From NCBI RefSeq assembly GCF_000143415.4, contig NW_003314298.1, positions 62,001-126,000 on the forward strand: a DNA stretch of 64,000 nt, written 5' to 3'. The notes under the pieces are model-generated. The model had not been told where the DNA came from. It saw nothing but the letters and a program-made list of their open reading frames with translations, and ran no database searches. Made by a program: the position numbers and the translations under genes. Below are positions 1 to 64,000 of this stretch, one piece after another (within the stretch, counting starts at the first letter, position 1; each line of letters begins with the position of its first letter). The DNA comes from Selaginella moellendorffii. Taxonomy: Eukaryota; Plantae; Lycopodiophyta.

Positions 1-386
1 CACTCCTTCTAACTCTCATTGTCTAGAGTTTGACTACCATTCTGTTCCACGACACCGGAAAAGAACTAAGGAACATGGAGTGGAAGAGGTGTCAGTTATT
101 ACACAAGTCTAGTGCTAGAGGTTGAAAAGGTTATTTCTCGTGAGCCAATTTCTTGTATCAACTGGGCAATTCAAAAAGTCAGTGCCAAGAGCAATGCACA
201 TTGCTCCGGAATGATTGGGAGTCAAGGTTAGTGTCTCGCATTTGTGCCCTCAGATTCAAGTTCTTTAGCAGTGCCATGTTTCTGGGGCTGTCGAGATCTA
301 GGGGTGAAGGGCTGCTGAAGTCAAGCTAGATTTATTGTTGTGGGACTGATGTTACTCATACAAGCCGGATCCATAGCTCAATTATT

Positions 387-917
387 TTGAAGCCAGATTC
401 TGTGCCAAAGGAGTGGCTAGTTGAGCGAAGCTGCAATCTTTTGAAAGAAGAGATTGAAAGTCTGGAGAGAGTAGGTTTCAAGCTAAAGACTTCTTCAAAT
501 GTTGTTGTTAATATTACTATGCCACCAATATCAACACTAGACCGGCATACACGACCAGCTAGGAATGGAAAGGCTATACTATACAGGTCTTCCATTTCAA
601 AAGGTGCACAAGAGAAGATCAAGCTAGAAAAAGAGTTGAAGTGCACAATCATAAAGACAAACTACATCAGTGCTGTGGCTAAGGAGTTTGTTGTTATGAT
701 TGAGTCGTCAAAGGGTACAAGCTACACTGTCAAAATCTGTAAAAATCCATCCTGTACTTATCCAGATTTTATACAAAGGGAAAATAGGGGAAAGGTATAT
801 TTAGCCTGCAAGCACATCTCTTACATTTTGATGCAAGAACTAAACCAAGATCCTAAGATCAACCATCACATCCACCAGGCTAGCCTTACAATTGTAAAGC
901 TTAAGAAGTTTTTTTAG
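387..917 (+). pseudogene. SWIM zinc-finger-containing remnant (possibly transposon-derived)
   Basis: YTVKICKNPSCTYPDF...LACKHISYIL resembles SWIM CxC...CxH with the second Cys changed to Tyr. The ORF has no ATG at its start, and the upstream sequence has stops. Confidence 0.5.
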
Positions 918-1049
918 ATTGCTTTTAGTGTTCGGATTTATATTTGTATTTTATTGGTCAAATTTACTTGGAAATATAGATTAAATAAAAATTTGAAAAA
1001 TGAAAAGATGTTAGTTCGGGACGAACCAATGTTTTCCTTGTGTTTGAGA

Positions 1050-4000
1050 AGCGGTGAGCTCATGAGCTCAAAACCTACCTAGGCTCCTGCCTAAGAACTC
1101 GAATCCTCCCACGTACCTCATCATTAGTGACGTCCAACATCACTTGCATCTCACATATTGGGAGCAGTGTATCTCCTCTGGTGGTGTGAAAGGGTTGTCT
1201 TGTGTTGTGCTCTGGTGAAGCAATGAACCACACCTCAACCTCCCAAGCTGATGTAGGTGCTGTGACCCCTCGGGTCTATATCCCCTGCTCTTCCCACTCT
1301 ATTTGCCATTGGATTTCCACAAAGTCTCCTACTTTGAGGCATCTCCTCGACCATGTCGTCTCTCCTTAGCACTATTCATGACTCAAAGGAGTTGTAGAAT
1401 GTCCAATAGGATGTTATGCCACTTCTACAGTCTGAACACTTATGTCCTCTTCTTTATTTGCCACCAATCCCTGTCGATCAATCCAGTTAGTTGCTTCATG
1501 GTCCAAAAACCATTCAAATGCATTTTTCTCCAGATTGTGTGATGTGCCTCCTGCCCTAGGGTAACATCTCCCATTTGGAACAATGTGTTGAAGAATAGGG
1601 GCTGGTTAAGCCACTCCTTGACTCTACTTGGCAGCATGTGCTCCAATGGAAAAGCTCTCCACAATCTGTGTATACTCTAGATGATGTTGTCCCCTTTCAC
1701 TACCTATGTCAGCCCATTTGCAAAGAGCTACTGAGGGTCTTCCTTCCAAGTTTTGGCTGTGTTGTCCTTAGGGCATATCACTAGGAGACTTTGTCAAAAC
1801 ATTAGTCACCATGGCTGCCTCCCCGGTTGCAGGCCCATGAGAATGATCTTATATCTCAGCGTCTTTGCCATGTCACTGGGGTCAATGATCCCGAGCCCCC
1901 TAGGATCCATGGCCGTGCTATGGATTGCCATGCCACCTTGGCCATGGTCCACTCTAAGGCCAAGGTTCCCCATCATACGTAGATTCTCACCATCTATCTC
2001 ACCTTCTATAGTGTGGTCTCTCGCACCAGCCAAATCGAGAGGTGATACCAGATGCTGGGGAGGATCACACTCTTGACTACTATGATTCTCGCTAGGAGAG
2101 CCCAAGTTTCCTTGGGGCCCATTTCTGAACTGCAGTCCTAATCCTCCTAAGTAGCATATAGTCCTATGCAGCTACATTGTACTGGATCCTTACCTGGATG
2201 CCCAGGTAGCAGGTGTCTTCACCCTACCGAAGCCACTAGAAACTGAACTCCTGTCCCCAAGCTTCGATGCCTGGCTTTCCCCAATTCACCCCAACTAACT
2301 TATTCTAGTTGATAGCAGCTCCTGCCGCCATGTTGAAAATCTCCAGTTTGGACTTCGCTGCATTGAGATTCCCCATGTGGCAAGCAGGAATAACACAGTG
2401 TCGTCTGCAAATGCCCCATCCTGCAGCTCCCATGTCATGTCTTATGTTCCCAAAAGCTATAGCTGTTCAGTGGGTAAAACCAGTCCCTTGATATCTCCTC
2501 CATATGCCAGGAAAGAGCCCAGCGTCTCTGCAAGAATCAGAAACAAGTAGGGGGTGTCCCTATCTCACTAAGTGTCCCAAATGGAAGGTTGAACTAGACT
2601 CTCCATTTAATATGACCTAACTTGATGCTCCCATGTACAGTAGTGAGATGCTCAATACAGTCATTGCCAGGATCCCTATCCTCCATATGCAGTCCTCCAG
2701 GAAGTCCCAGTCTACTCAATCATATGCTTTCTCGAAGTCTAGCAGCCATGCCACAATTTGCTAGTTTGAAACATTTGCCCACCATTGTGCAAGAAGGTAC
2801 ATCCAGATGTTTTCCACAATCTGTCTTCCCAGCACAAATCTTGTCTGCTGTTCTCTGATCATGAGAGGCATGACTGGCTGCAGCTTGAGCGCCATTGGTT
2901 TTGCATATATCTTGTACAATGTGTTAAGCATGGTTATGGGGTGCCAATTCCTGAGTTCCTGGAAGTCTCCATGTTTCGGGATCAGTGCAATTTATCCCTC
3001 TAGTACCTCTCTAGGCAACACCCCCATTCACTGTGTGCCCCACCATGTCTCTATGAGCATTGGGCCTATCTCGTCCCAATACTCCTCATAAAACACCGGG
3101 AGGAGGCTGGCATCTTATCGTCATTCAGCTATTCTAGGGCCTGGTGGAGGTCTTCCAATGAAAAATCTGCCACCAGCATCTCCAGGTACTTGTTGGGAAC
3201 TCTGCATGGGAGAGAGGACAGCACCCTACTTGCCGCATCTCTCCTGTCCTGGGCCACATACAGCCTTTGGTAGAACTCTTGTGCCAACCATTGCATCCCT
3301 TGTTGGTCCTCTATTACTTTTCCATCATCCTTCCTCAATCCCAAGATTGGGGGAGAGTCAATGATTGGACAGATCCCCTTGTAGAAGGCTTTATTAAGGA
3401 GCCTCTCATTCATCACCCAACTGTCCTCCATGGTGCATAGTCTAGAACTCCATGCTGCATATTCTTTGTCCTGCAGCTCACGTTCCCTCTCATCTAGTGT
3501 TGTTGTCCATCTATCCACATCATTTGCACTCAATACCATTCTTTGGGCTGTTGCCACCTTTTATCTCACTAGCCTCACCTCCTTCAGGACTTCCCCTTTG
3601 AGTGCTACCTACCTTTCCCAAAGTTTAGTGGAGCAAATACTCAATGCCAAAATAAGTTCCCCTTTACATTTGTCCAGTGATTCCTAGACAAGCTTTAACA
3701 CTACCTAGTTAGCCAATCTAGCTTTGGTAATCCTCCATTGCACCACCATTCCCTTCTCGGCTTATAGTTTAAGGACGTCTCAGAGTGGGTCGTGGTCCGA
3801 AAAGGTGGCAAATGCAGGTTATGTTTTGGGCCCCCCACCATCTTGTCAGCCTAGTGGAGGCGTAAATCCTGTCCAAGTGTGCTTAGCACCTCGTTAATTG
3901 CCATCTTGTGAATGGATGGGAATGAGCAGCATGCTGGAAGTTTAGGATTCCCAAAGCTTCCACTAGCACTGTCCAACTCTTCCACTCTCACCCCTGAATG

Positions 4001-4050
4001 GTTTTCAGTGAACCTCAATGGTCACTCAAATCCTCAACCATGTTGAAATC
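1050..4050 (-). mobile_element. Degenerate L1-clade LINE (ORF2 endonuclease + reverse transcriptase), boundaries approximate
   Basis: Minus-strand motifs in L1 order: HLDRIYA and SDH (APE end, ~3790-3880), GKVIEDQQGMQWLAQEFYQRLY (~3270-3330), IREQQTRFVLGRQIVENI (~2810-2865), LLDFEKAYD*VDW (~2705-2745), YLFLILAETL (~2520-2550), AFADDT (~2395-2415). Many stops and frameshifts. Confidence 0.85.
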
Positions 4051-4438
4051 TCCTACCAAGTCTCCTACCATGAGCCACTCATCCACTCTTTGAGTGCTCT
4101 GCTGTTTTGGGCCCCTACCCCTAACTTTCCCCTCCCTCCCAGCCACTCTTGGCACCACCAAAAGATCTCAGGTGAGCTGCTTCCATCCAAGTCGCCCTTT
4201 CCCTCCTTGAGAAAGAAACATCTTTGCTGCATCTAGGAAAAAGCACACCAGCAGGATGGTGGTCATGGAAGTTAAAATCCTGGATGAAGTGCTTCTTGGA
4301 AGATTTTCTGGATGCCATTAAAAACTTTGCCTTTTGAGCATCGGTCTGGCCAGGAGAATCAAGCAAGCATCGCCTCCATCACCATTTTTTAGTCGACTGT
4401 AATTAGTTTTTCTTGCATAACCATCCTATGCTAGCCTG

Positions 4439-5890
4439 TTAGCGGAACTCGTCATGGTCTTGATACTCTTCATGGGAATCCTGTGGCGTGAAGGCTGTGC
4501 TGTAGAAGACGTAAGGATGTTCTAGCATCTCATGCAAAGTCAGCACCCCGTCCTTGTTCTCGTCTGCCTGGACACAGCATGCAATAGCATTACGTTCTGC
4601 ACCAATTCCCAGCACAACAAGCCCACACACCTGCTGTACCAAGTACTCAGCTTGCTGCCGGGCGTAAAAGCTTTCTCCTGGATGAAGCTTCCCCATTATT
4701 GGCTCCAGCTCGTCTTCCGTGAGGAACCTGCATCAGGGCGATCAAAAAACAAGATGATGTAGCTACAGTAGCTGCTTGTTACCCGTCCATGTTCCTGTCC
4801 AGCTCCTTAAACTTGTCGCGTCTGTCAGTAACATCGTGTCCCTGGTGTAGATGGCTGAGGTCCTCCCCGTAATACCTGAGGACGTCGTACACATGATCAA
4901 ACTCATCCAGGCTCAGCTTCCCATCCTTGTCGTGGTCACTCTCCCTGACACCAGAAAGACGCACGCAACAAAGTAAGAAGAAGCAGGCCCGCAGGGGAAT
5001 GGAGGCGCACCCACCGTATCTGCTCGCGGCGCAACCAGTGGTGCAGCTTGGGATTACGGCTGTCTTCTGGGTGCAAGAAGCTGCCAAGATGGTTTTGTTA
5101 TAACATGACACACAAAGAGGCTGTTAAAGATGCACGAGAAGCATACTCGTTAAACTCCGTGTGGTTGAGGAAGCCGTCGCCGTTGGCGTCAGCCATGTCG
5201 AAGTGTTCCTTCCACCAGCCTGGCTCGCCATGATCGGTGCTAGCGTTCACTGGAGCGGACGGGAGGTTCCTTAGAGCTAGTAAAATTAGCACAGAGGGGC
5301 TTACCGAGGGCCTCGGCGGACAGGTGAGGGAGATAGTCGAGCAGAGATACGAGGCCGTCCTTGTTCCTGTCGCGCATCTCAAACTCCCTGTCGGTGCGCT
5401 GCTTGCTCAGCTTGCGAGCCTGCTGGACGTGCCAGTCCTGCAGCTCGCCCAGGCTCACCACGTTGTCCCTGGGATCCGTGTCCAAGAGAGGGAAAAGGAG
5501 CTCCAGCCGGTGTGAGATGTTAAACTGGTGCTCGTCGTTGAGGTAGTCGTCTTCGTCACCCTCATGGCCATCCCAGTGGCTGGGCTGCTCTTCGTGACCC
5601 TGGGCATGATGCTGACCATCGTGCGTCGCCCCCGTCTCATTCCACGACTTGTACAGCTCCTGGAAGTGGTCCCGTTCCCAATCCCTGTTCTCCCTCAGCC
5701 ACTCGAGCCGCGCAACCACCGGATCGAACGCCACGCTCTCGTGGTGACTGGCATTGGCCTTGGAGGCCAGTGTGCTGCGAACGATGAGCCGGCGACCTAG
5801 GCCGTGCCTGCGGGGATCTTTCTTGGAGAAGATGAACAAGGACAGGAAACCCAGCACCAACAAGGTGTAGACGATGCTCGCACGCACCAT
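4439..5890 (-). CDS. Calumenin/reticulocalbin-like secretory EF-hand Ca-binding protein (about 6 exons)
   Basis: N-terminal signal/anchor MVRASIVYTLLVLGFLSLFIF. Several EF loops: DRNKDGLVSLLDY, DANGDGFLNHTEF, DHDKDGKLSLDEF, DENKDGVLTLHEM. Ends in HDEFR. GT-AG introns, e.g. 5240-5304. Confidence 0.9.
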
Positions 5891-5991
5891 CTTCGGAGAC
5901 CTACCTCGACCTCGAGAGTTCCGATGTGTTTCATTAGGGCAAGCCCAGCGATCTAGGCCTGGCTAGCAAGGAAATGGTCAACAGCGTCTCT

Positions 5992-6609
5992 CTATCGCCA
6001 AACGCGTCGCCTCTTTGCACGGGAATGGAGACCAGCTTCCCTGGACGTGACGTGAGCTTCGAACCGGATCTGATCAGGGAATTCTCTCAGCTGTACACTC
6101 TCTCTTTTTCACTTTACCTGGTCACGGTCCCTGACACCCACATCCCTCAAGACGGTCGAATCGCCCACGAGTTTGACATTCCCATGGCAAAGGCAGAAGC
6201 TCCCCCACACATGCCTCCTGGAAGGTCAGCCAGCCATCGCTCCAATCCCGATCACAAAAGAAGAGAAAACTGCGTACCACGAGAAATGCCGGTGCCCCAG
6301 CTCTTGTTCCTCCAGCTCGTTGATTCTCTTGGTGATTGCAGCCTTCAAACTTCGCACAGTCGCAGTGGGTGGGGCAAGCACATCTGACCACCACAAATCG
6401 TCATATTGGCTTGTAGCAATTGACGTACCAAAGGAGGAGGCGTCCATTCTAACCACTGACAGGCGCATTGCATTCCCCAGCTCCGCGCTGACGAGCGCGT
6501 CCACGGTCGCAAGGTCCGGGTTGTGTGGCACATCCGGCAGCAGGAGAGGGTCCTGGGCAAGCGTGCTCAAAAGCGCCGCGTAGTGGGATGTGCTGTGCTG
6601 CTCCTCCAT
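5992..6609 (-). CDS. SNRNP25: U11/U12 snRNP 25 kDa-like ubiquitin-fold protein (spliced)
   Basis: DPLLLPDVP...VDALVSAELGNAMRLSVVRMD...ATVRSLKAAI...GHRHFSW, joined by splicing to RHVWGSFCL. The predicted last exon IRFEAHVTSREAGLHSRAKRRRVWR* stops at 5992. Confidence 0.8.
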
Positions 6610-6670
6610 CTTCTAAAAACAAGTAGCCCTAGGTAAACGTGTGACATATAGGAGAAGATAAGTATCGAGT

Positions 6671-7932
6671 ATGGAGATGCAAGGATCGATGCCGGTCATA
6701 CAATATGTCAAGTTTGGAGGAGATCTGGAGGTATCAAGATCTGTAATCCTTTCAAAATCATCACTTCTGCCCTTGGGAATTTGTCTAGAAAGGACATGCA
6801 CCAGTTCCCTCGCCGGGACCTGGAGAGTTACTTGTAAAGGTCCAAGCTGCAAGCCTCAACCCAGTGGACTGGAAAATCCAGCAAGGAAAGTATAAGACCC
6901 TCAACATTCCAGCCCAATTCCCCTATATACCATGTAAGCGCAGTTGCCCAGAGTGCTCGATGATACACCCACACATCAATTCCCAGGTTCAGATATCAGT
7001 GGCGAGGTTGTAAGCCTTGGTCCTGGTGTAACTGGTTTCAGTGTTGGAGACAAGGTTGTCAGCTATCTAGACCACAAGGTAAATCTTTCTTGTTAACCTG
7101 GTGTTTGTGCTTAAAAGCAATCGGTCCAAATGATAATTGCACAACTAGAGAGGAGGTGGCCTTGCCAAATATGCTTCTGCAGAGGTGCGGTTTACCACAA
7201 GAATTCCATCTCAAATCTCGCCGATTGAGGCAGCTGGCCTTCCAATCGCTGGTCTTACAGCCTTGTACAGCTTGCAAGAGGCCGCGGGCATAGCAATACC
7301 AAGCAAAGACTTTCAGGGCACCATTCTTGTCACTGCAGCTTCAGGGGGAGTGGGAACATATGCGGTGCAGGTGCGTACTTCAATTCAGATAACCGTATGG
7401 TTTACTAGGATTGAGTTCTGTACAAATTGAACAGCTCGCAAAGCTCACTGGTGCTCATGTGGTGGCTACATGCGGGAGCCGCAACATTGACCTCATCAAA
7501 AGCTTAGGTGCTGATGAGGTTCTCGACTACAAAACACCTCAAGGGGCCAAACTCCAGAGCTCCTCTTGCTCCAAGTTTGATGTCATTATCCACTGCGCTT
7601 ACCATCGACCGCCCTGGTCCACCTTTGAGCATGTTCTTACTCGCAAGGGGATTGTTGTGGACATCACCCCGGCTAGCGAATCTACCACAAGCAGCCTCAA
7701 ACGCAAATTTGACAAGGCAGTGAAGTTGATCACGAGCCAAGAGGCAATCGGTTCCTTGGTCCCTTTGTATTTGACCCCTCACACATCGGGTATAGAAGCT
7801 CTCGTGGACATGATGCAGAAGGGCAAGTTAAAAACAATCATTGACTCGGTCCATCCGATTTCCAACGTTACAGCTGCCTGGTTCAAGTGCATGGAAGGCC
7901 ATGCCACTGGAAAGATTGTTGTCACTCTGTAA
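6671..7932 (+). CDS. Zn-independent MDR-family NADPH quinone/alkenal oxidoreductase, ceQORH-like (spliced)
   Basis: VPSPGPGELLVKVQAASLNPVDWKIQ, EAAGLPIAGLTAL, ILVTAASGGVGTYAVQ, SLGADEVLDYKTP, GHATGKIVV. Confidence 0.9.
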
Positions 7933-8143
7933 TATATTACAGCCCTCTTGTGACCAAGTGTGTAGAAGAGTAGTTGTCAAAAAATCTACACTCAGTATAC
8001 TTATATTGAGATTTGTAACTAAGACAATATCAAAGACGTTGCCGTCTTCGGATAACAAACAGGTCGAAATGAATGGGAAGTACTGACCAAGTTTGAGTTG
8101 AACATATGTTGCCAATTCGTCAAACAGGCCTTGGAATCTTGCT

Positions 8144-8150
8144 TATATAA
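8144..8150 (+). promoter_or_regulatory. Putative TATA box of the P450 gene
   Basis: TATATAA about 70 bp upstream of the ATG at 8220. Confidence 0.5.
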
Positions 8151-8219
8151 TACCTACAATCGTGCTCTGATCAAAACAGAGAGCTCTAGATCCATCCACC
8201 AGAAGAGAGCCATTTAATC

Positions 8220-9740
8220 ATGGTCATGGAGCAAGTCTGCACCAAGCCACAGCTGCCGCCCCAGCTGCCTCCTTCTCCAACTGGGCTCCCATTCATTGGA
8301 CATCTGCATCTCTTGGGTAAGCTACCGCATCAATCCCTCCTCAAGCTCGCCCAGCAATATGGAGATGTCATGTTCCTCAAGCTTGGTAAAGTGAACACCC
8401 TGGTCGTTTCCTCATCCGATAGTGCCAAGGAAGTTCTCAACACCCAGGACCATATTTTTGGTTCGCGCCCCAAGACGACCTTCAGCGAGACAATCGGCTA
8501 CGGTGGAGCTGGCCTGGCATTTGCAAACGGAGAAAACTGGAAGAGCACACGGAAGGTGTGCATGTACGAGGTTCTCACCACCAAGCGTGTGGAATCGTTC
8601 CACCCTATCCGCAAGTTCGAGGTGTCGCTCTTCATGAACGAGCTGCTCAAGGCATCGCGAGAGGGGTCTGCGGTGGATCTGAGCAGCAAGCTGTCGGATC
8701 TCACCTTCAATGTCATCTCAACAATGGTGTTGGGTAAGAGCTACTCGGCTAGCGCTCTCAGTGAGGCCGAGAAGAAAGAGACCATGTTTTTCAAGGAGAC
8801 CCTCGACGAGGCTGCCATTATGGCTGGCTTCCATGCAGGCGACTACCTACCAATCCCCGACTGGATGGATACGCAAGTCAACAAGATCAAGCAGTTGCAG
8901 CGGGATCTGGACCAGTTCATCCAGAAGGAGGTTGAATCGCACCGTCAGCGGCGGGATCCTGGCCAAGCCCCACGGGACTTTGTGGATGTTCTCTTGTCTA
9001 ACAGCCATATCAGTGACACCTCTATCAAAGCACTGATTGTGGTAAGTGCCGCTGACTTGGGTTGACTGGCGTTGACATGAATATGTGTTTGTGTACAGGA
9101 CATGGTGGGTGGAGGGACCGAGAGCTCCGCTGTGTCAGTTGTTTGGGCATTAGCCGAGCTGATCAAGAACCCACGGCTCATGGAAAGAGCCCAGAGGGAG
9201 CTCAAGGAGGTGGTAGGAGAGGATCGAAGCCTGGAAGAATCGGACATTCCCAACCTGCCTTTCCTGCAGGCGATTGTCAAGGAAACAATGCGCCTGCATC
9301 CCCCAGGGCCGCTGCTCATTCCGCACGAGTCAACCGAAGAGTGCGAAATAGGAGGCTACACCGTCCCAGCACGCACACGGACAGTGGTCAACATCTACGC
9401 CATCGCCAGGGACGAAGACAACTGGGAGGATCCTCTCAATTTTGATCCAGATCGCTTCATGGGCAGCAACATCGATCTCAAAGGAAGACACTTTGAGTAC
9501 CTTCCGTTTGGCTCGGGCCGGAGAATATGCCCCGGGCTCATGCTTGCAATGGCCACGGTCCAGTTCATTCTGGGCAGCGTGTTGCATGGGTTCAACTGGC
9601 GCCTTCCCAGCGGCCAGACAATCGACGACCTCGACATGTCCGAGTCGTTTGGGCTCACCGTGCCCAAGGCAGTGCCTCTCAAGTTGGTTCCTTCGCCACG
9701 CTTGGAGCCACAGATCTATGTCAAGTCGCTGTCCTCCTAA
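8220..9740 (+). CDS. Cytochrome P450, CYP71 clan (exons 8220-9041 and 9099-9740)
   Basis: PPSPTGLPFIGHLHLL hinge, I-helix GGTESS, KETMR (ExxR), PDRF, heme motif PFGSGRRICPG. A single 57-bp phase-0 intron precedes the I-helix D, as is typical of A-type P450s. Confidence 0.95.
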
Positions 9741-9800
9741 GACAACGGTTTATATCAATCGACAAAATAAAGAGTCACTTGGTCAAAACGAGATAAAGGC

Positions 9801-10825
9801 ATGTCTTTCGTAGCGAGCCATAGCAGATTCGTGCTGGCTATGGCGCACGTTCCAGATACTCAAGGCCAGGAGATTTCAGGATCAAGGCGGCAGTTAACAC
9901 CCCACGACATGTGGGTGTGGAACGATGTGAATCACTGGAAGCATTGGCATGGCATTTGGGTCATGTGGCAGCCACTCTTGTCCCCTGCGGTGAACAAGGC
10001 CAATCGGTGCATAAGGTCGCTGCGTGCTGACAACGAGGAGCGGACGCGGCTCTACCACCGGAATCAGTGGTTCCCCGTGGAGGATGATGCCAAGACGCCG
10101 GGATACACATGGGCGTATGGGCCATGGATCATGGAGGAGGCCACTCACAGCCTACCCAATGGTATCTGGCACGGCGACAAGGAGGACTTCCGGATCTTAC
10201 AGTTTGAGAACGGTGACCTGGGCTGGCTGCAACTAGAGCTCAAGCCAGACGATCCCAACTGTGTGGTCTTTGGTGAGGTTCACTTCATGCTCCCAGGTGA
10301 GTTCTTTCCTATACGTTGTCAAGTCATTGATATGTACGTGTAGATAAGAATGGTAGAGCGCCCGTCATACTGGGATATGACAAAGACAAGCAGCTGGGAG
10401 CGGCCCTCATGCTGGAAGAAACATTAGAGTCGGATGACAAGCCTCCTCCCGCATGGCACGGCACGGTCTGGGAGCAACCGCGGGCCATGGCGCAACTGGA
10501 GCAGAGCCGTGATCCACCGCAAGGGAAGTTCATCGGCAAAGAGACGATACTAACCACGAGCTTGGTGCAGACCCAAAGGCAGGCCGAGTGGAATGGTTTC
10601 ACTGGAGGAGTGGGCAACCAAGGCCTAGACAACGAGTACGCTCTTGTTCACATGCCTTACAATTTCACAGCATTCGCTCCGGCCAAGCCAGCCATTGGTA
10701 AGGAGCATGCTTTTGGGGTGAGCTGGGTTATGAGTGGTGACGAGGTGAGGATGATCTCCTGGAAGTATGGGGCTGATGGCAAGCTCCAGCATGTCAAGTC
10801 GGGCACTTACTATAAAGTGCAGTAA
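9801..10825 (+). CDS. DUF3598/BFA1-like beta-barrel protein (exons 9801 or 9840-10296 and 10344-10825)
   Basis: A 47-bp GT-AG intron joins the two ORFs in frame (MLP-D-KNGRAPVILGYD). Motifs WHGIW, IRSL, SLPNG, FENG and KYGADG match, in order, the cyanobacterial DUF3598 proteins as I recall them. Confidence 0.6.
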
Positions 10826-10841
10826 GAGTGCAACACTAAGT

Positions 10842-13199
10842 TTATGCTTCTGTGCAATCGTCTTCCAGCTGCATCTCAAGGCTGTCTCCCTTGGACCACA
10901 AGGATCCCAGCTCGCCTCTTCGCCACCCTAGAGCAACGATTGTTCCTGGCGTGGCACAAAAGAGAAACCATCTCTCTCAAAATTTAGAACTTGTAAGCCA
11001 TACCCAGAGTGCAAGGTACGATGTAGAGGAGGGCAGGTTGTCCATGCCCATGCATCACGTTCAATGCAACGTCCGTAAGAAACAAACCTGTACAATTTCC
11101 ACATGACATTGTGTTCACAAAAGCCAGAGTATAATGGATGCTCACCCAGGCCATAGCCTATTATCGACCACAAAAAGTAACCATCTCGCAAGCTTTTTCT
11201 AGTCACTGTGTCGAACCTGCAATGGTGAGTGTTAAAAAATGACCTCTTGTATTCCCCATACCTCAGAGCAAAGGATATTAAAAGCCCTGGAAGTAGTATA
11301 TCACCAAAGCCTATGATACTGTATCCTCCCCAGGGGTCGTAAATCAGAGGTACTTTAAGGACCATTGGTATGCCTTCTCCAGCGGTTTTGTCACCCCGTG
11401 CAACCTGTGTGCATGGTTAACAATCCATGAAGATTTGCATCACATACATACCACTATCATAACACTTTGTTTGAAAATGAATGGGGAGATAAAAATCCAG
11501 AATATGTCGTAGAAGAAAGCGCATCCCAGAAGGACTGCCGACACCTGAGGGTTCCACAGAGCTCTTAGATAGAGTGTGTGTGTGTGCAACAAGTACTCAC
11601 CTTTATATTTGGAAGGTGCACAATCTGGAGAACAGTGACAATGAGAGCAATGCCCTGCAAAAACGTAGAGCCTCACTTAGATACTCATGACTGGGTCAGT
11701 ATGCCAATTGCACTCACTAGTATATCTTGAGCAATCCACGCAAAGTTTACATGCCGGTACACGGCCCACAGGACAGCGAAGGTGATGCAGAATGGTGACA
11801 CAAGCATTGAGAGAACTGAGACGCTACCAAAGACGGGAAGGACCACAAACTTTCGGCTTGTATGCGTAAACCACCTGGAATGGTTGAGCTAAGGCATATG
11901 TCAGGCACGAATCTAACTCACCTCGAAAGGAAAGCGACCAAGCAAGTTTGTAGCCCCTGTGCATACATAAGATGACGAAACTTTAGAACAAAGACACAAG
12001 TTTACCTCTACTCCACCAAAACAGAAGATGACGACCAGAAGCGTTAAGAACCATTTGGACATAAAAAAGTAGACGAGGATGAGGAACACCGAAGCAAAAA
12101 CCGCAAACAGGACTGCCGACGTAACGGTGACATAGAGACCATTGCCGGCTGGAGTCGCGGCCACCGTGGAGGTGTGAGTAAGCGGAGCGTCTGGAGCGTC
12201 CTGCGTCCACCACCCAACCGGGAACTCTAAAACTTAGTTTGCCCGCACACTGTGTACCTTTAGCCGTTTACAGCGCTCGTGAGCAGCCTCTTTTGCCTCC
12301 CAGGCAGACCAGAATGACGCACAGAGGATAGTGCCCATGGCGATGAGCCACAGGCATACTTCGGCAACATCCACCAGGGGCCTTCCAGGCGAATCCATAA
12401 TCACCCTGACTGGAACGAAAACATTGCAAAGTTGTGAAAACCATGTAGAGTTTCACCTTTCTTGTTGGCCTCCAATGCACTCTGGAGGCTGTTGCCTGCA
12501 GACATGGGCAAAATGGCTGTGGGGATTTTGATGTCCAAGGATGTGTCATTGTCGTAGCACACCATCTTGTAGAGCTCTGTTTTGTAACGTACCACCACCA
12601 CCTTGTATGGTCAGGCACGAGTGAGAGTTCCAAGCCTTACCTTCCCTGTCGTTGAAGACGAGCAAGGCCACAGCGCCGGCAGACTGGGCAACTCGAGCCT
12701 TGGTGGTGAAGGAGCAGCCACCCCTCTGGACCAGAGCAGCGCCTTCCAGCTGCACAAACCACAGCGCACCAACATTAACATTGCCTTTGAGGCCTGCGTC
12801 GGTACCACTTGCCCGCTGAGACGTGTTGACACAGCCATCCGGTGAATCCAGCAGAGCCAGGGGCAGGAAGTGTTCTTCACGCCCCAGCGTCTTGAAGGAA
12901 GCTCCAAACCTGGCACTGATCCCCACATACTCCTTGGATTCCACCGCGTCAATCCAATTCCTCACCTTCACCTGCCATAACTCTAACACGCCTCACTGCA
13001 AGCAAGCAAGCGCGGATCACGTTACCAATTCGAAGTTGTTGTCACAGCCCAGATGCTTGGGTGCATCCTCGTCATCGTGAGATACATCATTGTCTCCTCC
13101 TCCTCCGGTGGCGCCACATCTCGATATTAGCACAAAGAGCACCACCACCAAGACACGAGCAGCTCCCAGCTTGTTACTGCCCGGCGAAGAGAGCGCCAT
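10842..13199 (-). CDS. Signal peptide peptidase-like (SPPL) aspartyl protease with PA domain, multi-exon
   Basis: Signal peptide, [11 protein letters not shown] domain ([21 protein letters not shown]), [18 protein letters not shown] (GxGD) and QPALLY. Confidence 0.93.
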
Positions 13200-13362
13200 T
13201 TCTCCGGCCCAAGCCCACTCACGCTCTCACTCTCTGTGAGTTAAGTTACCCGTCCACCTCCATCCAATGCTTGCTGTCGCCATAGCCGACCCCTCCGTGC
13301 CCGTCAACTGACGGGCGTGCCCATCACCGTACGAGGTAAAAAAACATTCTTTAATCAGTAAG

Positions 13363-16300
13363 TTAAAACGCCTTTACAAGTTCGTTCTTCATGGCCAGGC
13401 CCAGGGGACGCAGCTCGGCTCCATCCTCCAAGCTGGATCCCGGGAGGAGAAGCGAGCGGGCGCCCACGAATGCGTACTCCCCAACGCCGTTGCTGCCAAA
13501 ATGCACGTCGCCGCCGCCCTCGTACACGTGACCAAAGAGTAGCGCGTCTCGCCCAATGCTGCTGCCGGTCTTGACGCTCAGGCGGTCCGGATTGAGAGCA
13601 TACAGTGTGTCCATGTACACACCCGCGGTGTCGATGCTCGCTCCCAGCTGCCGGAGGTAGCCTGTAGAGAGTGCCGAGCCTCTGGTGAGGTCGAGGAAGT
13701 AGCCGCACGCAACCGAGTTGACGCACTGCCACACCGTGTCCTGGAGGCTCCTCAATCCCCACAGCTCGCTCCTGCTCTTCTCCTGCACGCCCTTCCTTCC
13801 TCCAACCAGGATCCTCCTCGCTGAGATGCTGCCCAGGGACAAGACGAGAGCCGACACCATGTACGAGAGCAGGACGAGTGCCAGGAACAGCCAGTCGCTG
13901 CGGGGTGCTCGAGACGCGATCAACGCCGCCGGGAGGAGAGCTGCAAGCTGAGAGAGCCCGAGGAGAGTAGCGGGGGCCAACAGCTGCAAGAGTGGCTGCA
14001 TGCTTCGAATCAAACCGAACTTGAGCCTCGTTTTGGCAGTCGCCGTCGCCGTCTTGCAGTTGGTTTCCGGCAGCACTGCCACGTTGGGCGGAAGGCATCC
14101 GGATAGAGCAGGGCAACCGATGTTGCCGTCGTTGGAAATGTCATTGGCGAGAGGCACGTCTGAGTCTCTCAGGAGGGCTTTCCATGCACCGGGCAGCTCT
14201 GCTCCGTTCCTCACGTACTGAGCAATGTCGTAGGCCACCGACCTCCCGTGGTCTATGGACGCCGACTCCCGCAAGCTGGTTGCCGGGATCATGTCCAGGC
14301 TCGGCACACCGTTCCTGGGGTTGAACCTCATCGCCTCTGTCAGTGCGGGGTCGACAAGCTCGTCAAGGTGTATGGCGGCAACGTCCACGTAAGGGAAAGC
14401 TTGCTCGTCCCACGCGCGGGTGCAGTCGATAGCGAGGTCCCTCTCGGCGAGGCTGTCGGGAACTGGGCGTAGCTGGAGCTGGAGCACGTAGTCCACGCCT
14501 TGCGGGGACGCAAGCCTCCGTGCAAAGTCGTCTCGCAGATAGCTGGGTGAACGCTCGTCTTTGTCTCGTCGAGGCAGCGCGCCGGTGTCCGGCGGGAGCA
14601 CACCCTCCCGTGCAATCCGTCCTTCGTCAACCCCATATTGCGGATCCAGTGGCCTCATTCGGAACCTCACGTACCATTCTCGCTTGGGTGACGAAGCCGA
14701 CTTGAAAAGCCTGGAAACGTTGGAGTAGTAGTGCAGCTCGGCATATGAGTTGCCCAGACGTAGAGAGTCCCACACTGCATCGCCTCTGTGCGGGGAGTCT
14801 TTCACAATCTCCTCCCTGCGCTTGCTGCTCGTCGTCAACCACGTAACAAAGTCGGCAATATTTCTGGCGTAGAAAGCCTGGCCCGTCTTGAGCGTGAGAT
14901 CCACAAGTGACTCGTGAAGCGAACTGTGGTCGTGCCTCAGGATTCGCAGCGAAGCACCGCGGGCATCTGGCCTGGCATCGTCGTCCGAGCTCAAGCTGTT
15001 GCTGTGCCTCACAACAACCGAATACGACTTCCCCTTGGAGAAGACATCGTGGCGGGGAAAGCTGCTGTCCAGGTCTTCCAGCACAGTGAGGCGTCCCTTG
15101 CCACATATCCCAGCCCTGTGGAAGTACCTCGACTTGACGGAATGGCTCGTTTTGCCTATGTGAGCCGAGAGGTTGGCCACCGTCTTTCTGTATTCCGCGT
15201 CCATGGCCACAATCCTGCTGTCTTGCTCGTGAGCTACCGAGGCATGGTTGTATACCATTGTTGGATTCTCTACGCCCAGGTACACACCACCCTGCTTCAG
15301 TGTAAAGCCGCTCGTTGCTACAGACAAGGCTCCCAGCCACGAGCTTTCCTCCATGCAGGAGCCAGGCATAAGCACGCTCTGTGCTCCAACCACGCAGCCT
15401 GTCCCGACGTCAAGCCTCGCGTAACAACCGTTGTCACTGGTGATGACTTTTGCAAAGTCGCCCAAGTGAGATCCACTTCCCAGGTCCAGTAAATCTGGGT
15501 CCAGTATCGCGTTTATAGCTCGGACTGAAGCTCGGTCTCCAACCTTGGCACCTAGCACCCGCAGGTAGAAACACAAGGCTTCGGTGCCCGTGAGCAGGAA
15601 TGTAAATCTCGCATGTGTCGTTGCAAGGAGCCTGCGAACCAGCCAGAGACGATATCCAAAGCTCGAGTTCTTCCTCACTTCTCCCTTGCGTTCCAGCTTC
15701 CCAACCAGTATCCATTTCAGAAGCCAAGTCATCCAGCAGAGGCTGGCACCATAACCGATATAGGCACATCCCATGCACAGCACGAGCGCCAGCAGCTTCC
15801 CCTGAAGAGCAACGTATATCAAGTAGTCGACGATCGAGCTCGGGTCTTGAAACACTGAGAGCGGAATTGCAGCAGTCACGGCCCAAGGGAACGTTGACAA
15901 GAGCGATGACACTATATAGCCTGTTTGTGATTCCCTTGCTCCAGCCGGTAGGATACCGAGCTTGTCAACGAGCCACACAAAAACCACGTATCCGACCACC
16001 CCGGAGATCGCAGATACGAGGCTCACAACGTACAACCCGGCTGCTTGACACAATGTGTACAACATTGTGCTGTTCTTGTCCTGCAAAGACAAATGGTAAG
16101 AAGCCAAAAGAAATGAAAAGAAGCAATCACCTGTCGACGTGAGGGGTGAACTTTGGAAGAATCATCCTCAAGGTGACGAACTCCAAGCTGGCTGGTTCCA
16201 TCAACCTTACCCAGTGGAGACACCGACGTGGCCCTCAGGGATGCACCAAGGCCAATGAAAGAGTAGGGACCGATGGAACACCTCCGTCCTATTCTGATGG

Positions 16301-19300
16301 GCTTGAACTGGACAGCACCGGCTTTCACCTCGTGGCACTGCAGGGTTGCACCCTCTCCGATGGCAGCACCGTCACCCAGCACCACAAGCCAAGGGTCTGT
16401 AATATCTGTTGTCTCCAGCTCAACTCCGGATCCAATCTGTGCTCCCAGCAGACGGTACCACCAGTTGACAAAAACCGTTCCCCGCAACTGAGTCGCTACT
16501 ATCCTGGCCGATGCGAAATCCTGGAGCCTGTAGCATGTCCACCACCTTACGAAGTTGAGCGACCATAGCGGGACTGTGGTCCGAAGATGAAGCACCGGAA
16601 GCAGGAAGCTCGTCCCAAGACTGGCTGCCAACGCCGTGGCTGCCATGTAGAGCAACCAGCACAAGGGAGCACAGAGCACCGCAGCGACAACAGGCCGGTC
16701 TGCAACCAGGGACGTGAACTGCCTCAGGATAAACGCTGCAGGGACGAGGAGCGTCCATGCCACGTAAATGATGCCCAGGAGCTGTAGAAGAGTGATGCAC
16801 ACTTGGCGTTGGAGCGATGGAAGAATGCCGGATTCCAGCTGAGAGTCCGTCACGATCTCGCCCTCAAAATCGTCATCTGTATAAGGTCCCCCGCGGCACG
16901 ATGACAAGCTAGCTTTATCATCGATTTCAGTGCCCTGTTGCTGCTGCGTTACTACTGTCTTGCCGACGAGACCGTCCACCACGTCACACAGCTCAGATAT
17001 GCAACCAGCAGTGTAGATGTCGATGGCCGCAACGTGAACTCCCAGAAAGTTGGATAGCTTCTGTGATGCCCACACCACCGCAACGGAATCAAGGCCGTAG
17101 TTTGCAAAGCTTTGGGACGGCGACAGCTTGGACAAGTCGATGCCTGTCCGTTCGGAGATGATCTGGCAGATGAAGTTTGAGATCTCGGTCTTGCTCGGCC
17201 CCTTAGCCGAGACATCGGTTTCTGGTATCGCAGGTGGCACTACTGGCTGCGAAGACGTAGAGGACTTAGTGGTGAGCACCAGGCTCTCGACTGAGTCGGC
17301 AAGCTCTGAGATGCAGCCGGCCGTGTAGATGTCTATAGCAGCAACGTGAACTCCCAAGAAAGATGAGAGCTTGTGAGCGGCCCACACGACAGAGCTCGAA
17401 TCCAGTCCATAATCTGCGAAGCTTTTCGTGGAAAGGACTTGAGCCTGAGATAATCCCAACTTTTCAGCCAGGATCTCCGTCAGGAAGCTAGTAACCCCGG
17501 CTTTGCTACGAGCAACACTGGCAGCAGACGGTGGCGGCGTCGGTGGTATCACGCTAGGAGTCCCACTAAAAGTTCTCGACCTTCGAAGTCTTAGAATTTT
17601 CTTAGTCTTCTCAATCGTGGGACTTATGCTGTCCAGCCTGTCCTCAGTGAACTGCTTCAAACAGTCAAGCCTCCGTATCTTTCCCGATGAAGTTTTTGAG
17701 ATCGTTCGCGGCTTGACGAGCCTCACCGAAGCGACACTCAAGCCATGCTCACTCGCAACCATAGAGGAAATGTGTGCAGTGAGCTGCTCGGGATCAACCT
17801 TTGATTCGTCTCGCACTTCTGCAACCACCACCACCCCAACTTCGTCCTCGTCACAAACTTTGATCCCTTTGGAGTGGAGGGCTCGTCCAGGCGCACCAAA
17901 AGCAGCACAGCATCCAGGCCTGAGTGATCCGGAGCATGCTTCCACGGTCTTTTCAATGTCGGACGGGTAGACGTTCCGGCCCCTGATGATAATCAAGTCC
18001 TTGATCCGCCCAGTCACAAACAGCATGCCTTTGACCACCCTTCCCAGGTCGCCAGTCCTGAGAAACCTGTTAGCTTCTTCACCGCCTTCTAACCTTGCAT
18101 GAAAAGTGTCCTGACTGAGCCTCTCGTTTCCCCAGTAACCGGCACCATTGCTCGGACTTCTCACCCAAATCTCTCCCTCCACACCGTCTCCCACTTCCAC
18201 GCCAGTCTCTGGATCTACGATCCTCACATCCACGTCCGGGTTGCCCCTGTCCACATACCCGCAGCAAACCTTGCCTTGCCAGTCCACAACTAAAGGCCTG
18301 CCCCGCCCCCATGCAACGCTGACGAACACACAGTTCTCGGCCAGTCCATAACCAGGAGCAACAACCTCTTCCTTGAGCCCCGAGCTTTCCATGGTCTTGA
18401 GAAATCTCTTGAGCGTGGAGCTTCTTACCGGCTCGGCACTGACCATGAGGAACTTGAGGCACGAGAGCTGGTACGTGATGCCGGGTTGTTGGTTCATCTT
18501 GTTGACGACGAGATCAAACGCAAAGTTGGGTGCCGCGCTGTGCGTTGCCCCGTACTTGCTCATGGCCTCGAGCCACAACAAGGGCCTCCGGATGAAGTTC
18601 GTGGGCGACAAGAGAATGGCGGTGCCACCACTCACCAGCGCAGTGAAGAGGCCCCCGATGAGACCCATGTCGTGGTACTGCGGCAACCAGCTCACCAGCA
18701 CCGTCCTGGACGTGCTCTTGTACCGCCGCCGCATCAGCTTCACGTTGTGGATGAGAGCGGAGTGGGTGATGATGACGCCCTTGGGATCGCCAGTAGAGCC
18801 CGACGTGAACTGGAGGAAGCAGCATCTTTCACTCTCCTCGGCCTCCCCGCGACCCCTAAAGTAATCCTCGGCCTCTTTGTTTTGCTTGGAAACCCACAAG
18901 TCGGTGTGCATCCAGGGAAGCTTTGGCCACGACGGTCGCCCGCCGGACCTCGACAGCAAAGTGTCTCGGATTGCTGACGCGCGCACGGCGGTGTGGTAGG
19001 CGACTGTGGACAGGATGGCCTTGGCACCGCAGGCGGCTGCCACATTCTCCACTTTGGCCAGCGCATGGGAAGAAGAAGAGGAGCTCCCTCGACTCGCGAC
19101 GTCCGGAGGGATGAGGGGCACCGGCAACACCTATAGATAGCACACGAAGGTAAGCAAACAAAGCTTTCTCCTCTAGATCTCCACGACTTACATTGGCGCG
19201 CAGGCAGCCAAAGAAGGCCTCGATGAATTCCAGGCCGGGGTTGTAGAGGAGAAGCACTCGGTCCCCGTCATGGAGCGTGACCTTGTGGGTGACGAGATTG

Positions 19301-21107
19301 TGGGCGATGGTGTTGGCGTTGTTGTGGAGCTGAGCGTAAGTCCTGGAGCCTGATTCGTCACCCTTGTCGTCCAGCCAGGTGTAGAGGACCTTGTCCCTCG
19401 CCACGCTGTGCTTGGCATAGAAGTGGAGGTAAGAATCCAGGCATGGAAGGTCGGGAAATTCGCCGCCCGTGGCCTCACTCGTCACCTCCAAGTCGCCACC
19501 CTCGGCTTCATCAAGCTTGATCGCTGCGCCCGTGATCAAGTTCTGCAAAGTTTGCTTAAAGCTGAGAAACGCAGAAGAAAAAGTTCCACCTTGACTTTTG
19601 CGGGCGTTCCAAAGTTCTTGGCGATGAGGTTCATCGCGTACGCCGCATTGCGCTCCGTGAGCTCGAAAGCAAACAGGCCTCCTACATAGTAAGTATCGTT
19701 GCATCCTTGTAGCGATTCAAGCCGGTCGTATAATCCAGATCTCATATCTGTGAAACCAGAAAGAAACATGTAATGCGGGGATAGAAAATTGTAGTGTGTG
19801 TTTACCTTGCGAGCCAATGTGGGGGAAGTAGTTCCATTTTCTCTGCAAGACAATGCGTTCCACAGTGCCACCAATACGTGCCACGTCCTGGAGCAACAGC
19901 GCGGTCATCATCTCCTGGCTGACTTGAGCATTCCCATACGACCAAAAGAGATAGATGTTGGTGTCGGCATAGAATTTTTGCATGGCCACCGGGTGACCAA
20001 TCTCCTTTGCATCTTCAACATTGTCTTTGAAATAGTAAAATCCGGCCGGGAATTTATTCTCGAATCGCGAGATCTCCAGAACTGTTGTGTAGTAGTCCAT
20101 AGTCCGGACCCTGCTGAAGAGGCTGGCTTCTTCGTCTCCAAGTGTCATTAGCTCCGCGCCTGGTGGAGCAAAGGGTATCGCTCCCGAGATGACGATCTTG
20201 TCGAACTCGAGCTCCTCTGATTCCTCGCCCCCGTCCGAGCTTGAAGTGCAAACTGTGACTCCTCGGCCGGATCCTCGTCTCCGGATCTCCGTGACTCTGG
20301 TGTTCAATCGCACGCGAGGTAGCAGCCTCGCCACTCCTTGCCACAAGCCGGTGTAGCCGCCCTTGATCCTGCAAACCTTCCCAAACATTGAGGTGCGAAC
20401 GAACTCGTGCAAATACGCATAGGGGATATCCTGCTCGTGTGGGAAGCCATATCCAGAAGCCGTGTAACCAGTGGCAACAGCCTCTGGTATTCTTCCCATG
20501 CCGTGCTTGGCCGCAAATTCGGCTGCTGTCTCCGGTGCAAGGCTGCTAAGTGCGTGAACTCCAGTTTTACCAGTTGATGCTGCTTGTGCCTGATCAGAGA
20601 CAATATCTATTATCAAAACAAAGCCCCTCGATGCATGGTTAAATCACCTGAAGGTCAAGAGTGATCTGGATCATGGAGATGTAGTCTCTGGCTATCCCAA
20701 GATCTTGGTACGTGCCAGTTTTGGAGTCGACAAGGCTGAGCTTGTGAGCCGCCATGTCTTCCATGCCAACCCTGGCCACTTGCGCGAGATGCTTGATGTT
20801 GGGAGCACTCTCCCGGGCAATCACCTGACCACCCAAGTCATACGGTCGGCCTGCCAACCGTGTCAAAATTTCACCAGTGATTGATTAGTGTTGAAGCATG
20901 TATATTACCTTGGATGTCCACGCTCTCACACATTCCTCCCACGGTGTGGTGCTTCTCAATAAGTGTGACTTGCTCATATCCCAGCTTCCACAGCGCATAC
21001 GCTGCGGAGACACCGCTGGGTCCTCCCCCGACAACGCAGATCCTGCTGCTTCTTGGGAGCGACGGGTGAAGCTCCTCCAGCAGCTCATGGACTGCCGACG
21101 CTTCCAT
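13363..21107 (-). CDS. NRPS-like multidomain enzyme, ~2470 aa: FAD oxidoreductase (PAI-like) - fatty acyl-AMP ligase - ACP - ACP - TM/LbH - TM/LbH - catalase-related AOS-like heme domain - TM/LbH
   Basis: Seven exons join in frame through GT-AG introns: 21107-20909, 20850-20648, 20589-19806, 19747-19590, 19542-19192, 19130-16131, 16080-13363 (7413 nt). Motifs: VVGGGPSG, FLQFTSGSTGDPKG, WLPQYHDMGLIG, YGLAE, RTGDLG, KTSSGKIRR, YGLDS twice, RYFHRAG, RHSN, RSVAY, and hexapeptide repeats. Confidence 0.9.
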
Positions 21108-21218
21108 CTTTCTCGATGGATCAATTCGCAACTAAAGTTGTAAATCACATATATCCACACAAGAGATCTCTCTAGAGCTGTGTGGTTAAGCTATAAGCCG
21201 GCTGGCTCGCTCGAGGAA

Positions 21219-21226
21219 TTTATATA
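21219..21226 (-). promoter_or_regulatory. Putative TATA box of the multidomain enzyme gene
   Basis: TATATAAA on the minus strand, about 110 bp upstream of the ATG at 21107. Confidence 0.5.
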
Positions 21227-21763
21227 GCGCGTATGCAAGATCATAAAGGCAAACAAGGGGGAAGCGGCCAAGGGGACAACACCAAAAACAACGAGTCGTC
21301 GGCATTGGCGAGAGCATACACACTGAATATCTCTATTGCGATGCCGGGATATATGAATATACCGGCCTTGTTTGTCCTGCGCTCACTAGGAATAAGAGAT
21401 TCCAGGTGGAGGCATTTTTACCCCGTCTCTATACGCCAGAGTTGACAAAACCACATAGCCGAATTTCGAGCGACCAACATTGAGTGGACGAGAGAAAACG
21501 TATGAACTTCTAGCAGATAAAACAACCACAACGTTCACCACCCAGCCAAGATGCATCTATAGGCAAGAGATGAATGAAGATGCTCAGGTTTGCATCCAAC
21601 AGGACTAATGCAAAGGTGGAGGTTATTTTAAACGAAAAGTGGCGATCGTGGATGGAATATGCCCATTGATGAGCAAAGCAAGGGATCACGGAGCTCCTGG
21701 TAAGGTACGAAGGAATGTAGGTCTTGCGCGGCACCAGGCGCCAGATCCACACCCGCGCCCGCC

Positions 21764-24044
21764 ATGAGGAGCCGGAGCGATCCCGCCCACTGCACGCGCA
21801 CCCTCCTCTCCCTCACATTCCTCGCGGTGCTCGTCTGCTCCGTCTACTACACCCTCTTCCTCCGATCTCGCCTCCACTCCGTCCAGCAGGGCCAAGGCCA
21901 CGGGGATTTGCCCAGGAGCTCCAGCAAGGTAGCAATCACCACCGGCATTTCTACTGCCGCTGTTGATGAAGAAGAAGATGGCGTTGCCAGCCACTCGGAG
22001 GAGGTGGAGGAGGACGGCATCCACAGCCATAAGCTAGCGGATGAAGAACAGTCCGACGATGTGGTGGAGACCACGGCGGTGCAAAGTTTCCTGGTACGTA
22101 CGGCAGTGCAAAGTCTAAGGTCTCACGCTTCTTGAGCTCACATCTCCTACAATGCAGGTGTGTGACGAGAAGTTCACCGAGATAATCCCGTGCCTCGACC
22201 GGACAATGCTAGCTTACTTGAAGAACAAACCAAACTACACGCTCATGGAGCACTACGAGCGGCACTGCCCTCCTGCCGACAGGCGGATCAATTGCTTGGT
22301 GCCTCCTCCAGCCAACTACAAGGTATGCGAGGAGTTTCTCTCTGTACGAGTGAGACTGTGTTATTCGATCAGGTGCCGATAAAGTGGCCTGCAAGCCGAG
22401 ATCAAGTGTGGCGTGCGAACGTGCCTCACACATTTCTGGCATCCGAAAAGTCTGACCAGCACTGGATGGTGATCAAGGGAAACAAAGTCATCTTCCCAGG
22501 AGGAGGCACTCACTTCCACGATGGCGCTGATAAGTACATTGCTGGGCTTGGAAAGGTAGGCACACTCTTCATCTCCATTGTAGCGATGAACGTCTCGACG
22601 TCTCCCAGATGCTCAAGAATCCCGACGGAGACCTCAGCAGCAAAGGGAAGATCCGGACTGTGCTAGATGTCGGCTGTGGCGTCGCAAGCTTTGGTGCTTA
22701 CCTTCTGCCGCTCGACATCCTTGCCATGTCCATGGCCCCAAACGACGTGCACGAGAACCAGATCCAGTTTGCTCTGGAGCGAGGCATTCCATCGACTTTG
22801 GGTGTTCTCGGGACCATGAGGCTGCCTTTTCCGAGTAAAGCTTATGATCTGGCGCATTGCTCTCGGTGCCGTATCGACTGGGCTCAGCGGGATGGCATTC
22901 TGCTGTTGGAAGTGGACAGGGTGCTGAGACCGGGGGGATACTTTGCGTGGTCGTCACCAGCGGCTTACCGAGACGACGACGAGGACAGAAAGGAATGGGA
23001 CGAGATGACCAGCTTGACAAGCCGAATGTGCTGGTCCATTGCTGCCAAGGAGGGCCAAACTGTGATCTGGATGAAGCCACTGACCAACGAATGTTACAAG
23101 GAGCGGCCGAGGAACACCAGGCCTCCTCTGTGCAGTCCACAGGATGATCCTGACGCAGCATGGCAAGTGAAGATGAAAGCTTGCCTTGTGCCACTGACCG
23201 AGCGTACGTATAAACACAGCTTCCCCTTGCCAGGTTTCTCACTCGTCCGCCACCTTGCTGGCTAAACAGAGAACGATGCCATGAGAGGCAGCGGATTGTT
23301 GCCGTGGCCCGAACGTCTGGTTGCACCTCCGCCCAGGCTGGAAGAGCTACACATTAGCGACAGGGATTTTGAGGCAGACACGGTATGGTCTTTGTCCAGA
23401 TCTCGCTCGCTAGCTTGTTGACACGGTGATTGGAGTTTGCTTTGCTAGGCTGCATGGAAGGACAAGGTTGAGGTGTACTGGGAGAAGCTCGAGCTAGTGA
23501 AAGATTTCAGCGTTCGCAACGTTATGGATATGAAAGCTCACCTGGGTGGCTTTGCGGCTGCGCTCAAGGACAAGCCGGTGTGGGTGATGAACGTAGTGCC
23601 TGCCAGCGGCCCAAGCACGCTCAAAGTCGTCTATGATCGTGGACTCATCGGCTCGTATCACGACTGGTAATCAGCTCGAGCGTTGCACCGGTGCACTAAT
23701 GTGGGGTCTTTGATGCTAGGTGCGAGTCATTTTCTACGTACCCGCGTACCTACGACCTGCTGCATGCGTGGGACGTGCTCTCGGACGTAGACTCCCACGG
23801 CTGCAGCGTCGAGGATCTCCTCCTTGAGATGGACAGGCTGCTTCGTCCCATGGGATACGTTATCATCCGGGACTCGCCCGTGATGGTGGATCAGGTGAAA
23901 AAGTACCTTGGGCCCCTGCACTGGGATGCTTGGGTCCAGGAGTTCCCGGCCGAGTCGGATATGATGCAGGACAACGAGGAGGCCGTGCTGCTGGTCCGAA
24001 AGCGCCTGTGGAAACCAGGCTCGGCTTTTGGGCAAGCGAGGTAG
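21764..24044 (+). CDS. DUF248/PMT-family SAM-dependent methyltransferase (Golgi type II membrane protein), multi-exon
   Basis: N-terminal TM, IPCLD, MEHYERHCP, FPGGGTHF, VLDVGCGVASFG, HENQIQFALERG, RNVMDMKA, STYPRTYDLLHA. Confidence 0.95.
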
Positions 24045-25763
24045 CATAAGCCGTGCTATCCTTTTTTCAATCGTTTTGGCTCTCGTGGTTAGCTTGTCCT
24101 TGGAAGCTTTTGCGCAAGCTGAGAAAGAAAATGGCTGTGGAGATGACTTTTAAGTTGTTTCTCAGCTCTTTCTCATATCCAGTACTGAATTCACAGCATC
24201 AGCAAGGGAGAGGAGAACGCTGGAAATGCTCCTCAAGACTTGTATCTGGCAGAGATCTATTGAAGAGAATTGTGGTTCTAAGAGTGCCCGAAAAAATAGG
24301 CTAAGTGGGATTAATTAGTGAGATAGTAATAATTATAGGGTTAAAGGCATGTTTTAATCCACGTGGCACTAAAGCAAGTCGTCTTGGGTTTAGGGTTTAG
24401 GGCACCCAAAATATTCCTTTGCGATCTGGGCGCTTAAGACATGAATGAAGATTTTTAGGAAATTTGGCTAGGAGAGGATGGCAACAGAAAGGGTTAAGCC
24501 CTCCTTTTCCTAAAGCATTTAAAAGTGTTTAACAACATTTAATAATGTTTAAAGAGTGTTTTTTAGATGGAGTGGTAATATAATGGCTTTGAGCTGTGTG
24601 TGAGCATTCCATGGCCAGCTAATGGCAACATAGTGGCCTTGGGACTGTGATTTTGAATCTTAGAGTGTTCTTGAGGAGTCAAATGTTCAGAGTGTTCTCG
24701 AGAAAATTGAGAGAGTTTGAGGGAAAATTTGGAGCAAAAGAGAGTGCCTCATGGCCTGCTAGTGGCAATGCAATGGCCCTAAGCAAATGTGAGTAATAAA
24801 AGAGTGTTTTTAGTCTCTTTCCTACAAGAATGTATAATAATGGGGGAATTGGGGGTAATAGTTTAGAGCCCCCATCCTGCTAGTTCTAGGGTGGCTTGTG
24901 GCCCCCTCCCCTCTAAATGCATTGCATCATCCTCTCTCACAGAGGATTCCTCAGCCTCTCTTGCATCTTCTGGCTTGTGGTTTTATGCAGCACAATAAGG
25001 AATTAGGGCTTTCGGCTCAACTAGTTGGTCTTTCTAGCCAATGAGTGAATTGGGTAGCTTTGGATCTACCTAGCCTCCCTTACTGTAGCCACTTCTGCAT
25101 TTCTTGGAGGGACTTGCCCAAATGAGCCACATTAGATTTGGGATATTGTGTGGACACATGGGTGAATGGGTGAGTTCAATTATTCAACACACCTTAGTTA
25201 TTAGAGGAGATGAGTTGACATCTTGCAGAAGGGGAGGAGTTTAGTAGGAGCTCTTTAGAAAAAAGGATAAAGTGGAAGCAGCCTAGATAGGCCTTTGGGA
25301 TTTCAGCAAGAGGGTTGATGGAGAATAGAGACTACAAATCACAAAGAAATCATAAAAATCCTTATATATACCTTAGAAGTAGAGGGATACAAGGAGCTAA
25401 AGGTAGTAATGAATAAGTGAGAAGTTGAGAGAAGATCTCAAGTGGTCAAAGTAGTTGTAGGAAAAGGGAAATAATTTCCCTTCTCAAGATGCAGAGTAAA
25501 AAGGAATTTATGGGTTTAACAAAAGAGAATAGCTGGAGGACACTAAAATGGCTAATAGAGAATTTATATGGAGAATGCTGCAAGGATAAAAGTTGCAACA
25601 TTTTAGCTAAAAGAAGTTGTAAAAGCTGATATAGAAATAATTGACTTCCAACACAAAAGATTCTATAACTATTAAATGAAGTTGATGATATTGCATATAT
25701 ATTCATTTTTACACTTATACCAACTTTCTAGACTATGGAATTTACAAATTGAGTATGATTTTG

Positions 25764-26907
25764 TGTAAACCACAAATTTTTCCTTTCCAATTTGCCAGCT
25801 TACCTCGTTTATCCGTCCAACACTGCCTTGACTTTTGCTAAGTTCCCTTGCCAAGGTTCCCACCTATGGTACCAGCTTCTATTTGGTCCTACTTAGTTTC
25901 AACTACTCACTACATGAGCAACAGAGTGTTAGCCATCCATTCACAATTTTCCAAATTTCTCCCAATTCCCCTCCCCGGGTTAGATTGGACTTAAGGATCG
26001 GCTACACTCCCCACAAGCACAAGCAGCCAAACACACCAAACCTCTAGGTTCCTAACTCCCTTTGGTACCACAAGACTTGATCATGGGACCCTCTAAATCC
26101 CAAGTCTTGGGTGCAACATTTGCTTCAGGACACCAGGGCGAAACACCGTGGCCTAATGGCCCAGTATGGGCACCTCTACCCCCCCCCACACTTTCATCCC
26201 GAAGGAAGGCCCAAGCCCCTAGGAAGGGCGAGGACCAATGAGCCACATGGTACTTAAGTGGGGCACCACTCCACATGAGCCGGGAGCACTGCAGTCGGTT
26301 TCAGGAGTGGGAGTTACTCTTGAGCACTTCTTGGGGTGGCCCCTCTGGCACCACCCAAGTCCCTGCTCACTCCCACCCAAGGCCCCTCGGCCCCAGTTTC
26401 AACCTCAAGTCAGTTTGGAAGCACTACTGGAGAGTTCCTTCAAGACTGGTTCTTGGACCTCACTATCCCTACTATACTTTTGGAACCCCCTACAGCCCCC
26501 CCCCCCTTGGGAGATGCACGCTTTGGGCTTTCACCCCTTGACCTGTATTAGTACTCGAACTCGGTCTTGGACTCGATCTCGGACTCGATCTCGGACCCGA
26601 CTTCGGATTCGGTCTCGGACTCGATTTCGGACTCGATCTCAGACTCGATCTCGCACTCGACTTCGGACTCGACCTTGGACTCGGTCTTGGACCCAATCTG
26701 GATCTCGGACTCTGCTTCGAACTCGGTCTTGAACTCGGTCTCCGATTCGCCCTCGAACTCGATCCTGGACTCTATCTCAAACTCGGTCTTAGAGTCAGTC
26801 TTGGACTCGATCTTTGACTCGGTCTCATCCGATGAACTCTTTGTCATTTTGGTCATGCTTTCAGGGATCCTTTACCTTACGACACCTTGGCGAGTTGGTT
26901 CCTTACA
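25764..26907 (-). repeat. 3' LTR of element A (contains a GGACTCGATCTC-type tandem array)
   Basis: Matches 52020-52120 plus 60145-61251 and is adjacent to the PPT. Confidence 0.9.
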
Positions 26908-27309
26908 ACTCCACCACCCATAGAAGAAGTTCGATGCCCACATCGAACATCTTTTTTTATCCTACTACTTGTTGACCATGTCTCCGGGGGCATTCCCCCA
27001 CTTAGCGGTGTGCTTAAGTTAGCCTCCTCGGCCAAGAGCCCATGACAATGGAATATAGGTGTCTCTATACTCCTCACCTCAGCACACCCTAGTATGGGGT
27101 CGGGACTTGAACCCAGCCTTGCTTTACTAAGGGGTTGGGACTCGAACCCAACCTCTGTAGAATACGTCTACGGATTCGACATCCCCGCAGGGAGTTGGGC
27201 ATAGTTTCCCTATGTCTAGTCAACCTAGCTAACCCATGCTAATTAGCTTACCTTTGCTGTGCCTTCGGGTCCCAACATATGCCATTGCTCAACTTCACAA
27301 ATTGATTCT

Positions 27310-29955
27310 TTAATTGAACTTTGCATAAGTACATAGAGTTCTGCCTTGCAGAAATTCCTCCACTAGATCTTGCGCATTCGCTAGGTTCTCTTCTGGTTCC
27401 CATGTTGCTTCGCAGTGTGAAAATCCTTTCCACTTCACATGGAACTCTCTCACCTCGCGTCCTTGTCGCTTGCTCTTGCGCGCATTGAGGATGGCCTCGA
27501 CTTCGTATTCCTCTTCCCCTTGGATAACCTCAGGTAAAGGTCTTATTTGGTCCTTGCGAAGCGGATCCTCAAAGTATAGCTTGAGTAAGTTCACGTGGAC
27601 ACATTGGGTGCATCTTCACAATCTCTCAAGGAAGTTGGAGACGGTAAGCCACTTTACCGATTCGTGCCTCAATCTCGTAAGGCCTTGCGAACCTGCTTAA
27701 GGAACTCAAGATTAATTCATTTACAGGAATACATGCATTTTTACCTTTGGGTCAACTTCCGGCTGATCCCTTTTGGTAGCCTGAGGTTTTTGGTGTTCAA
27801 CCACACCTTCTCCCCAGCTTGGAACTCTACATCCCGGCACTTTTGGTTCGCATACTTGGTTTGCCTTTGTTGAGCTCGTTCTAAGGAATCTCTCACTAGA
27901 TTCTAAATGTTGAGTCTTTCCGCCGTGAATGCCTCCACTGCAGGTAACTCTCCATGATACTCGGCCACGCTGAGTTCCACAGGACGTTCAATAGCTCGCC
28001 CATTGATGACTTCCCATGGACTCACCCCAATGCTCGAATGTGGTGAGTTATTATAACATATTTCCACAAGTCCCAAATGACTTACTCCCAATCGGTCTGG
28101 TCTCCCGAGACATAGCATCGCAAATAATCCTCTAGCTGCCTATTCACCCTTTCCGTTTGTCCGTCTGTCAAGAAGTGTTAGTGCCATCAAACTTGACTTA
28201 ATACCCAATACCTGTCTGTGGGTGATAAGCTGTGTTGAATTTAAACTTGGTGCGATACTGTTCCAGGAGAGTTCTCCAGAACCTACTGGTGAAGATCTTA
28301 TCTTGATCTAAGATAATCTCTTTTGGCCTTCCCCACACTCGAACCACTTGTTCGAAAAATAGCTTCGCCACACCTTCCGCATCCACTTCCGTTGTGGTGG
28401 GTATGAAATGTGCCATCTTCGAAAATTAGTCCACCACCACGAATATCGCATCAAACCCCTTGCTTGGGGGGAGTCCCGTGATGAAGTCCATCGTAAGACA
28501 TTTCCATGGACAATCTGGAATTGGGATGCTTTGCAATAAGCCCCCACTAGCCTTAGTCATGGCTTTGACCTACTGACATGTTGGGCATGTCTTTACATAG
28601 TCTTGGACATCCTTAGCCATATCTGGCCAGTGGTACTTCCTCTTGAGTAAGCCCATCATCTTGGGCACTTTGCCGTGTCTCGCAAGAGGTCCGTCATGAC
28701 ACTCTTCTAAGGCTACTTTCCTTAGTTCCCCTTCTGGAATATACACCCTCGTTTGTTTGTAATATATGAGTCCGTTGCGTTCCGCATAGCCCGTTTTCTC
28801 TTCCGTTGGCAGCTCACCTCTCCGGTGAGCTTCCCGTGCCTCTAGATTCCTTAGCAACACTTCTTGTGCTAAACCATCATTTTCGTATGCTATTCGCACA
28901 TCATCCCAAAAGGTTGCTGTCGCACTGGATATCGCCAACTTCAAGAGTGCTTTTCGACTTAGCGCATCTGCCACGATGTTGCTCTTCCCAAGCTTGTACA
29001 GAATCTCGCAATCAAACTCGGCCAAAGCATTGGCCCACCCACCTTGTTTTTCCCTCAGGTCGGGCTATGACAACAAGTGTTTCATTGCTACATTGTCCAT
29101 GTAAACTTTGAAGTGTCTTGCAAGGTGGTGTCGCCACTCCTTGAGCGCCTTGACCACCGCAAACAATTCCTTCTCATGGGCAGGCCACTTCCGTTGAGCC
29201 TTGTCCAACTTCTTCGAGAAGAATGCTACTGGATGGTTATCTTGCTTCAAAACTGCACCCAACGCAAAGTCTGAAGCATCTGTTTCTACCTCAAAGTCCT
29301 TACTAAAGTCTGGTAACACCAACACAGGAGCCTTCCTCAACTTTCCCTTGAGGTGGACGAATGTCGCCTCGCATTCTACTGTCCATACCATCTTCCCTTT
29401 TCCTATTTTGTCCGTTAAGGGCAGGGCTACTCTCGAATAGTGTTTGATAAACTTTCAATAGTAGTTGCATAGCCCCAAGAATGCCCTTAACTCGTATACA
29501 TTCGATGGTCGCTCCCAATCTTGGATCGCTTGGACCTTCTCAGGGTCCACCTTGAGCCCGTCCTTGCCCACCACATGCCCTAGAAACTTTACCTCTTGTT
29601 GAGCAACGTCACATTTACTCTCTTTAGCATACAGCTGGTGTTCCTTTAGTTTCTCAAACACCTTCGTCAAGTATTTGGCATGTTCCTCTAGTGTTTCGCT
29701 ATAGATCAAGATGTCATCAATATAGATGACCACAAAGTGATCCAGATAAGGTACAAAGATATGGTTCATCAATGCCGAAAATGTTGCCGGCGCATTGCAT
29801 AGCCCGAAGGGCATCACCAGAAACTCGAAGCTTCCATACCTCGTTCGACAAGTTGTCTTCTCGACATCTTCCTCTGCTACCCTGATCTGGTAGTATCTTG
29901 ACCTTAGGTCAATCCTCGAGAAGTATTTTGCCTTTCCCAACCTATCGAATAGGTC
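27310..29955 (-). pseudogene. Element A pol, 3' part: RT, RNase H, integrase, chromodomain (stops and frameshifts)
   Basis: FSRIDLRSRYYQ, VMPFGLCNAPATF, VIYIDDILIYS, ETDASDFALGAVL, CHDGPLARHG...CPTCQ, TAYHPQT, EEYEVEAIL...VKWKGF...TWEPEENL. Confidence 0.92.
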
Positions 29956-32900
29956 TGTGAGACACAAATCCTTAAGCCCCAAAGTGGAGTCCGAGGTGGA
30001 CTCAAGAAGGAGTCCGAGATGGACCAAGATGGAGTCCGAGATGGAGTCCGAGAAGGACCCGAGATGGAGTACGAGATGGACCCGAGATGGAGTCCGAGAT
30101 GGACTCCGAGGTGGACCCAAGATGGAGTCCGAGATGGACTGAGATGGAGTCTGAGAAGGACCCAAGATGGAGTCCAAGATGGACCCAAGATGGAGTCCGA
30201 GATGGACCCGAAATGGAGTCCAAGATGGACCGAGATGGAGTCTGAGATGGACCGAGACGGAGTCCGAGATTGAGTCCAAGATGGAATCGAGATGGAATCC
30301 GAGATGGAGTCCGAGAAGGACCTGAGATGGAGTCCAAGATGGACCCAAGATGGAGTCCGAGATGGAGTCCGAGATGGACCCGAGATGGAGTCCAAGATGG
30401 ACTGAGACGGAGTCCAAGATGGACCGAGACGGAGTCCGAGATTGAGTCCGAGATGGAATCGAGATGGAATCCGAGATGGAGTCCAAGGTCAAGACCGAGA
30501 CCGAGATCGGGACCGAGACCGAGACCGAGACCAGGACCGAGACCCGGACCGAGACCGAGACCGAGCCTAAGACCGAGCCCGAGCCTGAGCCGAGTCCGAG
30601 TCCGAGTCCGAGTCCGAGTTCGAGTCTGAGAGGGTGAAAGCCCAAAGTGTTCGTCTCCTAGACCCTGGGGGGTTTGGTGAGCTCCAAAAGTATAGTAAGG
30701 GGGAGGATTGCAGTGGAGCCAGTTTGGCCCAGGAAGGCTGTACCTAGTGTTGGGTTATGAGCTGCCCACTAGGAAGTCCAAGACTAGAGTGAACACGGAC
30801 TGACAAGCGGGGTAGCTTGGTGAAGTGTTCAAGAGTCGGCTCTAGTTCCCCCGGGAGATCGATTAGCCGATGCTCCCAGTCCAAGTGTGGGTGGCACTAC
30901 CTACTTGGATACCAGGTGTGGCTCAACGGAACCTCGCTCTAAGCTCATGGCTAGAGCACCCAAGGGCGGAAGGCAAGGAGAGTACCCAGGTGGCTCGCAT
31001 AAGGCCATAGTGTTCCGAAATTTTGCCCCAAAGTCCCAGACTGTGGAAAGGAAGAGGAACAAACCTTTAGCACAGTGACTAAGGACATATTCACATGGTG
31101 AGGAAGTCCCAGAGGACATTGGGACTTAGTGGTCGGGCCTGTGGGCCTTGACCCAGTGGCAGTGTTGGTGAACACGACCATGAGTAGGACGAGTCTTGGT
31201 TGGGACTGAAGGAGGAATATTGGGGAAGGTTGTTCTCCTTGTCGGTGGGCATTTGAAGGATGTTAAGGAGTGGATCTGTGATGACCACTCATGGATGGTT
31301 GGCCTAGTCTTGGAGAGGTAGGACTATGATGCAACTGGTATTGGACCACTAGTGTGGCAAAGGTGATTGGGCATGGCCTTAGTGTAACAGGCTGTTATGT
31401 CGGTGGTACCTTTGAGTGTCGGTCATAGGATCGGACACGTGGAGCACTTGGACCAAGTGCAAAGGTGGAGTGGCGGGGATGTCATTCTTAGGGTTAGCAA
31501 GCCCAAGTCCGAAATAGAACTTATGGAGGTTGTGAGTGAGACTCCTCCAAGTGGCCGAAAGTGGGGTTAAGTGGCTAAAGTAGAATGGAAAATTTAGTGG
31601 CTTACAACTTGGTATTGGAGCTGTTCCTTAGTCCAACTTTTATTGGTGCTCAAGTATATCACCATTGATATTGGCATCGGAAGGTCTTAGGAGTGGGCAT
31701 ATTCTTGAGGAGTAGCATGTCGAAAGGACATAACTCTCCATTCAAGTTCATGCGTGAACTTGGGTGCAATGTGCTGGATAGAAAAGGGCCAGTAAGGGAA
31801 CGACTTTGGGATCTTGGGAACAGTATAAGGGTTTCCTTAGAGGGTTGAGGATGTGATCCAAATGAGCGTTTGACTTAGCAAACTGGCTGATGTAGTTGTG
31901 GTAAACAACTACAATTGGGATCACAGGAAAGATGCGGACTATAGAACAATAAAGGAGTCACAAGATTACCGTTATATAGTTGAGGCTGGTACTCATAAAT
32001 TTGAGACCAGAATTGGTGACTGTGGGAGGCCAAATACAGAAGAGGACACTAGTCCTTGAAATGGTAGCCGAGGCTACCTTTAATAAATGCTAGAATAACC
32101 CAAGGAGTTGGGGGTGTACTTAAAGATAAGCTGTTATTCTCATCACATGGACAGGTAGTCCTAAGGGAAAAAGATTAGCCCCAAGAAAATCATCAAGTGT
32201 CAGAGTAATACTTGCAAAGATTGTCCTTGTGAGTATAAATACAAGAAGTTGTGTTCCAACGAGTTGGCACCTCAAAGACTAAGACCTCGCAGGTTGTTGG
32301 ATTAGCAAAGTCCAAAATGCTGGATGACTCAAGTGGAGTCAGAAAATGGTCCTAAAAGATTGGTTGAAGCATGTGGACTAGGGTGTATGGTGTCCCATGA
32401 GGTATGGGGAGGATCATAAGATCCAAGTATGAGAACAGTAGGTATTTCATTGATGGCAGAATGTGTCATACTAAAGTTGTGGGAAAAATGTTCCCAGAAG
32501 AAAGCAACTTTGGCCCAGAGTTGGGTGTAAACACTATGGTGCAATGCTAACGGATAGTTAGCATGAGGAACAACTATATTGGTGTTGGCAAAGACATAGA
32601 CGCTAATAAGTAGTGTCATAAAGATAGGCTCGTGGGGCCAATGGTGTGGAGACACCAAATATGCTAAAGTGTGATACCTTGAGGTTATATTGGTGAGTTC
32701 ATAAAAACCCATTGCCAAAGGGAATCCCATAGCCTAAGCTGGAAGGCATGTGGTAGAGTGTGGTGACGAAAACAATGATAGAAGTGTGGAAGCACTAGCA
32801 ATGAGTTATAGAACTTAACAACTATGAGGCAACTAAGCAAAAGATACAAAATAATTTGTTAAACTGGTAGAAGGTAACTACCCAAGACTTTTTAATGGCA

Positions 32901-34233
32901 TGAGGAAATTAGATATACCCTTATAAGGGATAAATTGCTTATGTTGCGATATAGTAAGTCAATGTTGAAAAGGGGAATGCTCATTGTCAAAGAGGCCATC
33001 ATTGGGACACCCAAACACTCTATAACACCCGGAGGTGGTGTTTGATGTCGCGAGGGCAATAGATAAAGCCCAAGGGACTAAGTCCCTAGCGAATGATGGA
33101 TAAAAGGTGCTATCCAAATATCCAAGGTTGCAAAGACGGAAGAAGTCCGTCTATCCGAATCGGATAGAGCCAAAAATGAGATTTTGGCAAGGTTAGTGAT
33201 GGGCGTATAAAGGCCCATATGTAACAACATTAATCCTGGTGTGTGGGATTATAAGGTGAGCATACCCAGATTGAAGAACCACTCCCTAGGCTATCGGGTA
33301 GGTTCATCCCTAAGAATACTTGCTAAGGCATGGTAGAAGGTGCAAAGCTATCCTCCTAGTTTGGAGGCGAATAACCAAAGGAAATGTGTGAGGCCAAAAG
33401 CAAGTAGTAAGGGGATAAAACCAAACCATAGGAATCAAAGAGCATAACTAAGGGTAGTTATGTCAGTTAGGAGTGGAGAATCAAGTGGGCACTCGAGTAT
33501 GTTGTTACTAGCAACTGTGGTGCCATAAAGAGTCTAAAGCATGAAATTGTCCATGCTAGACCATATGGCAATTGGAAAGCTTGCGAAAGGAAAGGCTTTA
33601 GCAAGCTAAGGAACAGAGTTCCTTAAAGGTTCCCGAAGACAATTCTAGGTAGATAAGTACCTAGAAAGCCAAAGTGTAAATGGTTCCTAGAGCATGCAAA
33701 ATCAGAGTGGCGCAGCAAAAGCGTGGTCTTGAAGCTAGCTATGAGGCGAGGCTATCAAGATTGGGGAAGTAGTTCCCGAGTGTTCAAAGAGAGGGCTTTG
33801 AACAAAAGTTGATAGTTAAGGACTTTCACGCTTATGCATGAACCATGTTACAATGGCCGGATGACTTGCTAAGCGAGGTTGGCAAGTCAAGGGAACAAAT
33901 CCCCTAGTTGAAGGTGCTAACTTCAAAAGGGGTGGCCCACGGGGCCGAGCATGGAGGAGTCCATGCATGATCACAGACTTGTCAAGTGAGAGGACTTGGC
34001 AATGCGGAGGAACTAGGTTCCTAAGCTGTGATCTATAGCGTGCTTTAAGTATAAGTTGGTGCACCAGCATGGGGAGTCACACCAGGCATCTAGGGTGATG
34101 CCGTTCGTAGATGCATATACGGAGATTGGGTTCGAGTCCCAACCCTCTAGTGCTTGGGTTTGAGTCCCAAATCACTAGGGCGTGGTGATGGTTTGGAATA
34201 TGAGGACACTCATATTTCGGTGGTCATGGACTC

Positions 34234-35192
34234 TGTTATGATCCGGCGCAAAAAGACAAAGATTTAGTCGCCCTAGACTATGCTACGCCACCTCTTGAGG
34301 TTCCTCACCACCCAACCACCCCCGAGCTACCTCAAAAGCTCCATTGCGCCGCCGCTCCACCGTGAGCCCTAGGGTAGGTTAAGTCCCCTGCCCTAACATG
34401 CCTTAATATACCCTTGAGCCTCCCTTTGACTGACGTTGACCACGTAGTCAAAGCTGGCGCCAAACAATTCTTCCCCCCCAACAAAGTCCTTGTCCCAAGG
34501 ACGAGTTGTATTGGTGATCACCCTTTATGGGGAATCTTGCTCAAGCTCCTGGTCCATCTTCCACAGCCGTGTACATCAAGGAGGCATTGGGCCCGTCACT
34601 CCGAGATAGTACACTTTTCAACTGGCTGACATAAAATACCAGATGAATTTTCACCCCAGCTGGCAGCCGCACCCAATAAGCCGCTTTACCAATGTGCTCC
34701 ATGTTAGGCGCCAGCTTTGACTACGTGGTCAACGTCGGTCAAAGGGAGGCTCAAGGGTATATTAAGGCATGTTAGGGTAAGGGACTTAACCTACCCTAGG
34801 GCTCACAGTGGAGCGGCGGCGCAGTGGAGCTTTTGAGGTAGCTCGGGGGTGGTTGGGTGGTGAGGAACCTCAAGAGGTGGCGTAGCATAGTCTAGGGCAA
34901 CTAGATCTTTGTCTTTTTGCGCCGGATCATAACATTGGTATCAGAGGATTGGTTGCGATGGCCGACCAAGCTGAACGCTGGAATCCTATCATCGATGGTG
35001 GTGCCGACGATGGTGCCGACGAAGCTGCGGAGATTTGGACCATTCAAGATGTGGTTCATGAGCTGCAAGCCCTTAATAAAAATCAGCAAGAGATGCAAGA
35101 CGAGATGCATGGCATGATGGATACCATGCGTGGGCGTGTTGAGGCACTCGAGGCTGGACGGGGTAGCGCTCCAAGTAAGCCTTCTTTGGTAG
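34234..35192 (+). mobile_element. 5' fragment of LTR element D: 701-bp fold-back LTR (34234-34934), PBS and start of a gag-like ORF
   Basis: TG...CA unit with 233-bp terminal inverted arms, followed by tggtatcagag (34936-34946) and ORF MADQAERWNP...RVEALEAG, which is cut at 35192 by the next insertion. Confidence 0.75.
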
Positions 35193-38100
35193 TGTAAGCG
35201 ACTAAATTTTCCATTCTACTTTAGTCACTTAACCACACCTCTGACCACTTGGAGGAATCTCATTCACAACCTCCCTATGTCCAATCCAGGACTTGGGACT
35301 TGCTAGCCCCGAGAATGGCATCCATGCCACTCAACATTTGCACTTGGTCCAAGTGCTCCACGTGTCCGATCCCATGATCAACAACCAAAGGTACCACTGA
35401 CATCTCGGCCCGTTAAGCTAAGGCCATGCCCATTCACCTTTGCTGCGCAAATGGTCCAATACCACTTGCATCACCATCCCGTCTCTCCAAGACTGGGCCA
35501 TCTGTCTACGAGGGGTCATCCTAGATCCACTCCTTAGCATCCTTAGGATGCCCACAGACCTGGGGAATCGCCTTCCCCAAAGTCCCTTTGTCAGTTCCTA
35601 TCAAGTCCCTTTCTGCCCCTGGCCGTGTTTGCCAACACTGCCACTGGATCGAGGCCCACAGGCCCGACCACTAAGTCCCACGGTCCTCTGGGACTTCCTC
35701 ACCACACGACTGTGTCCTTGGTCACTACCCCAGAGGACTGCTCCTCTTCCTTTCCACAGTCTGGGCCTTTGGGACGACATTTCGGAACACCGTGGCCTTA
35801 CGCGAGCCACCTGGGTACTCTCCCCACCTATCGCCTTTAGGTGCTCTAGCCATGGGCTTAGAGCGAGGTTCCGTTGAGCCACGCCTGGTATCCAAGTAGG
35901 TAGTGCCACCCACACTTGGACTGGGAGCATCGGCCAGTCGATCTCCCGGGGGAACTAGAGCCGGCTCTTGAACACTTCACCAAGCTACCCTGCTTGTCGG
36001 TCCGTATTCACTCTAGTATTGGACTTCCCAGTGGTCAGTTCATCACCCAACACTGGGTCTGGCCTTCCTGGGCCAAACTGGCCTTTCCTGGCCAAACTGG
36101 CTCCACTGCAGTCCTCCCCCTACTATACTTTTGGAGCTCACCAAACCCCCCAGGGTCTGGGAGACGAACGCTTTGGGCTTTCACCCTCTCAGGCTCCGGA
36201 CTCGGACTCGGACTCGGACTCGGACTCGGACTCGAATTCGGACTCGAATTCGGACTCGGACTCGGGCTCGGGCTCGGTCTCGACCTCGGCCTCGGTCTCG
36301 GTCTCGGTCCCGATCTCGGTCTCGGTCCCGGTCTCGGTCTCGGTCTCGGTCCCGGTCTCGGTCTCGACTTCGGACTCCATCTCGGACTCCATCTCGGACT
36401 CCATCTCGGGTCCATCTCGGGTCCATCTCGGACTCCATCTCGGACTCCATCTCGGGTCCATCTCGGACTCCATCTCGGACTCCATTTCGGGTCCATCTCG
36501 GGTCCACCTCGGACTCCATCTCGGACTCCATCTCGGACTCCATCTCGGGTCCATCTCGGACTCCACTTCGGACTCCAACTCGGGTCCATCTCGGGTCCAC
36601 CTCGGACTCCTCTTCGGACTCCATCTCGGGTCCATCTCGGACACTCCCACGTGTCATGTGTTGGTCCTTTTGGGTCCCTTTTTGGAGCCTCGCTTTTTGC
36701 TCGCTTCGTGCTCGTTCCTCGAGCACTTCTTTGGGAGTTCCACTCCCGCTCTTGACTTTTCAAGTCGGAGCTTTTGGTCCAAACGTGTTACGCTCGTTTG
36801 GCTCTCGCTTTAGCCACTACCACGTGGCACCCTTTCCGGCTCCACTTTGGGGCCTAGGGATTTTGTGTCTCACAACTCCACCACCCATAGACGAAGTTCG
36901 ATGTCCTCATCGAACGGTAAACCCTTTCATAAAGTAACACCCACACGTGTTACCATTTCCATCCTTGGCACCTAGCCAATCTTTGTCTATGGTTTGACAC
37001 CAAAGGCTCACCATGCCTTGTCCATCCTATAAGGAGCGTAGTCTCTCCAACTTAGAGACTAATTAGACCACATGTAATGGTTCTCTCCTTTTATTGGTTT
37101 AGTTCTCGCTAAACCTCTTAGAGACCCTTCTCTAAGTCAATCCCACTACTCCTTCTCGAGTAGTCTCAATTTCCATCGATATAACCTCTGCACTTTGGAA
37201 CTTTGAATTTTGACTCCTTGGAGTCAATTTCCTAGGTGTCTCTGACACCTTGCCTTGCACCTTTTGTGCAACTCCACTTCCCATCCTAGGAAGTTCTCTA
37301 CTCGAGGGCACCATCATCCTCTCTTCTATTTCGTGCCAAAGTTCCAGTTATCATACTTTGTGCTAGGGCTGTTCATGGCCCTATCATTTGGCTACCTTAC
37401 CGCTCCCTCCCTTGGAGCTTCTACTTTCGCCAAATCGGAGCAATTCGGAATCCATCCTCGGAAACACACTTCCTTTCCCGCAATTTGTTAGCGTCCAACA
37501 CATTAGTGTTCCTCGCCTAACTTTGTCACTTGGATTCCTTCCAAGGGATTCCACGGCCCTATCTTGGCCACTCATCTTTTGCTCCTATCCGTTGATTGTT
37601 GCACCAAGCAACATCGAATCTCTACCTCCCTCCTTGAGGTATTCTTTTGATTCCATAGCAAAGGCTCTACTTTGCCAAGACTAGGGTGTTCACCCCTAGT
37701 AAGTCTCTTTTAGCATCTTCTGCTGTGGGCTCTATCCTTGGCCAAACTTTGTGACCCTCTCATGGGTCTCTTTAGAGACTACTTTCCTTGGACACACTAT
37801 GCCATCACGATGATATAGCTCATTTCCCTAAGGTGCTTTTCCCACTTGGTCACCTTGACCAAGCTACACCATCATCAATAGTTCAAATCAACACTTTGAG
37901 CTAGGAACTTTATTCCTTAACCCAAACAAGGACCTTGTCCTTATTTAACCACAAGATCACCTAGTGATCTCACCTCGGCACCTTAACAGGTTTGCCAATA
38001 GGTACTAGGTCTTCCAGACCTTTAACTTGTTAACTACGACCCCGGGGGCATCCCCCACACTTGGCGGTGCGCCCAAGCCAGCCCTTCCGGCCAAGGGTCC

Positions 38101-41100
38101 ATAGCAACTGAGATTAGGTGTCCCCCTCTCACTCACCACGTCCTTGGTGCCACTTGCACCAAAGCGTTCAAGTTAAATATGCCGAGCTTTCACACTAAGC
38201 AATCTAACCGTGCATCACGACTCCGAGGCATCCCTCGCTTGGCGGTGTGCCCAAACCAGTCTCCCCACTGAGAGTCCATGACCACCGAAATATGAGTGTC
38301 CTCATATTCCAAACCATCACCACGCCCTAGTGATTTGGGACTCGAACCCAAGCACTAGAGGGTCGGGACTCGAACCCAACCTCCGTATATGCATCTACGG
38401 ACGGCATCACACTAGATGCCTGGCGTGACTCCCCACGCCGGTGCACCAACCTATTTTTAAAGCGCGCTACAGATCACAGCTTAGGAACCTAGTTCCTCCA
38501 CACTGCCAAGTCCTCTCACTTGACATGTCTGTGATCATGCATGGACTCCTCCATGCTCGGCCCCCTGGCCCACCCTTTTTGAAGATATCACCTTCAACTA
38601 GGGTCTTTGTTCCCCCGACGTGCCAATCTCACTTGGCAAGTCCTCCGACCATTGTAACATGGCTCCTGCATAAGCGTGAAAGTCCTTGACCATCGACTTT
38701 CGTTCAAAGCCCTCTCTTTGAACACTCGGGAACTACTTCCCTAACCTTGATAACCTTGCTTCATGGCAAGCTTCAAGACCACGCTTCTGCTGCGCCACTC
38801 TGATTTCGCGCATTCCATGAACCATTTACACTTGGCCTTTTTAGGTACTACGCTACCTAGAATCGTCTTTGGGAACCTTGAAGGAACTCTGTCCCTCAGC
38901 TTGCTAATGCCTCCCCTTTCGCAAGCTTTATAGTTGCCATATAGTCTAACATGGACAATTCCATATTTTAGACTCTCCATGGCATCACGGTTGCTAGCAA
39001 CAACATCCTCGAGCACCCTCTTGATTCTCCACTCCCAACTTTCATAACCACTGTTGGATATGCCCTTTGATTTCTATGGTTCAGTTCCATCCCAACACTA
39101 CTTGCCTTTGGCTTCACACCTTTCCTTCGGTCATTCTCCTCCAGACCAGGAGGATAACTTTGCACTTTCGATCATGCTTTAGCAAGTATTCTTAGGGATG
39201 AACTTACCCAATAGCCTAGGGAGTGGTTCCTCGATCCGGGTATGCTCACCTTATAATCCCACACACTGGGATTACATTGTTGCTTATGGGCCTTTACATG
39301 CCCATCACTAGCCTTGCCAAAATTCCATTTTTGGCTTTGTCCAATTCGGGTAGACAGTCCCTTCCTGTCTCCGCAACCTTGGACATTTGGATAGCACCTT
39401 CTATCCATCATTCGCTAGGGACTTAGTCCCTTGGGCTTTATCCATTACCCTCGCGACATCAAACACCACCTTCTGGTGTTCTAGAGTGTTCGGGTGTCCC
39501 AATGATGGCTTTCTTGACAATGAGTATTTCCTTTTATGACATTGACTTACTATATCACAACACAAGCAACTTATCCCCCGTAAGGGTATATCCAACTTCC
39601 CTATGCTATTAAGAAGTCTTGGGTAGCTACCTTCTACCCGTTTAACCAGTTATTTTGCACCTCTTGCCTAGTTGCCTCATAGTTGTCAAGTCCTACAACT
39701 CATTGCTTGGTGCTTTCACACCTCCATCATTATCTGGATCACCACACCCCAACTGCATGCTCTACAGCTTAGGCTATGCTATTCCCATTTCCATTGGGAT
39801 TCCTTTGGCAAGGGGTTCTCATGAACCCACCAACATAGCCTCAAGGTATCACACCTTGGCACATTTGGTGTCTCCACACCATCGGCTCCACGAGCCTACC
39901 TCAATGACATTTCCCCTTCGTGTCTAAGTCTTTGCCAAGACCAACACCGCTCTTTCTCATGCCAACCATCCGTTAGCACTGCACCATAGAGGTCACACAC
40001 AATTTTATGTCAAAGTTGTTTTCTTCTGGGAACACCTTTCCCATAACTTTAGCATGGCATATTTTGCCATCGATGAGATACCCTCTGTTCTCATCCTTCG
40101 ATCCTATGATCCCCCCCCCATCCTTTGTGGGGTACAACACACCTCAGTCCAAATGCTTCCATCAGTCCTTTTAGGGCCATCCGTTGACTCTACTTGAGTC
40201 ATCCAGCAGTTTTGGACTTGGTTAATCCACAGACCCGTAAGGTCCTACTTGTGAGGCACTAGCTCACTAGAATACACTTCTTGCATTCCTGTCCTACTCA
40301 AAAGGACTATTTTCACAAGTGTTACTCCGACACTTGATTTTGTTCTCTGGGGGCAACTTTTGCCCCACTTAGGACTACTTGTCACATGTGATGAGAACAC
40401 CAACTCATCCACTTAATACACCCCCANNNNNNNNNNNNNNNNNNNNNNNNNNNNNNNNNNNNNNNNNNNNNNNNNNNNNNNNNNNNNNNNNNNNNNNNNN
40501 NNNNNNNNNNNNNNNNNNNNNNNNNNNNNNNNNNNNNNNNNNNNNNNNNNNNNNNNNNNNNNNNNNNNNNNNNNNNNNNNNNNNNNNNNNNNNNNNNNNN
40601 NNNNNNNNNNNNNNNNNNNNNNNNNNNNNNNNNNNNNNNNNNNNNNNNNNNNNNNNNNNNNNNNNNNNNNNNNNNNNNNNNNNNNNNNNNNNNNNNNNNN
40701 NNNNNNNNNNNNNNNNNNNNNNNNNNNNNNNNNNNNNNNNNNNNNNNNNNNNNNNNNNNNNNNNNNNNNNNNNNNNNNNNNNNNNNNNNNNNNNNNNNNN
40801 NNNNNNNNNNNNNNNNNNNNNNNNNNNNNNNNNNNNNNNNNNNNNNNNNNNNNNNNNNNNNNNNNNNNNNNNNNNNNNNNNNNNNNNNNNNNNNNNNNNN
40901 NNNNNNNNNNNNNNNNNNNNNNNNNNNNNNNNNNNNNNNNNNNNNNNNNNNNNNNNNNNNNNNNNNNNNNNNNNNNNNNNNNNNNNNNNNNNNNNNNNNN
41001 NNNNNNNNNNNNNNNNNNNNNNNNNNNNNNNNNNNNNNNNNNNNNNNNNNNNNNNNNNNNNNNNNNNNNNNNNNNNNNNNNNNNNNNNNNNNNNNNNNNN

Positions 41101-42049
41101 NNNNNNNNNNNNNNNNNNNNNNNNNNNNNNNNNNNNCATCTCGGCCCGTTACGCTAAGGCCATGCCCATTCACCTTTGCTGCACTAGTGGTCCAATACCA
41201 CTGGCATCACCATCCCGTCTCTCCAAGACTGGGCCATCTGTCCACGAGGGGTCATCCTAGATCCACTCCTTAGCATCCTTAGGATGCCCATAGACCTGGG
41301 GAATTGCCTTCCCCAAAGTCCCTTTGTCAGTTCCTACCAAGTCCCTTTCTGCCCCTAGCCGTGTTTGACAACACTGCCACTGGATCGAGGCCCACAGGCC
41401 CGACCACTAAGTCCCACGGTCCTCCGGGACTTCCTCACCACATGACTGTGTCCTTGGTCACTACCCCAGAGGACTGCTCCTCTTCCTTCCCACAGTCTGG
41501 GCCTTTGGGACGACATTTCGGAACACCGTGGCCTTACGCGAGCCACCTGGGTACTCTCCCCACCTATCGCCTTTAGGTGCTCTAGCCATGGGCTTAGAGC
41601 GAGGTTCCGTTGAGCCACGCCTGGTATCCAAGTAGGTAGTGCCACCCACACTTGGACTGGGAGCATCGGCCAGTCGATCTCCCGGGGGAACTAGAGCCGG
41701 CTCTTGAAAACTTCACCAAGCTACCCCGCTTGTCGGTCCGTGTTCACTCTAGTCTTGGACTTCCCAGTGGGCAGCTCATCACCCAACACTGGGTCCGGCC
41801 TTCCTGGGCCAAACTGGTCTTTCCTGGCCAAACTGGCTCCACCGCAGTCCTCCCCCTACTATACTTTTGAAGCTCACCAAACCCCCCAGGGTCTGGGAGA
41901 CGAACGCTTTGGGCTTTCACCCTCTCAGGCTCCGGACTCGGACTCGGACTCAGACTCGGACTCGGACTCGGACTCGGACTCGGATTCGGACTCGGACTCG
42001 GGCTCGGGCTCGGTCTCGGCCTCAGCCTCAGTCTCGGTCTTGGTCCCGA

Positions 42050-42081
<32 letters not shown>

Positions 42082-45000
42082 CCGGTCTCGGTCTCGACTT
42101 TGGACTCCATCTCGGACTCCATCTCGGACTCCATCTTGGGTCCATCTCGGGTCCATCTTGGACTCCATCTCGGACTCCATCTTGGACTCCATCTCGGACT
42201 CCATCTCGGGTCCATCTCGGACTCCATCTCGGACTCCATTTCGGGTCCATCTCGGGTCCATCTCGGACTCCATCTCGGACTCCATTTCGGGTCCATCTCG
42301 GGTCCACCTCGGACTCCATCTCGGACTCCATCTCGGACTCCATCTCGGGTCCATCTCGGACTCCACTTCGGACTCCAACTCGGGTCCATCTCGGGTCCTC
42401 CTCGGACTCCACTTCAGACTCCATCTCGGACTCCATCTCGGGTCCATCTCGGACTCCACTTCGGACTCCAACTCGGGTCCATCTCGGACACTCCCACGTG
42501 TCACGTGTTGGTCCTTTTGGGTCCCTTTTTGGAGCCTCGCCTTTTGCTCGCTTCGTGCTCGTTCCTCGAGCAGTTCGTTGGGAGTTCCACTCCCGCTCTT
42601 GACTTTTCAAGTCGGAGCTTTTGGTCCAAACGTGTTACGCCCGTTTGGCTCTCGCTTCGGCCACTACCATGTGGCGCCCTTCCGGCTCCACTTTGGGGCC
42701 TAGGGATTTTGTGTCTCACAACTCCACCACCCATAGACGAAGTTCGATGTCCTCATCGAACGGTAAACCCTTTCATAAAGTAACACCCACACGTGTTACC
42801 ATTTCCATCCTTGGCACCTAGCCAATCTTTGTCTATGATTTGACACCAAAGGCTCACCATGCCTTGTCCATCCTTTAAGGAGCGTAGTCTCTCCAACTTA
42901 GAGACTGATTGGACCACATGTGATGGTTCTCTCCTTTTATTGGTTTAGTTCTCGCTAAACCTTTAGAGACCCTTTTCTAAGTCAATCCCACTACTCCTTC
43001 TCGAGTAGTCTCAATTTCCATCGATATAACCTCTGCACTTTGGAACTTTGAATTTTGACTTCTTGGAGTCAATTTCCTAGGTGTCTCTGACACCTTGCCT
43101 TGCACCTTTTGTGCAACTCCACTTCCCATCCTAGGAAGTTCTCTACTCGAGGGCACCATCATCCTCTCTTCTATTTCGTGCCAAAGTTCCAGTTATCATA
43201 CTTTGTGCTAGGGCTGTTCATGGCCCTATCATTTGGCTACCTTACCGCTCCCTCCCTTGGAGCTTCCACTTTCGCCAAATCGGAGCATTTCGGAATCCCT
43301 CCTTGGAAACACACTTCCTTTCCCGCAACTTGTTAGCGTCCAACACATTAGTGTTCCTCGCCTAACTTTGTCACTTGGATTCCTTCCAAGGGATTCCACG
43401 GCCCTATCTTGGCCGCTCATCTTTTGCTCCTATCCGTTGATTGTTGCACCAAGCAACATCGAATCTCTACCTCCCTCCTTGAGGTATTGTTTCGGTTCCA
43501 TAGCAAAGACTCTTCTTTGCCAAGTCCGGAGGATGTTCACCCCTAGTACGTCTCTTTAGCATCTTCTGCTATGGGCTTTATCCACGGCCCAACTTCGTGA
43601 CCCTCCCATGGGTCTTTTATAGAGACTACTTTCCTCGGACTCACTATGCCATCGCACGGACATAGTTTATTTCCCTTAGGTGCTCTTCCCACTTGGTCAT
43701 CACGACCAAGCCACACCACCTTAAACAGTTCAATTTCAACATTTTGAACCAGGAACTTCATTCCTTAGCCAACCAAGGACCTTGTCCTTATCTGGCCATA
43801 AGATCACCTAATGATCTCACCTTGGCACCTTAACAGAGTTGCCAAGAGGTACTTGGTTTTCTAAACCTCCAAGTTGTTGACTATAACCCCGGGGGCATCC
43901 CCCACACTTGGCGGTGCACCCAAGCTAGCCCTTACGGCCAAGGGTTCATAGCAACTGAGATTAAGTGTCCCCATCTCACTCACCACGACCTTGGTGCCAC
44001 TTGCACCAAAGTGTTCAAGTTAGATATGCTGAGCTTTCACGCTAAGCAATCTAACCATGCATCACGACTCCGAGGCATCCCTCGCTTGGCGGTGTGCCCA
44101 AACCAGTCTCCCCACTGAGAGTCCATGACCACTGAAATATGAGTGTCCTCATATTCCAAACCATCACCACGCCCTAGTGATTTGGGACTCGAACCCAAGC
44201 ACTAGAGGGTCGGGACTCGAACCCAACCTCCGTATATGCATCTACGGACGGCATCACACTAGATGCCTGGCGTGACTCCCCACGCCGGTGCACCCACCTA
44301 TTTTTAAAGCGCGCTACAGATCACAGCTTAGGAATCTAGTTCCTCCACACTGCCAAGTCCTCTCACTTGACATGTCTGTGATCATGCATGGACTCCTCCA
44401 TGCTCGGCCCCATGGCCCACCCTTTTTGAAGTTATCACCTTCAACTAGGGTCTTTGTTCCCCCGACGTGCCAATCTCACTTGGCAAGTCCTCCGACCATT
44501 GTAGCATGGTTCCTGCATAAGCGTGAAAGTCCTTGACCATCGACTTTCGTTCAAAGCCCTCTCTTTGAACACTCGGGAACTACTTCCCTAACCTTGATAA
44601 CCTTGCCTCATGGCAAGCTTCAAGACCACGCTTCTGCTGCGCCACTCTGATTTCGCGCGTTCCATGAACCATTTACATTTGGCCTTTCTAGGTACTACAC
44701 TACCTAGAATCGTCTTTGGGAACCTTGAAGGAACTTTGTCCCTCAGCTTGCTAAGGCCTCCCCTTTCGCAAGCTTTATAGTTGCCATATAGTCTAACATG
44801 GACAATTCCATATTTTAGACTCTCCATGGCATCACAGTTGCTAGCAACAACATCCTCGAGCACCCTCTTGATTCTCCACTCCCAACTTTCATAACCACTG
44901 TTGGATATGCCCTTTGATTTCTATGGTACAGTTCCATCCCAATACTACTTGCCTTTGGCTTCACACCTTTCCTTCGGTCATTCTCCTCCAGACCAGGAGG

Positions 45001-48000
45001 ATAGCTTTGCACTTTCTATCATGCCTTAGCAAGTATTCTTAGGGATGAACCTACCCAATAGCCCAGGGAGTGGTTCCTCAATCCGGGTATGCTCACCTTA
45101 TGATCCCACACACTAGGATTACATTGTTGCTTATGGGCCTTTACATGCCCATCACTAACCTTGCCAAAATTCCATTCTTTGCTTTGTCTAACTTGGGTAG
45201 ACAGTCCTCTCATGTCTCCGCAACCTTGGACATTTGGATAGCACATTCTATCCATCATTCGCTAGGGACTTAGTCCCTTGGGCTTTATCCATTGCCCTCG
45301 CGACATCAAACACCACCTTTTGGTGTTCTAGAGTGTCCGGGTGTCCCAATGATGGCTTTCTTGACAATGAGTATTTCCTTTTATGACATTGACTTACTAT
45401 ATCGCAACACAAGCAACTTATCCCCCGTAAGGGTATATCCAACTTCCTTATGCTATTAAGAAGTCTTGGGTAGCTACCTTCTACCCGTTTAACCAGTTAT
45501 TTTGCACCTCTTGCCTAGTTGCCTCATAGTTGTCAAGTCCTACAACTCATTGCTTGGCGCTTTCACACCTCCATCATTATCTGGGTCACCACACTCCAAC
45601 TGTATGCTCTGCAGCTTAGGCTATGCCATTCCCATTCCCATTGGGATTCCTTTGGCAAGGGGTTCTCATGAACCCACCAACATAGCCTCAAGGTATCACA
45701 CCTTGGCACATTTGGTGTCTCCACACCATCGGCTCCACGAGCCTACCTCTATGACATTTCCCCTTCGTGTCTAAGTCTTTGCCAAGACCAACACTGCTCT
45801 TTCTCATGCCAACCATCCGTTAGCACTGCCCCATAGAGGTCACGCACAACTTTATGTCAAAGTCGTTTTCTTCTGGGAACACCTTTCCCATAACTTTAGC
45901 ATGGCACATTTTGCCATCGATGAGATACCCTCTGTTCTCATCCTTCGATCCTATGATCCCCCCCCATCCTTTGTGGGGTACAACGCACCTCAATCCAAAT
46001 GCTTCTATCAGTCCTTTTAGGACCATCCCTTGACTCTACTTGAGTCGTCTAGCAGTTTTGGACTTGGTTAATCCACTGACCCGTAAGGTCCTACTTGTGA
46101 GGCACTAGCTCATTGGAATACACTTCTTGCATTCCTGTCCTACTCAAAAGGACTATTTTCACAAGTGTTACTCCGACACTTGATTTTGTTCTCTGGGGGC
46201 AACCTTTGCCCTTTAGGACTACTTGTCCATGTGATGAGAATACCAACTCATCCACTTAATACACCCCCCAACTCCTTGGGTTATTCCAGCATTTATTAAA
46301 GGTAGCCCCGGCTACCATTTCAAGGATTTGAGTCCCCTTCCGTATTTGACCTCCCACGGTCATTACCTCTGGTCTCACATTCATGAGCACCTACCTCAAC
46401 TATATGAGGATAATCTTGTGACTCCTTTATTGTTTTGGAGTCTCTATCTTTCCCGTGATCCCAACTTTAGTTGGTTACCACAACAACCTTAGCCAATTTG
46501 CTGCGACAAATGCTCATCCAGATCACATCCTCAACTCAATGAGGAAAACCTTGCACTGTTCCCAAGATCCCAAAGTCGTTCCATTATTGGCCCTTTTCTA
46601 TCCACCACCTCGTCTACAAGTTCACACATGAACTGTAATGGAGAGCCATGTCTTCCCGACTTGCTACTCCTCAAGGATAGGCCCACTCCTCGGACCTTCC
46701 GATGCCAACACTAGTGGTGATATACTTGAGCACCAATAAAAGTCGGACTAAGGAACAGCTCCGATACCAAATTGTAAGCAACTAATTTTTCCATTCTACT
46801 TTAGTCACTTAACCACACCTCCGACCACTTGGAGGAGTCTCATTCACAACCTCCATAAGTCCCATTCAGGACTTGGGGCTTGCTAGCCCTGAGAATGGCA
46901 TCCATGCCACCCAACCTTTGCACTTGGTCCAAGTGCTCCACGTGTCCGATCCCACGACCGACACCCAAAGGTACCACTGACATCTCAGCCCGTTACGCTA
47001 AGGCCATGCCCATTCACCTTTGCTGCACTAGTGGTCCAATACCACTTGCATCACCATCCCGTCTCTCCAAGACTGGGCCATCTGTCCACGAGGGGTCATC
47101 CTAGATCCACTCCTTAGCATCCTTAGGATGCCCATAGACCTGGGGAATCGCCTTCCCCAAAGTCCCTTTGTCAGTTCCTACCAAGTCCCTTTTTGCCCCT
47201 GGAGCCGTGTTTGACAACACTGCCACTGGATCGAGGCCCACAGGCCCGACCACTAAGTCCCACGGTCCTCCGAGACTTCCTCACCACACAACTGTGTCCT
47301 TGGTCACTACCCCAGAGGACTGCTCCTCTTCCTTCCCACAGTCTGGGCCTTTGGGACGACATTTCGGAACACCGTGGCCTTACGCGAGCCACCTGGGTAC
47401 TCTCCCCACCTATCGCCTTTAGGTGCTCTAGCCATGGGCTTAGAGCGAGGTTCCGTTGAGCCACGCCTGGTATCCAAGTAAGTAGTGCCACCCACACTTG
47501 GACTGGGAGCATCGGCCAGTCGATCTCCCGGGGGAACTAGAGCCGGCTCTTGAACACTTCACCAAGCTACCCCGCTTGTCGGTCCGTGTTCACTCTAGTC
47601 TTGGACTTCCCAGTGGGCAGCTCATCACCCAACACTAGGTCCGGCCTTCCTGGGCCAAACTGGCCTTTCCTGGCCAAACTGGCTCCACTGCAGTCCTCCC
47701 CCTACTATACTTTTGAAGCTCACCAAACCCCCTAGGGTCTGGGAGACGAACGCTTTGGGCTTTCACCCTCTCAGGCTCCGGACTCGGACTCGGACTCGGA
47801 CTCAGACTCGGACTTGGACTCGGACTCGGATTCGGACTCAGACTCGGGCTCGGGCTCGGTCTCGGCCTCGGCCTCGGTCTCAGTCTCGGTCCCGATCTCG
47901 GTCTCGGTCTCGGTCTCGGTCCCGGTCTCGGTCTCGACTTCGGACTCCATCTCGGGTCCATCTCGGACTCCATCTTGGACTCCATCTCAGACTCCATCTT

Positions 48001-48548
48001 GGACTCCATCTCGGACTCCATATCCGGTCCATCTCGGACTCCATTTCGGGTCCATCTCGGGTCCATCTCGGACTCCATCTCGGACTCCATTTCGGGTCCA
48101 TCTCGGGTCCACCTCGGACTCCATCTCGGGTCCACCTCGGACTCCATCTCGGACTCCATCTCGGACTCCATCTCGGGTCCATCTCGGACTCCACTTCGGA
48201 CTCCAACTCGGGTCCATCTCGGGTCCTCCTCGAACTCCACTTCGGACTCCATCTCGGACTCCATCTCGGGTCCATCTCGGACTCCACTTCGGACTCCAAC
48301 TCGGGTCCATCTCGGACACTCCCACGTGTCACGTGTTGGTCCTTTTGGGTCCCTTTTTGGAGCCTCGCCTTTTGCTCGCTTCGTGCTCGTTCCTCGAGCA
48401 CTTCGTTGGGAGTTCCACTCCCGCTCTTGACTTTTCAAGTCGGAGCTTTTGGTCCAAAAGTGTTACGCCCGTTTGGCTCTCGCTTCGGCCACTACCATGT
48501 GGCGCCCTTCCGGCTCCACTTTGGGGCCTAGGGATTTTGTGTCTCACA
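35193..48548 (-). mobile_element. Tandem three-LTR LARD-like element C (LTR-internal-LTR-internal-LTR), same family as B
   Basis: LTRs at 35193-36874, ~40930-42720 (start falls in the gap) and 46773-48548. PPT follows 36874 and 42720; PBS at ~46758-46769. Two near-identical ~4.05-kb internal regions. Confidence 0.85.
40427..41136. other. Assembly gap (710 N)
   Basis: Run of N. Confidence 1.
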
Positions 48549-49850
48549 CCGAGATGGAGTCTGAGATGGAGTCCAAGATGGACCAAGACAGAGTCCGAGA
48601 TTGAGTTCAAGATGGACTCGAGATGGAGTCCAAGAAGGACCCGAGATGGAGTCCAAGGTCAAGACCGAGACCGGGACTGAGACCGAGACCGGGACCGAGA
48701 CCGAGACTGAGACCGAGACCGGGACGGAGACCAAGACCGAGGCCGAGGCCGAGACTGAGCCCGAGTCCGAGTCCGAGTCCGAGTTTGAGTCTGAGTCCAA
48801 GTCCGAGTCCGAGTCCGAGTCCGAGTTCGAGTCCAAGTCCGAGTCTGAGTCTGAGAGGGTGAAAGCCCAAAGCGTTCATCTCCCAGACTCTGGGGGGTTT
48901 GGTGAGCTCCAAAAGTATAGTAAGGGGGAGGACTGCAGTGGAGCCAGTTTGGCTAGGAAAGGCCAGTTTGGCCCAGGAAGGCTGTACCCAGTGTTGGGTG
49001 ATGAACTGCCCACTAGGAAGTCCAAGACTAGAGTAAACACAGACCGACAAGCGGGGTAGCTTGGTGAAGTGTTCAAGAGTCGGCTTTAGTTCCCCCGGGA
49101 GATTGACTGGCCGATGCTCCCAGTCCAAGTATGGGTGGCACTACCTACTTGGATACCAAGCGTGGCTCAACAGAACCTCGCTCTAAGCCCATGGCTAGAG
49201 CACCCAAGGGCGGAAGGCATGGAGAGTACCCAGGTGGCTTGCGTAAGGCCACAGTGTTCCGAAATGTTGCCCCAAAGTCCTAGACTGTGGAAAGGAAGAG
49301 GAGTAGACCTCTAGCACAGTGACTAAGGACATATTCACATGGTGAGGAAGTCCTAGAGGGCATTGGGACTTAGTGGTCGGGCCTGTGGGCCTTGACCCAG
49401 TGGCAGTGTTGGTGAACATGGCTATGAGTAGGACGGGTCTTGGTTGCGACTGAAAGAGGGATATTGGGGAAGGCTGTTCTCCTTGTCAGTGGGCATCCGA
49501 AGGATGCTAAGGAGTGGATCTGTGATGACCACTCATGGATGGTTGGCCCAGTCTTGGAGAGGCAGGACTATGATGCAACTGGTATTGGACCACCAATGCA
49601 GCAAAGGTGTTTGGGCATGGCCTTAGCGTAACAGGCTGTTATGTTGGTGGTACCTTTGAGTGTCGGTCATGGGATCGGACATGTGGAGCACTTGGACCAA
49701 GTGCAAAGGTGGAGTGGCGGGGATGTCATTCTCAGGGCTAGTGAGCCCATGTCCGAAATAGAACTTATGGAGGTTGTGAGTGAGACTCCTCCAAGTGGTC
49801 GAAAGTGGGGTTAAGTGGCTAAAGTAGAATGGAAAATTTTGTGGCTTACA

Positions 49851-51960
49851 AGGTCCTCAATCCTTGGCAAAGGGTACTTATTCTTCTTTGTATACTTGTT
49901 GAGCATAGATCCATCTTTCTTTTTCACAAATAACACCGGCGCCCTATACGGCGACTTGCTCAACCTAACATACCCTTTGTCCACTAACTCCTCTATTTCA
50001 CACTTGAGCTCCTTGAGTTCTTTTTCGTTCAAACGATAGGGGGGACGAACCACCGCCTCAGCACCCTCGACCAACTCAATCTTATGTTCTATCGGTCGTG
50101 TGGGGGGCAACCCCGCCGGTAAGTCCTCCGACATGGTATCCTGGAATTGTTCCAACACCCGCTGGATCACTAAAGGTACTTCTTTCGTTTCTGTCTTTTT
50201 GTCACTCTTCACTGAGAGTAAGCACAAAAATGCTACCTTAGTTCCTTTAGTGAGTTGTGCTCTCGTGGACACCAGGTTTAAGCAGGAATCTTTGGCCTTG
50301 CTTTGCCCTACCTTTAGATCCTAGGCCTCCACCCTACATCTTTTTCCTTGGGCATTTGCTAGTACCACAATGTTCCTACCTTGTCCATGCAGGGCTACCA
50401 CAAACCAATTGAACCAATCCATCCCGAAGATCACGTCAAATCCCACCATGTCCAACACGGTGAAATCCATGTCCACTTTCCAAGTCCCTACTTCGACTCT
50501 CACTTGTCGAAGTACCTCATCAATGCTTTGGCTATCTTGAACAAACTCTATAGTCCTTGGTTTGCCTAGCCGCTGCACTGTTAGTCCGGCTTGCCAGACT
50601 ATGTCTGCAGCCACAAAATTATCCGAAGCACCCGTGTCAATAAGGATCTTAACAAAGCTACCTTTGAGCTTCCCTCGAAGGGCTAGTAGATGTCGCGAAC
50701 GACTCTCTACCAAAGTTGCTCGTGTAATGAGTAACTTTGAGCTAGGGATTGGATCACATACCTCAGTTTGGACTTCACCCGAGTTAATGGCCATATTAGC
50801 TCTGGCCTTCTTCGGATAGGGACATTCCCTTGAAAAGTTTCCCGCTTCACCGTAGTTGTAGCATACGATGTTTCCCACACTGCTAAACGACTTGACCTTC
50901 TTATCCGTGGGTTTGTCTCTTTTTGCTTGACTCCCCCACGTACTTGCTCGCTGGCCACCGGATTTACCTTTCCGGAACCCCAAGGACTCATTCTTAGAGA
51001 AACTCTTCTTGAATTTCCCTTTGCTATATGTTCCCCTTGGTTTGGCCCCTTTGCTAAATGTGGACCCTGGCGCTGTCGTGTTCCTCTTTCACAAGCTATC
51101 GTTGAAATGTACCTTGATAGCCACATCCAATGCTTCTTTGTAATTGGTCGGGTTCCAACGCATCACCTCGCCACGAGCCCAGGTTTGCAAGCCCGATATA
51201 AAGGCATGGAACGCATTCATATCCCCATGTCCGTGACAAGTATCCTCTTTGCCATAAACCCATTCACATACTCCTAAATGGTTCCGGTCTGCTTCAGCCT
51301 ACTCAACTCGTCTCTTAGATGTAGAGTAGCATTTGGAGGATTGTAAATCGCGCAGATCCTCGCCTTCATCATGTCCCAAGTGGCCACCGATCCTTCTTTG
51401 GCCTCCGTCGTTCTCCACCAAGACTTGGCATTATCTGCGAAGTATGGTTTTGCATATGGGATCTTCTCCGAGCTCGGTAACTGCAACGCTCGGAAGTAGT
51501 CTTTCATATCATAAAACCAATCCTCCACCACCTTATAGTCATTCACTCCTTTGAAGACCGGTGGGGGCTTTGGTTTGTACTTGGGAACTGCTTAAGGGAC
51601 TAATTCCACTTTGGTCTATTTAACCTTATTTGGTTCTACCTCAGTCCCTACCGGATGGTCCGCACCTTCTGCGCTGCCAGCATCCATAGTCTTTTTCTTT
51701 TTCTTCCATTTCTTGTCACGCTTTAGCTTGCATACGAGAGTCTCTAGCAGGGCATTGGTTTATGCCAATTGTCCTTCTAGAACGTCCAATCGAGCCTTGG
51801 ACGACTGCACCTCACCACCAGACTCCTGTTTGGAAGTTTCCTCACTGGAGTCCTCCTCATGCAAGGATTTCTCATCCATAGCCTCTTGTTCGACTGGAGG
51901 CTCCAGCTTTAGAGGAGGTTCCATCTTCGCCTTGGTTCATTTCCGCCCTACCTTTGCCAT
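49851..51960 (-). pseudogene. Element A gag, zinc knuckle, aspartic protease and RT N-terminus (stops)
   Basis: Gag VEDWFYDMKDYF...AKSWWR...LKQTG, degenerate knuckle CYNYGEAGNFSREC, protease LIDTGASDNF, RT start RPPYRL...[18 protein letters not shown]. Confidence 0.9.
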
Positions 51961-52120
51961 CTCCTAGCAATCCGCCTCTATCCTTTGCTAGAACTGAGGA
52001 AAAGGCTCCGATACCAAATTGTAAGCCACAAATTTTTCCTTTCCAATTTGCCAGCTTACCTCGTCTATCCGTCCAACACTGCCTTGAATTTTGCTAAGTT
52101 CCCTCGCCAAGGTTCCCACC

Positions 52121-55100
52121 TGTAGCGCACCTTATCTCTCTCCCCTTAAGCCAACTGGAAAAGGGGCAATTGCTTGATAAGAGAGCCCTTAGTGGCTATT
52201 TTATCCCCATTTATTCCCCAAGGTTCCAAGGATCCACGGTGACAGTATATTCAAATCTCATCCCATGATCACATGCGCTACACTCACCCCCCCTTCAGAG
52301 ATGTCAATGTCCTCATTGACTATTGACTAATAACCCCTACTGAGCCAAGGGGGAACTAGCACCTCCATTTCCGCAATGAATCTACCAATCCTTCCATTGT
52401 GTAGACTAACTATTCCATGTGAGGCAACTAGTCATCCACCCGTACTGCAATCCCATGGTGGATACCTTCGTCCGTGGATACTCCACACAAGAGGAAGGAC
52501 GTACGCATAGATGCCCAATACGTACGATTTCAAATTTTAGGGGTAGGAATATACCTTGCTCAAGGGTATATTATATTTTTAAGTAGCCACTAATCTGTAA
52601 GCGACTAATTTTTCCATTCTACTTTAGTCACTTAACCACACCTCCGACCACTTGGAGGAGTCTCATTCACAACCTCCATAAGTCCCATTCAGGACTTGGG
52701 GCTTGCTACCCCCGAGAATGGCATCCATGCCACTCAACCTTTGCACTTGGTCCAAGTGCTCCACGTGTCCAATCCCATGACCGACACCCAAAGGTACCAC
52801 TGACATCTCGGCCCGTTACACTAAGGCCATGCCCATTCACCTTTGCTGCACTAGTGGTCCAATACCACTTGCATCACCATCCCGTCTCTCCAAGACTGGG
52901 CCATCTGTCCACGAGGAGTCATCCTAAATCCACTCCTTAGCAGCCTTAGGATGCCCACAGACCTGGGGAGTCGCCTTCCCCAAAGTCCCTTTGTCAGTTC
53001 CTACCAAGTCCCTTTCTGCCCCTGGCCGTGTTTGACAACACTGCCACTGGATCGAGGCCCACAGGCCCGACCACTAAGTCCCACGGTCCTCTGGGACTTC
53101 CTCACCACACGGCTGTGTCCTTGGTCACTACCCCAGAGGACTGCTCCTCTTCCTTTCCACAGTCTGGGCCTTTGGGACGACATTTCGGAACACCGTGGCC
53201 TTACGCGAGCCACCTGGGTACTCTCCCCACTTATCGCCTTTAGGTGCTCTAGCCATGGGCTTAGAGCGAGGTTCCGTTGAGCCACGCCTGGTATCCAAGT
53301 AGGTAGTGCCACCCACACTTGGACTGGGAGCATCGGCCAGTCGATCTCCCGGGGGAACTAGAGCCGGCTCTTGAACACTTCACCAAGCTACCCCACTTGT
53401 CGGTCCGTATTCACTCTAGTCTTGGACTTCCCAGTGGTCAGTTCATCACCCAACACTGGGTCTGGCCTTCCTGGACCAAACTGGCCTTTCCTGGCCAAAC
53501 TGGCTCCACTGCAGTCCTCCCCCTTACTATACTTTTGGAGCTCACCAAACCCCAGGGTCTGGGAGACGAACGCTTTGGGCTTTCACCCTCTCAGACTCGA
53601 ACTCGGACTCGGACTCGGACTCGGACTCGGACTCGGACTCTGACTCGGGCTCGGGCTCGGTCTCAACCTTGGCCTCGGTCTTGGTCTCGGTCCCGGTCTC
53701 GGTCTCGGTCTCGGTCTCGGTCCCGGTCTCGGTCCCGGTCTCGATCTCGGTCCCGGTCTTGGTCTCGACCTCGGACTCCATCTCGGGTCCTTCTCGGACT
53801 CCATCTTGGACTCCATCTCGGACTCCGTCTCGGTCCATCTCGGACTCCATCTCGGACTCCGTCTCGGTCCATCTTGGACTCCATCTCAGACTCCGTCTCG
53901 GTCCATCTCGGACTCCACCTCGGGTCCACCTCGGACTCCATCTCGGACTCCATCTCGGACTCCGTCTCGGTCCATCTCGGACTCCATCTCGGACTCCGTC
54001 TCGGTCCATCTCAGGCTCCACCTTGGGTCCACCTCGGACTCCATCTCAGTCCACCTCGGACTTCATCTCGGACTCCATCTCGGGTCCATCTCAGACTCTA
54101 TCTCAGTTCCATCTCGGACTCCACTTTGGGTCCATCTCGGACACTTCCACGTGTCATGCGTTGGTCCTTTTTGGGTCCCTTTTTGGAGCCTTGCTTATTG
54201 TTCGCTTCGTGCTCGCTCCTTGAGCACTTTGTTGGGAGTTCCACTCCCGCTCTTGACCTCTCAAGTCGGAGCTTTTAGTCCAAACATGCTACGCTTGTTT
54301 GGCTTTCGCTTCGGCCACTACCACGTGGCACCCTTCCGGCTCCACTTTGGGGCCTAGGGATTTTGTGTCTCACAACTCCACCACCCATAGACGAAGTTCG
54401 ATGTCCTCATCGAACGGTAAACCATTTTATAAAGTAACACCCACATGTGTTACCATTTCCATCCTTGGCCCCTAGTCAATATTTGTCAATGGTTTGACAT
54501 TGAAGGCTCACCATGCCTTCTCCATATTCGTCAATAGTTCGACACCAAAGGCTCACCATGCCTTGCCCATCCTTTAAGGAGGATAGTCTCTCCAACTTAG
54601 AGGCTCACTTGACCACCTGGGGTGGTTTGCTCCTTTTTATTGGTTCAATTCTCGCTAAACTTGTTAGAGACACCCTCTCTAACTCAATTCCACTACTCAT
54701 TCTTGAGTAGTCACAGATTCCATTGATCTACCTTTGCACTTTGGAACGTTTACTCTTGACTTTTTGGAGTCAATTTCCTAGGTGTCTCCGACACCTTGCC
54801 TTGCACATTTTGTGCAACTCCACTTCCCTATCCTAGGAAGTTCTTTACTTGAGGGCACCATCATCCTCTTTTCTGTTTTGTGCCGCCCTTGGCACTACGT
54901 TCCATTTATCATTATTTGTGCTAGGGCTGTCCATGGCCCTATCTTTTGGCTACTTAGTTGCTCCCTCACTTGGAGCCTTTCCTTTGCCAAATTGGAGCAC
55001 TTGGGAATCCATCCTTGGAAGTCCACTTCTTTTTTCCGCAATCCGTTAGCATCAAACACATTAGTGTTCCTTGGCTAACTTTGCCACTTGGATTCTTTCC

Positions 55101-58100
55101 AATGGATTCCACAGCCCTATCTTGGGCACTCGTCTTTTGCTCCTATCCTTAGGTTGTTGCACCAAGCAACATAGGATCATTACCTCCCTCCTTGAGGTAT
55201 TCTTTTGGTTCCATAGCAAAGGATCTGCTTTGCCCAGACTAGGGTGTTCACCCCTAGTAAGTCTCCCCACTGTTCTAGGATCTCTTCCTAGCCCAACCTT
55301 GTGACCCACCCATGGGCCTATCTCTGGAGACTATTTTCTTGAACTCATAATACCATTGTATTGTAGTAGTTCATTTCCCTTAGGTGTCCTTCCCACTTAG
55401 TCACCTTGACCAAGCCACACCTTTATCAATAGTTCAAATCAACACTTTGAACTAAGAATCATATTCCTTAACCCAAACAAAGACCTTGTCCTTGTTTAGC
55501 CACAAGATCACTTAGTGATCTCATTTTGACCCCTTAATAGGTCTACCAATAGGGACTAAGTCTTCCGGACCCTTCTAAGTTGTTGACTATGACCCCGGGG
55601 GCATCCCCCACGCTTGGCGGTGTGCCCAAGCCAGCCCTTCCGGCCAAGGATCCATAGCAACTGAGACTGGGTGTCCCCATCTCATTCACCACGTCCTTAG
55701 TGCCCTTTGCACCAAAGTGTTCAAGTTAGATATGCCGAGCTTTCACTCTAAGCAATCTAACCGTGCATCACGACTCTGAGGCATCCCTCGCTTGGCGGTG
55801 TGCCCAAACCAGTCTCCTCACTGAGAGTCCATGACCACCGAAATATGAGTGTCCTCATATTCCAAACCATCACCACGCCCTAGTGATTTGGGACTCGAAC
55901 CCAAGCACTAGAGGGTCGGGACTCGAACCCAACCTCCGTATATGCATCTACGGACGGCATCACCCAGGATGCCTGGCGTGACTCCCCACGCCGGTGCACC
56001 AACTTATACTCAAAGCGCGCTACAGATCACAGCTTAGGAACCTAGTTCCTCCACACTGCCAAGTCCTCACACTTGACAAGTCTGTGATCATGCATGGACT
56101 CCTCCATGCTTGGCCTCATGGCCCACCCCTTTTGAAGTTATCACCTTCAACTAGGGTATTTGTTCCCCTGACTTGCCAATCTCACTTTGGCAAGCCCTCC
56201 GACCACTGTAACATGGTTCCTGCACAAGCGTGAAAGCCCTTGATCATCGACTTTCATTCAAAGCCCTCTCTTTGAACACTCGGGAACTACTTCCCTAACC
56301 TTGATAGCCTTGCCTCATGGCAAGCTTCAAGACCACGCTTCTGCTGTGCCACTCTGATTTCGCGCGTTCCATGAACCATTTACACTTGGCCTTTCTAGGT
56401 ACTAAGCTACCTAGAATCGTCTTTGGAAACCTTGAAGGAACTCTGTCCCTTACCTTGCTAAGGCCTCCCTTTTTGCAAGCTTTCCAATTACCATATAGTC
56501 TAACATGGACAATTCCATATTTTAGACTCTCCATGGCATCACGGTTGCTAACGGCAACACCCTCAAGCCCCCACTTGATTCTCCACTCCCAGCTGGCATA
56601 ACCAACCTTGGTTATGCCCTTCGATTCCTATGGTTCGGTTCTACCCCCTTACTTCTTGCTTTTGGCTTCACACATTTCCTTTGGTCATTCTCCTCCAGAC
56701 CAGGAGGATAGCTTTGCACTTTCTATCATTCCTTAGCAAGTATTCTTAGGGATGAACCTACCCGATAGCCTAGGGAGTGGTTCCTCAATCCAGGTATGCT
56801 CACCCTATAATCCCACACACCAAGATTACGTTGTTGCTTATGGGCCTTTACATGCCTATTGCTAGCCTTGCCAAAATTCCATTTTTGGCTTTGTCCAATT
56901 CGAGTAGACAGTCTTCTTCTGTCTCCGCCACCTTGGGCATTTGGATAGCACCTTCTATCCATCATTTGCTAGGGACTTAGTCCCTTGGGCCTTATCTATT
57001 GCCCTCGCGGCATCAAACACCACCTCCTAGTGTTCTAGAGTGTTCGGGTGTCCCAATGATGGCTTCCTTGACAATGAGTATTTCCTTTCATGACATTGAC
57101 TTACTATATCGCAACATAAGCAACTTATCCCCCGTAAGGGTATATTCAACTTCCTTATGCCATTAAGAAGGCTTGGGTAGCTACTTTCTACCCGTTTAAC
57201 CAATTATTTTGCACCTCTTGCTTAGTTGCCTCATAGTTGTCAAGTCCTACAACTCATTGCTGGTGCTTCCACACCTCCATCATTATCTGGGTCACCACAC
57301 TCCAATTGCATGCTCTGCAACTTAGGCTATGCCATTCCCATTTCCATTGGGATTCCTTTGGCAGGGGGTTCTCATGAACTCACCAACATAGCCTCAAGGT
57401 ATCACACCTTGGCACATTTGGTGTCTCCACACCATCAGCTCCACGAGCCTACCTCTATGACACTTCTTCTTTGTGTCTAAGTCTTTGCCAAGACCAATAC
57501 CACTCTTTCTCATGCCAACCATCCGTTAGCACTGCACCATAGAGGTCACACACAACTTTGTTTCAAAGTTGTTTTCTTTTGGGAACACCCTTCCCACGAC
57601 TTTAGCATGGCACATTTTGCCATCGATGAGATACCCTTTGTTCTCATCCTTGGATCCTATGATCCCCCCCATCCTTTGTGGGGTACCACACACCTCAGTC
57701 CAAATGCTTCCATCAATCCTTTAGGATTATTCCTTGACTCTATTGGAGTCATCCAGCTTTTTGGACTTTGTCATCTGACGACCCATGAGGTCCTACCTTT
57801 GAGGTGCCAGCTCACTTGAATACAACTTCTTGTATTCAGGTCCTACTCACAAGGACCATCTTTGCAAGTGTTACTCCGACACTTGATTTGTTCTCTTGGG
57901 GCAACCTTTTGCCTCTTAGGACCACTTGTCCATGTGATGAGAATACCAACTCATCCTCTAAGTACATCCCCAACTCTTTGGGTTGTTCTAGCATTTATCA
58001 AGGGTAACCTCAGCTACCATTTCGAGGACTTGTGTCCTCTCCTATATTTGACCTCCCATGGTCATCAATTCCGGTCTCAAAGTTATGAGCACCGGCCTCA

Positions 58101-60139
58101 ACTATATGAGGGTAATCTTGTGACTCCTTTATTATTTTGGAGTTTACATCTTTCCTGTGATCCCAATTATAGTTGTTTACCACAACTACGTTAGCCCGTT
58201 TGCTGCATCAAATGCTCATCTGGATCACATCCTCAGCTCTCTGAGGAAACCTTATACTGTTCCCAAGATCCCAAAGTCGTTCCCTTACTGGCCCCTTTTC
58301 TATCCACCACATCGCGCCCAAGTTCATGCATGAACTCGAGTGGAGAGCCATGTCCTCTCGACATGCTACTCCTCAAGGATAGGCCCCCTCCTAGGACCTT
58401 CCAATGCCAACATTAATGGTGATATACTTGAGCACCAATAAAAGTCGGACTAAGGAACAGCTCCGATACCAAGTTGTAAGTGACTAACTTTTCCATTCTA
58501 CTTTAGTCACTTAACCACACCTCCGACCACTTGGAGGAGTCTCATTCACAACCTCCATAAGTCCCATTCAGGACTTGGGGCTTGCTAGCCCCGAGAATGG
58601 CATCCATGCCACTCAACCTTTGCACTTGGTCCAAGTGCTCCACGTGTCCAATCCCATGACCGACACCCAAAGGTACCACTGACATCTCGGCCCGTTACAC
58701 TAAGGCCATGCCCATTCACCTTTGCTGCACTAGTGGTCCAATACCACTTGCATCACCATCCCGTCTCTCCAAGACTGGGCCATCTGTCCACGAGGAGTCA
58801 TCCTAGATCCACTCCTTAGCAGCCTTAGGATGCCCATAGACCTGGGGAGTCGCCTTCCCCAAAGTCCCTTTGTCAGTTCCTACCAAGTCCCTTTCTGCCC
58901 CTGGCCGTGTTTGACAACACTGCCACTGGATCGAGGCCCACAGGCCCGACCACTAAGTCCCACGGTCCTCTGGGACTTCCTCACCACACGGCTGTGTCCT
59001 TGGTCACTACCCCAGAGGACTGCTCCTCTTCCTTTCCACAGTCTGGGCCTTTGGGACGACATTTCGGAACACCGTGGCCTTACGCGAGCCACCTGGGTAC
59101 TCTCCCCACTTATCGCCTTTAGGTGCTCTAGCCATGGGCTTAGAGCGAGGTTCCGTTGAGCCACGCCTGGTATCCAAGTAAGTAGTGCCACCCACACTTG
59201 GACTGGGAGCATCGGCCAGTCGATCTCCCGGGGGAACTAGAGCCGGCTCTTGAACACTTCACCAAGCTACCCCGCTTGTCGGTCCGTATTCACTCTAGTC
59301 TTGGACTTCCCAATGGTCAGTTCATCACCCAACACTGGGTCTGGCCTTCCTGGGCCAAACTGGCCTTTCCTGGCCAAACTGGCTCTACTGCAGTCCTCCC
59401 CCACTCAGACTCGGGCTCGGGCTTGGTCTTAGCCTTGGCCACGGTCTTAGCCTTGGCCTCGGTCTTGGTCCCGGTCCCGGTCCCGGTCTCGGTCTCGGTC
59501 TTGGTCTCGGTCTCAGTCTCGGTCCTGGTCTCGGTCTCGGTCTCGGTCTCGGTCCCGGTCTCGGTCCCGGTCTCGATCTCGGTCTCGGTCCCGGTCTCGA
59601 TCTCGGTCCCGGTCTTGGTCTCGACCTCGGACTCCATCTCGGGTCCATCTCGGACTCCATCTCGGGTCCATCTTGGACTCCACTTCGGGTCCATCTCGGA
59701 CACTTCCACGTGTCATGCGTTGGTCCTTTTTGGGTCCCTTTTTGGAGCCTTGCTTATTGTTCACTTCGTGCTCGCTCCTTGAGCACTTTGTTGGGAGTTC
59801 CACTCCCGCTCTTGACCTCTCAAGTCGGAGCTTTTAGTCCAAACGTGCTATGCTTGTTTGGCTTTCGCTTCGGCCACTACCACGTGGCACCCTTCTGGCT
59901 CCACTTTGGGGCCTAGGGATTTTGTGTCTCACATAATCAATCGGAATCGAACCCGTGCCATTTGCTCCGATACCAACTATAGCGCACCTTATCTCTCTCC
60001 CTTTAAGCCAACTGGAAAAGGGGCAATTGCTTGATGAGAGAGCCCTTAGTGGCTATTTTATCCCCATTTATTCCCCAAGGTTCCAAGGATCCATGGTAGC
60101 AGTATATCCAAATCTCATCCCATAATCACATGCACTACA
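52121..60139 (-). mobile_element. TRIM (162-bp LTRs, ~360-bp non-coding interior) inserted in the 5' LTR of element A
   Basis: LTRs 52121-52282 and 59978-60139, PBS 59964-59975, PPT ~52283-52295, TSD CCACC/CCGCC (one mismatch). Confidence 0.85.
52596..59933 (-). mobile_element. Complete LARD-like element E (family of B and C) inserted in the TRIM
   Basis: TSD TAATC (52591-52595 and 59934-59938), LTRs 52596-54374 and 58475-59933, PBS 58460-58471, PPT after 54374, 4.1-kb non-coding interior. Confidence 0.92.
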
Positions 60140-61750
60140 CCGCCTATGGTACCAGCTCCTACTTGGTCCTACTTGGTTTCAGCGACTCACTGCACGAGCA
60201 ACAGAGCGTTAGCCATCCATCCACGGATTCCCAAATCTCTCCCAATCCCCCTCCCCGGGTTAGACTAGACTTAAGGATCAGCTACACTCCTCGCAGGTAC
60301 AAGCAGCCAAGCACACCAAACCTCTAGGTTCTTAACACCCTTTGGTACCATAAGACTTGATTATGGGACCCTCTAAATCCTAAGTCTTGGGTGCAACACT
60401 TGCTTCGGGACGCCAGGGCAAAACACCATGGCCTAACGGCCCAGTATAGGTACCTCTAACCCCCCCCCCCCCTTCCATCCCGAAGGAAGGCCCAAGCCCC
60501 TAGGAAGGGCGAGGACCAATGAGCTGCATAGTACTCAAGTGGGGCACCACTCCACATGAGCTAGGAGCACCACAGTCGGTTTCCCTTTTGGGAGTGGGAA
60601 CTGCTCTTGAGCACTTCCTGGGGTGGCCCCTCCGGCACCACCCAAGTCCCTGCTCACTCCCACCCAAGGCCCCTCGGCCCCAGTCTCAACCTCAAGTCAG
60701 TTTGGAAGCACCATTGGAGAGTTCCTTCAAGACTAGTTCCTGGACCTCACTATCCCTACTATACTTTTGGAACCCCCTACAGCCCCCCCCCCGGGACACG
60801 CACGCTTTGGGCTTTCACCCCTTGACCTATACTAGTACTCGGACTCGGTCTCGGACTCGATCTCGGACCCGACTTCAGATTCGGTCTCGGACTCGATTTC
60901 GGACTCGGTCTAGGACTCGATTTCGGACTCGATCTCGGACCCGACTTCGGATTCGGTCTTGGACTCGATTTCGAACTCGATCTCGGACCCGATCTTGGAC
61001 TCAACTTCGGACTCGACCTCGGACTCGGTCTTGGACCCGATTTGGATCTCGGACTCTGTCTCGAACTCGGTCTCAAACTCGGTCTCTGATTCGGCCTCGA
61101 ACTCGATCCCGGACTCTATCTCGAACTCGGTCTCAGAGTCGGTCTTAGACTCGATCTTCGACTTGGTGCCATCCGATGAACTCTTTGTCATTTTGGTCAT
61201 ACTTTCGGGGATCCTTTAGCCTACGACACCTTGGCGAGTTGGTTCTGTACATTTTGGTGAAGATGTAATTGGCATTGCATCCTAAATGGTGGTAAGGTGG
61301 TACAATTGTACCATTCAAATCCTGGAAATAGTTGAAAGTGTGTTTTAATCCACATGGCATTAGGGTAAGGATAAAAAATCCACTAGGATATTCCTTTGCA
61401 ATTTAAGGAGACAAAGCACAAATAAAGATTTGCAATCTGATTTTAGGAGATTTGGCTAGGACTAAGAGATATAAAGAGGATGGTAAAGGTTAACCTAGGC
61501 TGAAACATTTAAAAGGGTTTAACAGTGTTTAATAGCGTTCTTACAGAAGTTAGAATGGAGTGTGTTTTCTAGAGAGGTGAGATTTCTTGTGAGGAATCCA
61601 CTCTTTGTCGAGGAGAACAAACTAGATAACTTAAGGGCAAGAAGAGAAAATTCTTTGCCTACCAGCCATGAGAGCAAGTGGGAAGAAGAAGACAAGTGGC
61701 AAGATTTCCAATCTTCACCACCTTCTAGTCCACCACAGCAAGTGCAAGAA

Positions 61751-62206
61751 CCAATTCCAGTGATGGCAACAACCAAGATGAAGTACACTACTTTCAATAG
61801 GAAAGGAGATCCTGAATGCACATGTGACGGCATTTCAAGATACACCCACAGCAAATGATGAAGTGGCAGCAGCGGACCAGTGCAAGCTTTTTCCAACAAC
61901 ACTCTAGGGAGTAGCGACTGAGTGGATGGCACAAGTGCCAGCAGGAACGGATTGGGCAGCACTGCACACATCATTCCTAATCAGGAAAATCCCACAAGCC
62001 AGAAAGCTACTAAAAATTATGTGTGCAATGCTGCCCAATCTGTTTTTGCCAGGACTTGTGTCATCCATTAAGCTGCTACTCCCTGGAAAAAGATTGCAGC
62101 AGTCTACTTCTGCTGCTTCATCATTTGCCATGGATGTATTATCAAATGCCATCACATGTTGGAAGTAGTGTACTTCATCTTGGTTGTCACCATTGTTGGA
62201 ATTGGT
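61751..62206. repeat. Diverged inverted repeat (arms ~61751-61975 and ~62015-62206)
   Basis: acaaccaagatgaagtacactact and gattgggcagcactgcacacat recur as reverse complements around a ~40-nt spacer. Confidence 0.8.
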
Positions 62207-62572
62207 ACATCTTCCCACACTGGAACAAAGATGGCCTTCAACTTGGAAAAAGTTGAGTAGGATGTGTAACACTCACTTTTCTCCCACTCTTCATGCTCAC
62301 TTTTTGATTCATGGGCTGTGCACCAAAAGATCTGGAGCAGACAAAGAACCACTGCTGCCATGCCTCCTCACTCTAATGGTAATTGTTGCAAGTTCATCCT
62401 TCTATGCACTAACATCATTAGTAACATTAATATGACTCTCTATCACACCACTCATTTACTCACTTAATCTTTGCTTCTTCATCCCCACTAATTAATCACG
62501 CTTAGTCAACTCGATACCTCGCTTTATTTTAACCGCCTTTTTATAAAAAACTGTCACGTGCCCGGGAGTGGA

Positions 62573-63832
62573 CTACCAATCTGGAGGAAGTGGTACGTTT
62601 TGCCATCCCGCAATCTTGCATACTTTGTCCACGAGCTCTGGCCCTGCAGCTTCTATCGTGCAATTGGAGTAGCAGCTCTCGGGACGAAAGACTTGGTGTG
62701 GATTTCTGGCCTCCCACTGCGCTCCACCTAGAAAGACATCCCCGCTTGAGCAGACGCAGCCACACTCAGCTTCGTTTTTGTCGAGAGCCTGCAAAGAAAC
62801 TGTTGTAAACGCTGTGAATTCCTTGCGGTAAATGCTTGCCTTCTCTGTGTAGTACTCAAATACTTTTTTCTTTGATCCTGCTTGGTATACATTGCCCTGC
62901 GAGCATATCTACAGACAGAGAGACACGTCAAAGGAAAGGATGAAAAAGAAGCAAGCTTGGAAGTACCTGAGACTCAACGCTAGCGCACACAGCGTAGATA
63001 CCCCAGTTCCTCGTGTAATTGTTGTAAAGGTGGACTTTGGCGAACCTTACCCGGGGATGCCTCTGCCTTGTGCCGTCAAAGAAGCAATGGTGGATCGTGA
63101 TTCGCATGTTTCGATCTTCTATGTGCTTTGCGTCGGCGCTGATGAGCATCGTCTTGTCGTGGTGGTGGAAGTGGCACCTGGAACGAGAGACAAGTAAGAG
63201 AACTCTTCAGTCAAACTGTGTACCTGGAGACCGTGATGTCGGTGCTCTGCCTTGTGATGTCAATCAGCCCATCGTCGTAGTCGGAGAGCGAGCATCGATC
63301 GATCCACACCTTCTCGGTGTTTGGCTTGATCTGGATTCCATCCACATCGTGGCCGCGGCCCCCCTGGAACTCCAAGTTACAGATGATGATGTGCTCGCAT
63401 TTCTTGAGCTGGATGCCGTGCCCGGTGATCTTGATCCTCTGGCCTCGGCCATCGAGAGTCTTGCGCGACGCTACGCGGATCGCCGACGACACCGAAATAT
63501 TTCCAGACAGATCAAACACGATCCAGAGAGGCTGTTCTTGGCGGCAGCCATAGCGGAGGCTCCCAGGCCCATCGTCTTGGAGAGAAATAAAGACCTTAGC
63601 TCATAATCGCTGCCTAGAACACAGGATCCTCACCGGCAAGGGTCGTGACATGGTAGACCGCTCCTTCCAGGCCGCCGATGGATGCGCTCCCAAATCCCTG
63701 CGCGGCCCTAGCGAGCGCTCGCAGCCTGGAATCCACATTCGCGTAGGGACCAGGCGCCGATGGAGCTGGATCGGGCGTGCCGTGATGGATTTCGATTCCC
63801 GGGCAGCAGCATTTGCGCAGCCGATTCATCAT
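62573..63832 (-). CDS. Pectate lyase-like protein (PL1), multi-exon, no signal peptide
   Basis: AQGFGSASIGG...YHVTTL, SRKTLDGRG, DGIQIK, VWIDRCSL, DGLIDI, RHPRVRFAKVHLYNNY. Confidence 0.92.
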
Positions 63833-64000
63833 CTGGGAAGAACACCCAAAGGGTAAAGCAAAGGGGGTTTAAAAGGCACGACAAGGCCAGATACCTAGAT
63901 TGAGATGGCGAGATCGACAGAGGTGGCGGAATGGTGGGCGGACAAAGAGTGATCGATGTCAGGGAAGTTTGCGATGCGTTCTATACAACGTGTGCTCGAG

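What the first reader, a model, noticed from the sequence alone, without database searches (positions are those of the whole stretch)
13363..21107. Plant NRPS-like fatty-acid assembly line: isomerase + FAAL + 2 ACP + Pls-like membrane modules + allene-oxide-synthase-like catalase in one polypeptide
Seen in sequence: one intact 7-exon reading frame (~2470 aa) with an FAD domain, an adenylation domain with FAAL-type motifs, two phosphopantetheine-site carriers, three TM/hexapeptide modules and a catalase-fold heme domain. Established: FAALs load fatty acids on ACPs in bacterial PKS/NRPS; A-T-TM/C1-C3 is the layout of epsilon-poly-L-lysine synthetase; catalase-related AOS acts on fatty-acid hydroperoxides. 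Inference: a membrane-bound enzyme that isomerises, activates, oxygenates or rearranges a PUFA and then transfers or polymerises it, giving an oxylipin conjugate or wall lipid polymer. I recall similar long proteins annotated as uncharacterised in other land plants but know no assigned function.
Basis: partly seen in the sequence, partly recalled or inferred. Interest (0 to 1): 0.95.

Follow-up and report, generated by a model that had tools for sequence, protein, structure and literature searches.

The report
Giant plant fatty-acid membrane megaenzyme gene
This is a real, expressed 2,470-residue Selaginella gene, conserved from liverworts to cereals, that fuses a fatty-acid-isomerase-like flavoprotein, a fatty-acid activating unit, two carrier domains, a coral-type haem domain and a bacterial polylysine-synthetase-type membrane tail, and nobody yet knows what lipid it makes.

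Summary
A minus-strand gene of 7 exons (21107..13363, six GT-AG introns of 47-61 nt) encodes 2,470 aa without a stop. The genome is Selaginella moellendorffii. RefSeq splits the locus into two genes, but spliced RNA contigs and about 58 full-length orthologue clusters (2,200-2,576 aa, liverworts to rice, wheat and legumes) support one polypeptide.

Every domain call was confirmed:
- N-terminal flavoprotein, closest to the P. acnes PUFA isomerase PAI.
- FAAL-lineage adenylation domain.
- Two carrier domains.
- Three (TM pair + left-handed beta-helix) modules, as in Pls/PosA.
- A coral-cAOS-like haem domain inserted before the last module.

Three corrections:
- The plant clade lacks the FAAL-specific insertion.
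- The distal Asn of the haem pocket is an invariant Lys.
- The Pls-like tail groups with tails of FAAL-primed polyketide/fatty-acid synthases (Nannochloropsis), not with amino-acid polymer synthetases.

New context: the haem and PAI-like domains are a recurrent pair. They occur together in 37 of 45 long non-plant relatives, including myxobacterial FAAL-haem-PAI-ACP-TE proteins.

Function remains inferred: activation of an unsaturated fatty acid, flavin/haem modification, then membrane-coupled acyl transfer or polymerisation. The architecture was noted as "function unknown" in eLife 2021. The scan had already flagged the other haplotype copy (s1-405198).

The parts
13363..21107 (-). Whole coding region: 7 exons, 2,470 codons plus stop. 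In Selaginella moellendorffii this is RefSeq LOC9653641 + LOC112349291. The older fused model is EFJ20474.1.
   Evidence: model. (aa 1-448 are 100% identical to XP_024539066.1; aa 639-2470 are 100% identical to XP_024539254.1).
19590..21107 (-). PAI-like FAD domain, aa 1-448, exons 1-4. The Rossmann GxGxxG motif is at aa 24-32, and there is no N-terminal targeting extension.
   Evidence: Pfam NAD_binding_8 and Amino_oxidase. Best PDB sequence hit is 2B9W, the P. acnes PUFA isomerase, E=4.6e-27 over its full length; the next hit is 1.6e-5. AF2 model pLDDT 93. Foldseek best is 2B9W at E=4e-30, TM 0.78/0.83; the next is 1e-19.
17631..19434 (-). FAAL-lineage adenylation domain, aa 485-1065 (spans intron 5). 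The core motifs are present (TSGSTGDPKG at 674, GYGLAE at 825, TGDLG at 924, SSGKIRR at 1046). The FAAL-specific insertion is absent.
   Evidence: NCBIfam fatty-acid--AMP ligase PRK05850 at 3e-88 and FadD32 at 7e-82. PDB hits 7R7E at 3e-80, then FadD23, FadD32 and FadD28. Alignment shows a gap of about 21 columns in all plant orthologues where bacterial and oomycete FAALs carry the insertion.
17286..17504 (-). Carrier domain 1 (aa 1108-1180). The phosphopantetheine-site Ser1143 is at 17397-17399.
   Evidence: PF00550, 2 stretches. GLDS motif.
16965..17189 (-). Carrier domain 2 (aa 1213-1287). Ser1247 is at 17085-17087.
   Evidence: PF00550, best stretch. GLDS motif.
16227..16805 (-). Pls-type module 1: TM pair (aa 1341-1412) plus left-handed beta-helix (aa 1426-1533). 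Invariant His1498.
   Evidence: Hydropathy, module HMM hit, AF2 secondary structure, His invariant in 42/42 orthologues.
15241..16053 (-). Pls-type module 2: TM region (aa 1575-1690) plus beta-helix (aa 1701-1845). Invariant His1770.
   Evidence: TIGR02353 at 4e-32 and WcaF/HpsU acetyltransferase hits..
14140..15228 (-). Catalase-related (coral cAOS-type) haem domain, aa 1850-2212, inserted between beta-helix 2 and TM5. Key residues are distal His1886, Lys1963 (in place of the cAOS/catalase distal Asn), Arg2178 and proximal Tyr2182.
   Evidence: PF00199. 1U5U at E=1e-25. Foldseek 1U5U at TM 0.77, rmsd 3.3. Residue conservation.
13375..13992 (-). Pls-type module 3: TM pair (aa 2262-2320) plus beta-helix (aa 2359-2467). 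Invariant His2416, in the column of the LQTH His of Pls C3.
19131..19191 (-). Intron 5 (61 nt, GTAAGT..TATAG). Removing it gives the conserved adenylation-domain sequence GCLRAN|VLPVPL.
   Evidence: The joint is seen in RNA contigs of run X1.
19543..19589 (-). Intron 4 (47 nt), the junction between the flavin domain and the adenylation domain. RefSeq's LOC9653641 reads through it.
   Evidence: Spliced in X1 and retained in X2/X5 contigs..
16081..16130 (-). Intron 6 (50 nt).
   Evidence: Spliced out in contigs of all four runs laid.

Best explanation
The locus is one real, transcribed gene of Selaginella moellendorffii. It is the lycophyte member of a single-polypeptide enzyme family conserved throughout land plants. 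Its domain order is: PAI-like flavoprotein, FAAL-lineage adenylation domain, ACP, ACP, (2 TM + beta-helix), (2 TM + beta-helix), cAOS-like haem domain, (2 TM + beta-helix).

Shown here: the reading frame, splicing, domain identities, conserved catalytic-type residues, conservation across plants, and the relatives.

Inferred mechanism:
1. The substrate is a free unsaturated long-chain fatty acid on the cytosolic face of a membrane.
2. The adenylation domain makes the acyl-adenylate and loads it, without CoA, on Ser1143/Ser1247 of its own carriers.
3. The flavin and haem domains act as a functional pair on the chain's bis-allylic/diene system. The flavin domain does what lipoxygenase does for coral cAOS (hydride/hydrogen removal at the bis-allylic carbon, giving a conjugated or oxygenated intermediate). 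The haem domain then converts a peroxide-level intermediate. The order relative to loading is unknown.
4. The three beta-helices pack as a pseudo-trimer on a six-helix membrane bundle, as modelled for Pls/PosA. Using their invariant histidines, they transfer the acyl group from the carrier thioester to a hydroxyl or amine acceptor, possibly repeatedly, and release the product at or across the membrane.
For: - **Frame and introns:**
- **Transcription and splicing:** all six introns supported, including the exon 4-5 joint.
- **Species and public models:**
- **Orthologues:** about 58 clusters of 2,200-2,576 aa with the same Pfam set, in liverworts, a conifer, magnoliids, grasses and many eudicots. 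An ESM Atlas cluster is 100% eukaryote, mostly Streptophyta.
- **PAI likeness:**
- **FAAL lineage:**
- **Carriers:**
- **Pls layout:**. It matches the published description of three TM pairs and three roughly 180-residue segments forming a three-fold beta-helix domain (PMC10522769).
- **cAOS likeness:**
- **Invariant residues:** His1498, His1770, His2416, His1886, Lys1963 and Arg2178 are invariant in 42/42 orthologues; Tyr2182 is present in 40/42.
- **Flavin-haem coupling:** of 45 non-plant representatives with at least 400 aa after the haem domain, 37 carry the PAI-like domain there. The layouts are haem-FAD, haem-FAD-ACP, haem-FAD-ACP-TE and FAAL-haem-FAD-ACP-TE. They occur in Archangium and other Myxococcota. 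One operon adds a patatin lipase and a PlsC-type acyltransferase.
- **Lipid-type tail:** the plant tail groups (SH-aLRT 95) with the tails of a Nannochloropsis FAAL-primed type I PKS and of a FAAL-KS-AT-KR-ACP protein, apart from canonical Pls/PosA.
Against: - No biochemical datum exists for any member. Substrate, acceptor and product are all inferred.
- RefSeq annotates two genes here. In three of the four runs, the contigs at intron 5 carry a different 54-nt skip that would frameshift the sense mRNA. Contigs of two runs retain introns 3-4, and the 5' part has lower depth. Full-length mRNA may therefore be a minority species in some tissues.
- The FAAL-specific insertion is missing, so strict CoA-independence is not assured.
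- The distal Asn of cAOS/catalase is Lys, so the haem chemistry may differ from any known catalase-family enzyme.
- Contigs cannot prove that one molecule spans all seven exons.
- The tree grouping of the tail rests on long branches.
Confidence: 0.5

Rival explanations
1. Polymerase reading. The flavin/haem pair installs a hydroxyl or epoxide on the carrier-bound fatty acyl chain. The Pls-type tail then joins such units head-to-side-chain, as Pls joins lysines, but forming ester bonds. The product would be an estolide or polyester oligomer exported for a surface or wall lipid polymer.
For: - Pls/PosA tails are polymerases that use the incoming monomer's side-chain nucleophile (PMC10522769).
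- The nearest tails sit at the end of a Nannochloropsis giant FAAL-primed PKS and of a FAAL-KS-AT-KR-ACP protein, whose KR would leave a 3-hydroxyl nucleophile.
- The family appears embryophyte-wide.
- Tandem carriers are present.
Against: - No product is known for any lipid-type tail.
- Canonical Pls has its conserved His only in C3, whereas the plant pattern differs.
- Known cutin synthases are unrelated extracellular GDSL enzymes (my own knowledge).
- No Brassicaceae member appeared in the lists. That would make it dispensable for cutin, but the search was not exhaustive.
Confidence: 0.2
2. Oxidase-plus-scavenger reading. The flavin domain is an O2-using oxidase or desaturase that makes H2O2. 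The haem domain is there to consume that H2O2, either as a catalase/peroxidase or as a peroxygenase on the same chain. It would not be there to rearrange a fatty-acid hydroperoxide.
For: - The flavin fold belongs to the amine-oxidase superfamily. After PAI, the next structural neighbours are true oxidases (CpaO, LkcE, polyamine oxidases).
- The haem domain keeps the distal His and the proximal Tyr/Arg.
- The strict co-occurrence of the two domains fits a producer/consumer pair equally well.
Against: - PAI, by far the closest relative, is a redox-neutral isomerase (mechanism from my own knowledge).
- The haem domain is far closer to cAOS (1e-25) than to true catalases (0.007). It lacks the catalase distal Asn.
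Confidence: 0.25
3. Two-gene reading. As in RefSeq, the flavoprotein (LOC9653641) and the adenylation-carrier-tail protein (LOC112349291, starting at Met639) are separate products in Selaginella.
For: - RefSeq models P0274 and P0273.
- Contigs retain introns 3-4 in X2 and X5. A frameshifting 54-nt skip is seen in X2, X5 and X8. Depth is lower 5'.
Against: - A start at Met639 would delete about 150 N-terminal residues of the adenylation core.
- Exon 5 encodes conserved adenylation sequence that neither RefSeq model uses.
- X1 contigs join exons 4-5 and 5-6 as modelled.
- Orthologues, including RNA-supported RefSeq models in Eucalyptus, Daucus, Magnolia, Oryza and Triticum, are fused.
- The 54-nt skip has GTAAGC..CAG on the plus strand, so it belongs to an antisense RNA.
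Confidence: 0.08
4. Non-lipid substrate. The adenylation domain activates an aryl, amino or other acid, and the enzyme makes a non-lipid conjugate.
For: - The FAAL-specific insertion is absent.
- FAAL-like folds include McyG, which loads phenylpropanoids (hit at 8e-41).
- Public annotations call some orthologues 4-coumarate-CoA ligase.
Against: - All best family and structure hits are fatty-acid--AMP ligases.
- The flavin domain's closest relative acts on free PUFAs (PMC5442254).
- The haem domain's closest relative acts on a fatty-acid hydroperoxide.
- The bacterial operon context contains a patatin and a PlsC acyltransferase.
Confidence: 0.08

Closest known systems
epsilon-poly-L-lysine synthetase Pls and delta-poly-L-ornithine synthetase PosA (NCBIfam TIGR02353, Pls/PosA family)
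   Same: Single adenylation domain, then carrier, then a tail of three (TM pair + roughly 180-residue left-handed beta-helix) modules with no standard C or TE domain. The module HMM hits three times in both. The AF2 secondary structure has the same plan as the published PosA model.
   Different: - The adenylation domain is of FAAL lineage, not amino-acid type.
- There are two carriers.
- A 360-residue haem domain is inserted between C2 and TM5, and a flavoprotein sits at the N-terminus.
- The conserved-His pattern differs: His in modules 1 and 3 plus a different His in module 2, against C3 only in Pls.
- The tail falls in a separate clade with PKS/FAS-linked tails.
- The TIGR02353 score (111 bits on exon 7) is below the 423-bit cut-off.
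Bacterial fatty acyl-AMP ligases (FadD32, FadD28/FAAL28, FadD23, PKS loading FAAL 7R7E)
   Same: 35-50% local similarity with all adenylation core motifs, and direct fusion to carrier domains.
   Different: The roughly 20-residue FAAL-specific insertion present in bacterial and oomycete FAALs is deleted in all plant orthologues examined.
[quoted passage not shown]
   Same: Best sequence and fold match over the whole domain. Motifs shared include GYG and W-x-YFPH.
   Different: About 21-27% identity. It is fused into a megaenzyme and always partnered with a haem domain in its closer relatives. Isomerase activity is untested.
Coral catalase-related allene oxide synthase (cAOS of the Plexaura homomalla AOS-lipoxygenase, PDB 1U5U/3DY5)
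   Same: Small catalase-core fold. The distal His and the proximal Tyr with its Arg are conserved. It is fused to an enzyme that attacks PUFA bis-allylic positions.
   Different: The partner is a PAI-like flavoprotein, not a lipoxygenase. Phe replaces Thr66 next to the distal His, and Lys replaces Asn137 (invariant in plants). One liverwort paralogue clade has His instead of the proximal Tyr.
Uncharacterised myxobacterial FAAL - haem - PAI-like - ACP - thioesterase proteins (e.g. Archangium gephyra SDU49, L004:8216-15061)
   Same: The same three catalytic domains plus a carrier, each homologous to the plant domain: FAAL 33-38%, PAI-like 27-34% (E to 1e-65), haem 28-37%. The plant haem domains nest with them in a 99-supported group.
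   Different: Different domain order, a single carrier, release by thioesterase instead of a membrane Pls-type tail, the FAAL insertion present, and Thr rather than Lys at the distal site.
Nannochloropsis giant FAAL-primed type I PKS ending in a Pls-like tail (TFJ83820.1, 6,656 aa)
   Same: FAAL start, carrier, and a Pls-like three-module membrane tail with the same His pattern as the plant tail. It is the closest clade.
   Different: It has multiple KS/AT/KR/DH/ER modules and neither a flavin nor a haem domain. It is also uncharacterised.

Membership tests
Pls/PosA family NRPS-like synthetases | A-T followed by three tandem (TM pair + beta-helix) modules and no C/TE domain | tested here: met
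   Three TM pairs. Three module hits at 1426-1533, 1701-1845 and 2359-2467, and three in every bacterial Pls-like protein. AF2 model. Layout as described in PMC10522769.
Pls/PosA family NRPS-like synthetases | Score above the curated TIGR02353 cut-off (423 bits) | tested here: not met
   111 bits on exon 7, which holds modules 2-3 split by the haem insert. The whole tail cannot be scored in one piece because of the insert.
Pls/PosA family NRPS-like synthetases | Amino-acid-type adenylation domain that activates a diamino acid | tested here: not met
   The best models are fatty-acid--AMP ligases (3e-88), against 1.4e-38 for the amino-acid adenylation model.
Pls/PosA family NRPS-like synthetases | Membership in the canonical clade with the conserved C3 motif LQTHLFEDR | tested here: not met
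   The plant tail is outside the 100-supported canonical clade. Module 3 reads LFGHVYEG: the His is kept, the rest differs.
Pls/PosA family NRPS-like synthetases | Iterative polymerisation of the loaded monomer | not testable with these tools
   Needs enzyme assays.
Fatty acyl-AMP ligases (FAAL) | ANL-superfamily core with adenylation motifs, and closest similarity to FAALs | tested here: met
Fatty acyl-AMP ligases (FAAL) | FAAL-specific insertion of about 20 residues after the GYGLAE-type motif | tested here: not met
   About 21 gap columns in Selaginella and 8 other plant orthologues, where myxobacterial, other bacterial and oomycete FAALs carry the insertion. The same gap is seen against 7R7E.
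Fatty acyl-AMP ligases (FAAL) | Transfer to holo-ACP and rejection of CoA | not testable with these tools
   Two carriers fused in cis make ACP loading likely. CoA rejection needs an assay.
PAI-type FAD-dependent fatty acid isomerases | Amine-oxidase-type FAD fold with PAI as the nearest solved structure over the full length | tested here: met
   Sequence E=4.6e-27 against 1.6e-5 for the next hit. Foldseek 4e-30 against 1e-19, TM 0.78/0.83.
PAI-type FAD-dependent fatty acid isomerases | PAI substrate-channel and carboxylate-gate residues; isomerase activity on free PUFA | not tested
   The structure paper (PMC1413795) is not held, so I could not take the residue list from a source. Activity needs an assay.
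Catalase-related allene oxide synthases / hydroperoxide-converting haemoproteins | Small catalase core fold with proximal Tyr (plus Arg) and distal His | tested here: met
   His1886, Arg2178 and Tyr2182 align with cAOS His67, Arg349 and Tyr353. His and Arg are present in 42/42 orthologues and Tyr in 40/42. Fold TM 0.77.
Catalase-related allene oxide synthases / hydroperoxide-converting haemoproteins | Distal Asn (cAOS Asn137), and Thr next to the distal His | tested here: not met
   Lys1963 (42/42 plants) and Phe1885 occupy these positions.
Catalase-related allene oxide synthases / hydroperoxide-converting haemoproteins | Fusion or pairing with a lipoxygenase that supplies the hydroperoxide | tested here: not met
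   There is no lipoxygenase domain. The partner is the PAI-like flavoprotein, as in 37 of 45 long non-plant relatives.

The most novel reading that the evidence does not exclude
Land plants carry, probably through ancient acquisition of bacterial parts, a lipoxygenase-independent oxylipin route. In it, a PAI-like flavoprotein replaces lipoxygenase as the supplier for a cAOS-like haem enzyme. The modified acyl chain is then polymerised or conjugated by a Pls-type membrane machine into an unrecognised lipid oligomer or polymer of the cell surface.
Probability: 0.2. Interest if true: 0.9.

Novelty: new variant of a known kind. Interest (0 to 1): 0.7.

Why it matters
[quoted passage not shown] Its parts point to chemistry not known in plants:
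- CoA-independent fatty-acid loading on built-in carriers.
- A flavin/haem pair that may stand in for lipoxygenase plus allene oxide synthase.
- A polylysine-synthetase-type membrane off-loading machine.

Finding the product could reveal a new class of plant lipid or surface polymer. It could also explain a widespread, equally uncharacterised haem + PAI-like enzyme pair in myxobacteria. The domain-level residues and relatives listed here make the question directly testable.

Tried and rejected
- **Fungal or algal origin**, suggested by the 47-61 nt introns. Rejected: the protein is 100% identical to Selaginella moellendorffii RefSeq proteins.
- **Haem-domain hits of about 1,060-1,190 aa as coral-type AOS-lipoxygenase fusions.** Rejected: Pfam shows haem-FAD-ACP-TE. 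Only P0166, of those scanned, has a lipoxygenase domain.
- **The 54-nt skip at intron 5 as a sense isoform or a genomic deletion allele.** Rejected in favour of an antisense RNA. Its ends read GTAAGC..CAG on the plus strand, and the other haplotype's protein model aligns to aa 1-1675 as a single BLAST segment.
- **A metabolic gene cluster in the window.** The neighbours are a P450, a Zn-ADH-like fragment, DUF3598 and a QUA2-type methyltransferase. Nothing ties them to this gene.
- **Literature.** Searches for MpACOS18, Pls in land plants, acyl-activating enzymes with carriers, and PAI homologues in plants found no functional study. One search errored and one was badly designed and uninformative. 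The PAI structure paper is not held, so PAI active-site residues were not checked.
- **Myxobacterial gene neighbourhood**. It gave only a P450 and an FAD monooxygenase-like ORF, which is not informative.

Full report
**1. The observation**

The region carries a minus-strand gene whose pieces show up as long ORFs in different frames. Reading the junctions and assembling them gives seven exons: 21107-20909, 20850-20648, 20589-19806, 19747-19590, 19542-19192, 19130-16131 and 16080-13363. They total 7,413 nt, or 2,470 codons plus TAA, with no internal stop. The six introns are 58, 58, 58, 47, 61 and 50 nt, and all are GT..AG. An uninterrupted spliced frame of 7.4 kb whose every segment hits a protein family is not a chance event.

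**2. Whose gene it is and whether it is one gene**

Residues 639-2470 are 100% identical to Selaginella moellendorffii XP_024539254.1 (LOC112349291). Residues 1-448 are 100% identical to XP_024539066.1 (LOC9653641), a model that runs on into intron 4. The older fused model EFJ20474.1 and the other haplotype's EFJ28539.1 are 97.7% and 99.2-99.3% identical. RefSeq therefore splits the locus. Its downstream model starts at Met639, inside the adenylation core, and exon 5 belongs to neither model.

I laid contigs of four public runs from four studies on 15900-21400. They skip introns, so they derive from RNA.
- Intron 6 is removed in all four runs.
- In run X1, introns 5 (61 nt), 4, 3 and 2 are removed exactly as modelled. 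A loose end at 20908 roughly fits the exon 1-2 joint; one of its nine letters differs from the expected sequence.
- The exon 4-5 joint, which fuses the flavin domain to the adenylation domain, is thus seen in RNA.

Against a simple picture:
- Contigs of X2 and X5 retain introns 3-4.
- Depth falls towards the 5' end.
- In X2, X5 and X8 the contig at intron 5 shows a different 54-nt skip (19150-19203). That skip would frameshift the sense mRNA and stop it at residue 658. However, its ends read AAG|GTAAGC...GCGCAG|G on the plus strand, which is a canonical intron of an antisense RNA, not of this gene.

Orthologues settle the architecture. About 58 clusters of 2,200-2,576 aa carry the same Pfam set in one polypeptide. 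They come from Marchantia (two paralogues), Cryptomeria, Magnolia, grasses (Oryza, Triticum, Brachypodium, Setaria, Lolium), legumes, Eucalyptus, Gossypium, Daucus and others, and several are RNA-supported RefSeq models. I rate the two-gene reading at under 0.1.

**3. Anatomy**

*(a) aa 1-448, flavoprotein.*
- NAD_binding_8 and Amino_oxidase are present.
- The best solved relative is 2B9W, the P. acnes PUFA isomerase PAI, at E=4.6e-27 over its whole length. The next hit, at 1.6e-5, matches only the Rossmann part.
- An AF2 model (pLDDT 93, pTM 0.93) finds 2B9W first by Foldseek (E=4e-30, TM 0.78/0.83). That is ten orders of magnitude ahead of the FAD oxidases CpaO and LkcE.
- The Rossmann motif starts at residue 24, so there is no room for a transit peptide.

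*(b) aa ~485-1065, adenylation domain of FAAL lineage.*
- NCBIfam fatty-acid--AMP ligase models score to 3e-88.
- PDB hits are 7R7E at 3e-80, then FadD23, FadD32 and FadD28.
- The core motifs are present.
- The roughly 20-residue FAAL-specific insertion is absent in Selaginella and in eight other plant orthologues. It is present in myxobacterial, other bacterial and oomycete FAALs. The same gap is visible against 7R7E.

*(c) Two carrier domains,* with GLDS serines 1143 and 1247.

*(d) Three modules,* each a pair of long hydrophobic helices followed by a left-handed beta-helix.
- TM pairs lie at 1341-1412, 1575-1690 and 2262-2320. Beta-helices lie at 1426-1533, 1701-1845 and 2359-2467.
- TIGR02353, the Pls/PosA terminal domain, hits at 4e-32, and hexapeptide acetyltransferase models also hit.
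- An HMM of plant module 2 hits every bacterial Pls-like protein three times and the plant protein three times.
- The AF2 model of aa 1330-2470 (pLDDT 80, pTM 0.64) shows the same plan as the published PosA model: three TM pairs under three beta-helices packed with three-fold symmetry (PMC10522769).
- Each module has a histidine invariant in 42/42 orthologues: His1498, His1770 and His2416. In canonical Pls-type proteins a His in this column (LQTHLFEDR) is conserved only in C3. The plant has it in modules 1 and 3, and a different His in module 2.

*(e) aa 1850-2212, a small catalase-core haem domain* inserted between beta-helix 2 and TM5.
- The best solved relative is coral allene oxide synthase 1U5U/3DY5 at 1e-25. 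True catalases score 0.007.
- Foldseek gives TM 0.77 and rmsd 3.3 A.
- The distal His1886 and the proximal Tyr2182 with Arg2178 align with cAOS His67, Tyr353 and Arg349.
- The cAOS/catalase distal Asn is replaced by Lys1963, invariant in all 42 plant sequences. Phe stands where cAOS has Thr66.
- One liverwort paralogue clade (MpACOS18 and Mapa_003253) has His instead of the proximal Tyr.

**4. Relatives outside plants**

*(i) A flavin/haem pair.* An exhaustive HMMER search with exon 7 found many non-plant proteins that match only the haem domain. Pfam and BLAST show these are not lipoxygenase fusions as I first assumed.
- Their layouts are haem + PAI-like FAD (P0142), haem-FAD-ACP, haem-FAD-ACP-TE and FAAL-haem-FAD-ACP-TE.
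- Of 45 representatives with at least 400 residues after the haem domain, 37 have the PAI-like domain there. Of the remaining eight, the one I scanned (P0166) carries a lipoxygenase domain.
- The flavin part of P0142 again has PAI as its best solved relative, at 8.5e-22.
- All three catalytic domains of the large proteins are homologous to the plant domains: FAAL 33-38% identity, PAI-like 27-34% with E to 1e-65, and haem 28-37%.
- A genome scan places them in Myxococcota: Archangium gephyra SDU49, other Archangium, Polyangiales and Myxococcaceae.
- One metagenomic operon reads PlsC-type acyltransferase, patatin/MFS, FAAL, haem-FAD, which is a fatty-acid context.
- In a haem-domain tree the plant sequences form one clade (support 100) inside a 99-supported group. 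The other members of that group include 11 of the 15 FAAL-haem-FAD proteins in the tree.

*(ii) The tail.* The non-plant tails most like the plant one, with the same His pattern, are:
- P0169, a fragment a source calls fatty acid synthase.
- P0189, a 961-aa ACP-plus-tail fragment. It sits in the same 90%-identity cluster as the 6,656-aa Nannochloropsis salina FAAL-primed type I PKS TFJ83820.1. I infer that P0189 is that protein's C-terminus from the ~940 unassigned residues after its last AT domain.
- P0200, with the layout FAAL-ACP-KS-AT-KR-ACP-tail.

In a tree of the concatenated modules they group with plants (SH-aLRT 95), apart from a 100-supported clade of canonical Pls/PosA proteins. Some branches are long. 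The plant tail therefore belongs to a lipid/polyketide-linked branch of the Pls-type domain.

**5. How it most likely works**

Shown:
- One frame, spliced and expressed.
- Domain identities.
- Conserved catalytic-type residues.
- Co-occurrence patterns.

Inferred, step by step:
1. A free unsaturated long-chain fatty acid is the substrate. The bases are FAAL lineage, PAI using only free fatty acids (PMC5442254), the cAOS substrate class, and the patatin operon.
2. The acid is adenylated and transferred to the two built-in carriers. Loss of the FAAL insertion may simply allow the domain rotation needed for in-cis loading (my own reasoning).
3. The flavin and haem domains form a unit.
   - In corals, the cAOS-type domain is fed by a lipoxygenase that removes a bis-allylic hydrogen.
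   - In PAI, the flavin removes the bis-allylic C11 hydride (my own knowledge of Liavonchanka et al. 2006).
   - The near-obligate pairing of haem and PAI-like domains suggests the flavoprotein takes the lipoxygenase role. It would deliver a conjugated or oxygenated intermediate that the haem domain converts.
   - A producer/consumer pair for H2O2 is the main alternative.
4. The pseudo-trimeric beta-helix domain transfers the acyl group from the carrier thioester to a hydroxyl or amine nucleophile, using its histidines as general bases. LpxA/LpxD-type hexapeptide acyltransferases do this with acyl-ACP (my own knowledge), and Pls does it with lysyl-S-T. The six-helix bundle places release at the membrane.
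5. If the modified chain itself carries the nucleophile, the reaction would be iterative and yield ester oligomers.

I put 0.5 on this overall scheme. The polymerase version gets 0.2 and the H2O2-coupled version 0.25 as variants.

**6. What is known**

Patil et al. [quoted passage not shown] They did not describe the Pls-type tail, the PAI likeness, the loss of the FAAL insertion, or the bacterial haem-PAI pair.

No paper in the library assigns a function. A 2026 preprint notes that a FAAL-clade '4CL homologue' is the most UV-induced one in the alga Mesotaenium. Whether that protein is a multidomain orthologue is not stated.

Public annotations are uninformative or wrong: 'uncharacterized protein', 'FadD28', '4-coumarate--CoA ligase', 'Amine oxidase', 'L-2-aminoadipate reductase'.

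This scan had already flagged the allelic copy on another piece of the same genome, with the same reading (s1-405198). Two notes on this window, on PAI likeness and on Asn-to-Lys, were both confirmed here.

**7. Verdict**

The thing is a new variant of a known kind: a Pls/PosA-type single-module synthetase rebuilt for a fatty acid and carrying a flavin/haem modifying pair. It belongs to a publicly visible but uncharacterised land-plant family.

The architecture has been noted in print, the gene is in public databases, and no new functional evidence can be produced here. I give 0.7.

Noticed in passing
window 19150-19203 (+ strand): RNA contigs of three of four runs (X2, X5, X8) skip 54 nt whose ends are AAG|GTAAGC..GCGCAG|G on the plus strand. 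This is a canonical intron of an antisense RNA that almost exactly mirrors sense intron 5 (19131-19191). In the sense mRNA it would cause a frameshift and a stop at residue 658. It may be why RefSeq broke the gene model here.
   Followed up: partly
window 19463-19835: Contigs of runs X2 and X5 run unspliced through introns 3 and 4, matching RefSeq's read-through model XP_024539066.1. Contig depth also drops from the 3' to the 5' part of the gene. This could reflect intron retention, pre-mRNA, or 3' bias.
   Followed up: partly
window 7411-10343 (+) and 22190-23265 (+): The neighbouring genes are a Zn-dependent dehydrogenase-like fragment (7411-7932), a cytochrome P450 in two exons (8220-9065, 9102-9740), a DUF3598 protein (9801-10343) and a QUA2-type putative methyltransferase (22190-23265). 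I have no evidence that they form a cluster with the megaenzyme gene.
   Followed up: partly
window 29455-30645 (-): A reverse-transcriptase ORF (RVT_1, 1.5e-29), indicating a retroelement downstream of the region studied.
   Followed up: no
P0284 (Marchantia polymorpha MpACOS18) and P0324 (M. paleacea Mapa_003253), haem domain: This liverwort paralogue clade has His instead of the otherwise conserved proximal Tyr haem ligand. The second M. paleacea paralogue (P0289) keeps Tyr.
   Followed up: partly
P0130 (Adiantum capillus-veneris KAI5057660.1): The fern model lacks the haem domain. Only about 58 residues lie between modules 2 and 3. This is either a gene-model error or a real loss.
   Followed up: no
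L004:8216-15061 (+), Archangium gephyra SDU49 NZ_CP102578: A 2,281-aa myxobacterial protein with the layout FAAL - haem - PAI-like FAD - ACP - thioesterase, plus about 580 unassigned C-terminal residues. A P450 and an FAD-monooxygenase-like ORF lie nearby. It is a tractable bacterial model for the flavin/haem pair.
   Followed up: partly
L011:1297-10472: A metagenomic operon containing a PlsC-type acyltransferase, a patatin/MFS/cNMP-binding protein, a FAAL, and a haem + PAI-like didomain protein. It suggests release of a fatty acid from a phospholipid, its modification and its re-esterification.
   Followed up: no
P0348 (Nannochloropsis salina TFJ83820.1, 6,656 aa): A giant FAAL-primed type I PKS of a eustigmatophyte alga that appears to end in a Pls-like three-module membrane tail. 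The tail fragment P0189 is in the same 90% cluster, and about 940 unassigned residues follow the protein's last AT domain. The ESM Atlas also lists a diatom-rich cluster of hexapeptide-repeat fragments. Pls-type tails as off-loading devices for lipid assembly lines seem widespread and unstudied.
   Followed up: partly

What the first reader, a model, noticed from the sequence alone, without database searches (positions are those of the whole stretch)
14210..15140. Embedded coral-type catalase-related AOS domain with the distal Asn apparently replaced by Lys
Seen: RYFH (His codon 15118-15120), RHSN...DDARPDARG, LHYYS, YLRDDF...LQLQL and RSVAYDIAQYVR (Tyr codon 14230-14232). These are colinear with the Plexaura homomalla cAOS sequence as I recall it (RHANL...DDAGADAR, LYYYS, RVAVYTWVQHLR). 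Where cAOS has MNTG (distal Asn) this protein has LKTG (14887-14889). Established: plant AOS/HPL enzymes are CYP74 P450s, not catalases. Inference: a second, non-CYP74 hydroperoxide chemistry in a plant, possibly with a changed reaction.
Basis: partly seen in the sequence, partly recalled or inferred. Interest (0 to 1): 0.85.

Follow-up and report, generated by a model that had tools for sequence, protein, structure and literature searches.

The report
Plant catalase-fold heme domain with distal lysine
A Selaginella gene for a giant membrane-bound fatty-acid-processing enzyme carries a heme domain folded like the coral allene oxide synthase, and all land plants sampled have a lysine where that enzyme class normally has an asparagine; its reaction is unknown.

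Summary
Window 14140-15201 (minus strand) encodes a 354-residue catalase-related "mini-catalase" domain. Coral cAOS is its best solved relative by sequence (1u5u, E 2.8e-26) and by fold (Z 39.6, rmsd 2.1 Å over 320 residues). True catalases score Z ~26.

All heme-binding residues align: three Arg, the proximal Arg/Tyr and the distal His. The distal Asn137 position is Lys (AAG, 14887-14889).

The change is not peculiar to this gene. All 101 land-plant homologues examined have Lys there, and none of 79 non-plant homologues does.

- The residue before the distal His is Phe, not the Thr of the "Thr-His" hallmark of fatty-acid-hydroperoxide enzymes.
- The polypeptide has no lipoxygenase domain.
- The plant domain groups with bacterial proteins that fuse this domain to a PAI-like flavoprotein, a fatty acyl-AMP ligase and a carrier protein, not with coral cAOS-LOX.

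Spliced transcript contigs show the domain is expressed on one mRNA with the ligase, carrier and Pls-like membrane parts.

The window is Selaginella moellendorffii (EFJ28539.1). A 2021 paper noted the plant ligase-catalase architecture as "function unknown". The scan recorded the same observation on another piece of this genome (s1-405460).

AOS activity, heme binding and the role of the Lys are untested.

The parts
14140..15201 (-). Catalase-related (cAOS-fold 'mini-catalase') heme domain, 354 aa; the structural core matching 1u5u is about 14197-15201
   Evidence: PDB phmmer 1u5u E 2.8e-26; Pfam PF00199 37.7 bits; AF2 pLDDT 95.8; VIA-align Z 39.6, rmsd 2.1 Å over 320 aa to 1u5u
15118..15123 (-). 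Phe27-His28: the distal His (cAOS His67) preceded by Phe where cAOS has Thr66 and true catalases have Val
   Evidence: Alignments (RYFH/RATH; ERVVH in catalase 1si8); census: F-H in 98 plant sequences, T-H in LOX-fused and stand-alone kin
14887..14889 (-). Lys105 (AAG) at the position of the distal Asn137 of cAOS
   Evidence: Lys in 101 of 101 land-plant domains and 0 of 79 others. No variant at this codon in RNA contigs
14230..14244 (-). Proximal Arg320 (14242-14244) and heme-ligand Tyr324 (14230-14232), equivalent to cAOS Arg349 and Tyr353
   Evidence: alignment; nearly invariant columns R320 and Y324 in A2
15127..15129 (-). Arg25, equivalent to the heme-coordinating Arg64 of cAOS
   Evidence: residue list of cAOS in PMC5617202; nearly invariant in A2
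15001..15009 (-). Arg65-His66-Ser67 (RHS). Arg65 is equivalent to cAOS Arg102. Ser67 aligns with the Ser of the catalase RFS motif, where cAOS has Ala
   Evidence: alignments to 1u5u and, more weakly, to 1si8; R65 invariant in A2
14209..14211 (-). Arg331, equivalent to the heme-coordinating Arg360 of cAOS
   Evidence: invariant column R331; for the cAOS residue list
15217..15783 (-). Pls/PosA-type hexapeptide (LbH) soluble domain directly upstream of the heme domain, preceded by hydrophobic segments
   Evidence: TIGR02353 E 4.1e-32, ORF residues 109-297; Hexapep hits; hydropathy scan
13366..14139 (-). Linker, a pair of hydrophobic (TM-like) segments and the last LbH domain; stop codon at 13363-13365
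   Evidence: homologues carry Hexapep hits C-terminal to the catalase domain
16080..16129 (-). 50-nt GT..AG intron joining the FAAL/ACP/LbH exon to the exon that holds the heme domain
   Evidence: Joint seen in contigs of four runs from four studies; the spliced frame is open, 1905 aa with one terminal stop
16130..19130 (-). Exon with a fatty acyl-AMP ligase (FAAL), two carrier (PP-binding) domains, a TM pair and the first LbH domain
   Evidence: Pfam AMP-binding 7e-51, PP-binding x2, DIP2-like AMP domain; NCBIfam FAAL families 1e-88 to 1e-73
19717..20616 (-). Part of the N-terminal PAI-like FAD domain of the same gene (context only)
   Evidence: Residues 1-470 of the annotated protein P0094 hit 2b9w, P. 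acnes PUFA isomerase, at E 2.2e-27 (identity of 2B9W); this ORF's translation lies within P0094

Best explanation
The region encodes a functional, Tyr-ligated heme domain with the truncated catalase fold of coral allene oxide synthase. It is inserted between the second LbH domain and the last TM pair of a Pls-like membrane module, in a protein of about 2,470 residues ordered PAI-like FAD domain - FAAL - ACP - ACP - Pls-like C-terminal module. It belongs to a lineage of catalase-related domains that travel with a PAI-like flavoprotein, a FAAL and a carrier protein, found in myxobacteria and in unassigned, bacterial-looking sequences, rather than with a lipoxygenase. Proposed mechanism (inferred): the FAAL loads a polyunsaturated fatty acid onto the carrier domains. 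The heme domain then binds a peroxide derived from or acting on that acyl chain, most likely a fatty-acyl hydroperoxide and alternatively H2O2. It cleaves the O-O bond at the Tyr324-ligated iron with His28 as acid-base. The ammonium of Lys105 takes the place of the Asn amide as the polar partner of the distal oxygen or of an anionic group. The Pls-like LbH domains then transfer the modified acyl group to an acceptor at the membrane. Shown here: the fold, the heme-binding residue set, the Lys and Phe substitutions and their fixation in land plants, the architecture, and transcription with splicing. Inferred: heme binding, the substrate, the product and the role of the Lys.
For: Fold and homology. 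All cAOS heme residues listed in PMC5617202 (R64, R102, R360, H67, Y353) align with identical residues and are invariant or nearly so in 101 sequences. Lys105 and Phe27-His28 are kept in homologues from liverwort (Ile-His there), lycophyte, conifer, eudicots and grasses at only about 40-56% overall identity, which argues for selection on a working site. Tree: plant clade 100*, nested in a 99* clade of FAD-fused domains; bacterial hosts; shared domain set FAAL/CAT/FAD/ACP. The flavin domain's best solved relative is a PUFA isomerase and the ligase is FAAL-type, so the pathway substrate is most likely a fatty acid. Some members of the same clade are fused to a LOX (L009; P0131, P0134). mRNA: a 5.4-kb contig joins the FAAL, ACP, Pls-like and heme parts with the intron removed.
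Against: No biochemical data exist for any plant member; the literature search found only an architecture note with function unknown. The Thr of the Thr-His hallmark is absent and the distal Asn is absent, so classic cAOS chemistry cannot be assumed. There is no LOX domain in cis, so the source of a hydroperoxide is unexplained. PAI-type isomerisation is redox-neutral and makes no peroxide. The Marchantia orthologue appears to have His in place of the proximal Tyr, so the ligand set is not absolutely fixed.
Confidence: 0.5

Rival explanations
1. One reading: the domain is a true allene oxide synthase or hydroperoxide lyase-type enzyme acting on LOX-made 9- or 13-hydroperoxides. This would give plants a second, non-CYP74 route, with the Lys only tuning rate or product.
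For: The closest solved structure by a wide margin is cAOS (Z 39.6 against 27 for the next class). [quoted passage not shown] 2008 and the comment in PMC5617202). Plants have abundant LOXs (general knowledge). Some clade members are LOX fusions.
Against: Thr66 is replaced by Phe, so the Thr-His hallmark is not met. There is no LOX in cis. The plant clade is separate from all characterised AOS and HPL members. The architecture suggests a carrier-tethered rather than a free-acid substrate.
Confidence: 0.2
2. The domain works with H2O2 rather than a lipid hydroperoxide. It would be a catalase, peroxidase or peroxygenase partner of the amine-oxidase-family flavoprotein domain, either removing H2O2 made by flavin re-oxidation or using it to oxygenate the tethered acyl chain.
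For: The residue before the distal His is hydrophobic (Phe), as Val is in true catalases. Ser67 aligns with the Ser of the catalase RFS motif, where cAOS has Ala. The T66V mutant of cAOS evolves O2 from H2O2 (PMC5617202). The heme domain co-occurs persistently with an amine-oxidase-family FAD domain in bacteria and plants.
Against: The FAD domain's closest solved relative is an isomerase that makes no H2O2. The fold is much closer to cAOS than to catalases. The catalytic Asn of catalases is missing.
Confidence: 0.2
3. The domain is not a catalyst. Lys105 would ligate the iron (six-coordinate Tyr/Lys heme), or the domain would be heme-free, serving as a redox or gas sensor, an electron-transfer module or a structural spacer within the Pls-like module.
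For: Both distal polar residues of cAOS other than His are changed. A Lys side chain is longer than Asn and could reach towards the iron (inference). Degenerate second copies of the domain exist in bacteria (P0088 residues 387-720 lack His and Tyr).
Against: The distal His and all heme-anchoring residues are conserved across land plants, which is more than a spacer would need. A sensor role has no precedent in this fold.
Confidence: 0.1

Closest known systems
Coral catalase-related allene oxide synthase (Plexaura homomalla cAOS, PDB 1u5u / 3dy5)
   Same: Truncated catalase fold of about 350 residues (Z 39.6, rmsd 2.1 Å over 320 aa, 26% identity). Identical heme-anchoring Arg triad, proximal Arg/Tyr and distal His.
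   Different: Thr66 is Phe and Asn137 is Lys. It is not fused to a PLAT-LOX but embedded in a FAAL-ACP-Pls-like membrane protein. It falls in a different, well-supported clade. Activity is unknown.
Bacterial FAAL - catalase-related - PAI-like FAD - ACP - TE/reductase proteins (e.g. Archangium gephyra, locus L001; uncharacterised)
   Same: Nearest non-plant relatives of the domain (35-40% identity, 99* clade). Phe-His distal pair. Same companion domains: FAAL, PAI-like FAD, carrier.
   Different: The domain order differs and release is by a thioesterase or reductase rather than a Pls-like membrane module. The Asn position is Thr, Asn, Ser, Ala or Val, never Lys. No function is known for them either.
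True heme catalases (e.g. 1si8, 4e37, human 1dgb)
   Same: Shared core fold (Z about 26), distal His, proximal Tyr/Arg, hydrophobic residue before the His, Ser of the RxS motif.
   Different: About 130 residues shorter. The catalytic Asn is replaced by Lys. Only 16-21% identity. Not a stand-alone soluble protein.
33-kDa catalase-related protein of Mycobacterium avium subsp. paratuberculosis (PDB 3e4w / 3e4y)
   Same: Another solved mini-catalase of similar size (Z 27, rmsd 3.0 Å over 286 aa).
   Different: Far less similar than cAOS (18% identity), and a stand-alone protein.
Epsilon-poly-L-lysine synthetase type NRPS (Pls/PosA, TIGR02353)
   Same: The host protein has an adenylation-family domain, carrier domains and alternating TM pairs with hexapeptide-repeat soluble domains. 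TIGR02353 matches at E 4e-32.
   Different: Pls has no heme or flavin domain and activates lysine, not a fatty acid (general knowledge). The TIGR02353 score (111 bits) is far below its cut-off of 423.

Membership tests
Catalase-related hemoproteins of the cAOS / mini-catalase type | Truncated catalase core fold (about 330-370 aa, no C-terminal catalase domains) | tested here: met
   AF2 pLDDT 95.8; 1u5u Z 39.6, rmsd 2.1 Å over 320 of 354 residues; Foldseek E 3e-27
Catalase-related hemoproteins of the cAOS / mini-catalase type | Proximal Tyr ligand with its partner Arg, and three heme-coordinating Arg (cAOS Y353, R349, R64, R102, R360) | tested here: met
   Aligned to Y324, R320, R25, R65 and R331; invariant or nearly so; residue list from PMC5617202
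Catalase-related hemoproteins of the cAOS / mini-catalase type | Distal His | tested here: met
   His28 aligns with His67; present in all plant sequences but one probable mis-model
Catalase-related hemoproteins that react with fatty acid hydroperoxides (cAOS, cHPL and cyanobacterial kin) | Thr immediately before the distal His ('Thr-His connection') | tested here: not met
   Phe27 in Selaginella and 97 other plant sequences, Ile in Marchantia. The hallmark is known here only from the title of Mashhadi et al. 2016 as cited; the paper itself is not held
Catalase-related hemoproteins that react with fatty acid hydroperoxides (cAOS, cHPL and cyanobacterial kin) | Distal Asn (cAOS Asn137) | tested here: not met
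   Lys105
Catalase-related hemoproteins that react with fatty acid hydroperoxides (cAOS, cHPL and cyanobacterial kin) | Fusion to, or pairing with, a lipoxygenase that supplies the hydroperoxide | tested here: not met
   No LOX domain in the 2,385-aa annotated protein or in any plant homologue's architecture. A LOX acting in trans was not examined
Catalase-related hemoproteins that react with fatty acid hydroperoxides (cAOS, cHPL and cyanobacterial kin) | Heme binding and conversion of a fatty acid hydroperoxide to an allene oxide or aldehyde | not testable with these tools
   Needs expression, spectroscopy and enzyme assay
True (monofunctional heme) catalases | Full-length catalase architecture with the Val-His / Asn distal set | tested here: not met
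   Z about 26 with only about 285 aligned residues of chains of 480-500; Lys instead of Asn, Phe instead of Val
Catalase-related domains of FAAL / PAI-like-FAD / carrier-protein fusion proteins (uncharacterised bacterial lineage) | Placement within that clade, and co-occurrence with FAAL, PAI-like FAD and carrier domains in one polypeptide | tested here: met
   Tree: 99* clade of 50 rows, plant subclade 100* (quick search, SH-aLRT only); architectures; FAD domain against 2b9w E 2e-27
Pls/PosA-type membrane NRPS terminal module (TIGR02353), host of the domain | Score at or above the curated cut-off for the terminal module | tested here: inconclusive
   111 bits against a cut-off of 423, two partial stretches. 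The module is interrupted by the heme domain. TM-pair and LbH alternation seen

The most novel reading that the evidence does not exclude
Land plants have kept, since before liverworts and vascular plants diverged, a bacterial-type, lipoxygenase-independent fatty-acid assembly line. Its catalase-fold heme domain uses a distal Lys (with Phe-His), seen in no other homologue examined here, to perform a peroxide-dependent reaction on a carrier-protein-tethered polyunsaturated acyl chain. The result would be an unrecognised class of plant oxylipin-like or lipo-conjugate metabolites made at a membrane.
Probability: 0.25. Interest if true: 0.85.

Novelty: new variant of a known kind. Interest (0 to 1): 0.6.

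Why it matters
Plant oxylipin chemistry downstream of hydroperoxides is attributed to CYP74 P450s. A conserved catalase-fold heme domain in land plants, sitting in a FAAL/carrier/Pls-like megasynthase, points to an unexplored lipid pathway. The fixed Lys-for-Asn and Phe-for-Thr changes give a defined, testable active-site variant of a well-studied fold. They bear on how distal residues choose between H2O2 and lipid hydroperoxides. The family has tractable members (Marchantia MpACOS18, tomato, Eucalyptus), so genetics and biochemistry are feasible. The apparent bacterial affinity of the whole domain set also raises a question about gene transfer into early land plants.

Tried and rejected
- A single-sequence AlphaFold2 run gave an unusable model (pLDDT 32). 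It was replaced by a run on the 101-sequence alignment.
- The search for related loci with the broad alignment A2 found no conserved stretch. It was repeated with a bacterial subgroup alignment.
- Four primary papers are not held in the library: Gao 2008 on Asn137, Mashhadi 2016 on Thr-His, and Teder 2015. Their claims are used only through titles and through the summary in PMC5617202.
- Rejected, chance motif match: E 2.8e-26 and Z 39.6.
- Rejected, bacterial contamination of the assembly: a 50-nt GT..AG intron is spliced out in transcript contigs from four studies, and orthologues occur in many plant genomes.
- Rejected, pseudogene or decayed domain: the frame is open, the heme residues are conserved and the region is transcribed.
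- Rejected, true catalase: see the membership test.
- Rejected, sequencing error at the Lys codon: RNA contigs agree, both Selaginella copies agree, and all plant orthologues have Lys.
- Gene context of the bacterial relatives gave only a neighbouring P450 and no clue to the product.
- Literature searches for any functional study of the plant family returned nothing.
Full report
**1. What is in the sequence**

On the minus strand, window 13363-16107 is one 914-codon ORF.
- RYFH, with His at 15118-15120
- RHSN...DDDARPDARG
- LKTG, with Lys (AAG) at 14887-14889
- LHYYS
- YLRDDF...LQLQL
- GRSVAYDIAQYVR, with Tyr at 14230-14232

The 354 residues encoded by 14140-15201 pass the Pfam Catalase threshold (37.7 bits against 25). 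In a search of all PDB sequences they hit coral allene oxide synthase first (1u5u, E 2.8e-26; 3dy5, E 2.4e-25). True catalases follow only at E ≥ 1e-3.

**2. Fold**

A single-sequence prediction failed. With an alignment of 101 homologues (A2), AlphaFold2 gave pLDDT 95.8 and pTM 0.93.

| Solved structure | Z | rmsd / aligned residues |
|---|---|---|
| Coral cAOS, 1u5u | 39.6 | 2.1 Å / 320 |
| M. avium 33-kDa catalase-related protein, 3e4w | 27 | 3.0 Å / 286 |
| True catalases | about 26 | about 3.3 Å / about 285 |

These values are; Foldseek agrees. The domain is a cAOS-type mini-catalase.

**3. Heme site**

PMC5617202 lists the cAOS residues: heme-coordinating R64, R102 and R360; distal T66, H67 and N137; proximal Y353. 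In this domain they correspond as follows:

| cAOS residue | Here | Status |
|---|---|---|
| R64 | R25 | conserved |
| R102 | R65 | conserved |
| R360 | R331 | conserved |
| H67 | H28 | conserved |
| Y353 | Y324 | conserved |
| R349 | R320 | conserved |
| T66 | F27 | changed |
| N137 | K105 | changed |

The conserved residues are invariant or nearly invariant in A2.

The Lys lies in the strand motif D-L-x-[LM]-[NK]-T-G. Its D, T and G are nearly invariant and there is no gap within four residues, so the equivalence to Asn137 is firm at the alignment level.

I could not measure the geometry, because the model's coordinates are not exposed.

One further detail: Ser67 (RHS) aligns with the Ser of the catalase RFS motif, where cAOS has Ala. 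This comes, and that stretch of the alignment scores weakly.

**4. The Lys is a family trait**

The window is Selaginella moellendorffii. Its protein is EFJ28539.1 / D8RHJ0, 2,385 aa, annotated "Carrier domain-containing protein". A second near-identical copy lies on another scaffold.

Homologues at 49-56% identity occur in Cryptomeria, Eucalyptus, tomato, Nicotiana, Cajanus, Lolium and many others. Marchantia (MpACOS18) is at 39%. Most are named "uncharacterized" or "linolenate 9R-lipoxygenase-like".

I took a census of 180 full-length domains:
- Lys at the Asn137 position occurs in all 101 land-plant sequences and in none of the 79 others.
- 98 plant sequences have Phe-His and Marchantia has Ile-His.
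- LOX-fused and stand-alone relatives mostly have Thr-His with Asn.
- An intermediate group that looks bacterial has Phe-His with Thr, Asn, Ser or Ala, or Ala-His with Val.

Other plant-only fixed residues include Tyr26, Arg77 (two residues before the conserved channel Asp79), Asp317, Gly319 and a three-residue insertion.

**5. Relationships**

I built a maximum-likelihood tree of 85 domains (quick search, SH-aLRT support only).
- The plant sequences form one clade (support 100).
- That clade sits inside a 99-supported clade of 50 domains. Nearly all of these are fused to an amine-oxidase-family FAD domain, often with a FAAL and a thioesterase or reductase.
- The genome scan found this type in myxobacteria (Archangium gephyra, Polyangiales, Myxococcaceae). 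Its two cyanobacterial hits were weaker; the one examined (Amazonocrinis, L009) is a LOX fusion.
- Cnidarian cAOS-PLAT-LOX proteins fall in the other 99-supported clade.

"Coral-type" is therefore right for the fold but not for the lineage. A few members of the FAD-fused clade are LOX fusions, such as the cyanobacterial locus L009.

**6. The host gene**

Upstream ORF 16023-19130 encodes a FAAL (NCBIfam fatty-acid-AMP-ligase families, E 1e-88 to 1e-73), two PP-binding domains, hydrophobic segments and a hexapeptide domain.

The ORF holding the heme domain also matches the Pls/PosA NRPS terminal module TIGR02353 (E 4e-32, well below its cut-off).

The N-terminal 470 residues of the annotated protein hit 2b9w at E 2.2e-27. 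2B9W is the Propionibacterium acnes polyunsaturated fatty acid isomerase.

A hydropathy scan shows TM-like segments alternating with LbH domains. The heme domain follows the second LbH domain and precedes the last TM pair and the third LbH domain.

Patil et al. [quoted passage not shown] No other paper on this family was found.

**7. Expression and gene model**

Contigs from four runs in four studies lie on 13300-19200 and all skip 16080-16129. On the minus strand this is a 50-nt GT..AG intron, which marks the contigs as transcripts.
- One contig of 5,453 nt joins 13436-16079 to 16130-18938. The heme domain is therefore on the same mRNA as the FAAL, carrier and Pls-like parts.
- The spliced frame is open for 1,905 codons.
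- The GenBank model omits 15496-15750 (85 residues of an LbH region), which the transcripts cover without a joint. The true product is about 2,470 residues.
- No variant touches the Lys, His or Tyr codons.

**8. Interpretation**

The conserved heme-anchoring set and distal His argue for a working heme site. They have been retained in lineages as far apart as liverworts and flowering plants, at only about 40-56% overall identity.

The companion domains (FAAL, PAI-like flavoprotein, carrier proteins) argue that the pathway substrate is a fatty acid, probably polyunsaturated and carrier-tethered.

My best reading (confidence 0.5) is a peroxide-cleaving heme enzyme acting on such an acyl chain, with Lys105 replacing Asn as the polar distal partner.

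Which peroxide it uses is open:
- For a lipid hydroperoxide: the overwhelming similarity to cAOS, and the LOX-fused members within the same clade.
- For H2O2: the loss of Thr, a hydrophobic residue before the His as in catalases (cAOS T66V gains catalase activity), the catalase-like Ser, and the constant pairing with an oxidase-family flavoprotein.

Asn137 mutations in cAOS are reported to change rate but not chemistry (title; comment). The Lys alone therefore does not rule out cAOS-like chemistry.

**9. Verdict**

This is a new active-site and architectural variant of a known fold. It is conserved across land plants, present in databases, noted once in the literature as an architecture, and functionally uncharacterised.

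The scan recorded the same observation on another piece of this genome (s1-405460), and the whole-gene architecture on this window (s1-419356).

Noticed in passing
window 15496-15750 (-): The GenBank protein model EFJ28539.1 (P0094) leaves out 85 residues of a hexapeptide-repeat region as if they were an intron. Transcript contigs from several runs cover the stretch without a joint, and homologues keep these residues.
   Followed up: yes
P0255 / P0099 (Marchantia polymorpha MpACOS18), domain residues about 1830-2185: The liverwort orthologue keeps the distal Lys but has Ile-His instead of Phe-His. It apparently has His in place of the proximal Tyr ligand (ARALLHDLL against GRSVAYDIA), and RYS instead of RHS.
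   Followed up: partly
window about 19150 (-): Transcript contigs from three runs leave the genome sequence at 19150 with the same following letters. This indicates a further intron boundary between the FAAL exon and the upstream exon.
   Followed up: no
P0088 residues 18-369 and 387-720 (metagenomic, looks bacterial): Two tandem catalase-related domains precede the FAD and carrier domains. The second has lost the distal His, the proximal Arg and the Tyr, so it is probably a degenerate, heme-free copy.
   Followed up: partly
L009 7932-10400 (+) (Amazonocrinis nigriterrae, cyanobacterium): An 822-aa catalase-related/lipoxygenase fusion. Its 822-aa counterpart in the census (P0131) has Thr-His with Ser at the Asn position and lies in the same broad clade as the FAD-fused and plant domains.
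   Followed up: partly
L001 6195-13040 (+) and 14696-15907 (+) (Archangium gephyra): A 2,281-aa ORF that holds the catalase-related match (its kin are FAAL/catalase-related/FAD/carrier/thioesterase proteins) lies next to a cytochrome P450 gene. The product of this putative cluster is unknown.
   Followed up: partly
window about 10900-13200 (-): ORF fragments downstream of the gene look like exons of a signal-peptide-peptidase-like protein with a PA domain. This is judged only from the ORF translations.
   Followed up: no
window 13363-19130 against P0094: The window's product differs from the deposited Selaginella protein at 15 of about 1,820 aligned residues (one in the heme domain, Leu/Val). 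This suggests the other haplotype or another accession.
   Followed up: partly
homologues P0001-P0084 (angiosperms): Many RefSeq and transcript-derived angiosperm proteins contain only the Pls-like/catalase-related/Pls-like part (about 600-870 aa), while Eucalyptus, Cryptomeria and Selaginella have the full fusion. It is unclear whether the gene is split in some angiosperms or the models are fragmentary.
   Followed up: no

What the first reader, a model, noticed from the sequence alone, without database searches (positions are those of the whole stretch)
19590..21107. N-terminal FAD domain resembles the bacterial PUFA isomerase PAI rather than a plant amine oxidase
Seen: RICVVGGGPSG, EKHHTVGGMCES, YDLGGQV and KWNYFPHIGSQDMRSGLYDRLESLQGCNDTYYVGGLFAF. 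The last segment parallels the C-terminus of the Cutibacterium acnes linoleate isomerase as I recall it (WYYFPHV...GWYEKVEGMQGRRNTFYAG). Inference: it generates conjugated fatty acids for the downstream FAAL.
Basis: partly seen in the sequence, partly recalled or inferred. Interest (0 to 1): 0.7.

Follow-up and report, generated by a model that had tools for sequence, protein, structure and literature searches.

The report
Plant PAI-like flavin domain confirmed
The first 448 residues of a giant Selaginella fatty-acid-processing protein, conserved across vascular plants, really do belong to the family of the bacterial linoleate isomerase PAI rather than to the amine or protoporphyrinogen oxidases, but what reaction this domain carries out is still unknown.

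Summary
Window 21107-19590 (minus strand) holds four exons separated by 58-nt introns. A 47-nt intron, seen spliced in a transcript-like contig, joins the domain in frame to a FAAL. The product is SELMODRAFT_410953 (2385 aa).

The domain is not PAI's orthologue (22-23% identity). It belongs to a separate subfamily whose bacterial members are nearly all fused to the same partners: FAAL, ACP and a catalase-related haem domain that usually sits directly before the PAI-like domain.

The claim that it makes free conjugated fatty acids for the FAAL is therefore plausible but untested. Action on the FAAL/ACP-bound chain, coupled to the haem domain, fits the fusions at least as well.

The plant architecture was published in 2021 as 'HemY-FAAL-catalase', function unknown. 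The scan has also noted a second copy of this gene elsewhere in the same genome.

The parts
20909..21107 (-). Exon 1: start codon (21107-21105), Rossmann beta-alpha-beta with GGGPSG, E51 and the GG motif (VGGMC). Ends in phase 1.
   Evidence: Pfam NAD_binding_8 E 3.9e-11; identical exon use in P0042.
20851..20908 (-). Intron 1, 58 nt, GT..AG.
   Evidence: Read; P0042 model; 9-letter loose end at 20908 in an X1 contig, 8 of 9 letters matching the start of exon 2.
20648..20850 (-). Exon 2: YDLGGQV, plus the loop with plant-invariant H102-K103, which aligns with PAI R87-R88.
20590..20647 (-). Intron 2, 58 nt, GT..AG.
   Evidence: Skipped in X1 contig record 3.
19806..20589 (-). Exon 3 (261 full codons): substrate-side domains, GYG loop, plant-specific HEF-RTSM-GK-RIKGG segment, W-x-YFPH motif.
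   Evidence: PDB phmmer hits only 2b9w significantly, E 2.5e-6; Pfam Amino_oxidase weak, 8.6e-7.
19748..19805 (-). Intron 3, 58 nt, GT..AG. The position is shared with angiosperm orthologues, whose truncated about 405-aa gene models read through it.
   Evidence: Skipped in X1 contig record 2; P0003/P0004/P0006 end at ...SQ|GI.
19590..19747 (-). Exon 4: C-terminal FAD-binding motif (LQG..TYYVGG..FE) and the end of the PAI-like domain.
   Evidence: Top PDB hit 2b9w residues 380-422, E 0.09 for 52 aa; family-invariant Q409, G410, T414, G418.
19543..19589 (-). Intron 4, 47 nt, GT..AG. Its removal joins the FAD domain in frame to the FAAL; unspliced, the frame stops at 19536.
   Evidence: Skipped in X1 contig record 2; used in P0042 (...PAKVK|NLITGA...); an unspliced contig also exists in X2.
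13363..19542 (-). Rest of the same gene: linker, FAAL, two ACPs, a membrane/hexapeptide-repeat region and a catalase-related domain (context, not re-annotated exon by exon here).
   Evidence: Pfam/NCBIfam on ORFs 16023-19130 and 13363-16107; Pfam on P0042.

Best explanation
Window 21107-19590 (minus strand) encodes the N-terminal 448-residue FAD domain of a 2385-residue multidomain protein: PAI-like domain, FAAL, ACP, ACP, membrane/hexapeptide-repeat region, catalase-related haem domain.

Shown: the domain is a true member of the flavoenzyme family typified by Cutibacterium acnes polyunsaturated fatty acid isomerase (PAI), sharing its whole three-domain fold and not just the FAD-binding part. 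It belongs to a distinct subfamily that is almost always fused to a FAAL, an ACP and a catalase-related domain.

Inferred: like PAI, it uses the flavin to take a hydride from an allylic or bis-allylic carbon of an unsaturated fatty acyl chain. The outcome would be either double-bond migration (conjugation) or a net oxidation. This would be one tailoring step on a fatty acid that the adjacent FAAL activates and loads on the ACPs, functionally coupled to the haem domain. The substrate, the product and the order of steps are not known.
For: Family membership:
- Exon 3 alone hits only 2b9w significantly (E 2.5e-6).
- The Acacia orthologue hits 2b9w at E 3.7e-16 over residues 21-404, against Rossmann-only matches elsewhere.
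- The 92-sequence profile hits 2b9w at E 9e-105 over its full length; the next hit is 3.8e-33 over the N-terminal 270 positions only.
- The AlphaFold model has pLDDT 93.9 and pTM 0.93.
- Foldseek: 2b9w E 2.7e-31, TM 0.79/0.83; CpaO 4e-22; all others 8e-19 or worse.
- Family signature columns are kept: GxGxxG, E51, GG, GYG, W-x-YFPH, LQG..T.Y.G.

Fusion to the FAAL: a spliced contig across the 47-nt intron and the identical model in P0042.

Subfamily and coupling:
- Among the relatives retrieved, local phmmer with P0042 segments finds 24 FAAL-CAT-PAI, 16 CAT-PAI, 4 CAT-PAI-ACP, 4 FAAL-PAI and 4 PAI-FAAL proteins, some of them near-identical members of one cluster. Pfam confirms the architecture for three of them.
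- Their catalase-related domains match the plant C-terminal domain at E 1e-40 to 1e-55.
- In the tree, the plant domains fall inside a 98%-supported clade that contains all fused forms, apart from the stand-alone clades.
- Fatty-acid context: a FA_desaturase gene follows P0047, and ketoacyl-synthase genes precede the cyanobacterial gene.

Purifying selection: orthologues of about 2300 aa occur in eudicots, monocots, Amborella and ferns at 49-54% identity, and 169 of 448 positions are at least 95% identical across 121 plant sequences.
Against: - No enzymology exists for any member of the fused subfamily.
- Identity to PAI is only 22-23%, and PAI fits a stand-alone clade better (369.6 bits) than the fused clade (247.2 bits).
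- CpaO, the next structural neighbour, is an oxidase/cyclase, so the fold does not fix the reaction.
- Plants replace family-conserved residues: K59M, Y82A, A191Y, K196E and T208R.
- The column aligned with PAI Arg88 is not conserved across the family.
- AlphaFold was trained on the PDB, which includes 2b9w. The fold match is therefore not fully independent of PAI, although the sequence profile result is.
Confidence: 0.6

Rival explanations
1. One reading: a stand-alone-style PAI reaction. The domain takes free linoleate or linolenate, conjugates the double bonds with no net redox change, and releases free conjugated fatty acid, which the downstream FAAL then adenylates.
For: PAI is the closest solved relative by sequence and by fold. 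In plants the domain lies directly N-terminal to the FAAL. Plant-invariant H102-K103 aligns with PAI R87-R88; as I recall from Liavonchanka 2006, a paper not held here, Arg88 anchors the free carboxylate.
Against: The plant domain is not in PAI's subfamily. In bacterial relatives the domain order is FAAL-CAT-PAI-ACP, with the PAI-like domain after the FAAL and next to the carrier. The Arg88 column is not conserved in the family. This reading leaves the constant companionship of the catalase-related domain unexplained.
Confidence: 0.2
2. An oxygen-consuming flavoprotein oxidase or desaturase. After taking the hydride, the reduced flavin is re-oxidised by O2. The result would be a more unsaturated or oxygenated chain (possibly a hydroperoxide) that the catalase-related haem domain then rearranges. 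In that scheme the PAI-like domain plays the part that lipoxygenase plays in coral allene oxide synthase-lipoxygenase fusions.
For: A catalase-related domain lies immediately N-terminal to the PAI-like domain in most of the multidomain relatives (24 FAAL-CAT-PAI, 16 CAT-PAI, 4 CAT-PAI-ACP), with strong homology to the plant C-terminal domain. Characterised catalase-related enzymes of the coral type act on fatty acid hydroperoxides made by a fused lipoxygenase (PMC5617202, listed). No lipoxygenase-type Pfam match was found in the four full-length proteins scanned (P0042, P0047, P0054, P0057). CpaO, the second-closest structure, is an oxidase.
Against: This is purely an argument from domain association. 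No flavoenzyme of this family is known to make hydroperoxides.
Confidence: 0.2
3. An ordinary flavin amine oxidase or protoporphyrinogen oxidase (HemY), as automatic annotations and the 2021 paper label it.
For: Pfam Amino_oxidase matches residues 31-270 (E 2.3e-12). Database names include 'Amine oxidase', 'FLOWERING LOCUS D-like' and 'protoporphyrinogen oxidase'. The published label is 'HemY' (PMC8460268).
Confidence: 0.03
4. A catalytically dead, structural or regulatory remnant of a flavoenzyme.
For: The lysine after the GG motif, conserved in 93% of the family, is Met in plants. Several other family-conserved residues are also replaced.
Against: All dinucleotide-binding glycines, E51 and the C-terminal FAD motif are kept. 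169 of 448 positions are at least 95% identical across vascular plants, including the substituted ones. That pattern is typical of a working, specialised site.
Confidence: 0.04

Closest known systems
[quoted passage not shown] 2006, PNAS 103:2576)
   Different: Only 22-23% identity. PAI is a stand-alone 424-aa enzyme and fits a stand-alone clade best. The plant domain is fused to FAAL, ACPs and a catalase-related domain and sits in the fused clade. Plants have M for PAI K45, A for Y67, E for K183 and S for F168. Activity is untested.
CpaO, beta-cyclopiazonate dehydrogenase (PDB 9kp8/9vex; PMC13003489)
   Different: 17-18% identity. It is a fungal indole-alkaloid oxidase/cyclase with covalently bound FAD. 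It shows that the PAI-like fold supports reactions other than isomerisation.
Plant 'HemY-FAAL-catalase' proteins noted by Patil et al. 2021 (eLife 10:e70067, PMC8460268)
   Same: The same protein family. [quoted passage not shown]
   Different: The N-terminal domain was labelled HemY or amino acid oxidase there. Here it is shown to be PAI-family, and its nearest relatives are bacterial FAAL-CAT-PAI-ACP proteins.
Coral and cyanobacterial catalase-related allene oxide synthase-lipoxygenase fusions (e.g. PMC5617202)
   Same: A catalase-related haem domain placed directly N-terminal to an enzyme that activates the bis-allylic position of a polyunsaturated fatty acid. The bacterial CAT-PAI didomains have the same layout.
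   Different: The partner here is a PAI-family flavoenzyme, not an iron lipoxygenase. In plants the two domains lie at opposite ends of the polypeptide. This is an analogy only; nothing was tested.
Flavin amine oxidases and protoporphyrinogen oxidases (Pfam PF01593: maize PAO, MAO, LSD1, PPOX)
   Different: The substrate domains do not match by sequence (matches stop at about residue 270). All these structures rank well below PAI.

Membership tests
PAI (polyunsaturated fatty acid isomerase) flavoenzyme family | Sequence homology to PAI over the full length, including the non-FAD domains | tested here: met
   Exon 3 alone: 2b9w E 2.5e-6, residues 147-376. Acacia orthologue: E 3.7e-16 over residues 6-378. 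Family profile: E 9e-105 over residues 4-423.
PAI (polyunsaturated fatty acid isomerase) flavoenzyme family | Three-domain PAI fold matched better than any other flavoprotein fold | tested here: met
PAI (polyunsaturated fatty acid isomerase) flavoenzyme family | FAD-binding elements (GxGxxG, acidic residue ending beta-2, GG motif, C-terminal motif) | tested here: met
   G27, G29, G32, E51, G58, Q409, G410, T414 and G418 are kept. Exception: the Lys after GG (PAI K45, 93% of the family) is Met in 116 of 121 plants.
PAI (polyunsaturated fatty acid isomerase) flavoenzyme family | Family signature motifs outside the FAD site (GYG loop; W-x-Y-F-P-H) | tested here: met
   G180-Y181-G182 and W386, Y388, F389, P390, H391 are present. 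The columns are 72-100% conserved in the 89 non-plant sequences of alignment A1.
PAI (polyunsaturated fatty acid isomerase) flavoenzyme family | Substrate-entrance residues of PAI (Arg88 carboxylate anchor, Phe193 gate, Phe168). The residue roles are recalled from Liavonchanka 2006, which could not be read here. | tested here: inconclusive
   PAI R88 aligns with K103, invariant in 120 of 121 plants, but the column varies across the family. F168 aligns with S179. The F193 region is remodelled into a plant-specific basic segment and its alignment is uncertain.
PAI (polyunsaturated fatty acid isomerase) flavoenzyme family | Same subfamily (orthology) as the characterised enzyme | tested here: not met
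   PAI scores 369.6 bits against stand-alone clade S2, 288.3 against S1 and 247.2 against the fused clade. Plants lie in the fused clade (98% support). More than 150 clusters are closer to the plant domain than PAI is.
PAI (polyunsaturated fatty acid isomerase) flavoenzyme family | Redox-neutral isomerisation of linoleate to a conjugated diene | not testable with these tools
   Needs an enzyme assay (234-nm diene formation, product analysis).
Flavin amine oxidases (Pfam PF01593: MAO, PAO, LSD1) | Homology across the substrate domain, and best fold match within this class | tested here: not met
Protoporphyrinogen oxidase (HemY) | Match to the PPOX family models or fold above other families | tested here: not met

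The most novel reading that the evidence does not exclude
PAI-family flavoenzymes and catalase-related haem domains form a conserved two-enzyme unit, widespread in bacteria as FAAL-CAT-PAI-ACP proteins and present in a rearranged order in all vascular plants sampled. This unit would carry out a lipoxygenase-independent transformation of a carrier-bound polyunsaturated fatty acid. The flavin domain would activate the bis-allylic carbon, as lipoxygenase does in coral AOS-LOX fusions, and the haem domain would rearrange the product, yielding an unrecognised class of plant and bacterial oxylipin-like or conjugated lipids.
Probability: 0.25. Interest if true: 0.85.

Novelty: new variant of a known kind. 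Interest (0 to 1): 0.6.

Why it matters
A protein of about 2300 residues, conserved at about 50% identity from lycophytes and ferns to rice, tomato, soybean, apple and cotton, has no known function. Its N-terminal domain is mislabelled in databases as amine oxidase, HemY or FLD-like.

Placing it in the PAI family turns 'unknown oxidoreductase' into a concrete, assayable hypothesis: flavin-mediated chemistry at an allylic carbon of an unsaturated fatty acyl chain.

The same flavin, FAAL, ACP and catalase-related domains recur in many bacterial proteins. This defines an uncharacterised enzyme module, suggests where the plant gene came from, and offers simpler bacterial models in which to find the reaction.

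If the module makes conjugated or oxygenated lipids, it would be a new branch of plant lipid metabolism, and PAI-type enzymes are of biotechnological interest for conjugated linoleic acid.

Tried and rejected
- The joined exons were never sent to any tool. Exons were searched one by one by reference. For the full domain I used the database protein P0042:1-448, which a search returned; it is 99% identical to exon 3 and 96-97% to the exon stretches by tblastn, probably the other haplotype. The model and the residue numbers therefore refer to P0042, not to a translation of the window.
- The search for related loci on genome contigs failed twice because neither alignment had a stretch conserved enough to search with. 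No organism-wide survey of bacterial loci was made. Context came from four encoding-contig look-ups instead.
- The two primary PAI papers (PNAS 2006, JBC 2009) are not held, and a text search for the residue names found nothing. The roles of Arg88, Phe168 and Phe193 are from memory and marked as such.
I compared clade profiles against 2b9w instead.
- Literature searches for a catalase-related/flavin/FAAL fusion found only the 2021 eLife note.
- Raw RNA reads (X21, X22) gave only a few reads over 19300-19770, too few to measure expression.
- The amine oxidase, PPOX and dead-domain readings were considered and rejected; see the rival explanations.

Full report
**What is in the sequence**

On the minus strand, an open reading frame starts at ATG 21107 and runs through four exons: 21107-20909, 20850-20648, 20589-19806 and 19747-19590. 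The three introns between them are each exactly 58 nt with GT..AG ends.

After exon 4, a 47-nt GT..AG intron (19589-19543) joins the frame to the FAAL reading frame (…PAKVK|NLITGAAIK…). Without that splice the frame stops at 19536, and the FAAL frame has no start codon of its own.

Contigs of public run X1 skip exactly 19543-19589, 19748-19805 and 20590-20647, so three of the four introns, including the short one, are seen removed. Intron 1 is supported by a short loose end and by the database protein. An unspliced contig covering 19463-19835 exists in run X2. Raw RNA reads are sparse.

The exhaustive protein search returned P0042 (2385 aa, named SELMODRAFT_410953, Selaginella moellendorffii). 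It is 99% identical to exon 3 and uses exactly this exon model. I used P0042:1-448 as the reference for the whole domain and did not join exons myself.

**Is it PAI-like?**

Yes, by three lines of evidence; the fold match is not fully independent of the other two (see the last point).

- *Single sequences.* Exon 3 (261 aa) has one significant hit in the whole PDB, 2b9w, the C. acnes isomerase, at E 2.5e-6 over PAI residues 147-376. The 52-aa exon 4 also has 2b9w as its top hit. A 419-aa Acacia orthologue hits 2b9w at E 3.7e-16 over residues 21-404. Putrescine, spermine, L-amino-acid and monoamine oxidases and LSD1 match only the first 80-230 residues, at E 1.5e-7 or worse.
- *Profile.* An alignment of 92 domain sequences (A1), which does not contain PAI, hits 2b9w at E 9e-105 over residues 4-423. 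The next hit, a monoamine oxidase, scores 3.8e-33 and covers only the FAD-binding 270 positions.

One caveat: AlphaFold was trained on the PDB, which includes 2b9w. The profile result does not depend on that.

**Which part of the family?**

The exhaustive search found 453 clusters at E 0.001 or better, and PAI's own cluster is not among the best 150. The plant domain therefore has many closer, uncharacterised relatives.

I mapped their architectures with local phmmer, using segments of P0042 as queries, and checked three with Pfam. Some of the proteins counted are near-identical members of one cluster.

| Architecture | Proteins |
|---|---|
| FAAL-CAT-PAI | 24 |
| CAT-PAI | 16 |
| CAT-PAI-ACP | 4 |
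| FAAL-PAI | 4 |
| PAI-FAAL | 4 |

'CAT' is a domain matching P0042 residues 1801-2125 at E 1e-40 to 1e-55. The Pfam Catalase model passes for some of these domains (P0064 5.8e-14, P0054 1e-8) and misses others.

Named members include 2007-aa 'FAD-dependent oxidoreductases' of the cyanobacteria Coleofasciculus and Trichocoleus. Their gene carries a thioesterase and is preceded by ketoacyl-synthase genes. A metagenomic FAAL-CAT-PAI-ACP-acyltransferase gene is followed by a fatty acid desaturase gene.

A quick maximum-likelihood tree puts the three plant sequences (100% support) inside a 98%-supported clade of 53 rows that holds every fused form. Two clades of stand-alone proteins of about 420 aa lie outside it.

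Clade profiles score PAI as follows:

| Clade profile | Score against PAI (bits) |
|---|---|
| Stand-alone clade S2 | 369.6 |
| Stand-alone clade S1 | 288.3 |
| Fused clade | 247.2 |

PAI itself therefore belongs with the stand-alone enzymes, and the plant domain is a paralogue, not an orthologue. The two stand-alone members I looked at have no FAAL or catalase neighbours.

**Conservation and plant-specific features**

Full-length orthologues of about 2300 aa with the same Pfam set occur in many eudicots, in monocots including Oryza, in Amborella and in ferns. They share 49-54% identity with the Selaginella domain.

Across 121 plant sequences, 169 of 448 positions are at least 95% identical. 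The FAD-binding glycines, E51, the GYG loop, W-x-YFPH and the C-terminal LQG..TYY.GG motif are all kept.

Plants differ from the rest of the family at several otherwise conserved columns, and these differences are themselves invariant or nearly so in plants:

| Change in plants (P0042 numbering) | PAI residue at that position |
|---|---|
| K59M | K45 |
| Y82A | Y67 |
| A191Y | not mapped |
| K196E | K183 |
| T208R, next to R207 | not mapped |
| Y350W | not mapped |

H102-K103 aligns with PAI R87-R88 in both the pairwise and the profile alignments. That column is variable in the wider family. This pattern looks like a working but re-specialised substrate entrance, not decay.

**How it most likely works**

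*Shown:* PAI-family fold and motifs, a covalent link to the FAAL and ACPs, and membership in a subfamily that travels with FAAL, ACP and a catalase-related domain.

*Inferred from the family* (PAI mechanism as summarised in PMC13076199): the flavin interacts with the double-bond system of an unsaturated fatty acid and mediates an ionic rearrangement through a carbocation-like intermediate.

*Inferred from domain order in the bacterial relatives:* tailoring domains placed between an adenylating domain and its carrier usually act on the carrier-bound substrate. The chain is therefore probably processed after FAAL loading and in concert with the haem domain.

Whether the outcome is conjugation (no net redox) or an O2-dependent oxidation cannot be decided here. 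The oxidative version would make the flavin domain the counterpart of the lipoxygenase in coral catalase-related AOS-LOX fusions. That is an analogy only.

It does not explain the association with the catalase-related domain.

**What is known already**

Patil et al. [quoted passage not shown] The architecture is therefore not new.

I found no paper that identifies the N-terminal domain as PAI-family, or that describes the bacterial FAAL-CAT-PAI proteins. Database names for the orthologues are inconsistent: carrier domain protein, FadD26/28/32, amine oxidase, 4-coumarate-CoA ligase, aminoadipate reductase.

Earlier notes of this scan identified the genome as Selaginella, described the whole gene and its catalase-fold domain, and recorded a second copy on another piece of the genome. 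I confirmed the organism name and the Catalase match. I did not examine the second copy.

**Verdict**

The enzymatic part is plausible but unproven, and the evidence from relatives shifts the likely context from 'feeds the FAAL' to 'tailors the FAAL/ACP-bound chain together with the haem domain'. This is a new variant of a known enzyme kind, of moderate to high interest because the host protein is a conserved, uncharacterised giant enzyme of vascular plants.

Noticed in passing
window 22152-24044 (+ strand): The neighbouring gene on the opposite strand, with introns, encodes a putative SAM-dependent methyltransferase of the plant Methyltransf_29 family (PF03141, E 2.8e-90 for ORF 22609-23265).
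   Followed up: partly
window 36000-60000: A long stretch with strongly negative GC skew (about -0.25) and negative AT skew, interrupted around 48-50 kb. The cause was not examined; it may be repeats or one long strand-biased element.
   Followed up: no
window 19463-19835: A contig of run X2 covers introns 3 and 4 unspliced, while run X1 has them spliced. This is either genomic DNA in the run or intron retention; retention would end the protein after the FAD domain at the stop at 19536.
   Followed up: no
P0003, P0004, P0006, P0007 (angiosperm gene models of about 405-419 aa): Several angiosperm 'proteins' end just after ...YFPHV.SQ with a few residues of read-through, exactly at the intron position shared with Selaginella intron 3. 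They look like truncated models or retained-intron isoforms, not stand-alone enzymes.
   Followed up: partly
L001 and L002, 8567-16030: In Coleofasciculus/Trichocoleus the 2009-aa FAAL-CAT-PAI-ACP-thioesterase gene is directly preceded by two short ketoacyl-synthase fragments and a small ORF. This may be a compact, uncharacterised lipid gene cluster.
   Followed up: no
L003, 10001-17653: A metagenomic FAAL-CAT-PAI-ACP-acyltransferase gene is followed by an unannotated 394-aa gene and a membrane fatty acid desaturase (PF00487), apparently in one operon.
   Followed up: no
P0079 (892 aa), P0094 (2149 aa): These two relatives carry two PAI-like domains in tandem. P0094 also has a region matching the plant membrane/hexapeptide-repeat part and is named 'protoporphyrinogen oxidase/acetyltransferase-like isoleucine patch' by its source.
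   Followed up: no
P0191-P0196 (Eucalyptus grandis and E. globulus): Eucalyptus has several near-identical full-length paralogues with neighbouring locus tags (J00810 and J00816; ACJRO7_003743 and 003749), which suggests a tandem gene array.
   Followed up: no
window 19300-21300 compared with P0042: The window's product differs from the database protein at a few residues (e.g. P18S, R309G, N354T in P0042 numbering), and run X1 shows four single-base differences.
   Followed up: partly
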